This document shows positions 1 to 64,000 of a stretch of DNA of 64,000 bases, piece after piece. Below the pieces are notes generated by a model. The model saw only the letters and a list, made by a program, of their open reading frames with translations. It searched no databases and was not told the DNA's origin. Origin of the DNA: a virus; the IMG/VR virus record IMGVR_UViG_3300044629_000131, positions 1 to 64,000 of that record. One strand, given 5' to 3'. The translations under genes were made by a program, and so were the position numbers. Positions within the stretch are counted from its first letter, which is position 1, and every line of letters begins with the position of its first letter.

Positions 1-2
1 AC

Positions 3-1454
3 GCCACTGCCGTCACTGGTGTTTATCGTTATGCGACAGAAGATGTGCCACCTCTTCCTCTAGATAATCAAACAGAAGTAGTTTCAATCTACGACGAAAT
101 TATTGCTGCTAAGAGAATTACTGACATCTATGCTAGAGCAGTTATCAGACGCTATAACTGGGATCTTGTTGCCAATCCCAAATTTGATATGTGGAAACCA
201 GACTATTCTGCTACCCCAGGTGGTGGCGGTCAGATTGGTAAAACAGCAGCAACTGGAGCCACCTCAATTGCTGATGCTAAGTTCTATGTAATGAATTCGG
301 CATACGAAGTATTTAAGTGCCTTTACAATGGTCAAAATCCTTCAAATGCCAGTGGTCAAAACGCAACCGAAGAACCAATTACAACTGGTGCTAACTATGC
401 TTCGGCAACTGGTCTTTACACAGAAACAACTGGTGCTGGATATATTTGGAAATATATGTACACCATTCCAACTGATGATGTACTAAGATTCTTATCATCA
501 GACTTTATGCCAATTGTTCTTCCATCAAATGCTTCCCGTACCGCTGTAACAGCAGCTGCTGTTGATGGAGCATGTGATGTAGTTCTAATTGAAGATGCTG
601 GATCTGGTCTTCCTGCCTCACAGACTCTCTATACATCTATTAAGGGAGATGGAACAGGTGGTATTGTTAGATTTACTACAAATGGTAGTGGAAATATCAC
701 CTCCGCTTCAATTCAAGCAAGAGGATCTGGTTATACATACGCAAACGTACTTCTAAGTAATGGCAACCTATTCAGCAACGTTGGTCTATCAACTGCTGTT
801 GCTACTTCTGCTGGATGGAAAGGAGCTCTTGAAATTATTCTAGCGCCTCTTGGTGGTCACGGTAAAGATCACGAATCTGAATTGAATGCCAAGAGAGTCA
901 TGACAAATATTCGTCTGACTTATTCTGAAGGTTCTGGAGATTTTCCAGTTGATAACGACTTCCGCAGAATTGGTATTCTTAAGGATCCATACAACTATGG
1001 TACAACCACTTTCTCTACAGCAGACACTCTATCTGGTCTAAAGGCAATTAAGATCACTGGAGCAACAGCCGATTTCATTCCAGATGAAAGAATTCAACAA
1101 ACAGTAAGTGGTGGAACAGCTTATGGAACAGTTGTTTCCTGGACTCTTGATAGTGGATCAACAACCACGGGAGTTCTGAAGTATATTCAAACAACTGATG
1201 CCCATACTGATAGTGGTGTTGTTAGACCATTCGCTAGCAATGGAGCAAATGCTATTACTGGATCATTATCAAACGCTTCTGGAACAGTAAATACTTCATA
1301 TGCTTCATCCTTACTGGGAATGACATTTGCTGCTGGTTTAGCAAATCCAGAAATTGAAAATAATTCTGGTGAGATTATCTACGTCGAGAATCGTCGTCTA
1401 ATCACTCGTGCTCCTGACCAGATTGAAGATATCAAACTAGTAATTGAGTTCTGA
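3..1454 (+). CDS. gp8: Baseplate wedge subunit gp8 (5' part lies before the window)
   Basis: Frame open from nt 3. T4 gp8-type motifs FYVMN..YEVFKCLYN, GYIWKYMYTIP, FRRIGILKDP, and C-terminal YVENRRLITRAPDQIEDIKLVIEF. Confidence 0.9.
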   Translation, partial: ATAVTGVYRYATEDVPPLPLDNQTEVVSIYDEIIAAKRITDIYARAVIRRYNWDLVANPKFDMWKPDYSATPGGGGQIGKTAATGATSIADAKFYVMNSAYEVFKCLYNGQNPSNASGQNATEEPITTGANYASATGLYTETTGAGYIWKYMYTIPTDDVLRFLSSDFMPIVLPSNASRTAVTAAAVDGACDVVLIEDAGSGLPASQTLYTSIKGDGTGGIVRFTTNGSGNITSASIQARGSGYTYANVLLSNGNLFSNVGLSTAVATSAGWKGALEIILAPLGGHGKDHESELNAKRVMTNIRLTYSEGSGDFPVDNDFRRIGILKDPYNYGTTTFSTADTLSGLKAIKITGATADFIPDERIQQTVSGGTAYGTVVSWTLDSGSTTTGVLKYIQTTDAHTDSGVVRPFASNGANAITGSLSNASGTVNTSYASSLLGMTFAAGLANPEIENNSGEIIYVENRRLITRAPDQIEDIKLVIEF

Positions 1455-1463
1455 TTTATATTT

Positions 1464-1509
1464 TACTCCGCTAAATACTAACGACTAGATGTTTGTATTT
1501 GGCGGAGTA
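1464..1509 (+). promoter_or_regulatory. Late promoter (CTAAATA 1471-1477) inside a 15-bp hairpin that sequesters the RBS of the next gene
   Basis: Arm tactccgctaaatac (1464-1478) pairs with gtatttggcggagta (1495-1509), with one G-U. GGAG is at 1504-1507 and ATG at 1512. Confidence 0.75.
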
Positions 1510-1511
1510 CG

Positions 1512-4500
1512 ATGCCTCAGAAGACTAATCTTAACGTAAATCCTTATTACGAGGACTTTGATGCGAATAAGAATTTTTATAAAATTCTATTTCGTCCAGG
1601 TTACTCTATTCAAGGCAGAGAATTAACTCAACTACAGTCTATTCTTCAGAATCAAATAGAAAGCTTCGGAAAGTATGCTTTCAAACAAGGAGAGATGGTT
1701 ATACCTGGAGAGGTTAGTCTCAATACAAAATTAGATTATGTAAAACTATCTTCAGTTTCCGAAGTAGCAGTAAACGAAGGAAATGATATTGTATATAAGA
1801 AATATGATATTAATCAATTAATTGGTCAACAATTAATTGGATTAACTTCTGGTGTTATTGGAACGATTCAAGCAGTAAAAGAAGCAACCGAAACCACTTC
1901 AGATACAATTTTTGTAAATTATCTAACCAGTGGTAATTCAAATACGGAATCAACTTTTAGACAGGGAGAAACCCTAGAAGTTATTGATGGAGTAAATACT
2001 CCTCTACTAGTTGTAGGAACAGACGGTAGTGTGCTCCCTACAAGTATTACAATCACAAATCCAGATACTAATCAGACAACTTCACTACAAAGTCCAGCAA
2101 TGGGTTATGCTTCTGCCGTAAAGGTTGAAGAAGGAATTTATTTTGTAAACGGGTATTTTATCCGCAATCAATCAGAACTTCTAGTAATAGATGAATATTA
2201 TGACAAACCATCGGCAAAAGTTGGTTTTGTTATTAATGAAAGAGTTGTTACTCCAGAGGAAGATGCTTCACTATATGATAATTCAATAGGATCATCGAAC
2301 TATACAGCTCCTGGAGCACATAGATTAAATATTTCACTTTCATTAAAGGAATTTGATCTAAACGCTATTACTGATAAGAACTTTATTCAATTAATTACTA
2401 TTTCCAGAGGAGTAGTTCAGAAAAAAGTATCGCAAACAAATTATAATTTAATTGAAGAAACATTAGCAAGAAGAACATTTGATGAAAGTGGAGATTATGT
2501 TGTTGATAATTTTTCAATTGATGTTAGAGAATATGCTCAAAGGGGTTCAAATAAAGGAATATATTCTGTAGATGAGTTTGGTCTTTATAATGGATTAACA
2601 TCAACTGAGGCATCCAGAAAAATGGTTGCTAGCATTGGTCCAGGTAAGGCATACATTAAGGGATTTGAAATTGTAAACAAAGAGATTAAATACTTACCAA
2701 TTGAAAAGGCAAGAGAAAGTCTATCAAGTGATAATGTAACTTTAAAAACAAAGGGACTTCCAACATTTACATTAACCAATGTTTATGGTAGTGTTCCTCT
2801 CAATAAAGAAGGATCAGATTTAACAGCATATCCAGATGTATTTTTGTATTCATCATTCAATGATGGATCAATTGGTTTAAACAATACAGAACTATCAACT
2901 GATCATAGACAAACTCTTAATAGAAGAGGTCTCATTTTCAATTCAAATGATGCCATAAAAACAATTACGATTCAAGTAACCAGCACAACGACATTACTTG
3001 GATCTATTACTGATGGCACATTTCAAAATCTAATTGGAACTTTATACTACATTAAATCTAGAAGCGATGGAGGATCCCCAACTTCAATTGGCAGTATCAA
3101 GTCAATTTCATATGCTAGCGTTAACAAACCTCTTATAAATCCTTCAGTCTCTGTTCAATTTTTAGAGCTTACAGTTACTGGTCCAAAAAATGAACTAGAA
3201 TTAATTCTTCTCGAATATGACAATGGAGATGATACTTTCAGAAGAAAATTATTTTTCTCAGAGAGTGATGCTCAAAATGATAACAGCGAATTTGGTTTTA
3301 TTGTTGATTACAGACAATCAATTACTCCAGTTATCGGAAAAGTAAAACCAAGTAACTTTTATATCCAACAGAGAGGTTCTGGATTTAACCCAGATTCTGA
3401 TATTATTTTATCAAAAGGACGTTTAACTGGTGGATCTTCTGCTTACAATACGATATTTGGATTGTCATATTTTGATCCCCAATTCTTCACAAAGATAACT
3501 CTAGAATCCGCTCCAACAGGCACCAATGCTTTTGAAATAGGAAAGTATATCTATGGTCTAACAAGTGGCGCATACGGCGTTGTAGAGGGCGCTCCATCTG
3601 GAGTTTATAGTACAAACAATCTCTTATTTGTAAAAACATTATCTGGAAGATTTTTATCTGGAGAAACACTAAGAGATGAATCTGGCAATACAACAAGAAT
3701 TGCTAGAGAAAATACTCTTTCTCATTTTATTGTTCAGAATAGAGGTCTTGGTTATGCTCCAGGTGCCAAAATTGTAATCAATGGATTGGAATTTGATTCT
3801 TCCAAGATTGAATTATTTACATCTGGTGATGGCAAAATTTATAAAGCAATTATCAACAATCGTAATGCTGTAACTACCGAATATTCACAACCTCCTGCTG
3901 TCAGTGTTAATAATCCCCCAGCAGCAACTCCGCCAAATGCTGGTGCTGCTATCATTCCAGTATTGTTTAGAGATACAGTTGTTACATATACTCCCCAGAA
4001 CGTAAAATCTGTTGGAGCTAGATATGGTTCTGGAAATGCCAATGTTTTTAGCGCAGACATATTAGTAGACAATCAGAATTTCTCGGAAATTAAATCAGTT
4101 ACTGATTTTACTTTCTTTGGATTCCAAGGATATGATTTTATAGAATCTACAAGCTTTAGTGCGGATGCTAGCACAATTTTACAGCAAGGAGATATTATTC
4201 AATTTTCTGATGTGAATAATGAATTGGTTCGTGCTATTGTCCAATATGCCACAAAACCAGCTGGTTCATCAAAAACAAGAATATATCTAGACACTGTTCT
4301 CCCAGGAGATGTAACTAATACTAGTATTGTACGTTTGAGACCAAAATTACAGAATTCAAATTCTGGAACTTTACTATTCCCAACTGGTAGTAAGCAGGTT
4401 GGTAAAATTTCTGCTGGTGGAGATGATACAAAGATCAAGTATTACTTCAGAAGAGATTTTGTAACTACTGCTTCTTCTAGTGGAGGAACAATTACTTTTG

Positions 4501-7500
4501 CGGCACAACTTCCATTTGGTACTCAACGATTTGCTGCTTTCTCTGAAAATAATTTTGTTATCACTGTTTTAGATGAAGGAGATGCTCCAAATATTTCTAA
4601 TGGTGATATTATCTACGTTAATCCAGATGCGATAGAAATAGCATCATCTACTGATACCGCGAGTGGTTTAACTTCTGGAAGTATCAGTTTACAACTTCCT
4701 TCAACGTATTTTGGAAATATTCCACCAAATGGACAATTCCCAAAATTAAAACTAACAGCAACTCTAGAAGTAAGCAATGCTAAACCAAGATTAAAAACAG
4801 TTGTTAGAAATAAAAGAATTCTAGTCTCTTCTTCTGGCGATAGAGTAATTCCTTTTAGAGGAACTGATTATGATAACGAAGTGGTGGATGTATTATCATA
4901 TTCAGATGCTTTTAAATTAAGATATGTTTATGAAGGAACGTCTACCCAACCCCCATCAGTTGATACAGCTGGCAATTTAATTTCTGGAACTGATGTTACT
5001 TCAAGATTTACATTTGATGATGGTCAAAGAGATACAATATATGATGTATCAAGAATTGTTTTAAAACCAGGATTTGAACCAACAGTTGGGCAATTAATTA
5101 TTGCTTTTGATTACTTTGAACATTCACAGGGAGATCTATGTACCATTGATAGTTACTTACATGAAGCTGGAGTAACAGAAGATGAAATTCCACTATTTAA
5201 TTCTTCAGTTCATGGTAACCTTGAGTTAAAGAACGTTCTTGACTTTAGACCAAAGGTTGATAATGATGCCATTATTCCTGGATTCCAAGATACTTCATCT
5301 TTAGAAGTAACAAGTGGTCAGTTTGCTGGATCTGGATCTGTAATTTCTGTTACACCTGCTCCAGATTCAAATCTGGAATATACATTCTCATTCAGTCAAG
5401 TTCAATATCTCGATAGAATTGATGGAATTTTCTTAAACAAAAAAGGAGAGTTTTTTGTAAAAGAAGGAAACTCATCACTAAATCCATCAAAACCCGATAC
5501 AATTGATGATGCTGTTGCTTTATTCTATGTTTATATTCCTGCTTACACAAAAACTAGTAACGATGTTCGTGTAACTCCTGTTGATAATCGCAGATACACG
5601 ATGAGAGATATTGGAAAACTCGAAAAGCGTATCGAACGCTTGGAGTATTACACAACTCTCAGCATACTTGAGCAGCAAGCTTTGAATATGCAGGTCAAAG
5701 ATGAAATTGGTCTTGATAGATTTAAGAGCGGATTTTTTGTAGATAATTTCGAATCCCATAAAATTGGCAATTTAAGTTCGTTAGATTATAGATGTTCCAT
5801 TGATAGTCAGCAGTCTGTCCTTCGTCCACAAGCGAAAGAAGATTCTGTCAATCTAGTAGAAGTAAATACAAGAGAAGATCAAAGAGCAGTTTCTGGATAC
5901 AAAAAATCTGGTGACATTATCACACTACCATATACAGATTTAGAATTATTTGGCAATAGTTTTGCGTCAAAAACTATCAATCCAAACCCATTTGTTGTTA
6001 TTCAATATGTTGGAGATGTTCAAGTATCTCCAAATGTAGATCACTGGTATGATCAAAGTATTGATCCTATAGTCGTAGATACAAATACTAGCCTTTTCAA
6101 TATTTTCTTGGCAAAAGATGATTCGAAAGAAAGTTTCTCAAGTCTTCATAATTCTTTCCTTGTAAATTGGGTAGGAACTTCTTCTGCATTTACGGCAATC
6201 AATTCGTTGGGAGAAGTTAATTCGCAGCAAGCAATTTCAACTGTTTCATCTGCTTCTGTTGCTAGTTCTTCAAATATTAGTCCACAGAATAATGAGATTG
6301 GTAAAGGAGTTCAAACAAAATCAATTAATGGAAATCTAGTATCATCTGCTTTAGCATTCTTTGCCAGAAGTATTCCAGTCAAGTATGTGATAAGAAGACT
6401 CAAACCAAATACTGTGGTTAATGTATTCCTCGAAGGAAGAAATGTTAATCGTTGGGCAAATCCAGATTTAAGATTTACTGGAGTTGCTGGTAATTCTCTA
6501 TCATCTTTCAATGGAAGAATTGTTACTGATGAGAATGGAAATGCTAGTGGATTAATCTTAATTCCAGCTGGATTACCACCAAGAGAAAACGCAATATGGA
6601 CTGGTGATGTTGATACAATTGACTATGATTCTTCTGGGGATGAAATTCGTTTGACAACTGGTGCATTAACTTTTAGATTTACTTCCAGTGCCACCGACGA
6701 GTCAAAAGACACAGTAGATACTTATGCCGAGGTCAAGTATTATGCCACTGGCATCCTACCAGAAAATCCTGGAAGTATTGTATCAACTAGACCATCATAT
6801 TTCAAGTCAAATGAAGGTGTTCAAATTGTTGATAATAATACTGATAATCCATTAAGACCAAATCCTTTAGCACAAACTTTCAAGATAGAAAATTATGATG
6901 GCGGATTATTTGCTACTGGTGTTGATTTATTCTTCTCCAAGAAGAGTAGCAATGTACCCATCAAGGTTTATTTAACTGATGTTGTTTCTGGAAAGCCAGG
7001 AAAAAATATCATCCCAGGAACAGAAAAAGTTTTAAATCCAAATACATATTTAAAATGCTACACTAATGGAAATGTTTCTGTAACAAAGGGAGAAATAGTT
7101 ACTGGTTCTAGCTCTTCTGCTAGTGGTCCTATTCTCAAGATCATTGATAAAAATGGTGTTGAAGTTGTAGCATCAACTTCTGGAACATATTCTCTCACAA
7201 ATGAGCAAGTTTACACACTTGTTCTGAGCAACCACAACGGTAAATCATTTAGACAAAATGAAGATCTGATAATTCCTTCTGTCACTTTAGCAAATGCTAC
7301 AGAAGCATCCCAATTAAAATTAACAATTGCTAAAGATAGCGGAAAATTATCTGACATTAAGATTAAAACTACTGGTCAAAATTACGACAGTGCTATTCTA
7401 ACAATAGAAAGTCCACAACTTCCAGGTGGTTCTGTAGCAACTGCTCGTATTGAAGTCTCTGGAGGTAAAGTATATAATGCTGAAATCTCACTCCCAGGAT

Positions 7501-9608
7501 TTGGATACACCGAAGCACCATCAGTTGTTGTTAAGGGTGTTGGAAATGGTGCTGGCGGATGTGAAATAGAAACCTTCATTGAAATAGACACACCAGCAGT
7601 TCAAATGGGTGTAGCAACAGATTCTGCTGGTGTTACAAATTCAACAACACCAACTAGATTTGAATTTGATTATCCAATCTACTTACAAAATGATACTGAA
7701 TATGCTCTTGCGTTAGAGACCGATTCTATTGATTATGAAATTTGGGCATCACGTCTTGGAGATATTGATGTGTCCACAAGCACTGTAATCACAACTCAAC
7801 CTTCTCTTGGTTCTGTTTATAGATCACAGAATATTGATAGTTGGACAGAAGATATTTTTGAAGATCTTAAATTCAAGATGTATCGTGCTGAATTTGATAT
7901 TTCCAGACAAGCGGAAGTTCTCATTACAAACAAAAAACTTGGTTATGAATTATTAGATTCAAATCCATTTGAGACTAATGCCAGCTCAAATACTAATGCC
8001 ACATCAAAATTATTTAAGAGCAATAACAGTATTCTAAAAGTGAAGCATAGAGATAATGGATTTGAAGATTCTGGAAAATCCTATGTGTTCTATAGAAGTG
8101 CCGAGGAAACTGCTGGAATTACAGCAGATATTTTAAATAACACATTATTTAAAATTACTAACTCGGGCATTGACACTTACAATATTACTTCCCTGTCTAA
8201 AGCTGCTGGAAATGCTTTGGGAGGAGGGGATAGTGTATATGCTACTTACAATAGAAAATACGAGGTTCTTTATCCACAAATCCATTATCTAACTTCAACT
8301 GGAACTACTTTGGATACATTTGTAAAAACCACAAATATAGTTCCAGTTGATTCGTCTACAACAAATTATACTTCATATTCACAAACTGATTTCGAAAAGA
8401 CATTTATAAATGAACCACATTACTTCACCAATCAAAAAATTGTCTCTTCTGAAATCAATGAAACTTTGAACAATATTGATAGATCATTGACATATAAAAT
8501 GATTTTGTCTTCTACAAAATCATATCTCTCTCCAGTGATTGATTTGTCAAGTGCTTCAGTAAAACTAAAAACAAATAGAGTTGAGAATGCTTCTGGTCAA
8601 GAAAATAGATTTGGAAGAAGAGATCAAATTATAGAATTCTATCCAATTTATAAGTTTAGTTTATCTGGAAATGCTGGTACTCAAATACAATCAAATCAAA
8701 CTATCACAGGAAAAACTACAAAAGCAACTGGAACTGTAGCAAAGGTTGAAGGTGTAAACGTTTGGGTTCGTGTAAAAACAAGTCAATTCTTCCAACAGGG
8801 GGAAGGTGTGAATCTTGGCAATCAATTATCACTTACAAATGTGAGTATTGATTCAAATCCATCTCAGATATTTGTTTCTATTGCTGATTCATCAACACTG
8901 GTTGCTCGTAACCCATCTTCAATTTTACAGACATATGATAATATCATCACTGGAAAAACTATAATATGGAATAACAAGACACAAGAACTTATTGTTCGTA
9001 ATGATGTTCAACCAATTAATGATGATTTTAATGGAAGAATTGTTGATAATGTTTTGTTTAACAGAAATGCTGTGGTTGTAGATCAAATCAAAGATATCTT
9101 CAGAGTTGGAGATTTTGTAAAATATCCAAATCAACCAGATAGCGAGGCTTCCTTCTTGGAAGTTGGAAGAATATCTTATACAAATGGTATTGATTATGTT
9201 TCTGATAACACCTCAAAAAATAGTTCTTCTGTTTCAAAATACATAACTAAGGAAATTTCTATAAACAATCCAGCGACTTCAATTGATGTTCGCCTGACCG
9301 CCAATATTAAAGACGTATCAAATATACAAGTCCTCTATAGATACAAGAAGGCATCAAGTCAGGAAAACTTTGAAGATATTGATTGGATTTATTTTAATGA
9401 GTCTGGAAATCCAGATACGTTAGAAATTGCTTCAAGTGAAAATACCATTTCTTTTACCACAGAGAAGCAATCTTCGTATCAAGAATTTAAGTATAGTGTG
9501 GCGAATTTACCAGAATATTCATCTTTTGCTGTTAAGATTGTTATGAAATCGGTTGATCCAGCTTATGTTCCAAAGATTCAAGATATCCGCGCCGTTGCTT
9601 CATTTTAA
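1512..9608 (+). CDS. VrlC-like (DUF4815-type) large baseplate/virion structural protein, 2698 aa
   Basis: N-terminus MPQKTNLNVNPYYEDFD..KNFYKILFRPG..IQGRELTQLQSILQNQIE, plus RRYTMRDIGKLEKRIERLEYYT and DRFKSGFFVDNF. Position after gp8 is as in cyanomyoviruses. Confidence 0.85.
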   Translation: MPQKTNLNVNPYYEDFDANKNFYKILFRPGYSIQGRELTQLQSILQNQIESFGKYAFKQGEMVIPGEVSLNTKLDYVKLSSVSEVAVNEGNDIVYKKYDINQLIGQQLIGLTSGVIGTIQAVKEATETTSDTIFVNYLTSGNSNTESTFRQGETLEVIDGVNTPLLVVGTDGSVLPTSITITNPDTNQTTSLQSPAMGYASAVKVEEGIYFVNGYFIRNQSELLVIDEYYDKPSAKVGFVINERVVTPEEDASLYDNSIGSSNYTAPGAHRLNISLSLKEFDLNAITDKNFIQLITISRGVVQKKVSQTNYNLIEETLARRTFDESGDYVVDNFSIDVREYAQRGSNKGIYSVDEFGLYNGLTSTEASRKMVASIGPGKAYIKGFEIVNKEIKYLPIEKARESLSSDNVTLKTKGLPTFTLTNVYGSVPLNKEGSDLTAYPDVFLYSSFNDGSIGLNNTELSTDHRQTLNRRGLIFNSNDAIKTITIQVTSTTTLLGSITDGTFQNLIGTLYYIKSRSDGGSPTSIGSIKSISYASVNKPLINPSVSVQFLELTVTGPKNELELILLEYDNGDDTFRRKLFFSESDAQNDNSEFGFIVDYRQSITPVIGKVKPSNFYIQQRGSGFNPDSDIILSKGRLTGGSSAYNTIFGLSYFDPQFFTKITLESAPTGTNAFEIGKYIYGLTSGAYGVVEGAPSGVYSTNNLLFVKTLSGRFLSGETLRDESGNTTRIARENTLSHFIVQNRGLGYAPGAKIVINGLEFDSSKIELFTSGDGKIYKAIINNRNAVTTEYSQPPAVSVNNPPAATPPNAGAAIIPVLFRDTVVTYTPQNVKSVGARYGSGNANVFSADILVDNQNFSEIKSVTDFTFFGFQGYDFIESTSFSADASTILQQGDIIQFSDVNNELVRAIVQYATKPAGSSKTRIYLDTVLPGDVTNTSIVRLRPKLQNSNSGTLLFPTGSKQVGKISAGGDDTKIKYYFRRDFVTTASSSGGTITFAAQLPFGTQRFAAFSENNFVITVLDEGDAPNISNGDIIYVNPDAIEIASSTDTASGLTSGSISLQLPSTYFGNIPPNGQFPKLKLTATLEVSNAKPRLKTVVRNKRILVSSSGDRVIPFRGTDYDNEVVDVLSYSDAFKLRYVYEGTSTQPPSVDTAGNLISGTDVTSRFTFDDGQRDTIYDVSRIVLKPGFEPTVGQLIIAFDYFEHSQGDLCTIDSYLHEAGVTEDEIPLFNSSVHGNLELKNVLDFRPKVDNDAIIPGFQDTSSLEVTSGQFAGSGSVISVTPAPDSNLEYTFSFSQVQYLDRIDGIFLNKKGEFFVKEGNSSLNPSKPDTIDDAVALFYVYIPAYTKTSNDVRVTPVDNRRYTMRDIGKLEKRIERLEYYTTLSILEQQALNMQVKDEIGLDRFKSGFFVDNFESHKIGNLSSLDYRCSIDSQQSVLRPQAKEDSVNLVEVNTREDQRAVSGYKKSGDIITLPYTDLELFGNSFASKTINPNPFVVIQYVGDVQVSPNVDHWYDQSIDPIVVDTNTSLFNIFLAKDDSKESFSSLHNSFLVNWVGTSSAFTAINSLGEVNSQQAISTVSSASVASSSNISPQNNEIGKGVQTKSINGNLVSSALAFFARSIPVKYVIRRLKPNTVVNVFLEGRNVNRWANPDLRFTGVAGNSLSSFNGRIVTDENGNASGLILIPAGLPPRENAIWTGDVDTIDYDSSGDEIRLTTGALTFRFTSSATDESKDTVDTYAEVKYYATGILPENPGSIVSTRPSYFKSNEGVQIVDNNTDNPLRPNPLAQTFKIENYDGGLFATGVDLFFSKKSSNVPIKVYLTDVVSGKPGKNIIPGTEKVLNPNTYLKCYTNGNVSVTKGEIVTGSSSSASGPILKIIDKNGVEVVASTSGTYSLTNEQVYTLVLSNHNGKSFRQNEDLIIPSVTLANATEASQLKLTIAKDSGKLSDIKIKTTGQNYDSAILTIESPQLPGGSVATARIEVSGGKVYNAEISLPGFGYTEAPSVVVKGVGNGAGGCEIETFIEIDTPAVQMGVATDSAGVTNSTTPTRFEFDYPIYLQNDTEYALALETDSIDYEIWASRLGDIDVSTSTVITTQPSLGSVYRSQNIDSWTEDIFEDLKFKMYRAEFDISRQAEVLITNKKLGYELLDSNPFETNASSNTNATSKLFKSNNSILKVKHRDNGFEDSGKSYVFYRSAEETAGITADILNNTLFKITNSGIDTYNITSLSKAAGNALGGGDSVYATYNRKYEVLYPQIHYLTSTGTTLDTFVKTTNIVPVDSSTTNYTSYSQTDFEKTFINEPHYFTNQKIVSSEINETLNNIDRSLTYKMILSSTKSYLSPVIDLSSASVKLKTNRVENASGQENRFGRRDQIIEFYPIYKFSLSGNAGTQIQSNQTITGKTTKATGTVAKVEGVNVWVRVKTSQFFQQGEGVNLGNQLSLTNVSIDSNPSQIFVSIADSSTLVARNPSSILQTYDNIITGKTIIWNNKTQELIVRNDVQPINDDFNGRIVDNVLFNRNAVVVDQIKDIFRVGDFVKYPNQPDSEASFLEVGRISYTNGIDYVSDNTSKNSSSVSKYITKEISINNPATSIDVRLTANIKDVSNIQVLYRYKKASSQENFEDIDWIYFNESGNPDTLEIASSENTISFTTEKQSSYQEFKYSVANLPEYSSFAVKIVMKSVDPAYVPKIQDIRAVASF

Positions 9609-9634
9609 TTGTTTTAAAGGGAATAATTCCGCAT

Positions 9635-9841
9635 ATGGATTATATAAAAGTTAGTGGTCATGACGGTCTTGTAAGGGATCAAAATACAGGTGCTATCTTG
9701 AATTTAGACGATTATGCTATAGAGTCTAGAAAGAAAGCAAAGTACTTGAGTTCCGCGATCAATGATATAAATATGTTGAAGAATGAACTAAGTGAAATCA
9801 AAAAATTACTAAGAGAGATAATAAAAAATGGCGGTTCTTAG
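9635..9841 (+). CDS. Small conserved phage protein with C-terminal coiled coil
   Basis: KVSGHDGLVRD..TGAILN followed by a heptad-like C-terminus. Sits between structural genes. Confidence 0.75.
   Translation: MDYIKVSGHDGLVRDQNTGAILNLDDYAIESRKKAKYLSSAINDINMLKNELSEIKKLLREIIKNGGS
9766..9773 (+). promoter_or_regulatory. T4-type late promoter TATAAATA
   Basis: Exact T4 late consensus about 55 nt upstream of ATG 9828. Confidence 0.65.
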
Positions 9842-12800
9842 ATCGGTTGCTAAAACAGATACTTTTGAGAGTCAAAGATTAACTATCAATTTAATAGGTC
9901 AAGATTTATTCTCACTATCTTCTGGTACATCAGCGCAAGAATTTGCAAGACTACTGGTATCAGACGGAACCGAAGTATTGCCATCGTATTCATTCTCCGA
10001 TGAATCTAACCTTGGATTATACAGAAGTGATATCGCATCAATTTCTGTTACGGCATCTGATTCAAATGTATTTAAGTTTTCATCAAATGGTAATGTTTCT
10101 TATAGAGACTTAAAATTTACAAAATATTATATTCAAAATGCTGATATCAGCATTACAGATCCTGGTTCTGGATATGATGTTGGTACTTATACAGATATTC
10201 AATTAATTGGAGGATCTGGAACAGGAGCAGTTGCTGATATTATTGTATCTCCAATCGTAGGATCTATAACAAATTCTGGTTCTGGATATACCGAAGGAAA
10301 TTATGGAAATCCATTTAAATTTAGGACAATATCTGGTTCTGGTTCTGGAGCAAGAGGAACGATTGTTGTTTCAAGCACTGGCAATATCAGTTCTTTTGTT
10401 ATAACAGATTATGGAACAGGATTTGTATCTGGTAATACTATAGGATTATATCAACCCCTATCTGGTGTTTCTACAACTTTAAGCACATCAAGTACACAAA
10501 TAACTGTTCCCAGCACGACAACAATTGTTACTGGATCCACGGTAACTGTTACATCTGGAACTGGAACATTAGCCGCACAAACTACTGTTAGTAGTATCAT
10601 TGATAATACTACTATCGAATTATCTACAGCGCCAACAGCAGATGGAAGTGCTATTCTTATATTCACTCCATTGTATGGAAATGGTAGCAATTTTGTATAC
10701 ACTATTTCCGAAATTGATTCTGTAGAATCTATTGATGTTATTGGTGGTGGTAGTGGGTATAAACTTGGTGATATTGTTACAGTAAATCCAGGAGATTTGT
10801 CCGTTCCAACGGAGTATGATGTTGATATAGTCACTCTACAATCTATAACATTTAGTGGAACGATAACATCTGGAACTTTTGTAGTTGGTGGCACTATAGA
10901 GTTATCATCAGGTGGATCCCCTTATGAAATTTATGAAGTTAATACATCTGGTGGAAATATTACTTCTATAGTAGTCGCAAATGGTGGATTTCAAGCATCC
11001 GATGTCATTATTAAAACTGGAATTGTTTCTCCAACGTATACAATTGCCACTGCTACAAATACCGATAGATATAGAATAGATGATGTTGTAACTCCAGATA
11101 TCACACTTTATGTTGGATCAAAGTATATATTTAATTACCCATCTGGACATCCATTCTCACTATCAACAACCAATAATGGTATTCACAATGGTGGAACTGA
11201 ATACACAAATGGAGTTACTAGAGACGAAATCGCAAATACTCTTACAGTAATACCAAATATATCATATCCCACTACCATATATTATTACTGTACAAATCAT
11301 TCTGGAGAAGCTGGATCTGGCAACTTTACAATTAGTTCAAGTAATCCCAATCCCCCAGGAAGTGGATTACAAATAACTTTATCTACTATATCTATAGATG
11401 ACACTGTAGATATTGATATTGTTGATGGAGATATCAGTTCAAATTCGGCAACAATTCAGAATCTCACATCATCTACTGGTAATATAACAGCACTAACATC
11501 AACTAATGGATCTATAGTTAGTTTATCTTCAACGACTATTTCTGGACAAGGTAGTGGTCTGACATTATCTTCTAGCGGTACTACAAATATTACTATAAAT
11601 CCTGGCGCCAATTTAAACATTGGATCTGCTCTATCAATTGAAAAAAGTTCTGGTAACATCACAACTTCTGGTGTCATTAAAAGCACAGGGTCCTTCAATT
11701 CATCAGATGTCTTAACAATCCAAACTAATAATATTTCTTCAACTGGAGACAATAATATCGTTTTGTCTCCAGCAACTGGAAAAAATGTAAAAGTTTCTGC
11801 TACTACTTCTTTAGTTGTTCCTGTTGGAAATACTTTACAGAGACCATCTGGGGCAAATGCTGAGAGTGGATCAATACGATTTAATACAGAAACACAACAA
11901 TATGAAGGATATAATGCTTCTGTGGCAGCATGGTCATCTCTGGGAGGAGTAAGAGATGTAGATGGAAACACATATATTATTGCTGAAGAATTTACTGGAG
12001 CAAATGATAATAATATATGGTTTTATAATGGAGGTATAAACACACTAAGAGTCACTCAAAATTCTTTAGATCTTATAGATGCGAGAACAATAAAGTCATA
12101 TGATTATTCTGGATCTGAACATTGGGCGCCATTTAAATATTTTTCTCTTGGAGACTTCGTATCTTATAATGATAATATTTACGAAGTTACATCTGCTGGT
12201 CTAACCGATTCAGATCCACCTGTTCATATCACTGGATCTGTAATTGCTAATGGTGGAAATCCACCTATCGTAGGAGCAATTGCTACGTATACCGTTTCAA
12301 CCCCCTCTGGAAATAATTCCACTGGAAATTATACGTATGTAGATCCATATGGCGGAGCAACATTTTTCATAGTTTTCTCATCTGGCAGTTTAATAAGTAT
12401 TGATATAACTTCACAAGGAACTGGTGGATATTCTATTACTGGTGGTGGAGTTAGTAATATCATCACTATTCCTGGAACATCTATTGGAGGAGAAACACCA
12501 TTAGATAATTTAACAGTAACAGTTACTGGACTTGCTGGAGCTATTGAACTTACATTTGATAGACTAGCATTTGGAGAAGTTATTTTTGATAGTGTAACGG
12601 ATGTATCTATAAAAAATGCTCCATTATTTGTACAAGATACTACTACTTCAGCACAATTAGAAATTTCATCTGAAGGTATTGAGTCTAATGGAACTTTAAC
12701 TCTGACAGCGCCAGCAGGTTCCAATGTTGTTATTGATGCCGTATCTTCCCTTGCTATCCCATCTGGAACTGAAGCTCAAAGAGGAACTCCAATTCCAGGA

Positions 12801-13631
12801 TCTATAAGATATAACACAACTTCAAATCAATACGAAGGTTATAATTCTTCGTCTTCAAATTGGTCATCTCTCGGTGGAGTGAGGGATGTAGATGGCAATA
12901 CTTATATTGTTCCAGAGTTATCATCTGGTAGCAATGAAAATATTTTATATTTTTATAATGACGGGGCAAACACATTACAAGTAAAAAAAACTGATCTGAG
13001 ATTTGAAGAAATTGATACAATAACTTCAGCAAATGAATCTTTAGATTTTAATGTCAATACTGTTAGTTTCAATACTACAGATTTTTCGATTGATAATAGC
13101 AATTTATCTACTTCTTTACTATCTTCATCAAAAACAAATCTTGATTTGGGAATGAGTGTGGGATTAACAGTAGATACTGTTATTAGATTTACTTCAAGTG
13201 GAGAAATTTATTTGAATAAATCTTTCGGAACTGGAATATTTAATGGCATTAAGTTTTTAGATAACGCATTAAAAACTTTTGAACTTGATGATGTTCAAAT
13301 CAAAACATTTGAGATAGTATTACAAAAAGGAGTTACAAACTCTGGATCTACATCTATTTACGATCCAAATATCATAAGTAGTTCAAAAATAACAGTAAGT
13401 GCTGTAGATATAGTTACTGACGATGTTCAAACAGAAGAATATAATGTTATAGTCAAGTCTGGTGACATATATAACGTTGAGTATGGATCAAATAAAACAT
13501 CAACGTTATATTCTGCTTCTTTTGATATATCTCCAGCTGGCAATTTGAGAATTAATATTACTCTCTCTAATAGCGTTCCTGTAAATAATGAAGTTGTTAT
13601 TACTATAATTAGTACAAACGTTAAGAAATAA
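9828..13631 (+). CDS. Virion structural / short tail-fibre-like protein, 1267 aa
   Basis: S/T/G-rich beta protein with GSGY modules, a duplicated GSIR(F/Y)N..YEGY..WSSLGGVRDVDGNTYI block, a cupredoxin-like HPF...YYYCTNH motif and a CBM5/12-like W...Y segment. Confidence 0.8.
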   Translation: MAVLRSVAKTDTFESQRLTINLIGQDLFSLSSGTSAQEFARLLVSDGTEVLPSYSFSDESNLGLYRSDIASISVTASDSNVFKFSSNGNVSYRDLKFTKYYIQNADISITDPGSGYDVGTYTDIQLIGGSGTGAVADIIVSPIVGSITNSGSGYTEGNYGNPFKFRTISGSGSGARGTIVVSSTGNISSFVITDYGTGFVSGNTIGLYQPLSGVSTTLSTSSTQITVPSTTTIVTGSTVTVTSGTGTLAAQTTVSSIIDNTTIELSTAPTADGSAILIFTPLYGNGSNFVYTISEIDSVESIDVIGGGSGYKLGDIVTVNPGDLSVPTEYDVDIVTLQSITFSGTITSGTFVVGGTIELSSGGSPYEIYEVNTSGGNITSIVVANGGFQASDVIIKTGIVSPTYTIATATNTDRYRIDDVVTPDITLYVGSKYIFNYPSGHPFSLSTTNNGIHNGGTEYTNGVTRDEIANTLTVIPNISYPTTIYYYCTNHSGEAGSGNFTISSSNPNPPGSGLQITLSTISIDDTVDIDIVDGDISSNSATIQNLTSSTGNITALTSTNGSIVSLSSTTISGQGSGLTLSSSGTTNITINPGANLNIGSALSIEKSSGNITTSGVIKSTGSFNSSDVLTIQTNNISSTGDNNIVLSPATGKNVKVSATTSLVVPVGNTLQRPSGANAESGSIRFNTETQQYEGYNASVAAWSSLGGVRDVDGNTYIIAEEFTGANDNNIWFYNGGINTLRVTQNSLDLIDARTIKSYDYSGSEHWAPFKYFSLGDFVSYNDNIYEVTSAGLTDSDPPVHITGSVIANGGNPPIVGAIATYTVSTPSGNNSTGNYTYVDPYGGATFFIVFSSGSLISIDITSQGTGGYSITGGGVSNIITIPGTSIGGETPLDNLTVTVTGLAGAIELTFDRLAFGEVIFDSVTDVSIKNAPLFVQDTTTSAQLEISSEGIESNGTLTLTAPAGSNVVIDAVSSLAIPSGTEAQRGTPIPGSIRYNTTSNQYEGYNSSSSNWSSLGGVRDVDGNTYIVPELSSGSNENILYFYNDGANTLQVKKTDLRFEEIDTITSANESLDFNVNTVSFNTTDFSIDNSNLSTSLLSSSKTNLDLGMSVGLTVDTVIRFTSSGEIYLNKSFGTGIFNGIKFLDNALKTFELDDVQIKTFEIVLQKGVTNSGSTSIYDPNIISSSKITVSAVDIVTDDVQTEEYNVIVKSGDIYNVEYGSNKTSTLYSASFDISPAGNLRINITLSNSVPVNNEVVITIISTNVKK
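11800..12985 (+). repeat. Two copies of an ~85-aa fibre block in the 1267-aa protein (about 11800-12060 and 12740-12985)
   Basis: SLVVPVGNTLQRP..GSIRFNTETQQYEGY..WSSLGGVRDVDGNTYII..FYNGG versus SLAIPSGTEAQRG..GSIRYNTTSNQYEGY..WSSLGGVRDVDGNTYIV..FYNDG. Confidence 0.85.
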
Positions 13632-13634
13632 AAA

Positions 13635-14138
13635 ATGGCATTAATTAATAACCCATTAGATTCTTCTTTTGGATTTTCAGTAAATGATGTTAATGTTTTA
13701 AATTCCACAAGGGATTTGCAGAATATTAACTCCGTATCTATTCAAAACTCAAACTTCTCTGATATAGTAAAGAAAGACTATATTTTGAGAGGTATTGACA
13801 GTGGTTTTTTAACCTTGGATGGATTAACTATTCTCTCTCTTCCTTCAAACAGTATTAATTTTGTTGATTCCAAAATTATTGGAATAAACACTGATGGATC
13901 TGGATACTACTCTGTTAAATTCGAATCAACCATTACTGTTAGTTCTGTTGGAGATGTAATTGGAAGATCTCTAATAAAAAGTATTATATCTGATCAGGTT
14001 CCTTCTGGACAATCTTGGCAGGTTAGTGAATATGATGCTGGAATATCCAATCAATATAGTTTTTCAACGTCTAGAAGTGGAACACCAGATAGTGTAAAAT
14101 GGACTGGTTACATCCAAGTTATTAGTACATCTTTGTGA
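13635..14138 (+). CDS. Putative virion structural protein, 167 aa
   Basis: Follows the previous ORF by 3 nt. S/D-rich beta composition resembling that ORF's C-terminal domain. Confidence 0.7.
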   Translation: MALINNPLDSSFGFSVNDVNVLNSTRDLQNINSVSIQNSNFSDIVKKDYILRGIDSGFLTLDGLTILSLPSNSINFVDSKIIGINTDGSGYYSVKFESTITVSSVGDVIGRSLIKSIISDQVPSGQSWQVSEYDAGISNQYSFSTSRSGTPDSVKWTGYIQVISTSL

Positions 14139-14148
14139 ATATTGTTGA

Positions 14149-14155
14149 ATAAATA
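14149..14155 (+). promoter_or_regulatory. Late promoter ATAAATA
   Basis: Intergenic, about 38 nt upstream of ATG 14193. Confidence 0.65.
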
Positions 14156-14192
14156 AACCAGGGATTAATAATATCTTGGAGTTTCCAGTAAG

Positions 14193-17100
14193 ATGAGTCT
14201 AGAATTTAATGCTGATAGGCAGGAAGTAAGAGCTTCTAATCTTAAAATTTCTAGTTCGGATGATTTAACATTCCGTTCTGGAAATGGAAATGACGAAAAA
14301 GAAGTTTTACGTGTATTGATTGATCCTGTAAGTAAGCTTCCTCGTATTGGTGTTAATAGAACAGGAAGAAGATTACAAAGCATTACAGTTTTAACAGCTG
14401 GAAGTGGATACACAATTGCCCCAAGTGTTCTTATTTCCCCACCAGATGATCTTGTCAATGGAATACAAGCAACTGCTACCGCACTAATTCTTGGTGGTTC
14501 GTTATTAGGAATCTCAATCAACAATGTTGGATTTGGATATTCTTCCCCACCTACGATCACAGTATCTGGAGGTGGAGGATCTGGAGCTACCGCAGAAGCA
14601 ATACTAGACACAGTAGATTATGAGTTAGATGTTAATGGCGCTATCAGAACATCAACTTCCATCATTTCTGACACTGCAAGAATTTTAAACCTCGACATTG
14701 AAAATTTTGTTACTCCAGATATTAATTTCAGAGCACCAGACTTAAAAATATACGCGAATAATGCTGGTAGTATTTGGGAACCAAATACAACTTATCAAAT
14801 TAATACAATATTATATTTTGGCGATAATTTATATCGCGTAGAAAATAATGGAATATCTGGAACCAGTGCTCCTTTATTCAAAGATGGTTCTGCCCAAAAT
14901 GGACAGATTTTATTGAAGCATGTTGGATTTAGAGTAAATGATGATGAAAAACCATTTTATGAACAGACAATTTATCCTAGATCAGTAACACCACCTCTTG
15001 GCGATAAATCTGATAAAATTGCTACAACAGAATATGTTTTAAATCTTGCAACAAATGATGTTGGTGGTCGCGTCTATGTTTCACAAGAAATTGGAAATGA
15101 TGCTAACAATGGTAGATCGGCTGCTGCGCCAGTAAGAACAATTAAGAGAGCATGTCAAATTGCTTCCGCAAGTATTGGAGTTAAAGAAACTGTCATTATT
15201 TCTGGCGGAGATTATGTAGAAGATAACCCAATTTCAATTCCACCAGATTGTTCTATTGTTGGTGATAACCTACGTCTTGTAATTATTAGACCAGGAAATC
15301 CTCGCAAACATATGTTTAAGTTTGCGGATAAAAACTATATCACTGGAATTGTTTTCAGAGATCAATTAGATGCCGAACAAAAACCAGTATCCACATGGGA
15401 TTTTGCTGTAGCATTTGATGATAAACAAAGATTGTATTATGACCCAAGTGTTGGTGGTGATTTCTTAAGAAATTTTCCAATTGGACATCAGATATTTGGA
15501 AAATTAAAATTTAGAGTATTTTTCCAAGATCATACTGGTATTCAAGTTACTGGCGGAAACCCAACTGGTTCTTTCTTTACAATTGGCGCTCAAGTTATTG
15601 GTGTCAACACTGGAGCAACTGGTATCGTTACGGCTATTACTTACGATGAGACTAGTGGTAATGATGCTTACGAATCTGGAACTTTTGATGTTGAAGTTAC
15701 AGGTGGTTCTTTTGCTATTGGTGAAACTTTTGAATATGATGTTGGCACTCCGCCAAGTGCTATTACGTATTCAATGGTATCAAATGATATTGTTTCAATT
15801 CGTGCCGAGGGTGAAGTTGTCTATCATGGAACGCAAGCATCATCCCCATTGAATATCACTAGAATAGATGGTTCTTTACAAGGAACTTTTACTGGTGGAT
15901 TTGGTGGCGATGATGATTTGGGTGGTTTGGTCTTTTATACAAACCCATTAATAGGTGCTCAAAACATTCACGATTTTAAAGAGGGTCAAGAAATTGTAAT
16001 TTCTGGATTGACTGGTAATCTATCTGTCTGTAATGGAATACAAAGGATCTATAAAGTAATTGAAGATGCTGACGGTAGATCTAGAAGATTTGTAATTCCA
16101 AAGAAACTACCTTCTTTTACAGATAGCAACTATATTCCACCAGGAAGTGTCACTGTAGTATCAAGATCATATTATATTCTTGTATCATTATTAAACTCAC
16201 CAAATAAATTTGAAAGCACTGCTTTTGTAGGAAGAAGATGGCAAGATGCTACCAATTTAATTAGAAATAGTATTGAATTTATTAAGGATGAAACTTATTT
16301 AAAAGTTACCGACGAATTTAATGGCATTAATTATACCACATTTACTCAACCAAATCCAGATAAATGTCGTAGAGATATTGGACATTTTGTAAATGCCATC
16401 TGTAATGACTTACAATTCGGAAGTAACTTCAATGTAATTGAGGCAGCGAAGAGATACGTTGCTGGAACTCAAATTGGGTATATTGGCAATGAAATTACAG
16501 AGACAGTTAGAGCTTTTGAAATAGCAAAAGACTTATGTAAACTTGCTGTTAGAAATTGGCATACTGGAAATGGAGCATATTCACAACCTCTTTATACAGC
16601 AGAATATTCCCAACTTTCATATTATGTAGATTCAACAGTAATTGAAGACACTACACCACCAACGTGTGATGATGTTGTATCAGCTGTTGACACTCTTGGT
16701 TACTTGTTTGTTGACGTTATAACAAATAACGCAGCTAATAGATATCTTGATGCTTGCGAATTAATTGCCAGAAATGAAGAGGTAATTATTGAGGAAGTTA
16801 TTGGTGAAGTATCTACCGCATATCCAGATTTTTATTATCCAGATACAAGTCCAGATGGATACAGATTTAAAGATTCCAGAAATTTAATTTATTCTAACTT
16901 AGAAGAAATTAAGGATAGAGCAATTGCTAAAATTGCTGTCTCCCATCCAGATTTCTATTTCCCTGGAGATACACAAACTACTCAATACAGCAGATTTTAT
17001 GATGCTTATAGATTGATTCAGCAAAATATTAAAGAAATTAAAGATAGAGCACTTGCTGAAATTTCCGTTCAATATACAGAAGCTGGATGGGGCACAGATT

Positions 17101-20100
17101 GGATTATTCCAGGTGATACTATTTCCCAGGCTCGCGCTAGATTTTATGACGCATACCGCTTAATTCAAAAAAATAGAAATATTCTTGTTGAAACCGCATA
17201 TGCTACTGTAGTATCTTCACCACCAGTACCTGCTCCAGCAGATTTACTAGCAAAATGTAAGAGAGATATTGGATATTTTATTGATGCGGTATCACTAGAC
17301 GTATTTTTGGGTGGGAACGAATATTCCAGAAAGTTTATTCAGCAATATTATAATAATGGTACTCCAATTTCAAATGGTTTAGTTGGAGAAGAAACACAAT
17401 CGGTAACTGCATTTAATAAGGCAAGAGATGCCATGGCAGCAGCAGTTACCAATACTCTTGGTAGTTTTAGTGGCGTAGTAACTTCCAGTCCTGCTGGTGG
17501 AACATGGGTTGACGGATCAACAGGAACAAAAACTGTTTATACGGATTTAACAATTTCGTCTGGACCAGCAACTAATGGTGGAGGCGGTGGGAACATTGCC
17601 AATAATAATAGTAGCGCATGTGCTGATGTTAGAAGTGCTATTACAACCCTTTCTGGAATTATTACAGATAGAATTACTGCTGGAAATTTGAGTGGATTGC
17701 CATCAGAAACTCTAGGAAGTCTTTATTCTGGTTCTTCTAAGTGTTGGAGAGATATTGGGTATTTTGTTGATGCGATTTCTCTGGATCTTTTTGTATCATC
17801 AAACAAATATTCAAGACAATTCATTCTTCAGTATTTTGATAATGGTACTCCAATTTCAAATGGTTTAGTTGGAGAAACAGCGCAATCTGTTGTTGCGTTT
17901 AATATGGCTCGTGACATGATGAAAAAAGCAGTCACTAACCAATTATACGTAAAAGATCTTACAATATCAGATGGTCCAGCAACATATGGTGGCGGAGGTG
18001 GAGATATTCCAGTTTTACAATCTGGAAATGCTGCTGCTTGCGCTGACGTACAAAGTGCTATCACCACTCTTTCTGGCATTATTACTGATCGTATTAGTGC
18101 TGGAAATTTAACGGGGCTACCATCAGAAACTGCCCCAGTCTATCAAACTGGACAAGCAAAGTGTCGTAGAGACGTTGGATATGTTATCAAGGCAGTTGCT
18201 AATGATCTTTACAATGGTGGAAACTCAAATATTATTCTAGCAACAAAATATTATTTCGATTCATCTGGAACTCCAATTTCAAATGGTTTAGTTGGAGAAA
18301 CAGCTGAGAGTGTTACTGCTTTCACAGCAGCAAGAGATGCGATGAAGTTGGCAGTTTCTAATCAACTATATGTGAAAGATTTGACACTTACTGTTGATCC
18401 AGTTACTGGATCAAACACAAATATTAATTCATGTGCTAATGTTCATTCAGCAATAGATACTTTAGTTGGAATTATAAATTATGCCGTTTCAAATTCAACT
18501 TTAAGTAATTTACCAGCAGTTAACACTGGAATTTACTTAACTGGTGAGAATGTATGTAAGAGAGATATTGGATACATTCTTTCAGCACTAAGAAGAGATA
18601 TAACCCTGGGAGGAAATGCTGGCATAGTTTCTGCTGGAGAAGCATATTTTAGTGGAGCGGTCTTAACTGGAATTTCTCAAGCAGAATTACCAGTTACAAG
18701 ATTTGCGTTTGAAAAAGTTAGAGACCTTGCTATTCTTGCCGCAAGAAATTGGCGTACTGGAAATGGCGCGTACTCACAACCATTATATGAACCAAAATAT
18801 TCTATCATTCCTTTATATACTGACAGCACAGTAACAGAAGATACAACACCTCCAACATGCGATAACGTTGTTTCTTCTATAACATCATCATTCGCAACAC
18901 TTGATGATATTTTAGACGGTGGAACAATTCCATCAAAAACATATGGAACTCTTTACAATACAGATAGTATTATCAATATTCCAGATAATACTGTTTATGA
19001 CGCAGATAATCTTTACACGAACTTACTAACTGTATATGACGATCTGCCAATTATTGAGGCTTCTCCATATATTCAAAACGCATCAGTAATTTCTTTCCTT
19101 GGTGGTGGTGGTGCTGAAATTGATGGTAAGAAGGTTAAACAACCAAACTGCCCTTTCCCTGGACTGGAACCAGATGGCAATGCATCATATCCAAATCAAG
19201 GAAAATCAATGGTTGCTGCTCAGTTTACCATCATTACGTTCAACGGAACTGGATATCTTATTAAGAATGACGGTTATACTCAGCTAGTTTCTGTTTTCGT
19301 TCTGTTTGCTAGAGATGGTGTACTTGCTGATACTGGAGGTTATGCTTCAATCACAAACTCAGCAACAAACTTTGGTATCTATGCTCTAAGAGCTATCGGA
19401 TATAGAGAAGAACCATATGTATTTGATATTGGAACTATTGTAAGTACAAATATAACTCCAAATGGAAGTACTATTTTAAGAATTGGCGGATTGGGAAGAG
19501 AACCACTTGAGCACTACATTGTAAAATTTGCTGACTATGAAAATCAAGATCCAGATATTGAATATTATATTGATGGTGTAAGCAATGTTTCAGTTGGTCC
19601 TCCATTTACAGCTTCGTGTGCGTTAAATGCTCCGATTTTAATCAAGAGAAAATCAAATGGCACAAACGTTGCGGTAGTAGATGATGCGGAAATGGTTGGT
19701 AAGGAAGTAAGATTACATAGACCATCTATTGTTAACTCATCATCACATACTTGGGAATTTGCTGGTTCTGGTACAGACTATAATGCACTTCCAGAAAATG
19801 GAGGAACAAAGATAGACGCTTACGAGCAAGTATCAGAGGCATATGGAAGAGTTTACACTTCTGGTACTGATGAACTTGGAGACTTTAAAGTAGGTTCTTT
19901 TGCCAAGATTGAAAACAGAACTGGTAATATCACATTTACTGGAACTGTTAGTATCTCCGAAGTTGAATTCCTCAAGTTAAAAGGTGGAGATGTTGTCGTT
20001 ACTGGATTTTCTGCTGCTAATAATCTTGGCGGTGCTTTTGCTAGCGATTCTCTGATTGCTACCCAAAAAGCAATTAGAGATTATATTGGTAATAATCTTG

Positions 20101-23100
20101 GACCATATCTCAACAAACCATATTCAACAAACGCTGTTCCAAGAGCTCTTGTTGAATTAACAGATTCTGGTAAGATATCACTAGATCAAATACCAGCACT
20201 ACGACCATTCAGTGTATTTACTGTTGATGATTTATCCGCAAGATTAGCACTTGAAGGTCCATTAGCAGGCGATATTGCTATCCAAACAGATACAAATACA
20301 TCATTCATTCTGAATAATGACCTTACTAGTCTATATCTTGGAATTCCTGTTGATAACTCATATACCTTTACGGTTGGATCTTTGGTTACTGGAGATTTAA
20401 CAAATGGAATTCTTCAAGTTACCGAATATCGCAAAGGTGTAGTTTACGAAATTCAAATAACTGATTCTGGATCTGGTTATACTTCAGCACCAACAGTAAC
20501 TGTTGGTGCTCCAGGAACTGGTGTTTCCGCAACAGCTGTTGCTTCTATCGCAAATGGGGAAGTTGTTACTGTTACAATAACATTTAATAATGGATATATT
20601 GGTGGTTATGGATACACTACTGCTCCAACAATTTCATTTAGTGCTCCTGGTGCTGGAGGAACTACTGCGGCTGCTAATGCTCTGATAGAATCAAGAGTTT
20701 ATGGAGACATAGTTAATAGAATTAAGATATCAGATACTGATTCAGTATTAGATCATTCTGGAACACCAATTTCTGTTAATGTAACTAGGGTCATTAATAC
20801 ATCTGCATCAGATGCTAATAACTGGGTTTCTCTCTCATCATCTTCTGTTTCTGCTCAAGATATTACTTCTGGTGTAATTTCAACATCAAGACTTGCTCAA
20901 AATTCATCTGAAGCAAATTCATTTACATTCTTAGCTGGTGATCAAACATATAAACCAGTAACTCAAACAATCAAAGCACAAGAAAGAAGGTATTTCTTAA
21001 AAACAATTGCCACTTCAACAACTCCATCGGCAGCATTAGTAGTTCAACCAGATTCTAGACTGTTAATAGGGCATGAAGTATTTGGTAATGGTATCGCAGA
21101 AAATACCACAATTTCCCAATTAATAACTACAGAGGGAACAACTACTATTACATTAAGTTCTCCTATAACTCAAAATATTTCTAGTGGTTCTGTAATCACA
21201 TTTAGAAGACCAGAGTCTGTAGTTCTATTTGAGTCATCTTTCGTAAAGACAAACTATATTGATTCTATTATTATTCAAAGTGGTGGATCTGGATACACAA
21301 ATGGTCAATACTTTGGTATCCCATTAACTGGAGGAACTGGCACTGGATTAACAGCAAATATAGTTGTGTCTAGTGGAGAAGTTACTAGCATTACAGTAGC
21401 AGATGGTGGTGTTAATTATACGGAAGATTTTGTTGTTGATGATGAACCCATCGTTCTTGGCGCTGGAGTTGGTCTAGTTTTACTGGCAAAATTAGCTGGA
21501 AGCACAAAAAATGCTGGTGTGATTGGTATGGATATTAAGAGAGTTGATGACAAAACTCTTAATGCTGATCCATATGGAAATGCTGGTGTTGCTAGATTCT
21601 TAAAATCCGATACTCCACTTGGAAGAATTGGACAGTTTAGATTTTCTGCTGGTGGTGGTGTTTATATTGACCAAGGCCCAGATTCTGGATTTGATGCGGA
21701 TAAACTCGATGGACAGCAGGGCAATTATTACCTAAACGGTGCTAATTTCTTAGATGCTAGTATTTCCCCATCTAAGCTAACAAGTGGAACTTATAATATT
21801 GATATCAGTGGACAGTCTGGTAATACACTAAGACTAACTACACAAACAGGAAACCCAAATAATAGTGCGTTACCAAACGTATCTAATGTTGGTATAACAT
21901 CAGATTGGAGAGCTAATACTGCTGATGGATTAGTAGATCCGTTTAGACCAAGCGATCCAGATAGCGGATATCATGGAGTAATTACATTTAGACAATTTGG
22001 AAGTGCTAATGACCAAACTGGTGGTGGAGTAAGACAATTAGGATTTACGGATAAAAACAATTTATGGATTCGTGGATCTGGTGCTGGAGTTGCAAACTGG
22101 AGTGATTGGAGAGTTGTTTGGACTAGTGGAAATGATGGTGTGGATAGTGGTCTTGATGCTGACAGATTGGATGGAAAACAAGGATCCTTCTACCAAAATG
22201 CCCAAAACATAAACACTGGTGTGTTTGGAGCATACCACCTACCAACATTATTTGACACAACAAAAATACTCACAAATCTCTCTATTCAAAGTTATGATGG
22301 CAATCCATTCTATAACATCTATATTTCTGGAAAAGCATTAACAACATTCCCATTCCAGGTTAATCAAACTGTCAATCTTTATGATAGTAATCTACAGGGT
22401 GTTGGAAGTGTTTACATTAGTAATGTTACTGCTGATGGTACTAGTGCTGACTCAACAGATCATTATACAATCTTAGAGGTTAGATTGGATAATGGTGGAT
22501 TTGGAAATGCTATAAGAATTGGTACAGCATCAATCAATGAAATCTTCCATGATTATACCCCCTCTACACAAACAGCGAGAGAGTATGCTTCCTTAACTTC
22601 TTCTGGTGGATCTGGAAGATTGCGTTTGGGTTCTTTAACTACATCATCTTCCCCAGTAGTAGACTTTAACTCAAGCGGAAATAATATCACATATGATGTA
22701 AGACTTCAAGCTACTGGTGGTAATTCATCCAATGGCAATGGAGAACTCAATGTTATTGTTGCGAATACAAACTCACTTAAGGTTAATAATAATATTGTTT
22801 GGAATGCTGGAAATGTAACATTTAATTCTGGTCTAAGTTCTGGAGCATATAATACTGCTGCCAATGGAACAGCTGTACTGAGAGATTCCACTGGCAATTT
22901 TGCTGCTAATTTTATAACAGCTTCGCTCATTGGTGCCGCTTCTCTAAACGTTCTCAAGACTGGTGACACAATGAGTGGCGATCTGACTGTTGGATCGGTT
23001 ACTAGATCATCCAGTTCTTTTGTACGTGTATTGAGTAACGATTCAAATAGTGCTGGATTTGAAGCGTATGGGAACAACCAGGGAACTGGATACCTATACA

Positions 23101-24335
23101 TTGGTCAGTCTAATGCTTATGGTGGTGGATTGTCATATAACGGTGATGGATCTCCAGCATATGCTACTGGAGAAATAGCAGATAACATTGCTTTCTATAG
23201 AACAGATAATGGCACAAGAACTGTTGTTTTCCAATATCCATATAACTCAAATACCGTAACTTTTGCTGGTGCTATTACAACTGGAGAAGCAATATTTAAT
23301 GGTGGAACAAATAGTAATGGAAATGATGCCACAGTTTACATAACAGCAACTAACAACAACGATTGGGGACTTATTGTTGACAAATACAATGGTTCCGCAA
23401 CAGAATACGGAATTATGGTTGATGTTGGTTCTTCTGCTACTTATGCTTTAAGAGTTAGAGGAAATGACAGTGAAACCTTTAGAGTTGGTGGTAATGGTAA
23501 TATTGTCGGTACTGGACTTGCTCTAGGAACTACTGGAGATATTACATCGGTAAGAACTATTACTTTATCGGGTAATATTTCACTAACCGCAAACTCAACA
23601 AGAATTCAACAAACTTCAACTTCTTCTTGGAGTGGTGACGCTGGAACAGGATTTGGTAAACTTGAATACCACTCAAACAGATGGTATATCAATGCTGGTT
23701 CTGATAGCACAGAAATTCTAAGAATTAGAAGAGGCGGAACTGATCAGGTAGTTATTGATAACAGTGGTAATACTTCTTTTGGTAATACTTCAACTGCTAC
23801 AATTACAGCTGGTCTACTTCGCTTGGGATCTGGAGCATCAGATGGTATCCAAATTACTGGTTCGGCACCAACAATCTCATTTAGAGACACGGATCATAGA
23901 ACTGCTTATGTTCATGTTAATAGTAACATATTCTATGTTTTAGGTGGTGGGGTTAACGCAAATCCTGGAGCATGGTCACAAGTTGCTAATAGCAGATGGC
24001 CTCTACAAATTGATCTTACAAATAACAATGCTCAATTTGGAGGTGATATTGATGCCAATACTGGTAACGTTTTTGCTAGAAGTTTCAGAACACCAGGAGC
24101 ATCATTTGGTAGTGGTTCTGTTGGAAGTGATGCTAATAACAATAATTATGTTTTATACGCCAATGGAGATAGACAATGGTTGGATTCATTTGGGGTTGTC
24201 AAAGCAAATAGACAATCAATTGGAGAGAATTTAACAATACCAACAACACTCAATGCTTGTAGTTATGGACCAATCACGATTAATAATGGCGTTACTGTCT
24301 ACATTGGAAACGGTGGGACGTGGACAATTGTTTAA
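14193..24335 (+). CDS. Giant tail-fibre/appendage protein, 3380 aa: beta-helix-like domain interrupted by five helical C-x-R-D repeats, with a C-terminal fibre
   Basis: Beta-helix entry motif VYVSQEIGNDANNG..PVRTIKRA..GDYVEDNPI, fibre motifs DSG(F/L)DAD(K/R)LDG and WSDWRVVWTSGNDG, and C-terminal GPITINNGVTVYIGNGGTWTIV. Confidence 0.85.
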   Translation: MSLEFNADRQEVRASNLKISSSDDLTFRSGNGNDEKEVLRVLIDPVSKLPRIGVNRTGRRLQSITVLTAGSGYTIAPSVLISPPDDLVNGIQATATALILGGSLLGISINNVGFGYSSPPTITVSGGGGSGATAEAILDTVDYELDVNGAIRTSTSIISDTARILNLDIENFVTPDINFRAPDLKIYANNAGSIWEPNTTYQINTILYFGDNLYRVENNGISGTSAPLFKDGSAQNGQILLKHVGFRVNDDEKPFYEQTIYPRSVTPPLGDKSDKIATTEYVLNLATNDVGGRVYVSQEIGNDANNGRSAAAPVRTIKRACQIASASIGVKETVIISGGDYVEDNPISIPPDCSIVGDNLRLVIIRPGNPRKHMFKFADKNYITGIVFRDQLDAEQKPVSTWDFAVAFDDKQRLYYDPSVGGDFLRNFPIGHQIFGKLKFRVFFQDHTGIQVTGGNPTGSFFTIGAQVIGVNTGATGIVTAITYDETSGNDAYESGTFDVEVTGGSFAIGETFEYDVGTPPSAITYSMVSNDIVSIRAEGEVVYHGTQASSPLNITRIDGSLQGTFTGGFGGDDDLGGLVFYTNPLIGAQNIHDFKEGQEIVISGLTGNLSVCNGIQRIYKVIEDADGRSRRFVIPKKLPSFTDSNYIPPGSVTVVSRSYYILVSLLNSPNKFESTAFVGRRWQDATNLIRNSIEFIKDETYLKVTDEFNGINYTTFTQPNPDKCRRDIGHFVNAICNDLQFGSNFNVIEAAKRYVAGTQIGYIGNEITETVRAFEIAKDLCKLAVRNWHTGNGAYSQPLYTAEYSQLSYYVDSTVIEDTTPPTCDDVVSAVDTLGYLFVDVITNNAANRYLDACELIARNEEVIIEEVIGEVSTAYPDFYYPDTSPDGYRFKDSRNLIYSNLEEIKDRAIAKIAVSHPDFYFPGDTQTTQYSRFYDAYRLIQQNIKEIKDRALAEISVQYTEAGWGTDWIIPGDTISQARARFYDAYRLIQKNRNILVETAYATVVSSPPVPAPADLLAKCKRDIGYFIDAVSLDVFLGGNEYSRKFIQQYYNNGTPISNGLVGEETQSVTAFNKARDAMAAAVTNTLGSFSGVVTSSPAGGTWVDGSTGTKTVYTDLTISSGPATNGGGGGNIANNNSSACADVRSAITTLSGIITDRITAGNLSGLPSETLGSLYSGSSKCWRDIGYFVDAISLDLFVSSNKYSRQFILQYFDNGTPISNGLVGETAQSVVAFNMARDMMKKAVTNQLYVKDLTISDGPATYGGGGGDIPVLQSGNAAACADVQSAITTLSGIITDRISAGNLTGLPSETAPVYQTGQAKCRRDVGYVIKAVANDLYNGGNSNIILATKYYFDSSGTPISNGLVGETAESVTAFTAARDAMKLAVSNQLYVKDLTLTVDPVTGSNTNINSCANVHSAIDTLVGIINYAVSNSTLSNLPAVNTGIYLTGENVCKRDIGYILSALRRDITLGGNAGIVSAGEAYFSGAVLTGISQAELPVTRFAFEKVRDLAILAARNWRTGNGAYSQPLYEPKYSIIPLYTDSTVTEDTTPPTCDNVVSSITSSFATLDDILDGGTIPSKTYGTLYNTDSIINIPDNTVYDADNLYTNLLTVYDDLPIIEASPYIQNASVISFLGGGGAEIDGKKVKQPNCPFPGLEPDGNASYPNQGKSMVAAQFTIITFNGTGYLIKNDGYTQLVSVFVLFARDGVLADTGGYASITNSATNFGIYALRAIGYREEPYVFDIGTIVSTNITPNGSTILRIGGLGREPLEHYIVKFADYENQDPDIEYYIDGVSNVSVGPPFTASCALNAPILIKRKSNGTNVAVVDDAEMVGKEVRLHRPSIVNSSSHTWEFAGSGTDYNALPENGGTKIDAYEQVSEAYGRVYTSGTDELGDFKVGSFAKIENRTGNITFTGTVSISEVEFLKLKGGDVVVTGFSAANNLGGAFASDSLIATQKAIRDYIGNNLGPYLNKPYSTNAVPRALVELTDSGKISLDQIPALRPFSVFTVDDLSARLALEGPLAGDIAIQTDTNTSFILNNDLTSLYLGIPVDNSYTFTVGSLVTGDLTNGILQVTEYRKGVVYEIQITDSGSGYTSAPTVTVGAPGTGVSATAVASIANGEVVTVTITFNNGYIGGYGYTTAPTISFSAPGAGGTTAAANALIESRVYGDIVNRIKISDTDSVLDHSGTPISVNVTRVINTSASDANNWVSLSSSSVSAQDITSGVISTSRLAQNSSEANSFTFLAGDQTYKPVTQTIKAQERRYFLKTIATSTTPSAALVVQPDSRLLIGHEVFGNGIAENTTISQLITTEGTTTITLSSPITQNISSGSVITFRRPESVVLFESSFVKTNYIDSIIIQSGGSGYTNGQYFGIPLTGGTGTGLTANIVVSSGEVTSITVADGGVNYTEDFVVDDEPIVLGAGVGLVLLAKLAGSTKNAGVIGMDIKRVDDKTLNADPYGNAGVARFLKSDTPLGRIGQFRFSAGGGVYIDQGPDSGFDADKLDGQQGNYYLNGANFLDASISPSKLTSGTYNIDISGQSGNTLRLTTQTGNPNNSALPNVSNVGITSDWRANTADGLVDPFRPSDPDSGYHGVITFRQFGSANDQTGGGVRQLGFTDKNNLWIRGSGAGVANWSDWRVVWTSGNDGVDSGLDADRLDGKQGSFYQNAQNINTGVFGAYHLPTLFDTTKILTNLSIQSYDGNPFYNIYISGKALTTFPFQVNQTVNLYDSNLQGVGSVYISNVTADGTSADSTDHYTILEVRLDNGGFGNAIRIGTASINEIFHDYTPSTQTAREYASLTSSGGSGRLRLGSLTTSSSPVVDFNSSGNNITYDVRLQATGGNSSNGNGELNVIVANTNSLKVNNNIVWNAGNVTFNSGLSSGAYNTAANGTAVLRDSTGNFAANFITASLIGAASLNVLKTGDTMSGDLTVGSVTRSSSSFVRVLSNDSNSAGFEAYGNNQGTGYLYIGQSNAYGGGLSYNGDGSPAYATGEIADNIAFYRTDNGTRTVVFQYPYNSNTVTFAGAITTGEAIFNGGTNSNGNDATVYITATNNNDWGLIVDKYNGSATEYGIMVDVGSSATYALRVRGNDSETFRVGGNGNIVGTGLALGTTGDITSVRTITLSGNISLTANSTRIQQTSTSSWSGDAGTGFGKLEYHSNRWYINAGSDSTEILRIRRGGTDQVVIDNSGNTSFGNTSTATITAGLLRLGSGASDGIQITGSAPTISFRDTDHRTAYVHVNSNIFYVLGGGVNANPGAWSQVANSRWPLQIDLTNNNAQFGGDIDANTGNVFARSFRTPGASFGSGSVGSDANNNNYVLYANGDRQWLDSFGVVKANRQSIGENLTIPTTLNACSYGPITINNGVTVYIGNGGTWTIV
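16230..18920 (+). repeat. Five helical repeat domains (R..DA..LI..N / C.RD(I/V)G(Y/H) / C..V.S)
   Basis: C.RD Cys codons at 16365, 17256, 17742, 18162 and 18555. Second Cys codons at 16665, 17619, 18039, 18432 and 18858. Confidence 0.9.
17361..18299 (+). repeat. Three identical 30-bp direct repeats actccaatttcaaatggtttagttggagaa
   Basis: Copies at 17361-17390, 17847-17876 and 18270-18299, encoding TPISNGLVGE. Confidence 0.9.
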
Positions 24336-24341
24336 TAAATA
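24335..24341 (+). promoter_or_regulatory. Late promoter ATAAATA
   Basis: Overlaps the fibre stop codon, 25 nt before ATG 24366. Confidence 0.6.
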
Positions 24342-24365
24342 AAGTATACAGAATTAAAAAATCCA

Positions 24366-24923
24366 ATGAGCACTGTAATAACTAATAATGTATTTTCTGT
24401 AGATGGAAGACCTCTTCTTTTTTCATCTGGATCAATAGTTCAATGTACAGTTGTTCGCATGGATACGAGGACTGGAATATCTTGTTCAAATAGTGGAAAT
24501 GGAACTGAAATTACTGGTCTACGATTATTCATCACACCAAGGAGTGCTTCCAATAGAATTATTTGTAAATGGATGATGAATGGCGAATTTAGCAATGAAA
24601 ACTGTGTTGTTACTATTTTCAGAAATGGTGGATTAATTACAGATGGTGGCGCACAGGGATACAATGCTCAAGGCGGAAATACTAGGTGGTCTGGAGTATC
24701 TACATCAGTTTATGATCAGAATAATGACTCAACTGGTCAAAATACCATAGTAACTTGGTCTGGAATAGCAAACACAACTTCTTCATTATTTTTTGCTCCT
24801 GCTGTAAGAAGTTCTAATAGTGGAAACTACACGTTTTTTATTAATAGAACTGTTGCGTCAAATGGACAAAATGCTTATGAAACACCGTATTCAACTGGAG
24901 TGTGTTGGGAGGTAGCAGTATGA
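24366..24923 (+). CDS. Fibre-associated beta protein, paralog 1 of 3
   Basis: Shares ITP, (G/A)E...N, NRT...Q..E and a terminal ..(W/F/Y)E motif with the next two ORFs. Directly follows the fibre gene. Confidence 0.75.
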   Translation: MSTVITNNVFSVDGRPLLFSSGSIVQCTVVRMDTRTGISCSNSGNGTEITGLRLFITPRSASNRIICKWMMNGEFSNENCVVTIFRNGGLITDGGAQGYNAQGGNTRWSGVSTSVYDQNNDSTGQNTIVTWSGIANTTSSLFFAPAVRSSNSGNYTFFINRTVASNGQNAYETPYSTGVCWEVAV

Positions 24924-25486
24924 GTAATTTAAAAGTTAACAGTATTACAAATACAAGTGGTAAAAGATTATTGGATAGTACTGGAAATATAGTTCAAACA
25001 GTATATGTTAGAACTGATAGTAGAAGTGGTTGGTCTTCCAATAACAGATATCAATTTACTCCAATCACAGATTTAACACTTGAAATCACACCAAGAAATC
25101 CAGATAATATAATTGTCGTTCAATGTAAATTATTTGCTGAAATACACCATGATAATTTAATGACAATTCTGGCAGATTATGGTTCTGGTACATTGCCATA
25201 TGGTGCTGTAGAAGGATATTCAATGGCAAACTTTAACCCAAGATACATTGGTATGATCGCAGGAGATTATACAGGTGCTGATAATAGTTCAACCTCCAGA
25301 GATTTCTTTATGCAGGGAATTTGGAGAGCAAATGGTACTAGTGCGATTAGGTTTATGCCAGGTTGTAAAGGTTCTGGGGGTGCTGATTATACACTCTTTC
25401 TCAATCGGACACAATCATCAACTGGTCAAGATTCATTTGAAGCTGGGATTTCTGATATGATTGCTTTTGAAGTTTCACAGAGGTAA
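24920..25486 (+). CDS. Fibre-associated beta protein, paralog 2 of 3
   Basis: Likely start is ATG 24920 (ATGA overlap, MSNLKVNSI), matching the paralog N-termini. Confidence 0.75.
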   Translation: MSNLKVNSITNTSGKRLLDSTGNIVQTVYVRTDSRSGWSSNNRYQFTPITDLTLEITPRNPDNIIVVQCKLFAEIHHDNLMTILADYGSGTLPYGAVEGYSMANFNPRYIGMIAGDYTGADNSSTSRDFFMQGIWRANGTSAIRFMPGCKGSGGADYTLFLNRTQSSTGQDSFEAGISDMIAFEVSQR

Positions 25487-25491
25487 AATTT

Positions 25492-26049
25492 ATGTCAATA
25501 CTAAGAGTAAACACCGTTCAGACTACTGCTGGACGAAATATATTAACCAATGACGGTCCAGTTATTCAGGTTAATACGAAAATGACCGATAAAAGAATTG
25601 ACATATCATCTCCAAATGGTGGAAATGGAACACCAATATATGAACTTGGGGTTGGCATTACACCAACATCTTCATCCAGTAGATTAATCATAGAGTGGAT
25701 GATAATGGGTGAATTACACCAAGATAATGTCTTTACAATTTATAGAAATGGTGGTTTAGCAACAACATCATTTGAAGAAGGATTCAATAGAGATGTAGGA
25801 AATCAAAGATGGTCTGGCATTGCTTCTGCTTGGTATGATAGGGATGAAAATTCCACACCTTCATGTTGGTATCTATTGTACCATTGTATTGCCAACACAA
25901 CTTCATATACTTATTTTTATCCAGCTGTCAGGAGTTCTTCCACAGGAAACTATAATTTCTATTTAAATAGAACTCAAGGTTCATGGGGTCAAGAAAACTA
26001 TGAGGTTGGTATTTCATCTGTTACAATTTACGAATCAATCAGACCATAA
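25492..26049 (+). CDS. Fibre-associated beta protein, paralog 3 of 3
   Basis: MSILRVNTV..., GELHQDNVFTIYRNGGL, RWSGI and PAVRSS..GNY.FY.NRT align closely with paralog 1. Confidence 0.75.
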   Translation: MSILRVNTVQTTAGRNILTNDGPVIQVNTKMTDKRIDISSPNGGNGTPIYELGVGITPTSSSSRLIIEWMIMGELHQDNVFTIYRNGGLATTSFEEGFNRDVGNQRWSGIASAWYDRDENSTPSCWYLLYHCIANTTSYTYFYPAVRSSSTGNYNFYLNRTQGSWGQENYEVGISSVTIYESIRP

Positions 26050-26052
26050 ATA
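26046..26052 (+). promoter_or_regulatory. Late promoter ATAAATA
   Basis: Overlaps a stop codon, 30 nt upstream of ATG 26082. Confidence 0.55.
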
Positions 26053-26081
26053 AAGTAAGTTATCGTATTTAAAGAATTATC

Positions 26082-26405
26082 ATGCGTAGAAGAATGCCAG
26101 GTGCTCCAGATATTACGGATGCCTTACATGCTCTATATCCAGAGGGTGCTTATTGGTCCGTTGATCAGGATGGAAATATTGAATGGATGGATTTGAATGA
26201 AAAACCGAAACCAGAGATTTCTGTAGTTCAAGCAAAATTAGATGAACTTACAGAAATTTATAATAGAGAGCAATTATACCAAAATCAAAGAGTTTCTGAA
26301 TATCCAGAATATCACGAACAATTGGATATGCTATTCAATCTTGGATATGATGGATGGAAAGCAGAGATTCAAAAAATTAAAGATAAGTACCCCAGACCAG
26401 AATAA
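26082..26405 (+). CDS. Putative tail-fibre assembly/chaperone protein (XkdW-like)
   Basis: ALHALYP...IEW....P......KL.EL and R..EYP...EQLDML.....W...I..IK.KYP, typical of small proteins after fibre genes. Confidence 0.65.
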   Translation: MRRRMPGAPDITDALHALYPEGAYWSVDQDGNIEWMDLNEKPKPEISVVQAKLDELTEIYNREQLYQNQRVSEYPEYHEQLDMLFNLGYDGWKAEIQKIKDKYPRPE

Positions 26406-26419
26406 TTCCGACTTTTATT

Positions 26420-27109
26420 ATGATAGTGATTGATAATTGGTACGAAAATCCAGATGATATTAGAAATCTAGCTTTAAGTAAATTCAAAGATAGTGGTAAA
26501 GTAATATCTGGAAAATCAATAAAAAAAGATAATGGATTTGAAATGTACCCTGGCAATCGGGTTTTTTCTGATTTATCAAATTTAATAGAGAATAAAAAAA
26601 TAATTGAAGAAAAATCTGGATTGAAAATTGACCCAAAGAAATGGATTTTTACCGCGTCATGTAACTGGCAAGAGCAAATCAATTTGCTAGAATTTGATAT
26701 TGAAAATTTATCTATGAAAATTATTGGAACAGATTTGTATTTAAATAATTTTTTAACTTTGGCAAATGGAAATTTTCAATATTGTCCCAAAGATTCCACA
26801 CGCTGGATTCACACAGATAAAAAAAATACTCACGCAGCTGTAGTTTATTTACATCCAAATCCAGTTATTGGTTCTGGCACTGGTTTCTTTAAGCACAAAG
26901 AAACTGAAAAATATTACGAAGATGGAGAAATATTTTCTTTTGAAGAATCTTCAGATTTTGATAAATGGAATATGATAGAATACGTAGAAAATCAATATAA
27001 TAGATGTATTATTTTTGACGCAAAACGTTGTCATTCTGCCACAAAATATTTTGGAGATACCCCAGAAAATTCTAGATTGACACAAGTATTCTTTTTTGAC
27101 ATTTTATGA
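26420..27109 (+). CDS. 2OG-Fe(II) oxygenase superfamily (DUF6445-like)
   Basis: IVIDNWYENPD, WIHTD (HxD), AAVVYL, NRCIIFD..RCHSA and RLTQVFFF. Confidence 0.8.
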   Translation: MIVIDNWYENPDDIRNLALSKFKDSGKVISGKSIKKDNGFEMYPGNRVFSDLSNLIENKKIIEEKSGLKIDPKKWIFTASCNWQEQINLLEFDIENLSMKIIGTDLYLNNFLTLANGNFQYCPKDSTRWIHTDKKNTHAAVVYLHPNPVIGSGTGFFKHKETEKYYEDGEIFSFEESSDFDKWNMIEYVENQYNRCIIFDAKRCHSATKYFGDTPENSRLTQVFFFDIL

Positions 27110-27693
27110 TTGAAAATATTTTTAAAATTCCTATAGGTAAATACTCAATAGATGACTGGGAAAATTTGAATAAGACTTATGCTCTAAGTCAATATGCCAA
27201 TTCATTTATTGAAGAAATAAACAAGGAAAATATCTCGGAAGGAGATAATTTGTATACTGATTTTATGACCAACTCTAAAAATAATAGAGTTCCTCAGTAT
27301 ATTAATAATATGCTTGGTCTATTTACAAAACCAGCTCAGAATTTTTTCAATGATATTTCTTCAATTTCTCCTCAAATTGGTTTATACAATTGGAGAGTAA
27401 CATCAGCTTGGTTTGAAAAATTGACCAGCAATCAAATCCATGGTGCTCATAATCATGGAGCAATTGGATTTAGCGCAGTTTTATACATAGATTTTGATTT
27501 GGAATTTCATAGAGCAACAACCTTTCTGTCTCCATATGGAGATTTTATTGGTGGTGTTACTCAAATGTATACTCCCCCAGATATTAAATCTGGAGATGTA
27601 ATATTTTTTCCGAGTTTCTTAAATCATTATGCTCCCAAAAACAATTCAGAAAAAGAAAGGATAATTTTTTCTTGTAATTTTTCTCCATTTTAA
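27106..27693 (+). CDS. 2OG-Fe(II) oxygenase superfamily (TIGR02466-like)
   Basis: W....  HGAHNH..FSAVLY, GDVIFFPSFLNH and RIIFSCN. Confidence 0.8.
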   Translation: MIENIFKIPIGKYSIDDWENLNKTYALSQYANSFIEEINKENISEGDNLYTDFMTNSKNNRVPQYINNMLGLFTKPAQNFFNDISSISPQIGLYNWRVTSAWFEKLTSNQIHGAHNHGAIGFSAVLYIDFDLEFHRATTFLSPYGDFIGGVTQMYTPPDIKSGDVIFFPSFLNHYAPKNNSEKERIIFSCNFSPF

Positions 27694-27733
27694 TGAAACT
27701 AAATAACAATACACACCATTACTAGTGATAACT

Positions 27734-27925
27734 ATGGATACCGCACAACTCAAAAAGAATTTTGAAGAGCAACTTGCTACTACAGATAAGCAGATTGCCG
27801 AACTAGAAGAAAACCTCACTAAAGCAAAAGAATACAAGCTTAAGTTACAGGGTGGTCTAGAAACTCTAAGTCTTCTAGAAGAACCAGCAGCAGAAGAAGC
27901 ACCTGCTGAAGTAGTAGCAGAATAA
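27734..27925 (+). CDS. Small coiled-coil protein with acidic tail
   Basis: ATG at 27734, downstream of CTAAATA (27699-27705). KEYKLKLQGGLETL motif; tail EEPAAEEAPAEVVAE. Confidence 0.75.
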   Translation: MDTAQLKKNFEEQLATTDKQIAELEENLTKAKEYKLKLQGGLETLSLLEEPAAEEAPAEVVAE

Positions 27926-27931
27926 TCCCAG

Positions 27932-27967
27932 ATCCCTTCTTACTAAATATGTAAGAAGGGATTTTTT
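27932..27967 (+). terminator. Intrinsic terminator with a late promoter (CTAAATA 27943-27949) in its loop
   Basis: Perfect 12-bp stem atcccttcttac / gtaagaagggat followed by a T-run. Confidence 0.8.
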
Positions 27968-27974
27968 GTGTCTA

Positions 27975-28775
27975 ATGGCATCTCCAAATAGTAGAGCCTC
28001 TCTTATCACATATTGTAAAAGACAACTGGGAGAACCAGTTCTTCAAATCAATATTGATGATGAGCAGGTAAGCAACGTTATTGACGATACTATTCAGTTC
28101 TTTCAAGAGAACTGCTATAACGGTATGGAGCGTTGCTATCTGCGTCACGAGATTACTTCTGCCGATAAGACAAGATTAGATGATAAAGTTACAACCACAA
28201 ATGGAACTACAAACTGGGAGGAAGCAACGAATTATATTCCAATCCCAGATCATATTGTGGGTGTTAGTAAAGTATTTGGAGTGGTTGGAAATAGCATTCG
28301 CAGCAATTTATTTGGTATCGAATATCAGATCTTCCTTAATGACCTCTACGCTTTCGGATCTCTTGATATTCTCAATTACTTCATGACTAAGCAATATCTA
28401 GAAACTCTAGATATGATTTTAAATAACGGATCATTCCAACAGTTTAGATATACGATGCGCCGTGATCGTCTGTATCTAGATGTTGACAAGGACTTTCTAC
28501 AAGAGGGTCAGTGGCTATTGATTGAGGCGCACCGTCTCGTCAATCCAAATGACGCAACAGAAATGTATAATGATATGTTTGTGAAACGTTATGCCACTGC
28601 TCTCATGAAGAAGCAATGGGGACAAAATCTCATCAAATACAATAACGTTCAATTGCCTGGTGGTATCTCACTCAACGGCAGACAGTTGTATGAGGATGCG
28701 ATTGGTGAGATTGAGAAGATTGAAAGTGAAGTCCTCAGTAAGTATGCCGAACCACCTATGGATATGATCGGATAA
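27975..28775 (+). CDS. gp13: Neck protein gp13
   Basis: YCKRQLGEPVLQINIDDEQ, KRYATALMKKQWGQNL.KY..VQLPGG..LNG. Confidence 0.95.
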   Translation: MASPNSRASLITYCKRQLGEPVLQINIDDEQVSNVIDDTIQFFQENCYNGMERCYLRHEITSADKTRLDDKVTTTNGTTNWEEATNYIPIPDHIVGVSKVFGVVGNSIRSNLFGIEYQIFLNDLYAFGSLDILNYFMTKQYLETLDMILNNGSFQQFRYTMRRDRLYLDVDKDFLQEGQWLLIEAHRLVNPNDATEMYNDMFVKRYATALMKKQWGQNLIKYNNVQLPGGISLNGRQLYEDAIGEIEKIESEVLSKYAEPPMDMIG

Positions 28776-28776
28776 G

Positions 28777-29907
28777 ATGCCTACCAGTCCTTATTTTCCT
28801 ACCTACTACCAAGGTCATCCTGGTGAGCAAAACCTCGCTCAGGATCTTGCTGACGAACAGATCAAACTGTTTGGAACAGATATCTATTATCTTCCAAGAA
28901 CAATCTTGAAAGATAATACACTAGATGATATTATCTATTCTAAGTATCAAGAGCAATTCCAGATTGAGATGCTTCTACAGAACGTGGAAGGTTTTGGTGA
29001 GCAGTCAGAATTTATCAGTAAATTTGGTGTCAAGATTACTGACGAAGTGAAGTTTATTGTTTCATCTAGAAGATGGGATCAAGCAGAAGCACAGTACAAT
29101 CCAACCCTCACTGTTCCTGGAAGACCAAATGATGGAGATCTATTATACTTCCCACTCACTACAGATATCTACGAAATCAAATTTGTAGAAAGAGAAACTC
29201 CATTCTACCAGTTTGGTAAAATTCAATTCTTTATTCTAACTGCTGAAATCTATGATGTCGGCAACGACAACCTTGAAACTGGAGTTCCAGAGATTGATGA
29301 GATTGAACAACTCTTCTCTAGTGCGTTCAAGCTTGTCATGGATCCTGGCGGTATTGGTAACTTTACAGTTGGAGAAGAGATCGTTGGAGATGAGTTCCTA
29401 GCAAAGGCAACATCATCAATTACTGGTGGTACTATAAGTGGAACAATAATCAGCGATGGTGGAGCATTCTACAATCCAGCAATTCCTCCAACTGTCACAT
29501 TCTCGGCACCTCCAACAGGTGGTACTAGAGCTACTGGAACTGCCACGGTATCTTCAAATGGTATCGTGACTGGTATTTTCGTTACCAATCCTGGAAGTGG
29601 TTATACGTCTGCTCCTACAGTAACGATTGACTACTCACCAAAAGATAACAGAGCAGAAGTCAAGTCCTGGAACCCAGCAACTCGCACTCTTGAAGTCATC
29701 AACAGAACTGGCACATTCACAACTGCTGAGACAATTACTGGTATCACATCTGGCGCTAAGTGGAGTCCATTCACTTTTGACACTCTAAATAATACCAACA
29801 GCGCCTACGATCAAAATAGAGAGATTGAGGATACCGCTGACGATATTGTGGATTGGACTGAAAGAAACCCATTCGGTGAATTTGGAAATTATACAGGTAG
29901 CATCTGA
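28777..29907 (+). CDS. gp14: Neck protein gp14 with an inserted GSGY beta module
   Basis: EQIKLFGTDIYYLPR, RPNDGDLLYFP, FVERETPFYQFGK and C-terminal ERNPFGE. Confidence 0.95.
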   Translation: MPTSPYFPTYYQGHPGEQNLAQDLADEQIKLFGTDIYYLPRTILKDNTLDDIIYSKYQEQFQIEMLLQNVEGFGEQSEFISKFGVKITDEVKFIVSSRRWDQAEAQYNPTLTVPGRPNDGDLLYFPLTTDIYEIKFVERETPFYQFGKIQFFILTAEIYDVGNDNLETGVPEIDEIEQLFSSAFKLVMDPGGIGNFTVGEEIVGDEFLAKATSSITGGTISGTIISDGGAFYNPAIPPTVTFSAPPTGGTRATGTATVSSNGIVTGIFVTNPGSGYTSAPTVTIDYSPKDNRAEVKSWNPATRTLEVINRTGTFTTAETITGITSGAKWSPFTFDTLNNTNSAYDQNREIEDTADDIVDWTERNPFGEFGNYTGSI

Positions 29908-30710
29908 TGTTAGGATCACATTTTTATAACGAAATTACTCGCAAAAATATTATTGCTTTTGGTACACTCTTCAACAACATTACGTTGAGAAAGAAAGATC
30001 CAAATACAGGTGCTGTATTGGAAGAAGAGAAGGTCCAACTAGCATACGGTCCTAAGCAAAAGTTTCTTGCTCGCCTAGAACAAAACCCAGATGTTGGTAG
30101 AAAGGTTGGCATTACTTTGCCACGTATTTACTTTGAGATGACTGGAATTGATTACGATCCTACCCGTAAAACATCACCAATTCAAAAATACAAAACGATC
30201 ATTGCTGATAATGGTAATGAAGTCAGAGTTCAGTATGTTCCTGTTCCTTATAATATGAGTTTTGAATTGGGGATCATATCAAAATCACAAGATGATGCTC
30301 TACAAATTATTGAGCAGATCCTACCATACTTCCAACCATCATTCTCAATCACTCTGAATATGATCCCAGAGATGGATGAGAAGAAGGATGTTGCGATTGT
30401 TCTTAACGATATCAATTATGAAGATGAATGGGAAGATGACTATATGCAGCGCAGATACGTTGTCTATACTCTAAGATTTACTGCCAAGACTTACTTCTAC
30501 GGTCCTTACAGTCAGTCCGATATCATCAAGAAAGCAATTGTCTATGAAACTCTTGGAGATGCTGCTGTCAACAGAAGAACGGTCAAGAGAACATACACTC
30601 CAGTTGCTATTCAAGATCAAGATGGAGATAATGATGTAGATGCGGCAGATACGGCAATTCTAACTGCTGATGATAATTTTGGTTTTAACGAAGGTATAGA
30701 ATTCTATTGA
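29907..30710 (+). CDS. gp15: Tail sheath stabiliser/terminator gp15
   Basis: FYNEITRKNIIAFGTLFNNI, AYGPKQKFLARL, QIIEQILPYFQP. Confidence 0.95.
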   Translation: MLGSHFYNEITRKNIIAFGTLFNNITLRKKDPNTGAVLEEEKVQLAYGPKQKFLARLEQNPDVGRKVGITLPRIYFEMTGIDYDPTRKTSPIQKYKTIIADNGNEVRVQYVPVPYNMSFELGIISKSQDDALQIIEQILPYFQPSFSITLNMIPEMDEKKDVAIVLNDINYEDEWEDDYMQRRYVVYTLRFTAKTYFYGPYSQSDIIKKAIVYETLGDAAVNRRTVKRTYTPVAIQDQDGDNDVDAADTAILTADDNFGFNEGIEFY

Positions 30711-30711
30711 T

Positions 30712-31119
30712 ATGAGCTTAGAAGAGAACATGGAAGAACTACTCAATATTGAGGCAGAGGTTATTGATGAACCGAAGCCTGTGAAGGTTGAACGTGAAGG
30801 TGACAAGGAAGACAAGATCAAAGACTACGAATATACACGAGGGGAATTATACAACCTCATCAGCAAGGGTCAGGAGGCGGTACAAGGCGCCTTAGAGGTC
30901 GCACAGGAGAGCGGACACCCTAGAGCGTATGAAGTCGCTGTGAACGCCATGAAGCAGGTAGCAGACATGACTGACAAGCTTGTAGATCTTCAGAAGAAGA
31001 TGAAGGATTTAGATGCCGAGAATAAGAAAGTTACAAACGTTACAAATAATGCCATGTTTGTAGGCAGCACAACTGAGCTTCAGAAGATGCTGAAGCAGAT
31101 GGGAGGAGGCAAAAGATAA
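30712..31119 (+). CDS. gp16: Terminase small subunit gp16
   Basis: DYEYTRGELYNLI, HPRAYEV, NNAMFVGSTTELQKML. Confidence 0.95.
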   Translation: MSLEENMEELLNIEAEVIDEPKPVKVEREGDKEDKIKDYEYTRGELYNLISKGQEAVQGALEVAQESGHPRAYEVAVNAMKQVADMTDKLVDLQKKMKDLDAENKKVTNVTNNAMFVGSTTELQKMLKQMGGGKR

Positions 31120-31146
31120 ATATTTTGTTGTCTCCATATTCAAGCG

Positions 31147-31248
31147 ATGGCAAAGTCACCTAATAAGAAGGGCAAAAACGGTTCTTCAAAGCAAAATCAA
31201 GGTAATGCTACTGCGAAGAAAGCAAAGAATGGGGGCAAGAAAAAATGA
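31147..31248 (+). CDS. 33-aa Lys-rich basic peptide (not in the ORF track)
   Basis: MAKSPNKKGKNGSSKQNQGNATAKKAKNGGKKK. Downstream of ATAAATA (31116-31122), with ATGA overlap to the next ORF. Confidence 0.6.
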   Translation: MAKSPNKKGKNGSSKQNQGNATAKKAKNGGKKK

Positions 31249-31433
31249 CGCTCATAGCATTCGCAATCATGGGAATTGTTGAGGTAGCACCAAACGTCTG
31301 CCAAATTGATTACATGAGATATGTGGATGTTGCGAGTGTTAAACTTCCTTGCGACGTTGTGAAACTAAATATTATTGATACGAAGTCGGAAGATGCCAGT
31401 TCCAGCAACCAACCTAAATTACATCAGAAATGA
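31245..31433 (+). CDS. Hypothetical protein
   Basis: ATGA coupling with the upstream ORF; G.VE..P..C.IDY pattern. Confidence 0.55.
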   Translation: MTLIAFAIMGIVEVAPNVCQIDYMRYVDVASVKLPCDVVKLNIIDTKSEDASSSNQPKLHQK

Positions 31434-31671
31434 TGCGAACTGTGATCCACTAGCGACACAACCTGCTTCTACTACTGTAAATGTATTCAACGGAACAGAA
31501 GGTTGGACGGCATTTCAATACAAGGACTTCAACGGTGATTATGTTCCAAGAAATTCCAACAATACTGTAAGAACTCCTGGAACATTTCAAGCAAGGAACT
31601 ACGACAATACTACTAGAACTCCTGCTGATTATCAACGTTATGACACAACAAATAATCCAGTATTAGCATAA
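31393..31671 (+). CDS. Hypothetical late protein with short internal repeats
   Basis: ATG at 31393, after CTAAATA (31365-31371). Repeated units RN.NNTVRTP / RNYDNTTRTP. Confidence 0.65.
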   Translation: MPVPATNLNYIRNDANCDPLATQPASTTVNVFNGTEGWTAFQYKDFNGDYVPRNSNNTVRTPGTFQARNYDNTTRTPADYQRYDTTNNPVLA

Positions 31672-33056
31672 TGGCACAGTATAGCAAACACTACGAGGAT
31701 TTCCTACCACAGGAAAAAACAAACTTTGAGGTAGTCATGATTGCCGACGCAAACGGCAATGTTGGGCCTGGTAGTTCTGGTTCTTCTGTATCTTTTAGTG
31801 AAACAGCAGTAGATGCTTTTGGTCGTCTCAAAGTTACCGAACCATTCACTCTTGGTGATTACAAGCACCTTTATGCTATTGACCCAAACTTTTTAGATAA
31901 CCTAACTAATGGTGGCACAGCAACATATAATATCAATAAGGCTTGTGCTACTTTAGCAACCACATCAAACACCACTTCTCGTGCTGTTCATCAAACTAAA
32001 TTTTATCATCATTACCAGCCTGGTAAGTCACAGATGATTTACAGTTCGGTATGTTTTGGTTATGCTCAACAGAATGTAACCAAAAGAACTGGATACTTCG
32101 ATGATAGAGATGGTATCTACTTTGAGCAAGTTGGTGGTGCTACTGCCAACGGAACAACCAATGGCACTCTAAACTTTGTTGTTCGTTCTTATGTTAGCGG
32201 CACTGCTAGCGAAGCAACATTAGGAACTTACAAAAGAAGAGTTCCACAATCAGAATGGAACATTGATAAGTGTGATGGAACTGGTGTTTCTGGTTTCAAC
32301 ATCAATACTTCAAAAACACAACTAGTTTATATTGACTTCCAATGGTTGGGAGTTGGTAGAGTTCGTTGTGGTTTTGTTCATAATGGGCAACTTATTCTAG
32401 CACACCAATATTATTGTTCTAATGAACTTGATGAAGTTTATATCGCAAATCCTAATCTACCAGTAAGATGTGAGATACTAAACACAGGTACAACATCTGG
32501 TGGTTCATTTGATCAGATTTGTTCCACTGTTATGTCAGAAGGTGGATATGTTGAAAGTGGTATTGACTTCATGTATATGATGACAGCATCTAGGTCAGTT
32601 GCTGGTGGTGCTACTCTACCTGTTTTGGCAATTCGTTTGAAGAATACATTTCAAACTTACCCCAACAGAATTTCGGTTAGGTTAAATAATATTGCTTTGT
32701 ATCCTTCTGGAGAAACATTTTCATTCCAAATTGTTAAATTACCAAGTCAATCAAACTTGACTGGCACACTTAATTGGACCGATGTTGATACCAATAGTGG
32801 CGTTCAATATTCAGTTGGTGCTACTGGTTATACGGCAGGAAGTGGCGATGCTTTATTTGGTGGTTTTGTAACTGCTGGTTCGTCACAGAACTCTTTGTCG
32901 TCTGCTTCGACAGGTTCTATTTCTGCTGCCAAGAAAAACATTATTGTTCAAAATTTTGACTCTACTTCATCAGAAGTATATGTTGTGTTAGCAACAAATA
33001 TTGGTAATAACTCTGGAACAATTAGAGCAGCACTTCAATGGAGGGAAATCTACTAA
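31671..33056 (+). CDS. Conserved cyanophage virion structural protein, 461 aa
   Basis: DAFGRLKVTEPFTL, YQPGKS, QSEWNIDKCDGTG.SG, IDFQWLGVGRVRCGF. Confidence 0.75.
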   Translation: MAQYSKHYEDFLPQEKTNFEVVMIADANGNVGPGSSGSSVSFSETAVDAFGRLKVTEPFTLGDYKHLYAIDPNFLDNLTNGGTATYNINKACATLATTSNTTSRAVHQTKFYHHYQPGKSQMIYSSVCFGYAQQNVTKRTGYFDDRDGIYFEQVGGATANGTTNGTLNFVVRSYVSGTASEATLGTYKRRVPQSEWNIDKCDGTGVSGFNINTSKTQLVYIDFQWLGVGRVRCGFVHNGQLILAHQYYCSNELDEVYIANPNLPVRCEILNTGTTSGGSFDQICSTVMSEGGYVESGIDFMYMMTASRSVAGGATLPVLAIRLKNTFQTYPNRISVRLNNIALYPSGETFSFQIVKLPSQSNLTGTLNWTDVDTNSGVQYSVGATGYTAGSGDALFGGFVTAGSSQNSLSSASTGSISAAKKNIIVQNFDSTSSEVYVVLATNIGNNSGTIRAALQWREIY

Positions 33057-33487
33057 TGAAAAACTATAAAGAAATCAAACATCTTGCTGAAGAAGCAAAG
33101 AAAAAAGAGAAAGAAGAAAAGCGTTTCTGTAAGCTCTGCCAAAAACCAGAGACAAGAAAAGAATGTTCCTATGGCGAGAAAGCATGGGATCGTTTCGCAG
33201 TTCCAGTTCAATCTATCAAAAGAGAAGAAGTAGAACTAGACGAAGCTGCTTGGACTAAAAAGGAGGGACAGAATAAGAATGGCGGTCTCAACGAAAAAGG
33301 TAGAAAGTCATACGAAAGAGCTAATCCTGGAAGCGACCTTAAGGCACCTTCAAAGAAAGTTGGAAATCCCCGCAGGGCGTCATTTTGTGCCAGAATGAAA
33401 GGACTAAAAAGTAAATTGACAAGTAAAAAAACAGCAAGGGATCCCGACAGCAGAGTAAATAAAAGCTTGAGGGCTTGGAACTGTTAG
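33056..33487 (+). CDS. DUF6321-like basic protein, possible internal head protein
   Basis: ATG 33056 overlaps the upstream TAA. Motifs AAWTKKEG.N..GGLNEKGRKSY, RRASFCARMKG and SLRAWNC. Confidence 0.7.
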   Translation: MKNYKEIKHLAEEAKKKEKEEKRFCKLCQKPETRKECSYGEKAWDRFAVPVQSIKREEVELDEAAWTKKEGQNKNGGLNEKGRKSYERANPGSDLKAPSKKVGNPRRASFCARMKGLKSKLTSKKTARDPDSRVNKSLRAWNC

Positions 33488-33488
33488 A

Positions 33489-33537
33489 TTTCATACCTTT
33501 TCATTCTTATAAATAGTAGTAATGAAAAGGTATGAAA
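33489..33537 (+). promoter_or_regulatory. 17-bp hairpin sequestering the RBS and ATG of the endonuclease, with late promoter TATAAATA (33508-33515) in the loop
   Basis: tttcataccttttcatt (33489-33505) is the exact reverse complement of aatgaaaaggtatgaaa (33521-33537). Confidence 0.85.
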
Positions 33538-33948
33538 ATGTCAGAGAAAATTTGTACTAGGTGTAAGAATTCAAAACCAAGAACACCAGAATATTTCCCA
33601 CTTCACAATAAATGTAAAGATGGTTTAGATAGTTGGTGTAGAGCTTGTAGAGCGTCTTATCGTAGTGAAATAAACAGAGGAAAATTTAGAGGACAACTTA
33701 CTGATGATGAGGTAAGAAAACTGAAGCAACAAATCACATGTGATATATGTGGTAAAGAAGATACTGGTGGATCCAAGAACAATAAACATCTAGGCAAAGT
33801 AAAATCTTTGGTTATGGATCATGACCACCACACTGGAAAATTTAGAGGAATGTTATGTAACCACTGTAATAGAGGATTGGGCAACTTTTTTGATAATGTA
33901 AATACTTTGGAAAATGCCATTTTGTACCTAAAAAAGTGGAATTGCTGA
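33532..33948 (+). CDS. Endonuclease VII-family (His-Me finger) putative free-standing homing endonuclease
   Basis: N-terminal CxxC...CxxC finger, then CDICG and DHDHHTGKFRGMLCNHCNRGLG.F.DN. Confidence 0.85.
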   Translation: MKMSEKICTRCKNSKPRTPEYFPLHNKCKDGLDSWCRACRASYRSEINRGKFRGQLTDDEVRKLKQQITCDICGKEDTGGSKNNKHLGKVKSLVMDHDHHTGKFRGMLCNHCNRGLGNFFDNVNTLENAILYLKKWNC

Positions 33949-34002
33949 CAAAAACCTGCCAAAAAATTTGTTGTTATTATAATTAGTTTTGAGGTTTCCA
34001 TT

Positions 34003-34158
34003 ATGATAATGAGACTGAAAGAAGAAGATATCACACGACTTATTCTTGCTTGCGAACTTTACAAGAACTCAACTGGATCAGAGTATATCTGGGATCAGTA
34101 TGAAGAACTTATAAAGACACTTAAAACTTACCTTGAACAATACTCTACCGATGACTAA
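34003..34158 (+). CDS. 51-aa hypothetical protein (not in the ORF track)
   Basis: MIMRLKEEDITRLILACELYKNSTGSEYIWDQYEELIKTLKTYLEQYSTDD. GAGGT RBS at 33991 and TATAAT at 33978. Confidence 0.7.
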   Translation: MIMRLKEEDITRLILACELYKNSTGSEYIWDQYEELIKTLKTYLEQYSTDD

Positions 34159-34240
34159 TACACTTATAAGTGCTGTGCTAATTTTTTCAAGCATAGCACT
34201 TTTCATTTATTGGGGGTTGAATAATGCTTACCCTAGTTGA
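34151..34240 (+). CDS. 29-aa single-TM microprotein
   Basis: MTNTLISAVLIFSSIALFIYWGLNNAYPS; overlaps its neighbours. Confidence 0.55.
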   Translation: MTNTLISAVLIFSSIALFIYWGLNNAYPS

Positions 34241-34337
34241 ACACTTAGCATCAAGTCCAATTTGGTTAGGACTTTGTGGATTTGGTATTATTGTCCTACC
34301 TATTATAGGAATACAATACATACACAAAGATAAATGA
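34224..34337 (+). CDS. 37-aa single-TM microprotein
   Basis: MLTLVEHLASSPIWLGLCGFGIIVLPIIGIQYIHKDK; ATGA overlap with the next ORF. Confidence 0.55.
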   Translation: MLTLVEHLASSPIWLGLCGFGIIVLPIIGIQYIHKDK

Positions 34338-34459
34338 TACATGATTTTCCTTGGGGAGTAATCACAATACTAGGTTGTGGTCTTTTATTTACTTTGTATG
34401 TCATCTACTACATATTACGGATGGCAAACGAGGAAATGAAAGACCATGGCAGACACTAA
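34334..34459 (+). CDS. 41-aa single-TM microprotein
   Basis: MIHDFPWGVITILGCGLLFTLYVIYYILRMANEEMKDHGRH. Confidence 0.6.
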   Translation: MIHDFPWGVITILGCGLLFTLYVIYYILRMANEEMKDHGRH

Positions 34460-34883
34460 AGATCCATATATCTACCGCATCAAATCAGTTGGTAAGGTTG
34501 TAGATGGAGACACTATTGACGCTGATATTGATTTGGGTTTTGATATTAGCCTCACTAAACGAATTCGCTTGGCGGGTATTGATACACCAGAAAGCCGCAC
34601 GGCAGATCCATACGAAAAGAAACTCGGACTTCAAGCAAAAGATTGGTTGAAGAGCAGATTAGAATTTGCTAAGGATATTATCATCAAGACTGAACTTCCA
34701 GACAGCACAGAGAAGTATGGTCGCATCATCGGACACCTGTATATTAACGGAGAAGAAGTCTCTGTCAATAACCAGATGATCGCTGAAGGTCATGCCTGGG
34801 GGTATGATGGCGGCACTAAAGCTAAGGATTTTAACATCCTAAAGGAAATCCGAATTGCTAAAGGAACCTGGAAAGAAGTATAA
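34446..34883 (+). CDS. Thermonuclease (SNase family)
   Basis: VVDGDTID, RIRLAGIDTPE, EKYGRIIG. Confidence 0.9.
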   Translation: MADTKDPYIYRIKSVGKVVDGDTIDADIDLGFDISLTKRIRLAGIDTPESRTADPYEKKLGLQAKDWLKSRLEFAKDIIIKTELPDSTEKYGRIIGHLYINGEEVSVNNQMIAEGHAWGYDGGTKAKDFNILKEIRIAKGTWKEV

Positions 34884-34979
34884 TTTATAAGCATGTAAAG
34901 ATATACTTATTAAATCGTAACATATTGTAACACTTTTTTCTGCTACATAGCTTATAATAAATGTAGCAGAGAGTTACAT

Positions 34980-35192
34980 ATGTACGGGACTTATTTTATT
35001 GTTGTGTTCTTTGCGATCCTGATAGCATATGCTGGGGTCGAAGAAACTATGAAACTCTTTGTCTATGCTGATCTCCAATTACGCTATGCGTTTGTAAGAG
35101 TTCAGATGAAATGGATGGGTTGGAAACTCAAGAGGCAACTTGTAAGAGATACAACCGATTTCAAAAAGTTTCTCAAGGAGTATGACAAATGA
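34980..35192 (+). CDS. Hypothetical membrane protein
   Basis: N-terminal hydrophobic helix; preceded by a hairpin and a TATAAT. Confidence 0.65.
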   Translation: MYGTYFIVVFFAILIAYAGVEETMKLFVYADLQLRYAFVRVQMKWMGWKLKRQLVRDTTDFKKFLKEYDK

Positions 35193-35401
35193 ACACAAAG
35201 ACTTGTCCTAAGTGTGGTGCTAATTGGATTGACGGACAGCACTACTGGACTGGAACAAATAAACCTGGGAATGAACTAGACCTCGCAGGATTAGTTTGTA
35301 ATAAACTAGGTGATGATACTTGTATCAATCCCTGCCGTGGTAAAGAAGGTGGTGTTACCTGGGAGAAGAGATTGAAGGAGTTGGAAGAAGACCACCCCTA
35401 A
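35189..35401 (+). CDS. Cys-rich hypothetical protein
   Basis: CPKCGA.W..GQHYW, DLAGLVCN, CINP; ATGA coupling. Confidence 0.7.
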   Translation: MNTKTCPKCGANWIDGQHYWTGTNKPGNELDLAGLVCNKLGDDTCINPCRGKEGGVTWEKRLKELEEDHP

Positions 35402-35426
35402 ATACCAGTAGTGACTAGGTTTTATT

Positions 35427-37079
35427 GTGGCAGCTGGTACTGATGTATATTTGGGTAATCCTAATCTAAAGAAAGCGGGAACCCAAATATCATTTACAAA
35501 AAAACAAATCAACGAATGGATCAAGTGTAAAAATGATCCAGTCTATTTTGCTGAAAATTATATTAAGATTATCTCACTAGACGAAGGTTTGGTGCCATTT
35601 GAGATGTATGATTTCCAGAAGAAGATTTTACAAGACTTCCATGAAAACAGATTTAACATCGCAAAGCTCCCAAGACAAACTGGAAAATCCACTACGGTTG
35701 TTGCTTATCTGCTTTATTACGCAATATTCTTTGATAGCGTTAATATTGGTATTCTCGCTAACAAAGCTTCAACATCTAGGGAACTCCTAAGCAGACTTCA
35801 ACTAGCATATGAAAATCTACCAAAGTGGATGCAGCATGGTGTAGTTGTTTGGAACAAAGGTAATGTCGAACTTGAAAACGGATCAAAAATTCTGGCATCT
35901 TCTACATCTGCGTCTGCTGTCAGAGGCATGTCGTTTAATATCCTCTTCCTCGACGAATTCGCTTTCGTTCCAAACCATGTTGCAGAGCAATTCTTTGCCT
36001 CTGTTTATCCTACTATTACTTCTGGTAAGAGCACGAAAGTCATAATCATCTCAACACCAAATGGTATGAACCACTTCTACAAGATGTGGATTGATGCCAA
36101 GAACGGCAAGAATGGTTATGTAATGAATGAGGTTCATTGGTCTCAGGTTCCTGGTAGAGATGCGAAGTGGAAAGAAGAGACCCTTAAGAATACTTCTGCC
36201 AGACAGTTCGCACAAGAATTTGAATGTGACTTTCTTGGTTCTGCTGATACCCTAATCAGTCCAGCAAAACTTCAAAATATACCATTTACTGACCCAATTA
36301 CATCCAATGCAGGACTTGATATCCACGAAAGAGTACAAAAAGATCACGAATACATTATTACTGTTGATGTTGCCAGAGGAATTGGTGGCGACTATAGTGC
36401 TTTCGTCGTGTTTGATATCACCACACTGCCGTATAAGATCGTGGCAAAGTACAGAAATAATGAAATTAAACCTGTACTGTTTCCCTCGGTAATTTTACAG
36501 GTAGCGAAAGAATATAATTTACCATATATCCTAGTAGAAGTCAACGATATTGGTGATAGTATTGCCGCCACTTTGAACTATGATCTAGAATATCCTAACG
36601 TATTAATGTGTGCGATGCGTGGCAGAGCAGGGCAAATTGTTGGTACAGGTTTCTCTGGAATGAAAACTCAACTTGGTGTCAAGATGAGTGTGACGGTTAA
36701 GAAATTGGGTTGCGCTAATCTCAAAGCAATTATCGAAGAAGATAAACTAACTTTTGGTGACTTCGAAATTCTACAAGAGCTCACCACGTTCATTCAGAAA
36801 AAGATGGCATGGGAAGCTGACGAGGGATATCATGATGACCTTGTGATGTGTTTGGTTCTCTTTGCATGGTTAGTCATGCAAGAATACTTCAAAGAGATGA
36901 CAGATCAGGATGTTCGTCGTCGCATCTACGAAGAACAAAGAAATCAAATCGAACAAGATATGGCGCCATTTGGTTTTGTTGACGATGGACTTGGCGATGA
37001 TAGTTTTATAGATGCCGATGGATCTTTATGGGAGTATGGAAATACTCAAGAAGAAGTAAGTTATATGTGGAATTACTAA
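35427..37079 (+). CDS. gp17: Terminase large subunit gp17
   Basis: YLGNPNLKKA, Walker A PRQTGKST, LFLDEFAFV, ISTPNG and HDDLVM. CTAAATA at 35398-35404 upstream. Confidence 0.97.
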   Translation: MAAGTDVYLGNPNLKKAGTQISFTKKQINEWIKCKNDPVYFAENYIKIISLDEGLVPFEMYDFQKKILQDFHENRFNIAKLPRQTGKSTTVVAYLLYYAIFFDSVNIGILANKASTSRELLSRLQLAYENLPKWMQHGVVVWNKGNVELENGSKILASSTSASAVRGMSFNILFLDEFAFVPNHVAEQFFASVYPTITSGKSTKVIIISTPNGMNHFYKMWIDAKNGKNGYVMNEVHWSQVPGRDAKWKEETLKNTSARQFAQEFECDFLGSADTLISPAKLQNIPFTDPITSNAGLDIHERVQKDHEYIITVDVARGIGGDYSAFVVFDITTLPYKIVAKYRNNEIKPVLFPSVILQVAKEYNLPYILVEVNDIGDSIAATLNYDLEYPNVLMCAMRGRAGQIVGTGFSGMKTQLGVKMSVTVKKLGCANLKAIIEEDKLTFGDFEILQELTTFIQKKMAWEADEGYHDDLVMCLVLFAWLVMQEYFKEMTDQDVRRRIYEEQRNQIEQDMAPFGFVDDGLGDDSFIDADGSLWEYGNTQEEVSYMWNY

Positions 37080-37303
37080 TGGACTTAGAAGATCAGTTTT
37101 CTTTAGAACATCTTATCTTTAAAGAGAGAAAGTGTAGAACTTGTCACAAAGAAAAAGACCTTCTTACAGATTTCTATTTGATTAGAAAAAACAAAAGACC
37201 ATTTCCGTCAGCATATTCATACGAATGTAAAGCATGTACGGTCAAAAGAATTATCGAAGCAAGAAAAAAAGATCATACAAATTGGTCATATCCAGATTGG
37301 TAG
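37079..37303 (+). CDS. Small zinc-finger protein
   Basis: ATG 37079 overlaps the gp17 stop. CRTC..K.L..DFY...YSYECKAC, ending YPDW. Confidence 0.75.
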   Translation: MDLEDQFSLEHLIFKERKCRTCHKEKDLLTDFYLIRKNKRPFPSAYSYECKACTVKRIIEARKKDHTNWSYPDW

Positions 37304-37386
37304 TATGTTCATGCATTGTTTCCCCCTCTGAACATCACTAATTTCTAAATAGATTTAGATAAATTTGATATCTAAGAGGTAAACAA

Positions 37387-39570
37387 ATGGCAAGTCAAGT
37401 CTCGCCTGGTGTTGTTATTAAGGAGCGTGATTTATCCAATGCTGTAGTAACTGGAGCACTCGCTATTCGCGCTGCTTTTGCCACTACATTTCGCACTGGA
37501 CCAGTAGGCAAAGTAATTAACGTCAATTCTGAAAGAGAATTAATTGACACCTTCGGAACACCAGCTGAGGCAAATGCTTCCGATTGGTTAGTGGGAGCAG
37601 AATTCCTACGTTACGGTGGACAATTAGCAGTTCTCCGCGCAGAAACAACCGTAAAGAACGCAACTAAGAGTGGCACTGGAGTTCTAATCGCTGATAAAGA
37701 AGCTTTTGATGCTGGTGTTACAACAGAAAAATTCGCTGCTCGTTACGCAGGAACCGAAGGTAATTACTATCGTGTAGTTATCGTTGATCGTGGTGCTGAT
37801 TACAAAGTAGCAAAAGTAGGTCACGGTCTCTCGGTTGGTGGTACTTTCACAGATAACGCTGGTGTTACTCACGAAGTTTATGACGTTGTTGATAACGACA
37901 ACTTCACAATCGTAAAGGGAAGCGCAGTACCAACATCAATTCCAACAGGAAAAATCCTAACAACCAATTCGGTTAGCGGAACTGCTGCCACTGGATCTGC
38001 TTCATATACTAGCGTTGCTTACACAACTAACAGTGCTGCTGGAACAGGAGCAACATTCAATGTTTCTCGTGCTGGTGGAACTTACACAGTTACAGTTTCT
38101 GGTGGTGGATCTGGTTATGTTGCTGGAGATACTTTCACAATTCTTGGAACTGCTTTAGGTGGAACTTCCCCAACAAACGACTTAACATTCAATGCTGCTA
38201 CCGTTGTTACCGTAGCATCAACGGTTTCCGCATACACCAACTCAGATTGGAACGCAGAACTAATTGGATCAACTGGTCTATCATTCAAGGCAATTGGTCC
38301 TCGTCCTGGTACTTCACCTTGGGCAGCAGAGCGTTATCTTTCATATGATGAAGTTCATGTTGCTGTAATTGACGAAAGAGATAATACTGTTGTTGAGCGT
38401 TTCCCATATCTTTCAAAGATCTCTGATGCTAAGTCACCAGAAGGAAATTCAACATACTGGAAGTCAGCAATCAATGAGTTTTCAAACTACATCTATGCTG
38501 GTCAAGAATTGACTTCTGCTGAAATCACAACTGCTGGTGAAAATCCTGGTGGAACTGCTGCTTCATACGCAGCAACTTCAGGTGCTCCAAAAGAATTGTC
38601 AAGAATTCTTCAAACTGCTGGCGGAACTCTATCAGGTGGTCTTGATGATTATGCTTACACTGCTGGAGAAATTCAAGCAGCATATGATACTTTCCTTGAT
38701 ACAGAAGAAACCCAAATTGACTTTGTTCTAATGGGTGGTTCAATGAGTAATGAAGTTGATACAATTGCTAAGGCACAAGCAGTTGCTGCTGTCGCAAATA
38801 GCAGAAAAGATTGTGTCGCTTTCCTCTCACCATATGTTGGTAATCAGGTAGCTACTTCTGGAGGTGCTGCTATTACAGCATCTACCCAACTTTCAAATAC
38901 CATCGCTTTCTTTGACAACATTGCTTCTAGCTCCTATGTTGTTTTAGATAGTGGTATCAAATACACCTATGATCGTTTCAACGATAAGTATCGTTACATC
39001 GGTTGTAACGGTGATGTTGCTGGACTTTGTGTTTCAACCTCGGCAATTCTAGATGACTGGTTCTCACCAGCTGGTCTAAATCGTGGGGGTGTTCAAAATG
39101 TTGTGAAGCTTGCTTTCAATCCAAACAAAGCAGCAAGAGATGATCTCTACAGCAACAGAATTAACCCAATCGTTTCACTTCCTGGTTCTGGTCCTGTTCT
39201 CTTTGGAGACAAGACTGGTCTTGCTTCACCTTCCGCATTTGATAGAATTAACGTTCGTCGTTTGTTCCTCAATGTTGAGAAGAGAGCAAAAGCACTTGCT
39301 GAAGGAGTACTCTTTGAGCAAAACGATAGCACCACTCGTTCAAACTTCACCGCTTCAATTTCTTCTTACTTAGCAGAAGTTCAAGCACGTAGAGGTGTCA
39401 CTGACTTCCTTGTTGTTTGCGATGAAACAAACAATACCCCAGAAGTCATTGATAGAAATGAGTTTGTGGCTGAACTCTACCTCAAGCCAACCCGCTCAAT
39501 CAACTATGTAACGGTTACCGTAACGGCAACCAGAACGGGCGTTTCCTTCTCGGAAGTCGTTGGTAGATAA
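37387..39570 (+). CDS. gp18: Tail sheath gp18
   Basis: SPGVVIKERD, WFSPAGLNRG, SAFDRINVRRLF, FLVVCDETNNTPEVIDRNEF. CTAAATA at 37345. Confidence 0.97.
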   Translation: MASQVSPGVVIKERDLSNAVVTGALAIRAAFATTFRTGPVGKVINVNSERELIDTFGTPAEANASDWLVGAEFLRYGGQLAVLRAETTVKNATKSGTGVLIADKEAFDAGVTTEKFAARYAGTEGNYYRVVIVDRGADYKVAKVGHGLSVGGTFTDNAGVTHEVYDVVDNDNFTIVKGSAVPTSIPTGKILTTNSVSGTAATGSASYTSVAYTTNSAAGTGATFNVSRAGGTYTVTVSGGGSGYVAGDTFTILGTALGGTSPTNDLTFNAATVVTVASTVSAYTNSDWNAELIGSTGLSFKAIGPRPGTSPWAAERYLSYDEVHVAVIDERDNTVVERFPYLSKISDAKSPEGNSTYWKSAINEFSNYIYAGQELTSAEITTAGENPGGTAASYAATSGAPKELSRILQTAGGTLSGGLDDYAYTAGEIQAAYDTFLDTEETQIDFVLMGGSMSNEVDTIAKAQAVAAVANSRKDCVAFLSPYVGNQVATSGGAAITASTQLSNTIAFFDNIASSSYVVLDSGIKYTYDRFNDKYRYIGCNGDVAGLCVSTSAILDDWFSPAGLNRGGVQNVVKLAFNPNKAARDDLYSNRINPIVSLPGSGPVLFGDKTGLASPSAFDRINVRRLFLNVEKRAKALAEGVLFEQNDSTTRSNFTASISSYLAEVQARRGVTDFLVVCDETNNTPEVIDRNEFVAELYLKPTRSINYVTVTVTATRTGVSFSEVVGR

Positions 39571-39607
39571 TTAGTAGTATAAGAAAAAATCACAGAGGTA
39601 ACCACTA

Positions 39608-40195
39608 ATGGCATCGTCAAACGTAAGTCAGTTCCTACAAACTATCGGTCAGGGCGTGAAGCCCAACATGTTCCTGATTGATGTTCAGTTTCCTGCCACG
39701 CTATCAAAGCAGTCAGAAGATCAAAATCTTACAAATCTACTTTGTAAGTCAGCAGCACTCCCAGGTTCAAACCTAGGTGTTATCGAAGTTCCTTTCCGTG
39801 GAAGAACAGTTAAGATCGCAGGTGATCGCACCTTTGATACTTGGACTGCCACCTTCTTCAACGATAAGGACTTCAAACTACGCTCATTCTTTGAGCAGTG
39901 GGCAAATAGCATCAACACTCACGAGGGCAACACTGCTCCTCTCTTTACTCCAAACAATTCGTCTGGTTATATGGCTGACCTTGGAGTTAAGCAACTAGAG
40001 AAAGATGCTAGCGAAGAAGGTGCTATCTTGAGAACATACTCACTCAAGTATTGCTTCCCAACCAATGTTTCTCAAATTGATGTTGCTTATGATAGCAATG
40101 ATCAAATTGAAGAATTCACAGTTGAGTTCCAATATTCGTACTTCACTGCCGAGGCAGGAACCAGACAGGGCGTATCTTCACTCCCAGTAGTCTGA
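39608..40195 (+). CDS. gp19: Tail tube gp19
   Basis: CKSAALPGS.LG.IEVPFRGR.VKIAGDRTFDTW, IEEFTVEF. Confidence 0.97.
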   Translation: MASSNVSQFLQTIGQGVKPNMFLIDVQFPATLSKQSEDQNLTNLLCKSAALPGSNLGVIEVPFRGRTVKIAGDRTFDTWTATFFNDKDFKLRSFFEQWANSINTHEGNTAPLFTPNNSSGYMADLGVKQLEKDASEEGAILRTYSLKYCFPTNVSQIDVAYDSNDQIEEFTVEFQYSYFTAEAGTRQGVSSLPVV

Positions 40196-40230
40196 TAAAT
40201 AGTTGGAAGCAGTAATTTGAATATCTAATC

Positions 40231-41940
40231 ATGAGTCAACTATTTGGCTTCCAAATTAATCGAAAGGAGGCACAGAAGGGTCAGTCCCCTGTGCCTCCTT
40301 CTGCTGACGAACCGATTGCGGTTGCGGCAGGTGGTTATTATGGAACATATGTAGAAACGGATAATGCTTCTCAAGCTCGTAATGAGTTTGAGTTGATCCG
40401 TCGTTATCGTGACATGGCACTTCACCCAGAAGTTGATAGTGCTATTGATGAAGTTGTGAATGAATTTGTAGTAAGTGATGCTAACGATAGTCCAGTAGAA
40501 ATCAACTTAGATAATCTAGATGTTGGATCTGGAGTAAAAAATAAAATTAGAAATGAATTTGATTATATCAAAAGACTTTTAAATTTTGATAATCGCGCAC
40601 ATGAGATTGTGCGTAACTGGTATATTGATGGTAGAGTATTCTACCACAAAGTAATTGATCTAGACAACCCAAAGAAAGGTATTACGGAACTTCGTTATAT
40701 TGATCCGATGAAGATCAAGAAGGTTCGTCAAAAGATTGATGATAAACCAAAAGATTCTCTTGCTCGTGCTGCCATCAAAGGAACAGCACTTGAGTATGAG
40801 TACGGAACATTTGTAGATTATTATTTGTTCAATCCAAAAGGTTTCTATCAAGGTGGTGTCCTAGGACCAATTGGTGACATGTCACTTTCACAAGGAGTGA
40901 AGATGGCAGTTGATAGCGTCACCTTTATTCCTTCTGGACTACAAGATCTCAATAAGCGTATGACGCTGAGCTTCCTCCATAAGGCAATCAAATCTCTCAA
41001 TCAGCTGAGAATGATTGAAGATAGTTTGGTAATCTACAGATTGTCACGCGCACCAGAACGTAGAATTTTTTATATTGATGTAGGCAATCTTCCAAAGGTA
41101 AAAGCAGAGCAATACCTCCGCGATGTAATGTCTCGTTACAGAAATAAACTTGTATATGATTCTTCAACTGGAGAGATGCGTGATGATAAAAAGCATATGT
41201 CTATGCTTGAAGATTTCTGGTTACCTCGTCGTGAAGGCGGTAGAGGAACTGAGATCACTACACTCCCAGGCGGTCAAAACCTTGGCGAACTCAAGGACGT
41301 TGAGTATTTCAAAAAGAAACTTTACAACTCACTAAACCTACCACCTTCCCGCCTTACGGATGACAACAAAGGGTTTAATCTTGGTAAGACCACAGAGGTT
41401 CTCAGGGATGAACTCAAATTTGCTAAGTTCATCGGTCGTCTCCGCAAGCGTTTCAGCGAACTATTCCAGGATATTCTCAAGACACAACTAATTCTCAAGG
41501 GTATCATCTCACCAGAAGATTGGGATGATATGAAAGAGCATATCCAATACGACTTCTTATTTGATAATCATTTCAACGAACTGAAAGAAATTGAAATGAT
41601 GACACAGCGTATTGCTATTGTCACACAGATGGATCCTTTTGCTGGCAAATACTTCTCTGTTGAATATATCCGTAAGCATATCCTCAATCAAACTGAAAAA
41701 GAATTCAAGGAAATTGATAAGCAGATGAAGGGAGAGATCGCATCTGGTCTTGCGATTGATCCAGCACAGACAAATATGCTGGATACTATGTCACAGCAAA
41801 ACACAGCATTTAGTCCAGAAATTTCAAATATTCAGGCACAAGATAGTGCTGCTAGAGAGCAAGAAGCTGCGGACGCAAATCTAGATCGAGAGATGGAAAA
41901 GATGAAGGCGCAACCTAAACCTACGCCAAAGTCTAAATAA
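40231..41940 (+). CDS. gp20: Portal protein gp20
   Basis: IYRLSRAPERRIFYIDVGNLP, EDFWLPRREGGRGTEITTLPGG. ATAAATA at 40195. Confidence 0.98.
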   Translation: MSQLFGFQINRKEAQKGQSPVPPSADEPIAVAAGGYYGTYVETDNASQARNEFELIRRYRDMALHPEVDSAIDEVVNEFVVSDANDSPVEINLDNLDVGSGVKNKIRNEFDYIKRLLNFDNRAHEIVRNWYIDGRVFYHKVIDLDNPKKGITELRYIDPMKIKKVRQKIDDKPKDSLARAAIKGTALEYEYGTFVDYYLFNPKGFYQGGVLGPIGDMSLSQGVKMAVDSVTFIPSGLQDLNKRMTLSFLHKAIKSLNQLRMIEDSLVIYRLSRAPERRIFYIDVGNLPKVKAEQYLRDVMSRYRNKLVYDSSTGEMRDDKKHMSMLEDFWLPRREGGRGTEITTLPGGQNLGELKDVEYFKKKLYNSLNLPPSRLTDDNKGFNLGKTTEVLRDELKFAKFIGRLRKRFSELFQDILKTQLILKGIISPEDWDDMKEHIQYDFLFDNHFNELKEIEMMTQRIAIVTQMDPFAGKYFSVEYIRKHILNQTEKEFKEIDKQMKGEIASGLAIDPAQTNMLDTMSQQNTAFSPEISNIQAQDSAAREQEAADANLDREMEKMKAQPKPTPKSK

Positions 41941-41959
41941 AATATATTGTTATCTTATC

Positions 41960-42169
41960 ATGACTGAAACTAATAACGAAATGGGTGCCGTTGATATTGT
42001 TGGCAAGATCAGCGATAACGACAGAGCATCTGCGATTGACGCAATCCACGACATGCTATTTGCTAAAGCATCTGATGCTATGGCGCAATATAAGCAAGTA
42101 GTGGCAAACACATTCTTTGACGAACCAACCGAAACCGAAACCGATGAAACTGATAACGGAACAGATTGA
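41960..42169 (+). CDS. Small acidic prohead core-like protein
   Basis: Lies between gp20 and gp21, the T4 gp67/68 position. Acidic; CTAAATA at 41933. Confidence 0.7.
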   Translation: MTETNNEMGAVDIVGKISDNDRASAIDAIHDMLFAKASDAMAQYKQVVANTFFDEPTETETDETDNGTD

Positions 42170-42788
42170 GGACGTAAAAGTTCTCACAGAAGAAAAGAAC
42201 GGAAAGAAACTTCTTTATATTGAAGGAGTTTTTCTTCAGTCTGAACTCAAGAACCGCAACGGTCGTATGTATCCTTTCGATGTTCTCAACCGCGAGGTTC
42301 AGAGATACAACGAAGAATATGTAAAGTCAAAGAGAGCTCTTGGAGAACTAGGACACCCAGACGGTCCTACTATCAATCTTGATAGAGTGTCACATAGAAT
42401 TGTTGAACTCCGCGCAGAAGGACACAACTTCTATGGCAAGGCACAAATTCTAGATACTCCCATGGGACAGATTGCTAAGTCACTTCTTGGTGAAGGAGTA
42501 CAACTTGGTGTTTCTTCTCGTGGCATGGGAAGTATTGACAAGAGAGAGGATATCTCGATTGTCCGCGATGACTTCTTCCTAACCACCGCTGCTGATATTG
42601 TAGCAGATCCTTCCGCACCAGATGCTTTTGTAAATGGCATCATGGAAGGAAAAGAGTGGATTTGGGACAACGGAATTCTAAAGGAAGCGAAAGTAGATAA
42701 ATATCGCAAGTATATTGATGAGGCAACTCGTCAAAATATGGAAGCGAGAACGCTCAAAGTGTTTGAGCATTTTCTCTCAAATCTTTGA
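42144..42788 (+). CDS. gp21: Prohead protease gp21
   Basis: MKLITE, NRNGRMYP, ALGELGHP, GVSSRGMGS, ADIVADPSAPDAFV. Confidence 0.97.
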   Translation: MKLITEQIEDVKVLTEEKNGKKLLYIEGVFLQSELKNRNGRMYPFDVLNREVQRYNEEYVKSKRALGELGHPDGPTINLDRVSHRIVELRAEGHNFYGKAQILDTPMGQIAKSLLGEGVQLGVSSRGMGSIDKREDISIVRDDFFLTTAADIVADPSAPDAFVNGIMEGKEWIWDNGILKEAKVDKYRKYIDEATRQNMEARTLKVFEHFLSNL

Positions 42789-42839
42789 TTTCATAAATAA
42801 ACTTAGAATAATTATACGGAAATTACGAGGTAAACTCAA

Positions 42840-44000
42840 ATGTCAGATATGCTAAACGAAAAGTTTGAAGAGTTCGTTACCGAGCAAAAGGTGATTCTTG
42901 AAGCTGGCGATCCTATGCCAACTGTTCAAGCTTCTGTAATTCCTGGCTCTGGAAGCGACCCTTCACAGGTTTCTGACGTTCAGACTGCGAAGGCTGGCGG
43001 CAAAGATCCTGCTCCTACCGTCCAACCTTCTGTTGCGATCGGTCAATCAGCTCCTGCTGATCTAGGCGGTTCAACCTCCGCGCCTCTTCATTCTAATGAC
43101 GAAGATGGTGAAGAGAACCCAGGTGCGAAAGCAGCAGCACCTATCTCGCAAATTTCTGGTGATCCTCAGTTCGCAGCAAAGAAAGATGCTGGCGATCAAG
43201 GAACTCAACCAACAGTAAATGTTGCCGCAGCATACGGCATCACTAAGATGGGCGGAAATGTCACTTATCCAATTAAAGCTGGATTTGAAATTGACATGAC
43301 CGACGACGTAAATGCTCTCCTTGAGGGCACCGAACTCTCAGAAGAGTTTGCTGAGAAAGCAAAGACAATCTTTGAAGCAGCAGTAACAGCAAAACTCAAC
43401 TCAGAGTATGACAAGCTTGTAGAGCACTTTGCCAACGAACTAGATAAGCAAGTTGAAGCAATCAAGAACGAACTTGCTGAAGAAGTTAATGGCACCGTGA
43501 CCTACGCCATCGGTCAATGGATGGAAGAGAACCAAGTAGCTATTGACCGTGGTATCAGAAATGAGATTACCGAAGACTTCATCGCAGGTCTTAAGGGTCT
43601 CTTTGAAGAGCACTACATTTCGATCCCCGACGACAAGGTTGATGTGGTCGAAGGTATGGCTGAATCAATTCGTGAAATGGAAGAGCGCCTCGACGAACAG
43701 GTTAAGGCTAATGTGAAACTACAAAATCGTCTGAATGAGACTGCCAAAATCAACATTCTGAACACTGTTTCGGAAGGACTAGCAGATACTCAGAAAGAAA
43801 AACTAGCAGCACTTGCTGAAGGTCTAGAGTTTGTCTCAGAAGAGTCATTCGCCGCGAAGGTAAAAACCATCAAGGAGTCTTACTTTAAAGAGTCAATCGC
43901 TACCCCAGTAGAGACTGTAGATGAAACTCCAGTAGAGGGTCAGGAAGTATCACCAGCAATGGCAGCATACCTCCAAGCACTCAACCGCTGGGGTAACTGA
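42840..44000 (+). CDS. gp22: Prohead scaffold gp22
   Basis: LSEEFAEKAKTIFEAAV, FIAGLKGLFEEHYI, IKESYF. ATAAATA at 42793. Confidence 0.95.
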   Translation: MSDMLNEKFEEFVTEQKVILEAGDPMPTVQASVIPGSGSDPSQVSDVQTAKAGGKDPAPTVQPSVAIGQSAPADLGGSTSAPLHSNDEDGEENPGAKAAAPISQISGDPQFAAKKDAGDQGTQPTVNVAAAYGITKMGGNVTYPIKAGFEIDMTDDVNALLEGTELSEEFAEKAKTIFEAAVTAKLNSEYDKLVEHFANELDKQVEAIKNELAEEVNGTVTYAIGQWMEENQVAIDRGIRNEITEDFIAGLKGLFEEHYISIPDDKVDVVEGMAESIREMEERLDEQVKANVKLQNRLNETAKINILNTVSEGLADTQKEKLAALAEGLEFVSEESFAAKVKTIKESYFKESIATPVETVDETPVEGQEVSPAMAAYLQALNRWGN

Positions 44001-44038
44001 TAATTCGTTAACACCTATTTTTCAAACGGAGCAAACAA

Positions 44039-45466
44039 ATGTTTAACGCACAAGCTCTAACCGAAAAGTGGTCACCTGTTCTAGGTCATGAAGGCGCTGG
44101 CGCTATCAAGGACAATTATAGAAAGGCTGTTACCGCTGTTCTGTTAGAAAACACAGAAAAGGCACTACGCGAAGAGCGTGGTATGATCAACGAAGCATCC
44201 AACACAGTTGGTGCTATTGGTTCCAACGCACTTTCGGGTAGCGCACTAGGAACCCAAACTGGTGGTCTCGCAGGTTTCGATCCTGTTATGATCTCCCTAA
44301 TCCGCAGAGCAATGCCTAACCTCGTTGCTTATGACATCTGCGGTGTTCAACCAATGAGCGGTCCTACTGGACTAATCTTTGCGATGAAGTATCACTATCA
44401 AGAAAATGGTTCAGCTCTTCGTGCTGGTCCAGAAGCTCTCTACAACGAGCCTGATAGCAACTTCTCTGCTTCTTCAACTGGTGCTGGTGTATATAACCAG
44501 ACCAACGCTGCTGGTGGCGATGACACCCACCCAAGAGGCGATGGTGGCACTACTGATGCTAACCCTGGTCTCCTAAATGACAGCGGCACTTATGAGCGCG
44601 GTTCAACTGCTATTCCTCGTGAGACTGCTGAAATTCTAGGTTCAGGCGCTGGTGCTCTCTTCAACGAAATGAGCTTCAGCATCGAGAAGACTTCGGTACA
44701 AGCACGTACCAGAGCACTCAAGGCTGAGTACACTCTAGAACTCGCACAAGACCTTAAGGCAATCCACGGTCTTGATGCTGAGCAGGAACTTGCTAACCTA
44801 CTCTCCAGCGAAATCCTTGCTGAGATCAACCGTGAAGTTGTAAGAACCGTTTATACCGTTGCTAAGCCTGGTGCTCAGAACAACGTTGCTAACGCTGGTA
44901 TCTTCGACCTCGACGTTGACTCAAACGGTCGCTGGTCAGTTGAGAAGTTCAAGGGTCTCATGTTCCAAGTTGAGCGCGATGCTAACGCTATTGCTCAGCA
45001 AACCCGTCGTGGTAAGGGCAACTTCATCATCACTTCTGCTGATGTTGCTTCTGCTCTCGCTATGAGCGGCACCCTTGATTATTCTTCAGGTCTATCAGGC
45101 GCTGGTGGTCCTTCCATCGGTGAAGTTGATGACACTGGCAACCTCCTAGTAGGAACCATGAACGGTCGTATCAAGGTCTATGTTGATCCTTATTCGGCAA
45201 ACGTTTCCAGCAACCACTACTACGTTGTTGGTTATAAGGGTTCTTCACCATATGACGCAGGACTATTCTACTGCCCATATGTTCCCCTCCAGATGCTACG
45301 CAGCATTGATCCTAACACCTTCCAACCTAAGATTGGCTTTAAGACCCGTTACGGAATGGTTGCTAACCCATTTGTCACCCAGTCAAATGGAACCCCAGAT
45401 GCTGAGACCCTCACAGCAAACCGCAACCAGTACTACAGAAGAGTACTTGTTAAGAACCTCATGTGA
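44039..45466 (+). CDS. gp23: Major capsid protein gp23
   Basis: LIRRAMPNL.AYDICGVQPM.GPTGLIFAM, RALKAEYTLELAQDLKA.HGLDAE, FQPKIGFKTRYG. Confidence 0.99.
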   Translation: MFNAQALTEKWSPVLGHEGAGAIKDNYRKAVTAVLLENTEKALREERGMINEASNTVGAIGSNALSGSALGTQTGGLAGFDPVMISLIRRAMPNLVAYDICGVQPMSGPTGLIFAMKYHYQENGSALRAGPEALYNEPDSNFSASSTGAGVYNQTNAAGGDDTHPRGDGGTTDANPGLLNDSGTYERGSTAIPRETAEILGSGAGALFNEMSFSIEKTSVQARTRALKAEYTLELAQDLKAIHGLDAEQELANLLSSEILAEINREVVRTVYTVAKPGAQNNVANAGIFDLDVDSNGRWSVEKFKGLMFQVERDANAIAQQTRRGKGNFIITSADVASALAMSGTLDYSSGLSGAGGPSIGEVDDTGNLLVGTMNGRIKVYVDPYSANVSSNHYYVVGYKGSSPYDAGLFYCPYVPLQMLRSIDPNTFQPKIGFKTRYGMVANPFVTQSNGTPDAETLTANRNQYYRRVLVKNLM

Positions 45467-45488
45467 TCCATTCACAATTCAACACACA

Positions 45489-45514
45489 GGGGACCCGAAA
45501 GGGTCCTTTTTTTT
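45489..45514 (+). terminator. Intrinsic terminator after gp23
   Basis: ggaccc-GAAA-gggtcc followed by T8. Confidence 0.9.
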
Positions 45515-45544
45515 GTAAATAGTAAATAGCATTTTTGTTACGTT

Positions 45545-45709
45545 ATGCCAAGAGGAATGATGAGTAAGGTTGACATGCTCGCAAGAGTATATAAAATGAA
45601 GACAGCATTACATGATGGTATTTTTGCTGATAGAGGTAAGGATTGGAATGATGGTGCTAATTACACTTTAGATAGAATTTTAGACATTCTAAACGAATAT
45701 CACAAATGA
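45545..45709 (+). CDS. 54-aa hypothetical protein (not in the ORF track)
   Basis: MPRGMMSKVDMLARVYKMK...LDRILDILNEYHK; ATGA overlap with the next ORF. Confidence 0.65.
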   Translation: MPRGMMSKVDMLARVYKMKTALHDGIFADRGKDWNDGANYTLDRILDILNEYHK

Positions 45710-45891
45710 ATCAATCTTCTATTATATTACTATTATGCTTGTCACCGTTAGCGGTGATCTTTTTAGTTATGAAGGTAGCACTTTGGATAGGAGAAACAGC
45801 ATCATTTGCGGCAAAAACTAAAGAGTTAGAAAAAATGCAGCATGGTCCATATATTGTCTGGGATGAAGAGGAGGAAGATGAATGGTCTTAG
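45706..45891 (+). CDS. Small membrane protein with acidic tail
   Basis: Hydrophobic N-terminus; ends HGPYIVWDEEEEDEWS. Confidence 0.65.
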   Translation: MNQSSIILLLCLSPLAVIFLVMKVALWIGETASFAAKTKELEKMQHGPYIVWDEEEEDEWS

Positions 45892-46052
45892 ATGATTTGT
45901 ATAGAAGAGTAGCAAGAGCAAAAATAAACATCTTGATGGAAGAACCATGCCCAATGTATGAACCAGAATGGGAAAACAATTATGGCACATCGTATGAAAA
46001 AATTATCACCAGAAAAACTAGTAACACAGAAAGAATGTCAGGAGATGATTGA
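45882..46052 (+). CDS. 56-aa hypothetical protein (not in the ORF track)
   Basis: MVLDDLYRRVARAKINILMEEPCPMYE...; GAGGAGGA upstream. Confidence 0.5.
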   Translation: MVLDDLYRRVARAKINILMEEPCPMYEPEWENNYGTSYEKIITRKTSNTERMSGDD

Positions 46053-46200
46053 TGCTGCTATACGACAGCACAATCGAAATGCTTCCATTATTTCTATGTG
46101 CGTTGGTTGGGTGGTTCTTGCTTTATTTGCTGAAGGACTTCTAAGACTTATTGGCGTCATTCCCCCACTACTACCATGGCTCAACATTACCCTGAAATAA
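45982..46200 (+). CDS. Small membrane protein
   Basis: MIDAAIRQHNRNASIISM..GWVVLALFAEGLLRLIGVIPP. Start is uncertain. Confidence 0.65.
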   Translation: MAHRMKKLSPEKLVTQKECQEMIDAAIRQHNRNASIISMCVGWVVLALFAEGLLRLIGVIPPLLPWLNITLK

Positions 46201-46355
46201 TAGGAATAGTTTTGTTGTTAGTGTTTGCTTCAACTATGTTCTATCAAGGAACATGTATCCTCAAAGGAAAACGCGGATATTCTTTGAGAGATTATATGAA
46301 GCAGGAAAGCACTAACATGCGTCACAGAATAGAAGAACTACTCAAGGATAAATAA
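46176..46355 (+). CDS. 59-aa membrane protein (not in the ORF track)
   Basis: MAQHYPEIIGIVLLLVFASTMFYQG...MRHRIEELLKDK. Confidence 0.6.
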   Translation: MAQHYPEIIGIVLLLVFASTMFYQGTCILKGKRGYSLRDYMKQESTNMRHRIEELLKDK

Positions 46356-46376
46356 CTAGTAGCTTGGGAAGTTGAC

Positions 46377-46895
46377 ATGACCGCTGAGTGGTACAAGGAT
46401 CAACCAAGGAATAGGAATTTTCTAAATCCAGTTGGTTATCTTTTGAAATTAGATAAATTTGAAGGAACGGATTTCTTTTGTCAAAGAGCAAACGTTCCTG
46501 ATATCACTATGCCAACAACAGAGTTTGCGACAAGATTTCGCAACCTACCTATTATCCCTGGAGGTGGTGTCACCTTTGGGGATTTTACTGTTCAATTTAT
46601 TGTTGATGAAGATCTAAAGAATTATTATTCAATTCATAAGTGGATGCGTCAGAATGGCAGAGCAGATGATGATGCCGATACTCCACCAAAAGAAGAATAT
46701 AGTAATGCTCAACTACACATTGTAACTTCATCATACAATCCCGCATTTATTGTATCGTTTGAGAATATTTTTCCAGTGTCATTGTCTGGTCTAGAATTCA
46801 ATGCTACAATGACAGATGTAGAATATATTACTGCTGAAGTTACATTTAAGCATCAGCGATTTTTTATCCTTGACAAAAATATGAAACCCCTATGA
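46377..46895 (+). CDS. gp3: Tail tube terminator / completion protein gp3
   Basis: NRNFLNPVG, FFCQRANVP, FIVDEDLKNY..IH.W, FP.SLS.LEF. ATAAATA at 46348. Confidence 0.9.
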   Translation: MTAEWYKDQPRNRNFLNPVGYLLKLDKFEGTDFFCQRANVPDITMPTTEFATRFRNLPIIPGGGVTFGDFTVQFIVDEDLKNYYSIHKWMRQNGRADDDADTPPKEEYSNAQLHIVTSSYNPAFIVSFENIFPVSLSGLEFNATMTDVEYITAEVTFKHQRFFILDKNMKPL

Positions 46896-47365
46896 ATTTT
46901 GAAACTCTTCGTAATAAATTTGATCAACTACGTGAAGAATGGGCAGAAGATAGCGCGGTAGATTTCCAGTTCAAGAACAAACAGTATACCACAGATCTTG
47001 GACAACTTGCGTTAGACATCCCTTTCCAACACAATAAATACTTAAACCATTACACTGATATCTCACAGATCAAAACTTCTCTGGAGTTTGAAATCAGAAA
47101 ACTTGTAAAAGAAAAACGCGAATACTACAGCGGTGAAGCTGATGCTCGTGTTTACGCAGAAAAACCTTTTGGCGGAAGAATTCAAACTTCCGAAAAAATG
47201 AAGACTTACCTAGAGAGTGATGATGAGATTATCAATCTTGAGGCGAAGATCAAGTATCTAGACCAGATGTTGTACTGGTTGGATCAGGTTATGCGACAGA
47301 TTTCAAATAGAGGGTTTCAGATCAAGAGTGCCATTGAATGGGAGAAATTTATTAATGGACAATAA
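46892..47365 (+). CDS. uvsY: Recombination mediator UvsY
   Basis: W..DS, IP..H.KYL, EYYSGEA, I..RGFQIK.AIEW.KF..G. Confidence 0.92.
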   Translation: MNFETLRNKFDQLREEWAEDSAVDFQFKNKQYTTDLGQLALDIPFQHNKYLNHYTDISQIKTSLEFEIRKLVKEKREYYSGEADARVYAEKPFGGRIQTSEKMKTYLESDDEIINLEAKIKYLDQMLYWLDQVMRQISNRGFQIKSAIEWEKFINGQ

Positions 47366-48834
47366 TGACACTCCTTTCTGTTAAAAAGAAAAACGAAGTA
47401 TACGTCACCATTCAGTCCGCAGAGCCCCATGTTCATATGGAGCTTTCGGACTATTTTACTTTTGAGGTTCCAGAAGCAAAGTTCTTAAAGAAAAATCCTC
47501 GTTACAAATACTGGGATGGAACTATTCGTCTGTATTCTCCTGGTACTGGCGAACTGTATGGTGGTTTAATGAAACACCTTGAGGTGTGGGCAGCGGAGCG
47601 TCAGTACACAATACAATACGAAAAGAATGATTGGTATGGCGATGTTCAAGAAACTAACGACTTTGTTTCTCCTGCTGGTATCAAAACATTTATGGACAAA
47701 ATCACCAGAGAAGGAATTACTCCAAGAGAGTATCAATACCGTGCTGTCTACGAAGCAATAAAGAATAATCGCAAATTACTTCTTTCTCCTACGGGGTCGG
47801 GGAAATCTCTGATGATCTATTCCCTCGTCAGATACTATACTGCTACCAACAAGCAAACGTTGATCATCGTCCCTACTACGTCCCTGGTAGAACAGATGGT
47901 TAATGACTTTAAAGATTACGGGTGGAATGCTGATGAGCATGTTCATAAAATTTACTCTGGTAAAGATAAGAATACTGATAAACCGATCATCATTTCCACC
48001 TGGCAATCAATCTATAAGTTTCCCAAGAGATACTTTGATGATTTTGATTGCGTGATTGGTGATGAAGCACACCTGTTTAAGTCTAAATCACTTACTGGTA
48101 TTATGACAAAGCTTCATAATGCGAAGTATAGATTTGGTTTTACTGGAACCCTTGATGGTAGTAAGACACACAAGTGGGTATTAGAAGGTTTGTTTGGTGA
48201 TTGTGAGCGTGTAACAAAAACTGATGATCTTATTCGTGAAGGACATCTATCTAAATTTAGGATCAAAGTTTTACTTTGTAAACATGCTCCACAATATTTT
48301 GATACATATCATGATGAAATTGATTATCTTGTCAATCATAAAGGAAGAAATAATTTAATCAAAAATCTTGTTAAAGATATTGATGGCAATACACTCGTGT
48401 TATTCAACTATGTGGAGAAGCATGGAGAACCACTTTTTGATCTAATAAATAACACAATAGATCCCACAAGAAAAATATTCTTTGTTCATGGTGGGACTGA
48501 CGTTGAAGACAGAGAAGAAGTACGACAAATTACCGAGAGTGAAAACAATGCTGTGATCATTGCTTCATACGGTACTTTCTCAACTGGCATCAACATCAAA
48601 AGATTACACAATATTATTTTTGCTTCACCCAGTAAGTCACGTATACGTAATTTACAGTCCATCGGAAGGGTCCTACGTAAAGGTGAAGGAAAGGACATCG
48701 CAACCTTATATGATATTGCTGATGATATAGGTGGTCAAAATTATACACTAAAACATCTGAATGAAAGGGTTAATATTTACAACGAAGAAAACTTTAAGTA
48801 TGAGGTTATTAAAGTAAATTTACGCGCAAGTTAA
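47365..48834 (+). CDS. uvsW: SF2 helicase UvsW
   Basis: WDGTIRL, SPTGSGKS, DEAH, GFTGTL, FSTGINIK.LH, QSIGRVLR. Confidence 0.97.
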   Translation: MTLLSVKKKNEVYVTIQSAEPHVHMELSDYFTFEVPEAKFLKKNPRYKYWDGTIRLYSPGTGELYGGLMKHLEVWAAERQYTIQYEKNDWYGDVQETNDFVSPAGIKTFMDKITREGITPREYQYRAVYEAIKNNRKLLLSPTGSGKSLMIYSLVRYYTATNKQTLIIVPTTSLVEQMVNDFKDYGWNADEHVHKIYSGKDKNTDKPIIISTWQSIYKFPKRYFDDFDCVIGDEAHLFKSKSLTGIMTKLHNAKYRFGFTGTLDGSKTHKWVLEGLFGDCERVTKTDDLIREGHLSKFRIKVLLCKHAPQYFDTYHDEIDYLVNHKGRNNLIKNLVKDIDGNTLVLFNYVEKHGEPLFDLINNTIDPTRKIFFVHGGTDVEDREEVRQITESENNAVIIASYGTFSTGINIKRLHNIIFASPSKSRIRNLQSIGRVLRKGEGKDIATLYDIADDIGGQNYTLKHLNERVNIYNEENFKYEVIKVNLRAS

Positions 48835-48835
48835 T

Positions 48836-49234
48836 ATGGAAGAAGAATTTTATGCGACACTAAAATTAGTTTCTGGGGAAGAGATAGTAGCAAGGGTTTG
48901 CTATCTTCCAGATGAAGACAAACTTATGTTGGATAAACCATTAGCAGTTGAAACAGCAAAACAAAAAAAGGGTCACATGGAAGTGACTGGGTTTACTTTA
49001 AAAGAATGGATCTCAGCTACATTTGATGATATGTTTATTATCAAACGAGATCACATTCTTACGATGACAGAATTGGATGAAACAATTGAAGAGTTCTATA
49101 TAAAAACAGTTCAAAAAATTGAAAGCGCCAAAACGCTAATCGGTAGAGGAAACAAACTTCCCAGAAGAGCTGGTTATCTCGGGTCTATTAAGGAAGTGAA
49201 AAAATCTTTAGAAGATATCTATAAGAAAAGTTAA
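48836..49234 (+). CDS. Conserved hypothetical protein (Sm-like fold suspected)
   Basis: LKLVSGEEIVA...L..P...W...I....I pattern shared with the three ORFs at 62965-63911. Confidence 0.75.
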   Translation: MEEEFYATLKLVSGEEIVARVCYLPDEDKLMLDKPLAVETAKQKKGHMEVTGFTLKEWISATFDDMFIIKRDHILTMTELDETIEEFYIKTVQKIESAKTLIGRGNKLPRRAGYLGSIKEVKKSLEDIYKKS

Positions 49235-49267
49235 GAGCTCTATTTCCCTTGAACCCCTGACAGAGTT

Positions 49268-49296
49268 ATTGTACTGGGTTTCTGAGGTCATGTCAA
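49268..49296 (-). promoter_or_regulatory. Minus-strand sigma70-type promoter TTGACA-17-TACAAT (antisense)
   Basis: tgtcaa at 49291-49296 and attgta at 49268-49273 on the + strand, with an exact 17-nt spacer. Confidence 0.65.
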
Positions 49297-49302
49297 GCCC
49301 CC

Positions 49303-49331
49303 TTTACAATTGAACGATACGATGCTATACT
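49303..49331 (+). promoter_or_regulatory. sigma70-type promoter for gp55
   Basis: TTTACA-17-TATACT with an extended TGn. Confidence 0.8.
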
Positions 49332-49355
49332 TGATACAAATCATGTGAGACAACC

Positions 49356-49865
49356 GTGACATTCGCAGTAATGACAAGAAAAAAACAGACAGAAAATTAC
49401 GTCAATAACAAAGAGTTTCTTGCTGCGATCAGTGAGTACCGATCTAAGGTTATTGCTGCGAAGGAAGCTGGTAAACCTCGCCCCCGAGTAACAAACTACT
49501 TGGGGGAATGCTTCCTAAAAATTGCCACACATCTTTCTTACAAACCAAACTTTGTCAACTACATGTTCCGTGAGGACATGATTTGTGACGGTATTGAAAA
49601 CTGCTTACAGTATATTGATAACTTTGATCCAGAGAAATCAACTAACCCGTTTGCCTATTTCACTCAAATTATCTACTACGCTTTTCTCCGCCGTATACAA
49701 AAGGAAAAGAAACAGCTTGAAATTAAAGGAAAAATTCTTGAACGATCAGGATATGACGAAGTGATGCACACAGACACATTTGATGGTACAATGTCTGGTA
49801 TGAACGCTTCCTATTCTGACATGGGAACTATCAAAGAAAGTATTGAAACCCGAATGAACCGATGA
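49356..49865 (+). CDS. gp55: Late-transcription sigma factor gp55
   Basis: YVNNKEFL, GECFLKIA..LS.KPNF.NY, NPFAYFTQI.YYAFLRRI.KEK. Confidence 0.97.
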   Translation: MTFAVMTRKKQTENYVNNKEFLAAISEYRSKVIAAKEAGKPRPRVTNYLGECFLKIATHLSYKPNFVNYMFREDMICDGIENCLQYIDNFDPEKSTNPFAYFTQIIYYAFLRRIQKEKKQLEIKGKILERSGYDEVMHTDTFDGTMSGMNASYSDMGTIKESIETRMNR

Positions 49866-50074
49866 ATGATTATGAGTGGATTGATGAATGTTTCCGTGTC
49901 GAACAGAAACGCTTTGGAACTTGGTCTAGCTACGATAAAGAAGGTAAGGGCATCCTCACCACACTTAGTAAGGAACACCTTATCGCTTCGACCCGTTGGT
50001 ATCTACGAGCAAAACAAGAAGGGTTCTCTGAACCAACTATTCAATACGATGGAACTGTTGGAGGTAAACTATGA
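49862..50074 (+). CDS. Hypothetical protein
   Basis: ATGA overlaps at both ends; ends YDGTVGGKL. Confidence 0.75.
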   Translation: MNDYEWIDECFRVEQKRFGTWSSYDKEGKGILTTLSKEHLIASTRWYLRAKQEGFSEPTIQYDGTVGGKL

Positions 50075-51111
50075 AGATCGCTCTAATTACTGACCAGCAT
50101 CTTGATGGACGCAAAGGATCTCTGGCATTCTGGAATTACTTTCAGAAGTTTTATGATGAAGTATTTTTTCCTATACTAGAAAAGAAAAAAGTTACTCACA
50201 TTATTGACCTTGGAGATACATTTGACAATCGTAAGTCAATGGACTTCAATACATTTCATCGTGTGAAGGAGCATTACTTTGACAAACTACAAGGTTACAA
50301 AGTTCATATGCTTCTTGGTAATCATTGTACTTATTACAAAAATACCAACCGTATCAACTCACCTGAACTCTTACTGGAACAGTATTCAAACATCCGCATT
50401 TATTCTTCACCAGAGCATCTTACAATAGGTAGTAAGAAGTTCCTGATGTTGCCTTGGATCAACGCAGAGAACCGTGATGATGTCTTAAAGCTACTTGAAA
50501 CTTCTGATGCTGATATTTGTTGCGGTCACCTTGAACTTACTGGATTTGAAGTTACGCCTGGTATGATGATGGATCATGGTATGGATCCAAAACTATTCCA
50601 TCGTTTCAACCGTGTCTGGTCTGGACATTTTCATCATCGTTCAAAGAAAGGGAATATTCAGTATCTTGGCAATCCTTATCAAATGTATTGGAATGATTAC
50701 AAGGACACCCGTGGATTTCATATTTACGATACTCAAAGTGATAAACTTGAGTTTATCCCTAACCCGTTCGAGATCTTCGAAAAGATTATCTACGACGACA
50801 CAAAGGCAGACTACAACAAACAAGATGTGTCTGATTATAAAGACAAGTACATCAAGATCGTCGTTGATGAAAAGAAAGACTACCAAATGTTTGAAACGTT
50901 GGTTGATCGTCTTTACAACGTAGGAGTTCATGATGTAAAGATTATTGAAAATCTTGTTGGCGAAGACAGCAAAACCGACATCGAAATGTCCGCAAAAGAT
51001 ACATTAACACTTCTGAATGAGTATATTGATGAAGTAGAAATGACCGTCAGTAAATCAGATCTTAAGACACTTATGAGATCTCTATATATTGAGAGCTGTA
51101 ACGTTGTCTAA
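50071..51111 (+). CDS. gp47: Recombination nuclease subunit gp47 (Mre11/SbcD-like)
   Basis: ITDQH, LGDTFD, GNH, SGHFH, YLGNPY. Confidence 0.96.
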   Translation: MKIALITDQHLDGRKGSLAFWNYFQKFYDEVFFPILEKKKVTHIIDLGDTFDNRKSMDFNTFHRVKEHYFDKLQGYKVHMLLGNHCTYYKNTNRINSPELLLEQYSNIRIYSSPEHLTIGSKKFLMLPWINAENRDDVLKLLETSDADICCGHLELTGFEVTPGMMMDHGMDPKLFHRFNRVWSGHFHHRSKKGNIQYLGNPYQMYWNDYKDTRGFHIYDTQSDKLEFIPNPFEIFEKIIYDDTKADYNKQDVSDYKDKYIKIVVDEKKDYQMFETLVDRLYNVGVHDVKIIENLVGEDSKTDIEMSAKDTLTLLNEYIDEVEMTVSKSDLKTLMRSLYIESCNVV

Positions 51112-51112
51112 T

Positions 51113-51376
51113 ATGTACATCGTAACTTTGGAAGATCACCCAGATGGCGTATACTCTGTCTTTGATGAACAAGAAGACAGAGTAATTCCTATCTTTCAAG
51201 AAGAAGATGATGCTGACCGTTACCTTATGATGTTAGAAGAAGACCCAGACTATCCACCAATGCAGATAGTTGAGGTTGACGACCATGTTATAATAGGAGC
51301 ATGTCAAGAGAGAGGACATAGGTTCTCAATCATAACTCCTGATGACTTTTTGATCCCACCCGATGATTTAGAATGA
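51113..51376 (+). CDS. DUF3110-like acidic protein
   Basis: GVYSV...IPIFQEEDDADRY..ML...P and ITPDDFLIPP. Confidence 0.7.
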   Translation: MYIVTLEDHPDGVYSVFDEQEDRVIPIFQEEDDADRYLMMLEEDPDYPPMQIVEVDDHVIIGACQERGHRFSIITPDDFLIPPDDLE

Positions 51377-53103
51377 TTATTTTTAAAAAGATCCGATGGA
51401 AAAACTTTCTCTCTACTGGGAATGTTTTTAGTGAAGTTGATTTACAAGCAGCAAAAACAAATCTGATCATCGGTTCCAACGGAGCTGGTAAGAGTACCAT
51501 TTTGGATGCTCTTACTTTTTCTTTGTTTGGCAAACCATTTCGTAAGATCAACAAGCCTCTGCTGGTTAATAGTATCAACGAAAAAGACTGTCTTACCGAA
51601 ATTGAATTTAGCATCGGCAAGAATGATTACAAAGTGGTTCGTGGGATCAAACCAAACAAATTTGAGATCTATTGTAACGATCAGTTGTGGAACCAAGAAA
51701 GCACGGTTGTAGATCAGCAAAAGAACTTCGAACAAAACGTTCTCAAACTGAACTACAAATCATTCACTCAGATTGTAGTGCTTGGTTCTTCAACTTTCGT
51801 TCCATTTATGCGTTTGCCTCTGGCACAACGCAGAGAGATCATCGAAGATATCCTTGATATTCAAGTATTCTCTACGATGAATATTCTTCTCAAAGATAAA
51901 GTCCGAGAGAATAATGAAGAGATCAAGAACCTTGACTATGAACTTCACCTCCTGGGAGAGAAGATTGATATTCAGAAGAAGTATATGCTTGAACTGGAGA
52001 AAAAGACAAAGGAAGAGATTGACCGTAAGCAAAATAAAATTGCTGTATTGTTAGAAGATGAAAACACACAGCATCATGAGATTGCGCGTCTGACTTCTGA
52101 AGTCGAAAAACATTCTAAAGAAATGGAAGCACTCTCAAATTCTTCTTCTAAGTTAAAGAAGTTAAACACCTTTCTCTTTAAAATCCAATCAAAACTTTCA
52201 TCATGTCAAAAAGAACACCAGTTCTTTACTGACAATCATGTGTGTCCTACCTGTACTCAAGACCTGAGTGAAGATTTTAGACAGAGTAAGATTGCTGAGG
52301 GAGAGGGTGAATTAAATAATCTCCAGACTGGTATTGAAGATCTGCTAGATGCCATCGCAAAAGAAGAGGAGCGAGAAAATGAATTCGCAAGACTATCAAA
52401 AATTATACTTGGCTTCAACTCTTCTATTACTCAAGCGAATTATCAGATTACTTCCATACGAAAAACAATCGGTGATATAGAAACCGAGATTAAAGAACTG
52501 GAAGAAACTAACCCAGACAAGAAAGCAGAGTTTGTCAAACTTGAAGGACTTGTTACGAATAAAAAAGATTTGGGCAAGACCTTTGCCGAATACAAGAAAG
52601 ATCGTGATACACTATTGGTGGCATCGCAGTTGTTGAAAGACAACGGGATCAAGACCAGGATTATCAAAACCTATCTCCCAGCGATGAACCAACTGATCAA
52701 TCAATATCTTCAGCGTATGGATTTCTATGTGAATTTTACGTTGAATGAGAACTTTGAAGAGATCATCAAATCCAGATATCGTGATGTGTTTTCTTATGAT
52801 AGTTTCAGCGAAGGAGAGAAAGCTAGGATTGATATTGCTTTGTTGCTTACTTGGAGAGCTATTGCTAAGCTCAAGAATAGCGTGGATACTAACCTCCTTA
52901 TTCTAGATGAGATCTTTGATAGTTCTTTGGATCAGCAAGGTGGCAGCGATCTCGGTTGGATCCTAAGAAACTTTGATGATAATACAAATGTATATGTCAT
53001 CAGTCATCGAGAACAACTAGAAGGAAAGTTTGATAGAACAATTACAGCGGTGAAGGAAAAGAATTTCTCCGTCATCCAGCAGACAGTTTCTGAACTGGAC
53101 TAG
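51373..53103 (+). CDS. gp46: Recombination ATPase gp46 (Rad50/SbcC-like)
   Basis: GSNGAGKST, zinc hook CPTC, FSEGEK signature, LILDE, VISH. Confidence 0.97.
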   Translation: MIIFKKIRWKNFLSTGNVFSEVDLQAAKTNLIIGSNGAGKSTILDALTFSLFGKPFRKINKPLLVNSINEKDCLTEIEFSIGKNDYKVVRGIKPNKFEIYCNDQLWNQESTVVDQQKNFEQNVLKLNYKSFTQIVVLGSSTFVPFMRLPLAQRREIIEDILDIQVFSTMNILLKDKVRENNEEIKNLDYELHLLGEKIDIQKKYMLELEKKTKEEIDRKQNKIAVLLEDENTQHHEIARLTSEVEKHSKEMEALSNSSSKLKKLNTFLFKIQSKLSSCQKEHQFFTDNHVCPTCTQDLSEDFRQSKIAEGEGELNNLQTGIEDLLDAIAKEEERENEFARLSKIILGFNSSITQANYQITSIRKTIGDIETEIKELEETNPDKKAEFVKLEGLVTNKKDLGKTFAEYKKDRDTLLVASQLLKDNGIKTRIIKTYLPAMNQLINQYLQRMDFYVNFTLNENFEEIIKSRYRDVFSYDSFSEGEKARIDIALLLTWRAIAKLKNSVDTNLLILDEIFDSSLDQQGGSDLGWILRNFDDNTNVYVISHREQLEGKFDRTITAVKEKNFSVIQQTVSELD

Positions 53104-53150
53104 GGGTGCCTCTAAGGGGGTGCCCCTTTTGCTATGCTTACCACATCAGC
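53082..53150 (+). promoter_or_regulatory. Early-type promoter: palindromic box, overlapping terminator hairpin, and extended -10
   Basis: GACAGTTtctgAACTGGAC (53082-53100), GC hairpin plus TTTT (about 53103-53130), then TG-c-TATGCT (53133-53138) and ACATCAGC. Confidence 0.65.
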
Positions 53151-53159
53151 AAAAAACCC

Positions 53160-55319
53160 ATGACCCGCCAAGAAATCAAGGGCAACCTCGCCCGCCTACT
53201 CGCTACTGAGAACCTCGTTGTAGAGCACCGTAACTGCCCTACAGCGTGCTTCAACGTTGAGACCCGTGTACTGACCCTCCCGAACTGGGACCGTGCTTCC
53301 AGCACCGTATACGATATGCTGGTGGGTCATGAAGTGGGACACGCTCTCTTTACTCCCAACGAAGACTGGACTGCCAAGGTAGATTGCCCCAAAGACTTCA
53401 TCAACGTGATTGAGGATGCGCGTATCGAGAAGCTGATGAAGCGTAAGTATCCTGGTCTGCGTAAGTCTTTTGCTGGTGGGTATCAAGAACTGAATGCCCA
53501 AGATTTCTTTGGCATCAAAGGTGATGATCTGAATACTTATAGTTTGATTGACCGTATCAATCTTCACTTCAAGGTTGGTGCTGGTGCCTTCATTCCTTTC
53601 TCTGTTGATGAGCAAGTGTTTGTTGCTCGTACTGAGGAAGCAGAAAGCTTTGATGAAGTGCTCCAGATTGCTGTTGATGTTTATAACTTCAGCAAGCAAG
53701 AGAAAGAACTTGAGCAAGTTGATGCTAATGTTAATATTGACCAGACTACTCAAGGTGGGGGTGGTTCCACTCAATTTGGGGGTGATAATGAACCAGAAGA
53801 AGGTGATGCTGATGAAGATCAACCTTCTGGTGGCGCTGATCAGCAAGGTCAGCAAACTGGTGGTGCCACTCAACCGAAAGGTGAAGATGCTGATGCTGCT
53901 GGTGATGAAGGTGATGAAGAGAGTTCTAAAACTCAAGATGCGTTTGATCGTGCTTCTGAGCGCCTGACTAATACTTTCTCTGGTGGTAATACTTACTATG
54001 TTGAGATCCCAGACAGTGTGGTTCTTGATGAGTATGTTGCTGACTGGACTGAAGTCCATGACTGGATTGATGAGCAGCGTGAAGGTCTTAATGATATTCT
54101 GCTTGAGACTGCTTACGACGGTGTTGATGCTGACTATCAATCTTTCCGTAAGCAATCTCAGAAAGAAGTAAATTATCTGGTAAAAGAGTTTGAGTGTCGC
54201 AAATCTGCTGATGCTTATGCTCGTGCTGGTCAATCCAAGACTGGTGTGCTTGACACTACCAAGATTCACACGTATCTTTACAACGAAGATATCTTCAAGA
54301 AAGTTACTGTTCTTCCTGACGGTAAGAACCATGGTCTGCTGTTCCTTCTGGACTGGTCTGGTTCGATGCAGCGTGAGATCTTTGCTACTGTCAAACAGCT
54401 TCTGAACCTTACTGCCTTCTGTAAGAAAGTTCAGATCCCGTTTGAGGTGTATGCTTTCACGAACGATTACTTCCCTGTTCGTCGTGCCAAGGAAGGTAAA
54501 TCTCCGTATGTTTCTAATGATGAATACTTTGCCGCTAATGGTTGCCATGATGGCAAAGTGTATCTCCAGAAAGGTATGTTCCATCTGGTGAATTTTGTTT
54601 CTTCTCGTTCTAACGGCAAAGACTATGAGCGTATGTGCCGTAATCTTTTCCGAGAAGCATACACCTATACCTACCACACTTACTATGGTGCCACTACTGG
54701 TCTTGGTTTGTCTGGCACTCCTCTGAACGAGGGTATCGTGATGCTCAACTACATCATTCCTCAGTTCAAGAAACAGAACGATCTTCAGAAAGTAAATGTC
54801 TGTATTCTTTCTGATGGTGAAGCTTGCCAGACTTCCTATGGTCGTAAGTTGTATGATGAATACCGTGATAGGAACTATGTTCGTCCTCGCCGTCTAGACA
54901 ACAGCACTTGTTTGCGTGATCGTCAAACTGGTCGTGTCTACAAACCGTTTGAAGGTTGGGATGGTAACACCAATACGTTCATTCAACAACTGCGTGACCG
55001 TAATCCTGGCGTGAATGTGTTGGGTTTCCGTATTCTTTCTGGTTCCCAACTCTCCAACTTCGTCTGCTCCTATGCTGACATTGATTATTATGGAGAAGTT
55101 CAGAAGCAGTGGAAGAAAGAGAAGTCTGCTATCATCCCGCATCCCAAAGCATTCACCGCTTTGTATGCCATCAGTAACAGTTCTCTTGACGAGAGTTCTG
55201 TGTTTGATGTAGAGTCTGGTGCCAACAAGGGTGACATTACCAAAGCATTCAAAAAGATGCTGAATTCTAAAACCACCAACAAAAAACTTCTTAATTCTTT
55301 CGTGGAGTATGTCGCATGA
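53160..55319 (+). CDS. CobT-like protein: HEXXH metallopeptidase-like domain, acidic linker, VWA domain
   Basis: HEVGH and NVIEDARIE; D/E/G/Q linker; MIDAS LLDWSGSM, GTPL and SDGE. Confidence 0.88.
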   Translation: MTRQEIKGNLARLLATENLVVEHRNCPTACFNVETRVLTLPNWDRASSTVYDMLVGHEVGHALFTPNEDWTAKVDCPKDFINVIEDARIEKLMKRKYPGLRKSFAGGYQELNAQDFFGIKGDDLNTYSLIDRINLHFKVGAGAFIPFSVDEQVFVARTEEAESFDEVLQIAVDVYNFSKQEKELEQVDANVNIDQTTQGGGGSTQFGGDNEPEEGDADEDQPSGGADQQGQQTGGATQPKGEDADAAGDEGDEESSKTQDAFDRASERLTNTFSGGNTYYVEIPDSVVLDEYVADWTEVHDWIDEQREGLNDILLETAYDGVDADYQSFRKQSQKEVNYLVKEFECRKSADAYARAGQSKTGVLDTTKIHTYLYNEDIFKKVTVLPDGKNHGLLFLLDWSGSMQREIFATVKQLLNLTAFCKKVQIPFEVYAFTNDYFPVRRAKEGKSPYVSNDEYFAANGCHDGKVYLQKGMFHLVNFVSSRSNGKDYERMCRNLFREAYTYTYHTYYGATTGLGLSGTPLNEGIVMLNYIIPQFKKQNDLQKVNVCILSDGEACQTSYGRKLYDEYRDRNYVRPRRLDNSTCLRDRQTGRVYKPFEGWDGNTNTFIQQLRDRNPGVNVLGFRILSGSQLSNFVCSYADIDYYGEVQKQWKKEKSAIIPHPKAFTALYAISNSSLDESSVFDVESGANKGDITKAFKKMLNSKTTNKKLLNSFVEYVA

Positions 55320-55825
55320 ACATTTTTGTCACCTCGCCATTTCCTGCCGAGAGTGCCATTTGTTTGCCAGATAAACATATCGTAAAGATGCCACTTGAGT
55401 GTTGCCAGATGTTATCCATCGTGGCATCCAAGTGGTATCATAATTATGGTCCTATTCATAAAGCAGATGGTATCGCATATCGCACAGAAAAGGGTGCGTT
55501 TCGCAATCACCCATGTACTAAGTGGGCATCTGAAACTATTGATAATGCCTATTGGTTGATTAAGTGGGGCATGAACTTGTGTGATGAATACTCTGTTCGT
55601 TATGGTAAGTTTCATTCTTGCTACAACACTTTGCTGGAAGCATATTATCTTTTCCCCAAAGGTAAGATCACAGAGGTGACACCATTTGCTCGTGCGATGC
55701 CTGATGAATATAAATTAGACACCAGTATTGACACCTTCACGGCATACAAAATGTATATTGCCAGCAAGCCATGGGTGGCATCCAACTACCTGCGTATGCC
55801 ACTTCGCAAACCGTCCTGGGTCTGA
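55316..55825 (+). CDS. Pyrimidine-dimer DNA glycosylase-like (DenV/Pyr_excise family)
   Basis: MNIF......SA..LPDKHIVKMPLE.CQML, HPCTKW, LC.EY..RYGK.H, AMPDEYK. Confidence 0.8.
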   Translation: MNIFVTSPFPAESAICLPDKHIVKMPLECCQMLSIVASKWYHNYGPIHKADGIAYRTEKGAFRNHPCTKWASETIDNAYWLIKWGMNLCDEYSVRYGKFHSCYNTLLEAYYLFPKGKITEVTPFARAMPDEYKLDTSIDTFTAYKMYIASKPWVASNYLRMPLRKPSWV

Positions 55826-55865
55826 CGCCAAACCGCCCTGCCTGCCCTATACTAAGTACATCAAC
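55798..55865 (+). promoter_or_regulatory. Second copy of the early-type promoter
   Basis: GCCACTTcgcaAACCGTCC (55798-55816), 31 nt, TATACT (55848-55853), then ACATCAAC. Same layout as 53082. Confidence 0.65.
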
Positions 55866-55868
55866 GAA

Positions 55869-57008
55869 ATGACCCAAATGCCTGCCAAATCTGACGTTAC
55901 TACCGAGCAACTGACTTCTTATCTGTCCAACAACTTTGGCAACGATATCAACGCCGCTCAGGTTCAGGATGCTTGTGGTGTCTTTGGTATCACTTATGCT
56001 ACTGCTACCAAGCGACTGCGTGATTTCTATGTGAAGCGTGGCACTTGGAACCTGACTGTTCAGGAGCGACTTGAGCAAACCTATCAAGCTCCTGCTGCTG
56101 CTCCTGCTGTTGGTGTTACCGTTCGGGAAGAACAGAACCTTATTCCTACCAAAGATCGTAATTATGTCCCGTTCGGGAACTTCTCGGATGTGAAAAAGAT
56201 TATCCAATCTGGTCTGTTCTACCCTACTTTCATTACTGGTCTGTCTGGTAACGGTAAGACTTTCTCTGTTGAACAAGCATGTGCTCAACTCAAGCGTGAA
56301 TTGATCCGTGTGAACATCACTATTGAGACTGACGAGGATGACCTGATCGGTGGTTTCCGTCTTGTCAACGGTGAGACTGTGTGGCATAACGGTCCTGTGA
56401 TCGAAGCTCTTGAGCGTGGCGCTATTCTTCTTCTTGATGAGGTTGACCTCGCTAGCAATAAGATCCTGTGCCTCCAATCTATCCTTGAAGGCAAAGGTGT
56501 CTTCCTGAAGAAGATTGGTAAGTTTGTTCAACCTGCTGCTGGTTTCAACATCTTCGCTACTGCCAATACCAAAGGTAAGGGTTCTGAAGATGGACGCTTC
56601 ATCGGCACCAACGTTCTGAACGAAGCTTTCCTTGAGCGTTTTGCTCTGACCTTTGAGCAAGACTATCCTACGGTGACTGTTGAGACCAATATTCTCAAGA
56701 AAGCAGCTGCTTCTTTGAATATTGATGACGAAGAGTTTTGTGTAAATCTTGCCAACTGGGCAGATATCATCCGTAAAACTTTCAAGGATGGTGGTATTGA
56801 CGAGGTGATTTCCACCCGCCGTCTGGTTCATATCATCCGTGCCTATGCTATCTGGCAGGATCGTATGAAGTCTATTAAGGTCTGTGTCAATCGTTTTGAT
56901 GATGAGACCAAGCAATCTTTCATCGAACTGTATGATAAGATTGATGCTAAGGTAGAAACCAAGGAAGAAACTAAGGAGGAAGGTATCCATGTCGAATACG
57001 AACTTTGA
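55869..57008 (+). CDS. cobS: MoxR-type AAA+ ATPase (phage 'CobS')
   Basis: Walker A GLSGNGKT, Walker B LLLDEVD, ATANTKG, NEAFLERF, ISTRRLV. Confidence 0.92.
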   Translation: MTQMPAKSDVTTEQLTSYLSNNFGNDINAAQVQDACGVFGITYATATKRLRDFYVKRGTWNLTVQERLEQTYQAPAAAPAVGVTVREEQNLIPTKDRNYVPFGNFSDVKKIIQSGLFYPTFITGLSGNGKTFSVEQACAQLKRELIRVNITIETDEDDLIGGFRLVNGETVWHNGPVIEALERGAILLLDEVDLASNKILCLQSILEGKGVFLKKIGKFVQPAAGFNIFATANTKGKGSEDGRFIGTNVLNEAFLERFALTFEQDYPTVTVETNILKKAAASLNIDDEEFCVNLANWADIIRKTFKDGGIDEVISTRRLVHIIRAYAIWQDRMKSIKVCVNRFDDETKQSFIELYDKIDAKVETKEETKEEGIHVEYEL

Positions 57009-57165
57009 TAAGTTCCACGGGTATGTAAATCATCTTGCCGTCCTTGATGGCGGCAAGACCGTGAAGATCCTAGGTGGCGAGGGTCTGAAGTTATTTGTCA
57101 AAGACCTTGACGGCAACGTTCAAGAATGCTACCATAGTAATATTCAAATGATCTGGAACAAGTGA
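56989..57165 (+). CDS. 58-aa hypothetical protein (not in the ORF track)
   Basis: MSNTNFDKFHGYVNHLAVLDGGKTVKILGGEGLKLFVKDLDG...; fills the gap between cobS and the next ORF. Confidence 0.6.
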   Translation: MSNTNFDKFHGYVNHLAVLDGGKTVKILGGEGLKLFVKDLDGNVQECYHSNIQMIWNK

Positions 57166-57166
57166 A

Positions 57167-57454
57167 ATGAATTTCAAATATAATGAAGACGCAATCATTA
57201 GTGAGTTGCGTGACTACATCGTGAATACCTACAAACAACATTACTCTGCTGGTGATGACAAAATCCAAACGCTGGATCTGATTGAAGCATGTGGTGATGG
57301 TGAAGCTTTCTGTCGTAGCAACATCCTGAAGTATGCTTCTCGCTACGATAAGAAAGGTAGTGCTCGCATGGACATCATGAAAGTGCTACACTATGCCGTG
57401 CTTCTAATGCATTTCAACGATAAAAACGCTACCCGTGAAGATTACAACCGATGA
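57167..57454 (+). CDS. DUF3310-like protein
   Basis: HY...IQTLDLI...FC..NILKY..RY.KK....DI.K..HY. Confidence 0.75.
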   Translation: MNFKYNEDAIISELRDYIVNTYKQHYSAGDDKIQTLDLIEACGDGEAFCRSNILKYASRYDKKGSARMDIMKVLHYAVLLMHFNDKNATREDYNR

Positions 57455-58116
57455 GTAAAGTAACCCTATCTAAAAAGACTTTTGATGTCCTCAAAAATTT
57501 CTCCAGTATCAATTCCTCCATCGTATTCCGACAGGGAAGCACAGTACGCACTATTAGCAATGCGGAGAACATCCTGGCAGCGTTCTCTAGTGAAGAAGTA
57601 TTCCCTATGGACTTCGCAATTTATGATCTCAGTCAGTTTCTTTCTGGGATCTCTCTGTTTAACAATCCTGAACTGGAGTTTTCATCTAGCGATTTTGTCA
57701 GCATCCGTGGCGGTGGTAAGTCTGCTCGCTACTATTTTTCTGATCCTGAAATCACCCTTAAGTCTGCGCCAGAAAAGAATGTAAAGTTTCCTGGTGCTGA
57801 TATTCAGTTCAACATTACTGGTGAAGATCTGCTTTCACTTCAAAAAGCATCTGCTGTTTATAGTCTTCCTGATCTGACTTTCCAGAGCGAAGACAACCAA
57901 ATCAAACTCATCCTTCGTGACAAAGAGAATGATACCAGCAATACTTACGAGCAATCCATTTCTGGTGATTGTACTGGCGACTATTCACTGGATGTTAAAA
58001 TTGAAAACATCCGTCTGTTCCCTGGTGATTATGTTGTCAAAGTATCTAAACATCTGATTTCGGAATGGACAAATCAAAATCTTGACCTTAAATACTACAT
58101 CGCTTTGGAGCCGTAA
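57451..58116 (+). CDS. gp45: Sliding clamp gp45
   Basis: LKNFSSIN.SI, FAIYDL.QFL, KIENI.L.PGDY.V, YYIALEP. Confidence 0.96.
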   Translation: MSKVTLSKKTFDVLKNFSSINSSIVFRQGSTVRTISNAENILAAFSSEEVFPMDFAIYDLSQFLSGISLFNNPELEFSSSDFVSIRGGGKSARYYFSDPEITLKSAPEKNVKFPGADIQFNITGEDLLSLQKASAVYSLPDLTFQSEDNQIKLILRDKENDTSNTYEQSISGDCTGDYSLDVKIENIRLFPGDYVVKVSKHLISEWTNQNLDLKYYIALEP

Positions 58117-58119
58117 CTA

Positions 58120-58455
58120 TTGAAACACATTCTTTTTACCCTGAAGGGGTGTGCCGCTGATGATCTAGATGATGAAGGTTTTATCAGAGATATTCTTTAT
58201 CAAGCATCTATCTGGTGTAAATCTACTTTACTAAGTTTGAAATCACATAAATTTGAACCTCAAGGTGTTACAGCTGTTGCTCTGCTTGCTGAAAGTCATA
58301 TCAGCATTCACACTTGGCCAGAGAATGGCACAGCAGTTTGTGACATCTTTACTTGTGGAGATCACACTAGACCAGAAGACGGTGTAGAATACATGCGGGC
58401 AGAATTAAATGCCACTGATATTGTGAAACAAACTATTTTGAGAGAGTTGGAATGA
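58120..58455 (+). CDS. speD: Pyruvoyl-dependent S-adenosylmethionine decarboxylase family proenzyme
   Basis: TTG start. HKFEPQGVT...LAESHISIHTWPE...D.FTCG, with the E|S self-cleavage site. Confidence 0.9.
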   Translation: MKHILFTLKGCAADDLDDEGFIRDILYQASIWCKSTLLSLKSHKFEPQGVTAVALLAESHISIHTWPENGTAVCDIFTCGDHTRPEDGVEYMRAELNATDIVKQTILRELE

Positions 58456-59396
58456 GTAAAGAGTTTTTGTGGGTTGAGAAGTATCGTCCTTCCATCGTGG
58501 AGGATTGTATCCTTCCAGAAAATATCAAAGACGTATTCAAAGGATTTGTCGCACAAGAAGAGATCCCTAACCTTTTACTTACTGGCACTGCTGGTGTCGG
58601 AAAGACCACAATTGCCAAAGCATTGTGTAATGAGATCGGGGCATCCTATATTGTCATTAACGGTTCGGACGAGGGGCGCTTCCTCGATACGGTCCGCAAC
58701 CGTGTCAGGCAATTCGCCACAACTGTCTCATTGACCTCTGGTGCCTCCCACAAGGTCGTCATAATTGACGAGGCAGACAACACCACCAACGACGTTCAAC
58801 TGTCCCTCAGGACCGCCGTGGAGGAGTTCCATGGCAACTGCCGCTTCATCTTCACTTGTAACTTCATCAACAAGATTATTGAACCTCTCCATTCCCGCTG
58901 TACGGTCGTGGATTTCAGGATCAAACCAGACCAGGCAGTTCAACTTCAAGGTGAGTTCTTCACTCGCCTGAAAACTATTCTGACCCACGAACAGGTACAG
59001 TATGAAGATAAAGTCCTCGCAAAACTTGTCAAGCGATACTATCCAGACTGGCGCCGACTTATCAACGAATGTCAGCGTTATGCTGCGACTGGCGCTATCA
59101 GTTCCGCTATTCTTGTTGATGTCGCTGATGTCAATTTGGATGCTCTACTCACTTCGCTGAAGAAGAAAGAATTTACTACTGTGAAGAACTGGGTTGTTCA
59201 GCATCTTGATAATGACCCCAGCATGATGATGCGTAAGGTTTATGACAGTCTGTATGATGTTCTTAAACCAGCTTCTATTCCCGAGGCAGTATTAATCATC
59301 GCAAAATATATGCGTGACATCACAATTGTCCCAGATCAGGAAGTAAATATGTTAGCGTGTCTAACAGAACTGATGATGAGTTGTGAATTCAAATGA
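58452..59396 (+). CDS. gp44: Clamp loader large subunit gp44
   Basis: LWVEKYRP, GTAGVGKTT, IIDEAD, PLHSRC. Confidence 0.97.
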   Translation: MSKEFLWVEKYRPSIVEDCILPENIKDVFKGFVAQEEIPNLLLTGTAGVGKTTIAKALCNEIGASYIVINGSDEGRFLDTVRNRVRQFATTVSLTSGASHKVVIIDEADNTTNDVQLSLRTAVEEFHGNCRFIFTCNFINKIIEPLHSRCTVVDFRIKPDQAVQLQGEFFTRLKTILTHEQVQYEDKVLAKLVKRYYPDWRRLINECQRYAATGAISSAILVDVADVNLDALLTSLKKKEFTTVKNWVVQHLDNDPSMMMRKVYDSLYDVLKPASIPEAVLIIAKYMRDITIVPDQEVNMLACLTELMMSCEFK

Positions 59397-60283
59397 AAAC
59401 TTGGATGCTAGCAAATCGTAAAACAAAAGAAGTTTACGAAAGAGATAGATTTTTAGAAGAAGCAGAACAACTTGGAATTGATTTCAAGATTGTCTATGCT
59501 GATGAAATTGACCTTATTGTTTCTCGTGATGACAGAAAATCAATCCGTTACCAAAATGAGATCGTTAGCCTCCCAGATGTTCTACTCGCTAGGACAGGCT
59601 CTGCTACTGGTAACTATAACTTGTCCGTCTTGCGGCAGTTCGAAAGACTGAATGTTCCTACTTTGCCAAACTCTGATGCGATCATCGCAGCAAAAGATAA
59701 GATGTATGCCAATCAGATTTTGGCACAGGCAGGACTTCCTATTCCCAAAACCATGCTTACTCGCTTTCCAAGTGATTGTGATTTAGTTGAAAAACAAGTA
59801 GGTTTTCCTTGTGTAGTCAAAGTGATTACTGGATCACATGGAGCTGGGGTCTATCTCTGTGAGAATAAAAAACAATTTGCTGACTTGTCAGAATTGATTT
59901 CTGCCCTAGACTTTAAGAACAGTATGATCGTCCAAGAATATGTACAATATACAGAGGGACGTGATCTTCGTGTTATCGTTATTGGTGGCAGGGTCGTTGG
60001 TGCTATGCTTCGCCAAAGTACCGATGGATCCTTTAAAGCAAACATATCCCGTGGAGGTAAAGGAGTAGCTTATGATGTTGATGAAAAAATGGAACTACTT
60101 GCCATTCAAACAGCAAAAGTTCTTGATCTTGACATCGCTGGTGTTGATCTTCTTTTCCACGAAGATGGATACAGGATCTGTGAAGCAAATTCCTCGCCAG
60201 GATTTTACGGTTTCGAGAACGCTTTGGGTATAAACATCCCAGGAAAAATATTTGAATATGCTAAAATGCGTTGTGGTGAATAA
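59393..60283 (+). CDS. RimK/LysX-family ATP-grasp ligase
   Basis: KDKM, P.VVK...GSHGAGV, VQEYV...GRDLRV.VIGG, FKANISRGG, AGVDLL, CEANSSPGF. Confidence 0.9.
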   Translation: MKTWMLANRKTKEVYERDRFLEEAEQLGIDFKIVYADEIDLIVSRDDRKSIRYQNEIVSLPDVLLARTGSATGNYNLSVLRQFERLNVPTLPNSDAIIAAKDKMYANQILAQAGLPIPKTMLTRFPSDCDLVEKQVGFPCVVKVITGSHGAGVYLCENKKQFADLSELISALDFKNSMIVQEYVQYTEGRDLRVIVIGGRVVGAMLRQSTDGSFKANISRGGKGVAYDVDEKMELLAIQTAKVLDLDIAGVDLLFHEDGYRICEANSSPGFYGFENALGINIPGKIFEYAKMRCGE

Positions 60284-60522
60284 TGTTTCCAAAAATTAAT
60301 AAGTGGGACCTATATGATGTCCCAGTAAAGACAACTCCTGATAATGTGAGAGAGGCAAACGAAGCTCTCTTTCGTGCTAGAATGACCCTACCTGCTGCTG
60401 CCAAACACTGTGGTATGACGCAGAAGGAAATGAAACTAACGTTCTTTGAGTATCTTAAATATCATGCCCCAGACTATGAAATCCCTGAAAACTCCATTAC
60501 GTTACCCAGGGGGGAAGAGTAG
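60283..60522 (+). CDS. Small HTH-like protein
   Basis: MTLPAAAKHCGMTQKEMK is helix-turn-helix-like. Confidence 0.7.
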   Translation: MFPKINKWDLYDVPVKTTPDNVREANEALFRARMTLPAAAKHCGMTQKEMKLTFFEYLKYHAPDYEIPENSITLPRGEE

Positions 60523-61303
60523 AGCACTTCCTAAGATCTTTCAATACATGCCTAACCTGAAGAACTTTCATGAGTTTCGGGAACCTTTTATTGGTGGTGG
60601 ATCTGTAGCACTTGAAGTGACTAAGCGGTATCCTGGCATTCAAATCTGGGTGAATGATCTGTACAATCCTCTATACACTTTCTGGTCTATCCTTCGTGAT
60701 GAACCAGAAGAATTACATCGTTGTATCAAAGGTTATAAAGAAGATTACGACACTCCAGAACTTGCTCGACAACTCTTCAATGAGATGAAGATTCAACTTA
60801 ATCATCCTGAAGCAGAAGACTTCTACCGTGCTGTTGCTTTCTACATTATCAATAAGTGTTCTTTCTCTGGTCTGACTGAAAGCTCTTCTTTCTCAGCACA
60901 AGCAAGTGTTAGTAACTTCTCTATGAATGGTATCGAGAAGATCCCTGAGTATGGTAAGTTGATCAAAGACTGGTACATCACTAACTGGTCATACGAAGAT
61001 ATGCTGACCGATCAGAAAAATGTATTTGTTTATCTTGATCCTCCTTATGACATTAAGGACAACCTCTATGGGCGTAAGGGATCAATGCACAAAGGATTTG
61101 ATCACGATAAGTTTGCTGCTGATTGTGATCGCCATCTTTGTCCTCAACTAGTTTCATACAACAATTCCAACCTCGTCAAGGAGCGGTTCCAGGGGTGGAC
61201 AGTTGGAGAATTTGCACATACCTACACCATGCGGTCGGTTGGGTCGTATACAATAGATCAAGCAGAACGCAAGGAACTCGTCCTTTACAACTATGAAAAT
61301 TAA
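60476..61303 (+). CDS. dam: DNA adenine methyltransferase (Dam/D12 family)
   Basis: LRYPGGKS, EPFIGGGSV, VNDL, YLDPPY. Confidence 0.93.
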   Translation: MKSLKTPLRYPGGKSRALPKIFQYMPNLKNFHEFREPFIGGGSVALEVTKRYPGIQIWVNDLYNPLYTFWSILRDEPEELHRCIKGYKEDYDTPELARQLFNEMKIQLNHPEAEDFYRAVAFYIINKCSFSGLTESSSFSAQASVSNFSMNGIEKIPEYGKLIKDWYITNWSYEDMLTDQKNVFVYLDPPYDIKDNLYGRKGSMHKGFDHDKFAADCDRHLCPQLVSYNNSNLVKERFQGWTVGEFAHTYTMRSVGSYTIDQAERKELVLYNYEN

Positions 61304-61436
61304 AGTTCAACTCTACGTTGCTGGTCGTCTCTTTGATGAGATTGTTGAGGCAGCAAACTACCAGGATGCTCGCCAGACTGCCCTTGCTCGCAATCCTACT
61401 GCTAAAGTCGTAAATGTTACTGCTGTATTCAAATAA
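61293..61436 (+). CDS. 47-aa hypothetical protein (not in the ORF track)
   Basis: MKIKVQLYVAGRLFDEIVEAANYQDARQTALARNPTAKVVNVTAVFK; TAATG coupling. Confidence 0.7.
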   Translation: MKIKVQLYVAGRLFDEIVEAANYQDARQTALARNPTAKVVNVTAVFK

Positions 61437-61645
61437 TGTGGCGTCTATGGTGTAAAGCACTCGGGGAAAAAGCATCCGATGATAAACGAGAAGCAGACAA
61501 CATTGCTCATATACGGACTATTATATTCTGTACTTATTTCATTACTAATTTATTCATTATCGCGGGGGTCGTAAGACACTGGAATGACATACCAACTGAA
61601 AGATTACCTATACAGCATCAATCAGTCCAAGAAAAATATTCTTGA
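61436..61645 (+). CDS. Small membrane protein
   Basis: MWRLWCKALGEKA...AD..A.IRT...ITN.FIIAGV.RHW. Confidence 0.65.
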   Translation: MWRLWCKALGEKASDDKREADNIAHIRTIIFCTYFITNLFIIAGVVRHWNDIPTERLPIQHQSVQEKYS

Positions 61646-61970
61646 AGATGATGTTGATGCTGAGAAAGCATATCCACCTTATATTATTAATCGCTGCCTG
61701 AGTTCATTCACAGATACAATCTTGTTTGTGAACGAGATGAACAAGAATTGTCATCTTCCAAAAAAGCTTCAATATGATTTTCTTCTAAATAGTATCAAAC
61801 CAAGGAAAAGATTTTCTCCTTGGGCGAAAAAAGATTCTATTGATTATCTTGAAGTAGTCAAAGAGTATTATGGTTATAATGACGATAAAGCACTCCAGGC
61901 ACTCAGGGTTCTCACCAAGGATCAGTTAGATCATATTACAAAGGTACTGAATAAAGGTGGAAGAAAATGA
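61584..61970 (+). CDS. gp62: Clamp loader small subunit gp62
   Basis: LKDYL.SIN..K, YPPYIINRCLS, QYDFL...I.PRKRFS.W, VKEYYGY...KA. Confidence 0.95.
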   Translation: MTYQLKDYLYSINQSKKNILEDDVDAEKAYPPYIINRCLSSFTDTILFVNEMNKNCHLPKKLQYDFLLNSIKPRKRFSPWAKKDSIDYLEVVKEYYGYNDDKALQALRVLTKDQLDHITKVLNKGGRK

Positions 61971-62389
61971 GTGTTGAAACTGAAATCCAGTGGAAGCAAG
62001 CTGACATGGTAGAAGTCATTCTGAACGAACCAGATGACTTCTTAAAAGTGAGGGAAACCCTGACAAGAATTGGTGTAGCTTCTCGTAAAGAAAAGAAGAT
62101 CTATCAATCTTGTCACATTCTGCATAAGCAGGGTAAGTACTATATTGTTCATTTCAAGGAGTTGTTTGCTCTTGATGGAAAGAACACCAATCTTTCACTG
62201 AATGATGTACAACGCCGCAATCGTATTATTCAACTGTTGAGTGACTGGGGATTAATTACGATCGTAACTCCAGAAAAGATTGCTGATCTTGCTCCACTAA
62301 ATCAAATCAAGGTGCTTGCTTTCAAAGAAAAAGATGAATGGACTTTGGAAAGCAAATATAATATTGGAAGAAAAAAATCGGTTGAGTAA
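61967..62389 (+). CDS. regA: Translational repressor RegA
   Basis: PDDFLKVRETLTRIGVAS, QSCHILHKQGKYYIVHFKELF.LDG. Confidence 0.97.
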   Translation: MSVETEIQWKQADMVEVILNEPDDFLKVRETLTRIGVASRKEKKIYQSCHILHKQGKYYIVHFKELFALDGKNTNLSLNDVQRRNRIIQLLSDWGLITIVTPEKIADLAPLNQIKVLAFKEKDEWTLESKYNIGRKKSVE

Positions 62390-62401
62390 ACCGTAGTATT
62401 C

Positions 62402-62429
62402 ATGGGGGTTTTCATCACCCCCATTTTTT
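62402..62429 (+). terminator. Intrinsic terminator after regA
   Basis: atgggggt / acccccat 8-bp stem followed by a T-run. Confidence 0.8.
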
Positions 62430-62495
62430 ATGCGAAGTGTATAATTATTATTGTGATGCCTTACGGGTCACATGTAAACGTCGCTTTTTAGGACA

Positions 62496-62900
62496 ATGGT
62501 AACATTTAATTTAGAAACATATACCCCCTATTCAATTGGTTTTGATGAAACATTCAGAAGACTGGAAGCTATTGCAGGAAATGGATCTAGTTATCCTCCG
62601 TACAATGTGGTTAACGGAGACGATGGCAGAACCATACTTGAGGTCGCTCTGGCTGGATTTACAAGTGAAGATATTGAAGTCACGACTGAACGACATCTTC
62701 TGACGGTATCAGCAAATAAATCAAAAGAAGATAAAGAACGCAAATATCAGCACAAGGGAATTTCTCAAAGATCATTTACTCGCAACTGGGAAATGTCAGA
62801 AGACGTTGAAGTAGAGAGTGTTGAATTTAAAGATGGTTTATTGAGTATTGTGTTGAGGAAAGAACTTCCAGAGAAACAGAAAAGGAAGAAGTGGTTCTAA
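62496..62900 (+). CDS. hsp20: Small heat-shock protein Hsp20
   Basis: YPPYNV, LEVALAGF, HKGISQRSF.R.W, DGLLSI.L...PE. Confidence 0.95.
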   Translation: MVTFNLETYTPYSIGFDETFRRLEAIAGNGSSYPPYNVVNGDDGRTILEVALAGFTSEDIEVTTERHLLTVSANKSKEDKERKYQHKGISQRSFTRNWEMSEDVEVESVEFKDGLLSIVLRKELPEKQKRKKWF

Positions 62901-62906
62901 ATATTC

Positions 62907-62942
62907 GGGGCACTTGACGGTGCCCCTTTTTGATGCTAAACT
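62907..62942 (+). terminator. Terminator after hsp20 whose loop is the -35 of a downstream sigma70 promoter
   Basis: ggggcac-TTGACG-gtgcccc-T5. TTGACG (62914-62919), 17 nt, then TAAACT (62937-62942) with TGn. Confidence 0.8.
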
Positions 62943-62964
62943 AATATCAAACATATAATATCCT

Positions 62965-63312
62965 ATGGCAGTATCAATCGTTACACTAAAGACGGGTGAT
63001 CGTGTCATCACTGAACTTAAAGAAGTCTTCGATGGTGAAGATGATAATAAAAAAGGTATTTGTCTTTTGATGGAAGAACCTTATGTTTTAAGTCTTGATG
63101 GCGCCACCCCACAATTTCTAACAGAAGCACATGGTATGGAATATCAGGTTCGCTTTAGTAAGTGGAATCCATATTCTCCAGATACAATGTTTAAAATTCC
63201 GTATGATTGTATTATGACAATCAGTAGTCCAGAACCTGGATTACAAAAAGCCTATGAAAATAAAATTACTCAAAAGAGGGAACTAGGAAATGGATCTGAA
63301 AACCAATCATAA
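62965..63312 (+). CDS. Conserved hypothetical protein, paralog A
   Basis: IVTLKTGDRVITEL...EPY...KWNPYS...I....I...P..L..Y. Confidence 0.8.
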   Translation: MAVSIVTLKTGDRVITELKEVFDGEDDNKKGICLLMEEPYVLSLDGATPQFLTEAHGMEYQVRFSKWNPYSPDTMFKIPYDCIMTISSPEPGLQKAYENKITQKRELGNGSENQS

Positions 63313-63676
63313 TATTCGTATTGTTACACTAGTAACATCTGAACGCATTCTATGTTTGTTTGGAGAAGTTCGCAGTGAAGAAGATAAAGTGATTGGATAC
63401 AAATTGGTATATCCTTTTGTTCTAACTCTTTCTGATCCAAATGAAGATGGAACCATTCCAATTTCTTACAAACGTTGGTGTCCATATAGTCCCATCGAAG
63501 AACATCGTATTAGCGGAGATCATATTATTAGCGTTGTTTATCCAGATAATAATATCCTTGATAACTATATCAACAAATTATCAGAAGCTGGAATTACAGA
63601 AGATCAATTATTTTATGAAGTAAAGGAAGAACAACCAAATGGAGATAGCAGCGAACCTACTGAAGCTGGCGAATGA
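63290..63676 (+). CDS. Conserved hypothetical protein, paralog B
   Basis: IVTLVTSERIL...YPF...RWCPYS...I....I...P...L..Y. Confidence 0.8.
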   Translation: MDLKTNHNIRIVTLVTSERILCLFGEVRSEEDKVIGYKLVYPFVLTLSDPNEDGTIPISYKRWCPYSPIEEHRISGDHIISVVYPDNNILDNYINKLSEAGITEDQLFYEVKEEQPNGDSSEPTEAGE

Positions 63677-63911
63677 GTGGATCATCGCGCAGGTCGAAGA
63701 GATTGAGGGTGCCACTTCGATAGGTGACCCCGATTGTGTCCTACGCGATCCATACGTGGTAGAATGTGATGGGGAGATCAACCAATGGCCTCCCCATTCA
63801 AATGATCGTGAGGTGATCGTTAGGTCTTCTGACATCACCACACTTGTCAATCCAAGCACCAAACTTCTTGCTGCTTATCTACTTAAAGTTGATCCGCCAA
63901 AATCTGAATGA
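63639..63911 (+). CDS. Conserved hypothetical protein, paralog C
   Basis: LLKLANEWIIA...DPY...QWPPHS...V....I...P...L..Y. Confidence 0.75.
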   Translation: MEIAANLLKLANEWIIAQVEEIEGATSIGDPDCVLRDPYVVECDGEINQWPPHSNDREVIVRSSDITTLVNPSTKLLAAYLLKVDPPKSE

Positions 63912-64000
63912 AGTTTTATACTAATGTTGAACAAGCTGGCAACCGTTTGCTAGTCCGTGGTTATGAAAATGGCAATCGCTACAGCGTGAAGGTTCCCTTC
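63908..64000 (+). CDS. gp43: DNA polymerase gp43, N-terminus (truncated by the window end)
   Basis: ATGA overlap; MKFYTNVEQAGNRLLVRGYENG is the typical cyanomyovirus gp43 start, in the expected position. Confidence 0.85.
   Translation, partial: MKFYTNVEQAGNRLLVRGYENGNRYSVKVPF

Follow-up and report, generated by a model that had tools for sequence, protein, structure and literature searches.

The window (the whole 64-kb stretch of viral DNA that we analysed) encodes a giant tail-fibre protein that quite probably contains five phycobiliprotein-fold (PBP-fold, globin-like) domains, four of them nested and forming a stalk. The geometry of the stalk and its role are inferred. Each domain consists of a short N-half (A) and a long C-half (B), and the five of each follow one another as A B A A A A B B B B. 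Within 16230-18926, the first domain would be contiguous, and the next four would be nested in the A-B loop (Table 1).

Table 1. Features of the giant tail-fibre gene (positions in the window; residues in the 3380-aa product).
Feature	Position	Strand	Interpretation	Basis
3380-aa ORF	14193..24335	+	Giant tail-fibre / virion structural protein of a T4-like cyanomyovirus	ORF list, translation, PHROG
S (aa 290-419)	15060..15449	+	Host-domain piece, start of beta-helix-like domain	Partial DUF1565 match
M (aa 421-675)	15453..16217	+	Insert, presumably beta-rich, separating S from the PBP units	
A1-B1 (aa 680-847)	16230..16733	+	Contiguous PBP-fold domain	HMM matches; AF2 model aligned to PBP beta chains
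A2 (R850)	16731..16829	+	N-half of outermost nested domain	HMM 32.9 bits; predicted contacts with C1455 unit
A3 (R891)	16854..16952	+	N-half	HMM 40.0 bits; predicted contacts with C1324 unit
A4 (R934)	16983..17081	+	N-half	HMM 47.0 bits; predicted contact with C1184 unit
A5-B5 (R983 + C1022)	17130..17687	+	Innermost contiguous domain, presumed tip	HMM; Pfam PF00502
B4 (C1184)	17727..18107	+	C-half, A4 partner	HMM 158.3 bits; predicted contacts
B3 (C1324)	18147..18500	+	C-half, A3 partner	HMM 147.8 bits; predicted contacts
B2 (C1455)	18540..18926	+	C-half, A2 partner, B1-like	HMM 85.8 bits; identity to B1; predicted contacts
R (aa 1613-1770)	19029..19502	+	Host-domain piece, interrupted domain resumes	Contiguity with S in homologues

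In PHROG, the product matches phrog_5342 (tail fiber; E = 0, 3780 bits) as well as phrog_4527 and phrog_701. Its closest named relative is from S-PM2 (56.7% identity over aa 670-1636). The S-PM2 protein d088 is the orthologue (~56% identity) and has the same order of units, while a second giant S-PM2 protein (3779 aa) reads AABBABAB. S-PM2 d088 and d218 and a putative short tail fibre of S-RSM4 (phrog_5342, 4527, 701) are the same class of giant structural protein, and they are annotated only as hypothetical or as tail fibres; in the part of PMC9910659 available to us, d088 is treated as a very large hypothetical protein. Our literature search found no paper on the PBP-fold content of giant cyanophage structural proteins and no earlier description of a nested PBP-fold array. 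Matches are found in 297 sequenced phage records, every one a cyanophage, and in at least 1605 representative proteins (E <= 0.001). All 150 of the listed representatives that carry the units are between 730 and 7903 aa.

To locate the units, we ran HMMs for A and B against the six-frame translation of the whole window. There were five matches for A (24.5-47 bits) and five for B (86-158 bits), and no match in the 64 kb outside the array of this ORF, so the repeat pattern is not due to chance. The N-half motif starts at R681, R850, R891, R934, and R983, and the motif C[KRW]RD[IV]G is at C725, C1022, C1184, C1324, and C1455. All of the half positions and quoted strings given in an earlier note on this DNA, including RNWHTGNGAYSQPLY...EDTTPPTC and RNWRTGNGAYSQPLY...EDTTPPTC, are present in the sequence and lie within this single ORF. 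The note had described repeat 1 as contiguous, which it is, with a C-half following the N-half at R681; this C-half starts at C725, which makes the repeat ~aa 676-847. The note also stated, correctly, that the last C-half resembles the first (B2 is 44% identical to B1 versus only 26-31% to the inner three) and that the inner three resemble each other (69% for B5-B4, 55% for B4-B3, and 49%). Among the N-halves, the identities of neighbours are 45% for A3-A4 and 44% for A4-A5.

Together, A and B are a PBP domain. Pfam's PBP family (PF00502) matches aa 981-1045 of the protein at 25.9 bits, which is above the family's cut-off of 22.2, and matches a homologue, P0003, at 54.1 bits (E = 2.3e-14). Precomputed matches to PF00502 are present in 100 of 120 listed homologues. 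The suggestion that such split domains evade ordinary searches thus does not wholly apply, as PF00502 finds the innermost, contiguous copy; the earlier note did not recognise the PBP fold of the repeat. Single contiguous units rarely suffice (only 8/69 have E <= 0.001 against PF00502). A profile built from these 69 units matched 123 sequences in PDB at E <= 1, and the best 60 of the 123 are all phycobiliproteins, with C-phycocyanin alpha at the top (E = 1.1e-7). When compared to 27 cyanobacterial PBPs with hhalign (probability 95.5%, E = 1.5e-8), the phage K-C-x-R-D superposes on their invariant C84-R86-D87. Finally, VIA-align aligned residues 1-175 of an AF2 model with PBP beta chains (Z of 15-17, rmsd of 2.4-4.7 A over 134-157 residues; 248 chains had Z >= 8), and Foldseek gave a probability of 1.00 and a TM of 0.56-0.66, normalised to the target. 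By both tools, the predicted model has the all-helical, globin-like PBP fold.

The N-half, of ~33 aa, is a kinked helix equivalent to PBP residues ~35-62. The C-half, of ~120-150 aa, corresponds to PBP helix E onward and opens with the K-C-x-R-D bilin-site motif. The junction between A and B is at about position 58-70 of the PF00502 profile. The N-terminal part of the PBPs (roughly the first 20-33 residues) is missing: the structural alignments begin at chain residues 20-33, and the hhalign alignment begins at PBP column 34. In PBPs, the N-terminal helices before residue ~20-33 serve alpha/beta pairing. The phage units share fold, sequence, and the Lys-Cys-x-Arg-Asp motif with the phycocyanins, phycoerythrins, and allophycocyanins of cyanobacteria and red algae. 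In contrast to those free subunits of 160-185 aa, however, they are modules in virion proteins of 2000-7900 aa (3380 aa here), several residues that are invariant in PBPs have been lost, and the domains are split and nested.

An insertion at the same position of the fold is found in a cyanobacterial frame of 898 aa, where the matches to PF00502 positions 2-55 and 68-153 are ~66 aa apart. We take this frame to be ApcE and its insertion to be the PB-loop; paper titles agree with this naming. In ApcE, the insert is one unstructured or unrelated loop, whereas in the phage proteins it is a further copy of the same domain, recursively.

The conserved bilin site raises the possibility that the nested domains are working biliproteins, whose Cys (with the Arg and Asp) binds a bilin derived from the host. 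Attachment would be spontaneous, by host lyases, or by the phage's CpeT, and a light-absorbing fibre might underlie light-dependent adsorption. There are no binding data, and we consider this unlikely, but it is the alternative that holds up best. Across 925 B units, the residues aligned with the chromophore site of the 27 cyanobacterial PBPs (Cys84-x-Arg86-Asp87) are conserved almost throughout (Cys 98%, Arg 92%, Asp 98%, and the preceding Lys 84%), as compared to a mean column identity of merely 22% in the alignment of 69 units. Of the units, 78% have a second Cys and 742/925 have exactly two, so much of the conservation of the Cys could be due to a disulfide; on the other hand, the Cys is retained in 101 units that have no second one. 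In the predicted complex of the halves (described below), the Cys is towards the A helix, and the Arg and Asp are outside the interface residues in all three layers, so packing of A against B does not explain why Arg and Asp are conserved. A real PBP-family domain, that of the ApcE-like frames, also has an insertion at this loop. Against a bilin, the phage consensus does not keep L92, R93, and Y97, which are invariant in cyanobacterial PBPs, and the units lack the N-terminal part. To our knowledge, there is no report of pigmented virions.

CpeT-family genes are present in all five near-complete genomes of relatives, but none of the five encodes a ferredoxin-dependent bilin reductase. Also, cpeT lies beside the tail-fibre module in S-RIM2 and P-HM2 without any units within ~20 kb downstream, and it is reported from >60% of T4-like cyanophages in the portion of PMC10665884 that we could consult, so its linkage is not specific. 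According to the accessible part of PMC6628666, adsorption of S-PM2 and P-HM2 depends on light, which may be due to receptors of the host, to the tail fibres, or to both. The units are present in both of these phages, of which S-PM2 is the closest relative, but they are also present in S-RIM2 (for which there are no data on light and adsorption). A more doubtful extension still is that the fibre is a virion-borne biliprotein: its nested and tandem PBP-fold units would retain the Cys-Arg-Asp site because a bilin is attached to them inside the infected cell, perhaps by CpeT of the phage, and the fibre would act as a light sensor gating adsorption. If so, the light-dependent adsorption of S-PM2 and P-HM2 would be explained by a pigment-loaded stalk, and the bilin genes of cyanophages would gain a role in building the particle; the substrate of CpeT has so far been unclear.

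With or without a pigment, several lines of evidence support nested PBP-fold domains in the order A2[A3[A4[A5-B5]B4]B3]B2, as the earlier note proposed. First, the numbers of N- and C-halves vary together, as it had expected. The number of A units equals the number of B units in 102/121 homologues, all 102 of which form balanced-bracket words, and the order is balanced and properly nested at 70/79 viral loci. Merging split B matches raises the number of balanced homologues to 105. The exceptions (19/121 homologues and 9/79 loci) include no protein with a surplus of A: all 19 have too many B units, and lowering the threshold for A mended none of them. With the same HMMs, only 29 of 139 held-out cluster representatives were balanced. 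Most of the unbalanced representatives belong to a divergent plain-tandem subfamily whose A part is missed by the short HMM; among the representatives with two consecutive A matches, 24/37 are balanced. Because the homologues are related, these counts are not independent events.

Second, insertions and deletions are mirrored. Orthologues have the orders ABAABB, ABAAABBB, ABAAAABBBB, and ABAAAAABBBBB. One (P0040) lacks A4 and one B at the B5/B4 boundary, another (P0057) lacks one A at A3/A4 and one B at B4/B3, and a third (P0056) lacks the single block A4-A5-B5-B4. In all five orthologues that we compared, A and B were lost at matching levels or as one central block. Judging from the identities between neighbouring units (B5-B4, B4-B3, A3-A4, and A4-A5), the array seems to have grown by adjacent layers expanding in pairs and not by the repeated entry of a new domain, which qualifies the earlier note's inference that each domain was inserted into the loop of the previous one.

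Third, similarities among the A units parallel those among the B units. Nested pairing gave a higher correlation than first-in-first-out pairing in 34/39 proteins, and in 34/39 no more than 5% of shuffles attained the nested correlation. The window's protein alone gives a weak nested correlation (r = 0.43), which 12% of shuffles attained. Identity to S-PM2 drops symmetrically towards the centre, from 76% for A2 to 70% for A3, 61% for A4, and 44% for A5, and then 42% for B5, 58% for B4, 69% for B3, and 58% for B2, so that A5-B5 is the least conserved layer.

Fourth, we gave A2-A4 as one chain and B4-B2 as the other to ESMFold2. The predicted complex had an ipSAE of 0.84 (the best of three controls had 0.00), a mark that is reached by 58/80 solved complexes and by 2/110 mismatched pairs. 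The runs had at least 85% of contacts in common, and partner pLDDT was at least 79. The contacts with the lowest predicted error are between mirror positions and are three of the four pairings that the note had named: A2 with the C1455 unit (aa 857-869 with 1508-1516 and 1542), A3 with C1324 (aa 899-910 with 1332-1387), and A4 with C1184 (aa 950 with 1188). This prediction rests on one ESMFold2 job and may owe something to solved PBP structures that the model has memorised.

Most tail fibres are trimeric, and the A helices could instead complete the B units of a neighbouring chain, as an inter-subunit domain swap. Pairing between chains at the same level would give the same balanced counts, mirrored indels, and mirrored conservation, and the two-chain model pairs A with B without a covalent link through the inner domain. 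However, the short linkers of A5-B5 and A1-B1, along with their PBP-like contiguous domains, show pairing within the chain for the contiguous units, and AF2 gave the monomer a pTM of 0.66 without partners (A-helix pLDDT of 74-92; scores only, without coordinates or PAE). We regard a swap as improbable. The idea that there is no nesting, in which case the four N-halves would make up their own helical bundle or coiled coil and the four C-halves would be self-sufficient tandem three-helix units, seems hardly tenable: plain tandem arrays do exist in the family (54/139 representatives have only contiguous units), but their units each keep their own A part (matches to the AB profile start at positions 4-16), and the balanced counts, mirrored indels, nested similarity correlation, and predicted contacts are all contrary. 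Thus, neither of the observations that were proposed to refute nesting, unequal numbers of halves or N-halves forming a bundle of their own, has done so.

The nested PBP-fold array itself sits within another domain, as had been suggested. S and R are contiguous, ~12 aa apart, in four homologues (P0003, P0042, P0026, and L025), which confirms, at the level of sequence comparison, that a host domain is interrupted by the array (from aa 419 to 1613). Of 200 homologous proteins and ORFs, 191 contain R, and only 50 contain module M, as found by jackhmmer. In P0025, L073, and P0064, the array lies inside S, at profile position ~37. That the host domain is a beta-helix is only weakly supported, by a partial match to DUF1565 (PF07602): aa 300-359 match positions 2-60 of 257, at 22.1 bits (cut-off 20.3). 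Searches of Pfam with the region after the array, and of PDB sequences with the host domain, gave no match. An AF2 model of aa 1590-2050 had short periodic strands but is unreliable (pLDDT of 45.4), and the structural leads from the Atlas were all below 0.9.

If the domains are nested as proposed, then the chain would run out along the four A helices and back through the four B units, with each A completing the B of its own level. The two ends of the array would be side by side, so another domain can carry it in one of its surface loops. The result would be a rigid, helical stalk that is longer the more layers it has; the layers appear to be gained and lost as mirror pairs of A and B. Close orthologues have two to five layers, and the order of units implies up to ten elsewhere. 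The innermost and fastest-evolving domain, A5-B5, would be the exposed, variable tip. A role in reach or host contact is inferred, and there are no data on where the protein lies in the virion or what it touches.

In flagellin (D0-D1-D2-D3) and in the T4 sheath protein gp18, domains are formed from N- and C-terminal segments with the next domain between them, so that the ends are adjacent and the structure projects. The proposed out-and-back nesting of the phage array is similar. Their nested domains differ in fold and their depth is fixed, whereas in the phage array one fold is inserted into itself, to a depth of 2-5 in the orthologues and, by the order of units, of up to 10.

It appears that phages have adopted the fold of their host's photosynthetic antenna as a structural module of their particles, in a clear natural case of a domain inserted into itself recursively and to variable depth. 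Such nesting would be a simple route to a rigid projection, tunable in length and suited to insertion into any loop, and is relevant to protein evolution and design. Domain annotation has a blind spot for split halves separated by hundreds of residues. Finally, given the conserved pigment-binding motif and the presence of the units in two phages whose adsorption is described as light-dependent, in the excerpts available, a part for light sensing in adsorption, and the role of cpeT, can now be tested by spectroscopy.

The helical repeat in this stretch is a phycobiliprotein (PBP) domain, an antenna fold derived from the host, which the earlier note had overlooked. Each domain consists of a short N-half (A) and a long C-half (B). 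The note had placed N-halves at R681, R850, R891, R934, and R983, and the later C-halves at C1022, C1184, C1324, and C1455; all of these are present as given, and the motif C[KRW]RD[IV]G is found at C725 and at these four Cys positions. We made HMMs for A (33 columns) and B (115 columns) and refined them with homologs. Scanned against all six reading frames of the entire window, they matched the array alone, in the order A B A A A A B B B B, with 24.5–47 bits for A and 86–158 bits for B. The last C-half does resemble the first (44% identity, versus 26–31% to the inner three), and the inner three are alike (49–69% mutual identity).

Pfam's PBP family (PF00502) matches aa 981–1045 of the giant protein with 25.9 bits (the cut-off is 22.2) and the homolog P0003 with 54.1 bits (E = 2.3e-14, profile positions 33–138). 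The hit per se is in plain view: database pipelines already tag many such proteins, and among the matches listed, 100 of 120 homologs had a precomputed PF00502 tag. Searched singly against Pfam, only 8 of 69 contiguous A-B units reached E ≤ 0.001. Of these 69 units, two belong to the window and 67 to viral loci; the 67 are what was left once 201 units had been dereplicated to 68 and a single 89-aa fragment had been discarded. A profile of the 69 units found 123 PDB sequences at E ≤ 1; the best 60 of the 123 were all phycobiliproteins, with C-phycocyanin alpha at the top (1.1e-7). We also compared this alignment with 27 PBPs from five cyanobacterial genomes using hhalign (probability 95.5%, E = 1.5e-8, 82 columns), and the phage K-C-x-R-D aligned onto the invariant C84-R86-D87 of the cyanobacterial proteins.

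The predicted structure gave the same family. An AF2 model of aa 670–1620, from a 19-sequence alignment (pLDDT 75, pTM 0.66), matched phycoerythrin beta chains in Foldseek with a probability of 1.00. With VIA-align, 248 chains reached Z ≥ 8, and model residues 1–175, which are the contiguous first domain (A1-B1), gave Z of 15–17 and rmsd of 2.4–4.7 Å over 134–157 residues; all 50 entries among the matches listed superpose on this first domain only. The alignments begin at about residue 20–34 of the PBP; the phage units therefore lack the N-terminal helices that true PBPs have. A gives way to B at about positions 58–70 of PF00502. In an 898-aa cyanobacterial frame, which we take to be ApcE, about 66 aa interrupt the PF00502 profile between positions 55 and 68. 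This break implies that the phage units are nested in a loop that already tolerates insertion in a cellular domain of the PBP family.

The earlier note had proposed that domains 2 to 5 are inserted one inside another, so that four N-halves are followed by four C-halves in reverse order. We confirm its observation, and unit counts, mirrored indels, sequence similarity, and ESMFold2 contacts support the nested interpretation. Among 121 proteins (the window's and 120 homologs), A and B are equally numerous in 102, and every one of these reads as balanced brackets. Merging split B hits repaired three more (105/121), while lowering the A threshold rescued none of the 19 unbalanced proteins. There are 32 distinct orders in the 121 proteins: 21 are balanced and the other 11 all have surplus B. 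Across independent viral loci, many of which are cut at their ends, 70/79 loci and 18/24 distinct orders are balanced. An alternative parse with a profile of the joined A-B unit is less sensitive to lone A units (70/121 balanced) and was left out of the main count. Close orthologs form a series: ABAABB, ABAAABBB, ABAAAABBBB (the window and S-PM2), and ABAAAAABBBBB. In five homologs (P0014 and P0020–P0023), one B unit is seemingly split, at about aa 1238–1297 and 1685–1786 (profile columns 4–41 and 29–117, with ~390 aa between). Judging from sequence alone, this suggests a second insertion site within the C-half, after helix E.

Losses in the homologs are mirrored. P0040 lacks aa 929–977 (A4) and aa 1136–1278 (one B at B5/B4); P0057 lacks aa 905–947 (A3/A4) and aa 1183–1322 (B4/B3); and P0048 and P0051 have similar mirrored losses. 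P0056 lacks one central block, aa 928–1322 (A4 A5 B5 B4). Conservation relative to S-PM2 is also mirror-symmetric (A2 76, A3 70, A4 61, and A5 44; B5 42, B4 58, B3 69, and B2 58). We asked if A-A similarity correlates with B-B similarity under each pairing in 39 balanced proteins with at least 8 units (at most 3 per order, drawn from the 102). The correlation was higher for nested than for first-in-first-out pairing in 34 of the 39, with one tie and four cases of the reverse, and in 34/39 proteins at most 5% of 300 shuffles reached the nested value. For the window's protein alone the correlation is weak (r = 0.43; 12% of shuffles reach it).

To predict the pairing, we gave ESMFold2 aa 845–975 (A2–A4) and aa 1175–1580 (B4–B2) as separate chains, with the inner domain omitted. 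The ipSAE scores were 0.84, 0.84, and 0.85, as compared to 0.00 for the best of 3 controls; the ipSAE mark was met by 58/80 solved complexes and 2/110 mismatched pairs. The runs had at least 85% of contacts in common, and partner pLDDT was at least 79. The contacts with the lowest predicted error join aa 857–869 (A2) with aa 1508–1516/1542 of the C1455 unit, aa 899–910 (A3) with aa 1332–1387 of the C1324 unit, and aa 950 (A4) with aa 1188 of the C1184 unit, which are exactly the three partners that the earlier note had foreseen for these N-halves. The ESMFold2 pass may owe something to solved PBP folds that the network has learned; the pairing register of the model would not be derivable from a solved structure.

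To examine the wider family, we searched 1.84 billion representatives with the profile and found 1605 proteins at E ≤ 0.001. The 150 matches listed of these 1605 are 730–7903 aa long, with 3–36 matched stretches each. Among the matches listed, only 29/139 newly found representatives are balanced with the A and B HMMs (24/37 among those that show two A hits in a row). A large divergent subfamily is plain tandem, (AB)n, reaching about 34 units, and the short A HMM overlooks its A part. With the A-B profile, the 139 new proteins parse into 1248 contiguous units, 190 lone B, and 58 lone A, and 54 of the 139 contain contiguous units exclusively. The tandem proteins lie within P0122–P0260 (such as P0122, P0125, and P0137), with up to ~34 contiguous units in a 6382-aa protein and contigs of up to 194 kb. 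The tandem-only subfamily indicates that the module has two topologies, tandem and nested, and that the balance counts can be trusted only among its S-PM2-like proteins.

The earlier note had also placed the array inside a beta-helix-like domain. We searched 200 homologous proteins and ORFs for the start of this host domain (S), the insert that precedes the first PBP unit (M), and the resumption of the domain (R). Of these, 97 have both S and R, 94 have R alone, and 50 have M; M is a separate, optional insert whose fold is unknown. In four homologs (P0003, P0042, P0026, and L025), about 12 aa separate S from the R that follows it, with the array further downstream. P0025, L073, and P0064 carry the array within S, at about profile position 37, with flanking S sequence a few residues away at most, and P0121, L059, and L060 are similar. 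These arrangements imply that S and R form one domain and that PBP arrays have been inserted at no fewer than three sites, which agrees with an insert that has its two ends side by side. Insertion into another domain thus stands, while its beta-helix nature rests on a DUF1565 match to the first 60 profile positions only. Pfam gave nothing firm for the host-domain fold beyond this partial match, PDB sequence searches with both array flanks gave no match at E ≤ 1, and ESM Atlas gave only sub-threshold leads (0.76–0.85). An AF2 model of aa 1590–2050, after the array, was too poor for structure search (pLDDT 45.4, pTM 0.40). Within it, a beta-rich stretch (model residues about 150–250) has pLDDT of 70–92 and, if the model is right there, may be a small inserted beta domain.

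Coordinates of the giant ORF, its parts, and neighboring ORFs
Feature	Residues (aa)	Window position	Strand	Length (aa)
Very large upstream ORF		1512–9608		2698
Very large upstream ORF		9828–13631		1267
Giant ORF, holds the entire A/B array		14193–24335	+	3380
Host-domain start (S)	290–419
Insert (M)	421–675	15453–16217
Host-domain resumption (R)	1613–1770
Beta-rich stretch	about 1740–1840	about 19410–19710
Small ORF directly 3' of giant gene		24366–24923		185
Small ORF directly 3' of giant gene		24902–25486		194
Small ORF directly 3' of giant gene		25492–26049		185
2OG-Fe(II) oxygenase gene		27106–27693

By PHROG, the giant ORF is a tail-fiber or virion structural protein (phrog_5342, E = 0, plus phrog_4527 and phrog_701), and other virion genes flank it. 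The source record is 84 kb and about 44% complete. The nearest named relative is Synechococcus phage S-PM2 (56.7% identity over aa 670–1636), and all 297 matching phage records are cyanophages. The S-PM2 ortholog, d088, is described in one article as a very large hypothetical protein that gained mutations during co-evolution with the host (PMC9910659). S-PM2 has a second giant protein with PBP-fold units (L193, NC_006820.1, 165928–177267), with 3779 aa, the annotation short tail fiber, and the order AABBABAB; within this CDS sit 16 annotated tRNA features that share its locus tag, seemingly a case of inconsistent annotation. In the window, neither of the two upstream ORFs has PBP-fold units by the A/B HMM scan, and the larger matches solely PHROG families of unknown function (phrog_358). 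The three small ORFs each match the C-terminal 170–190 positions of phrog_6942 (tail fiber protein) and, from these matches only, look like a tandem triplet of fiber-tip-like paralogs. The oxygenase gene (phrog_81) lies amid structural genes; such genes likewise adjoin the giant fiber genes of S-PM2 and S-RIM2.

We conclude that this fiber protein carries a PBP-fold module that, following one contiguous copy, is nested to a depth of four, all within a loop of another of the protein's domains. In the full-text literature, without subscription journals and supplements, we found no phycobiliprotein-like domain described in a phage structural protein and no description of a domain recursively inserted into itself. 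That the array is a stalk is our inference. The out-and-back chain would form a rigid rod, with roughly one helical-bundle length per layer, and gain or loss of mirror A/B pairs would change its length. The innermost and least conserved domain, with a long variable loop ahead of its last helix, would be the exposed tip. Growth might proceed by duplication of neighboring layers, as suggested by the identity gradient among the units.

The residues of the PBP chromophore site are conserved across 925 B units (Lys 84%, Cys 98%, Arg 92%, and Asp 98%), as are five more polar positions of B (93–98%), and Asn15 of A is conserved in 100% of 784 A units. Of the B units, 78% have a second Cys, which might pair with the first; 101 units have a single Cys only. 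In the ESMFold2 complex, the Cys is turned towards the A helix, and the Arg and Asp are outside the listed interface. CpeT-family lyase genes are found in all five near-complete relatives and are often close upstream of array genes. cpeT lies within 3 kb upstream of the array match at 13/79 loci. In S-CAM1, S-CAM3, ACG-2014e/i, Sf-CH1a, and AG-345-P14 the distance upstream is 1.3–3.7 kb, and for the second array gene of S-PM2 it is about 1.4 kb. In S-PM2, S-RIM2, and P-HM2 (L193, L194, and L195), the cpeT homolog has a conserved slot between the gp5 baseplate-hub genes and the tail-fiber genes, with or without PBP-fold units in the adjacent fiber genes. We did not count this linkage as specific evidence for pigment attachment, because in S-RIM2 and P-HM2 cpeT occupies the same slot beside fiber genes without PBP units and because cpeT is common in T4-like cyanophages (PMC10665884). 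CpeT, bilin reductase, heme oxygenase, and psbA are absent from the window's 84 kb record, which is uninformative as the record is a 44% complete fragment. PBP-fold units are present in both S-PM2 and P-HM2, and adsorption of these two phages requires light; the cause may be host receptors and/or tail fibers, according to one article (PMC6628666). Bilin binding by the phage units is a directly testable possibility.
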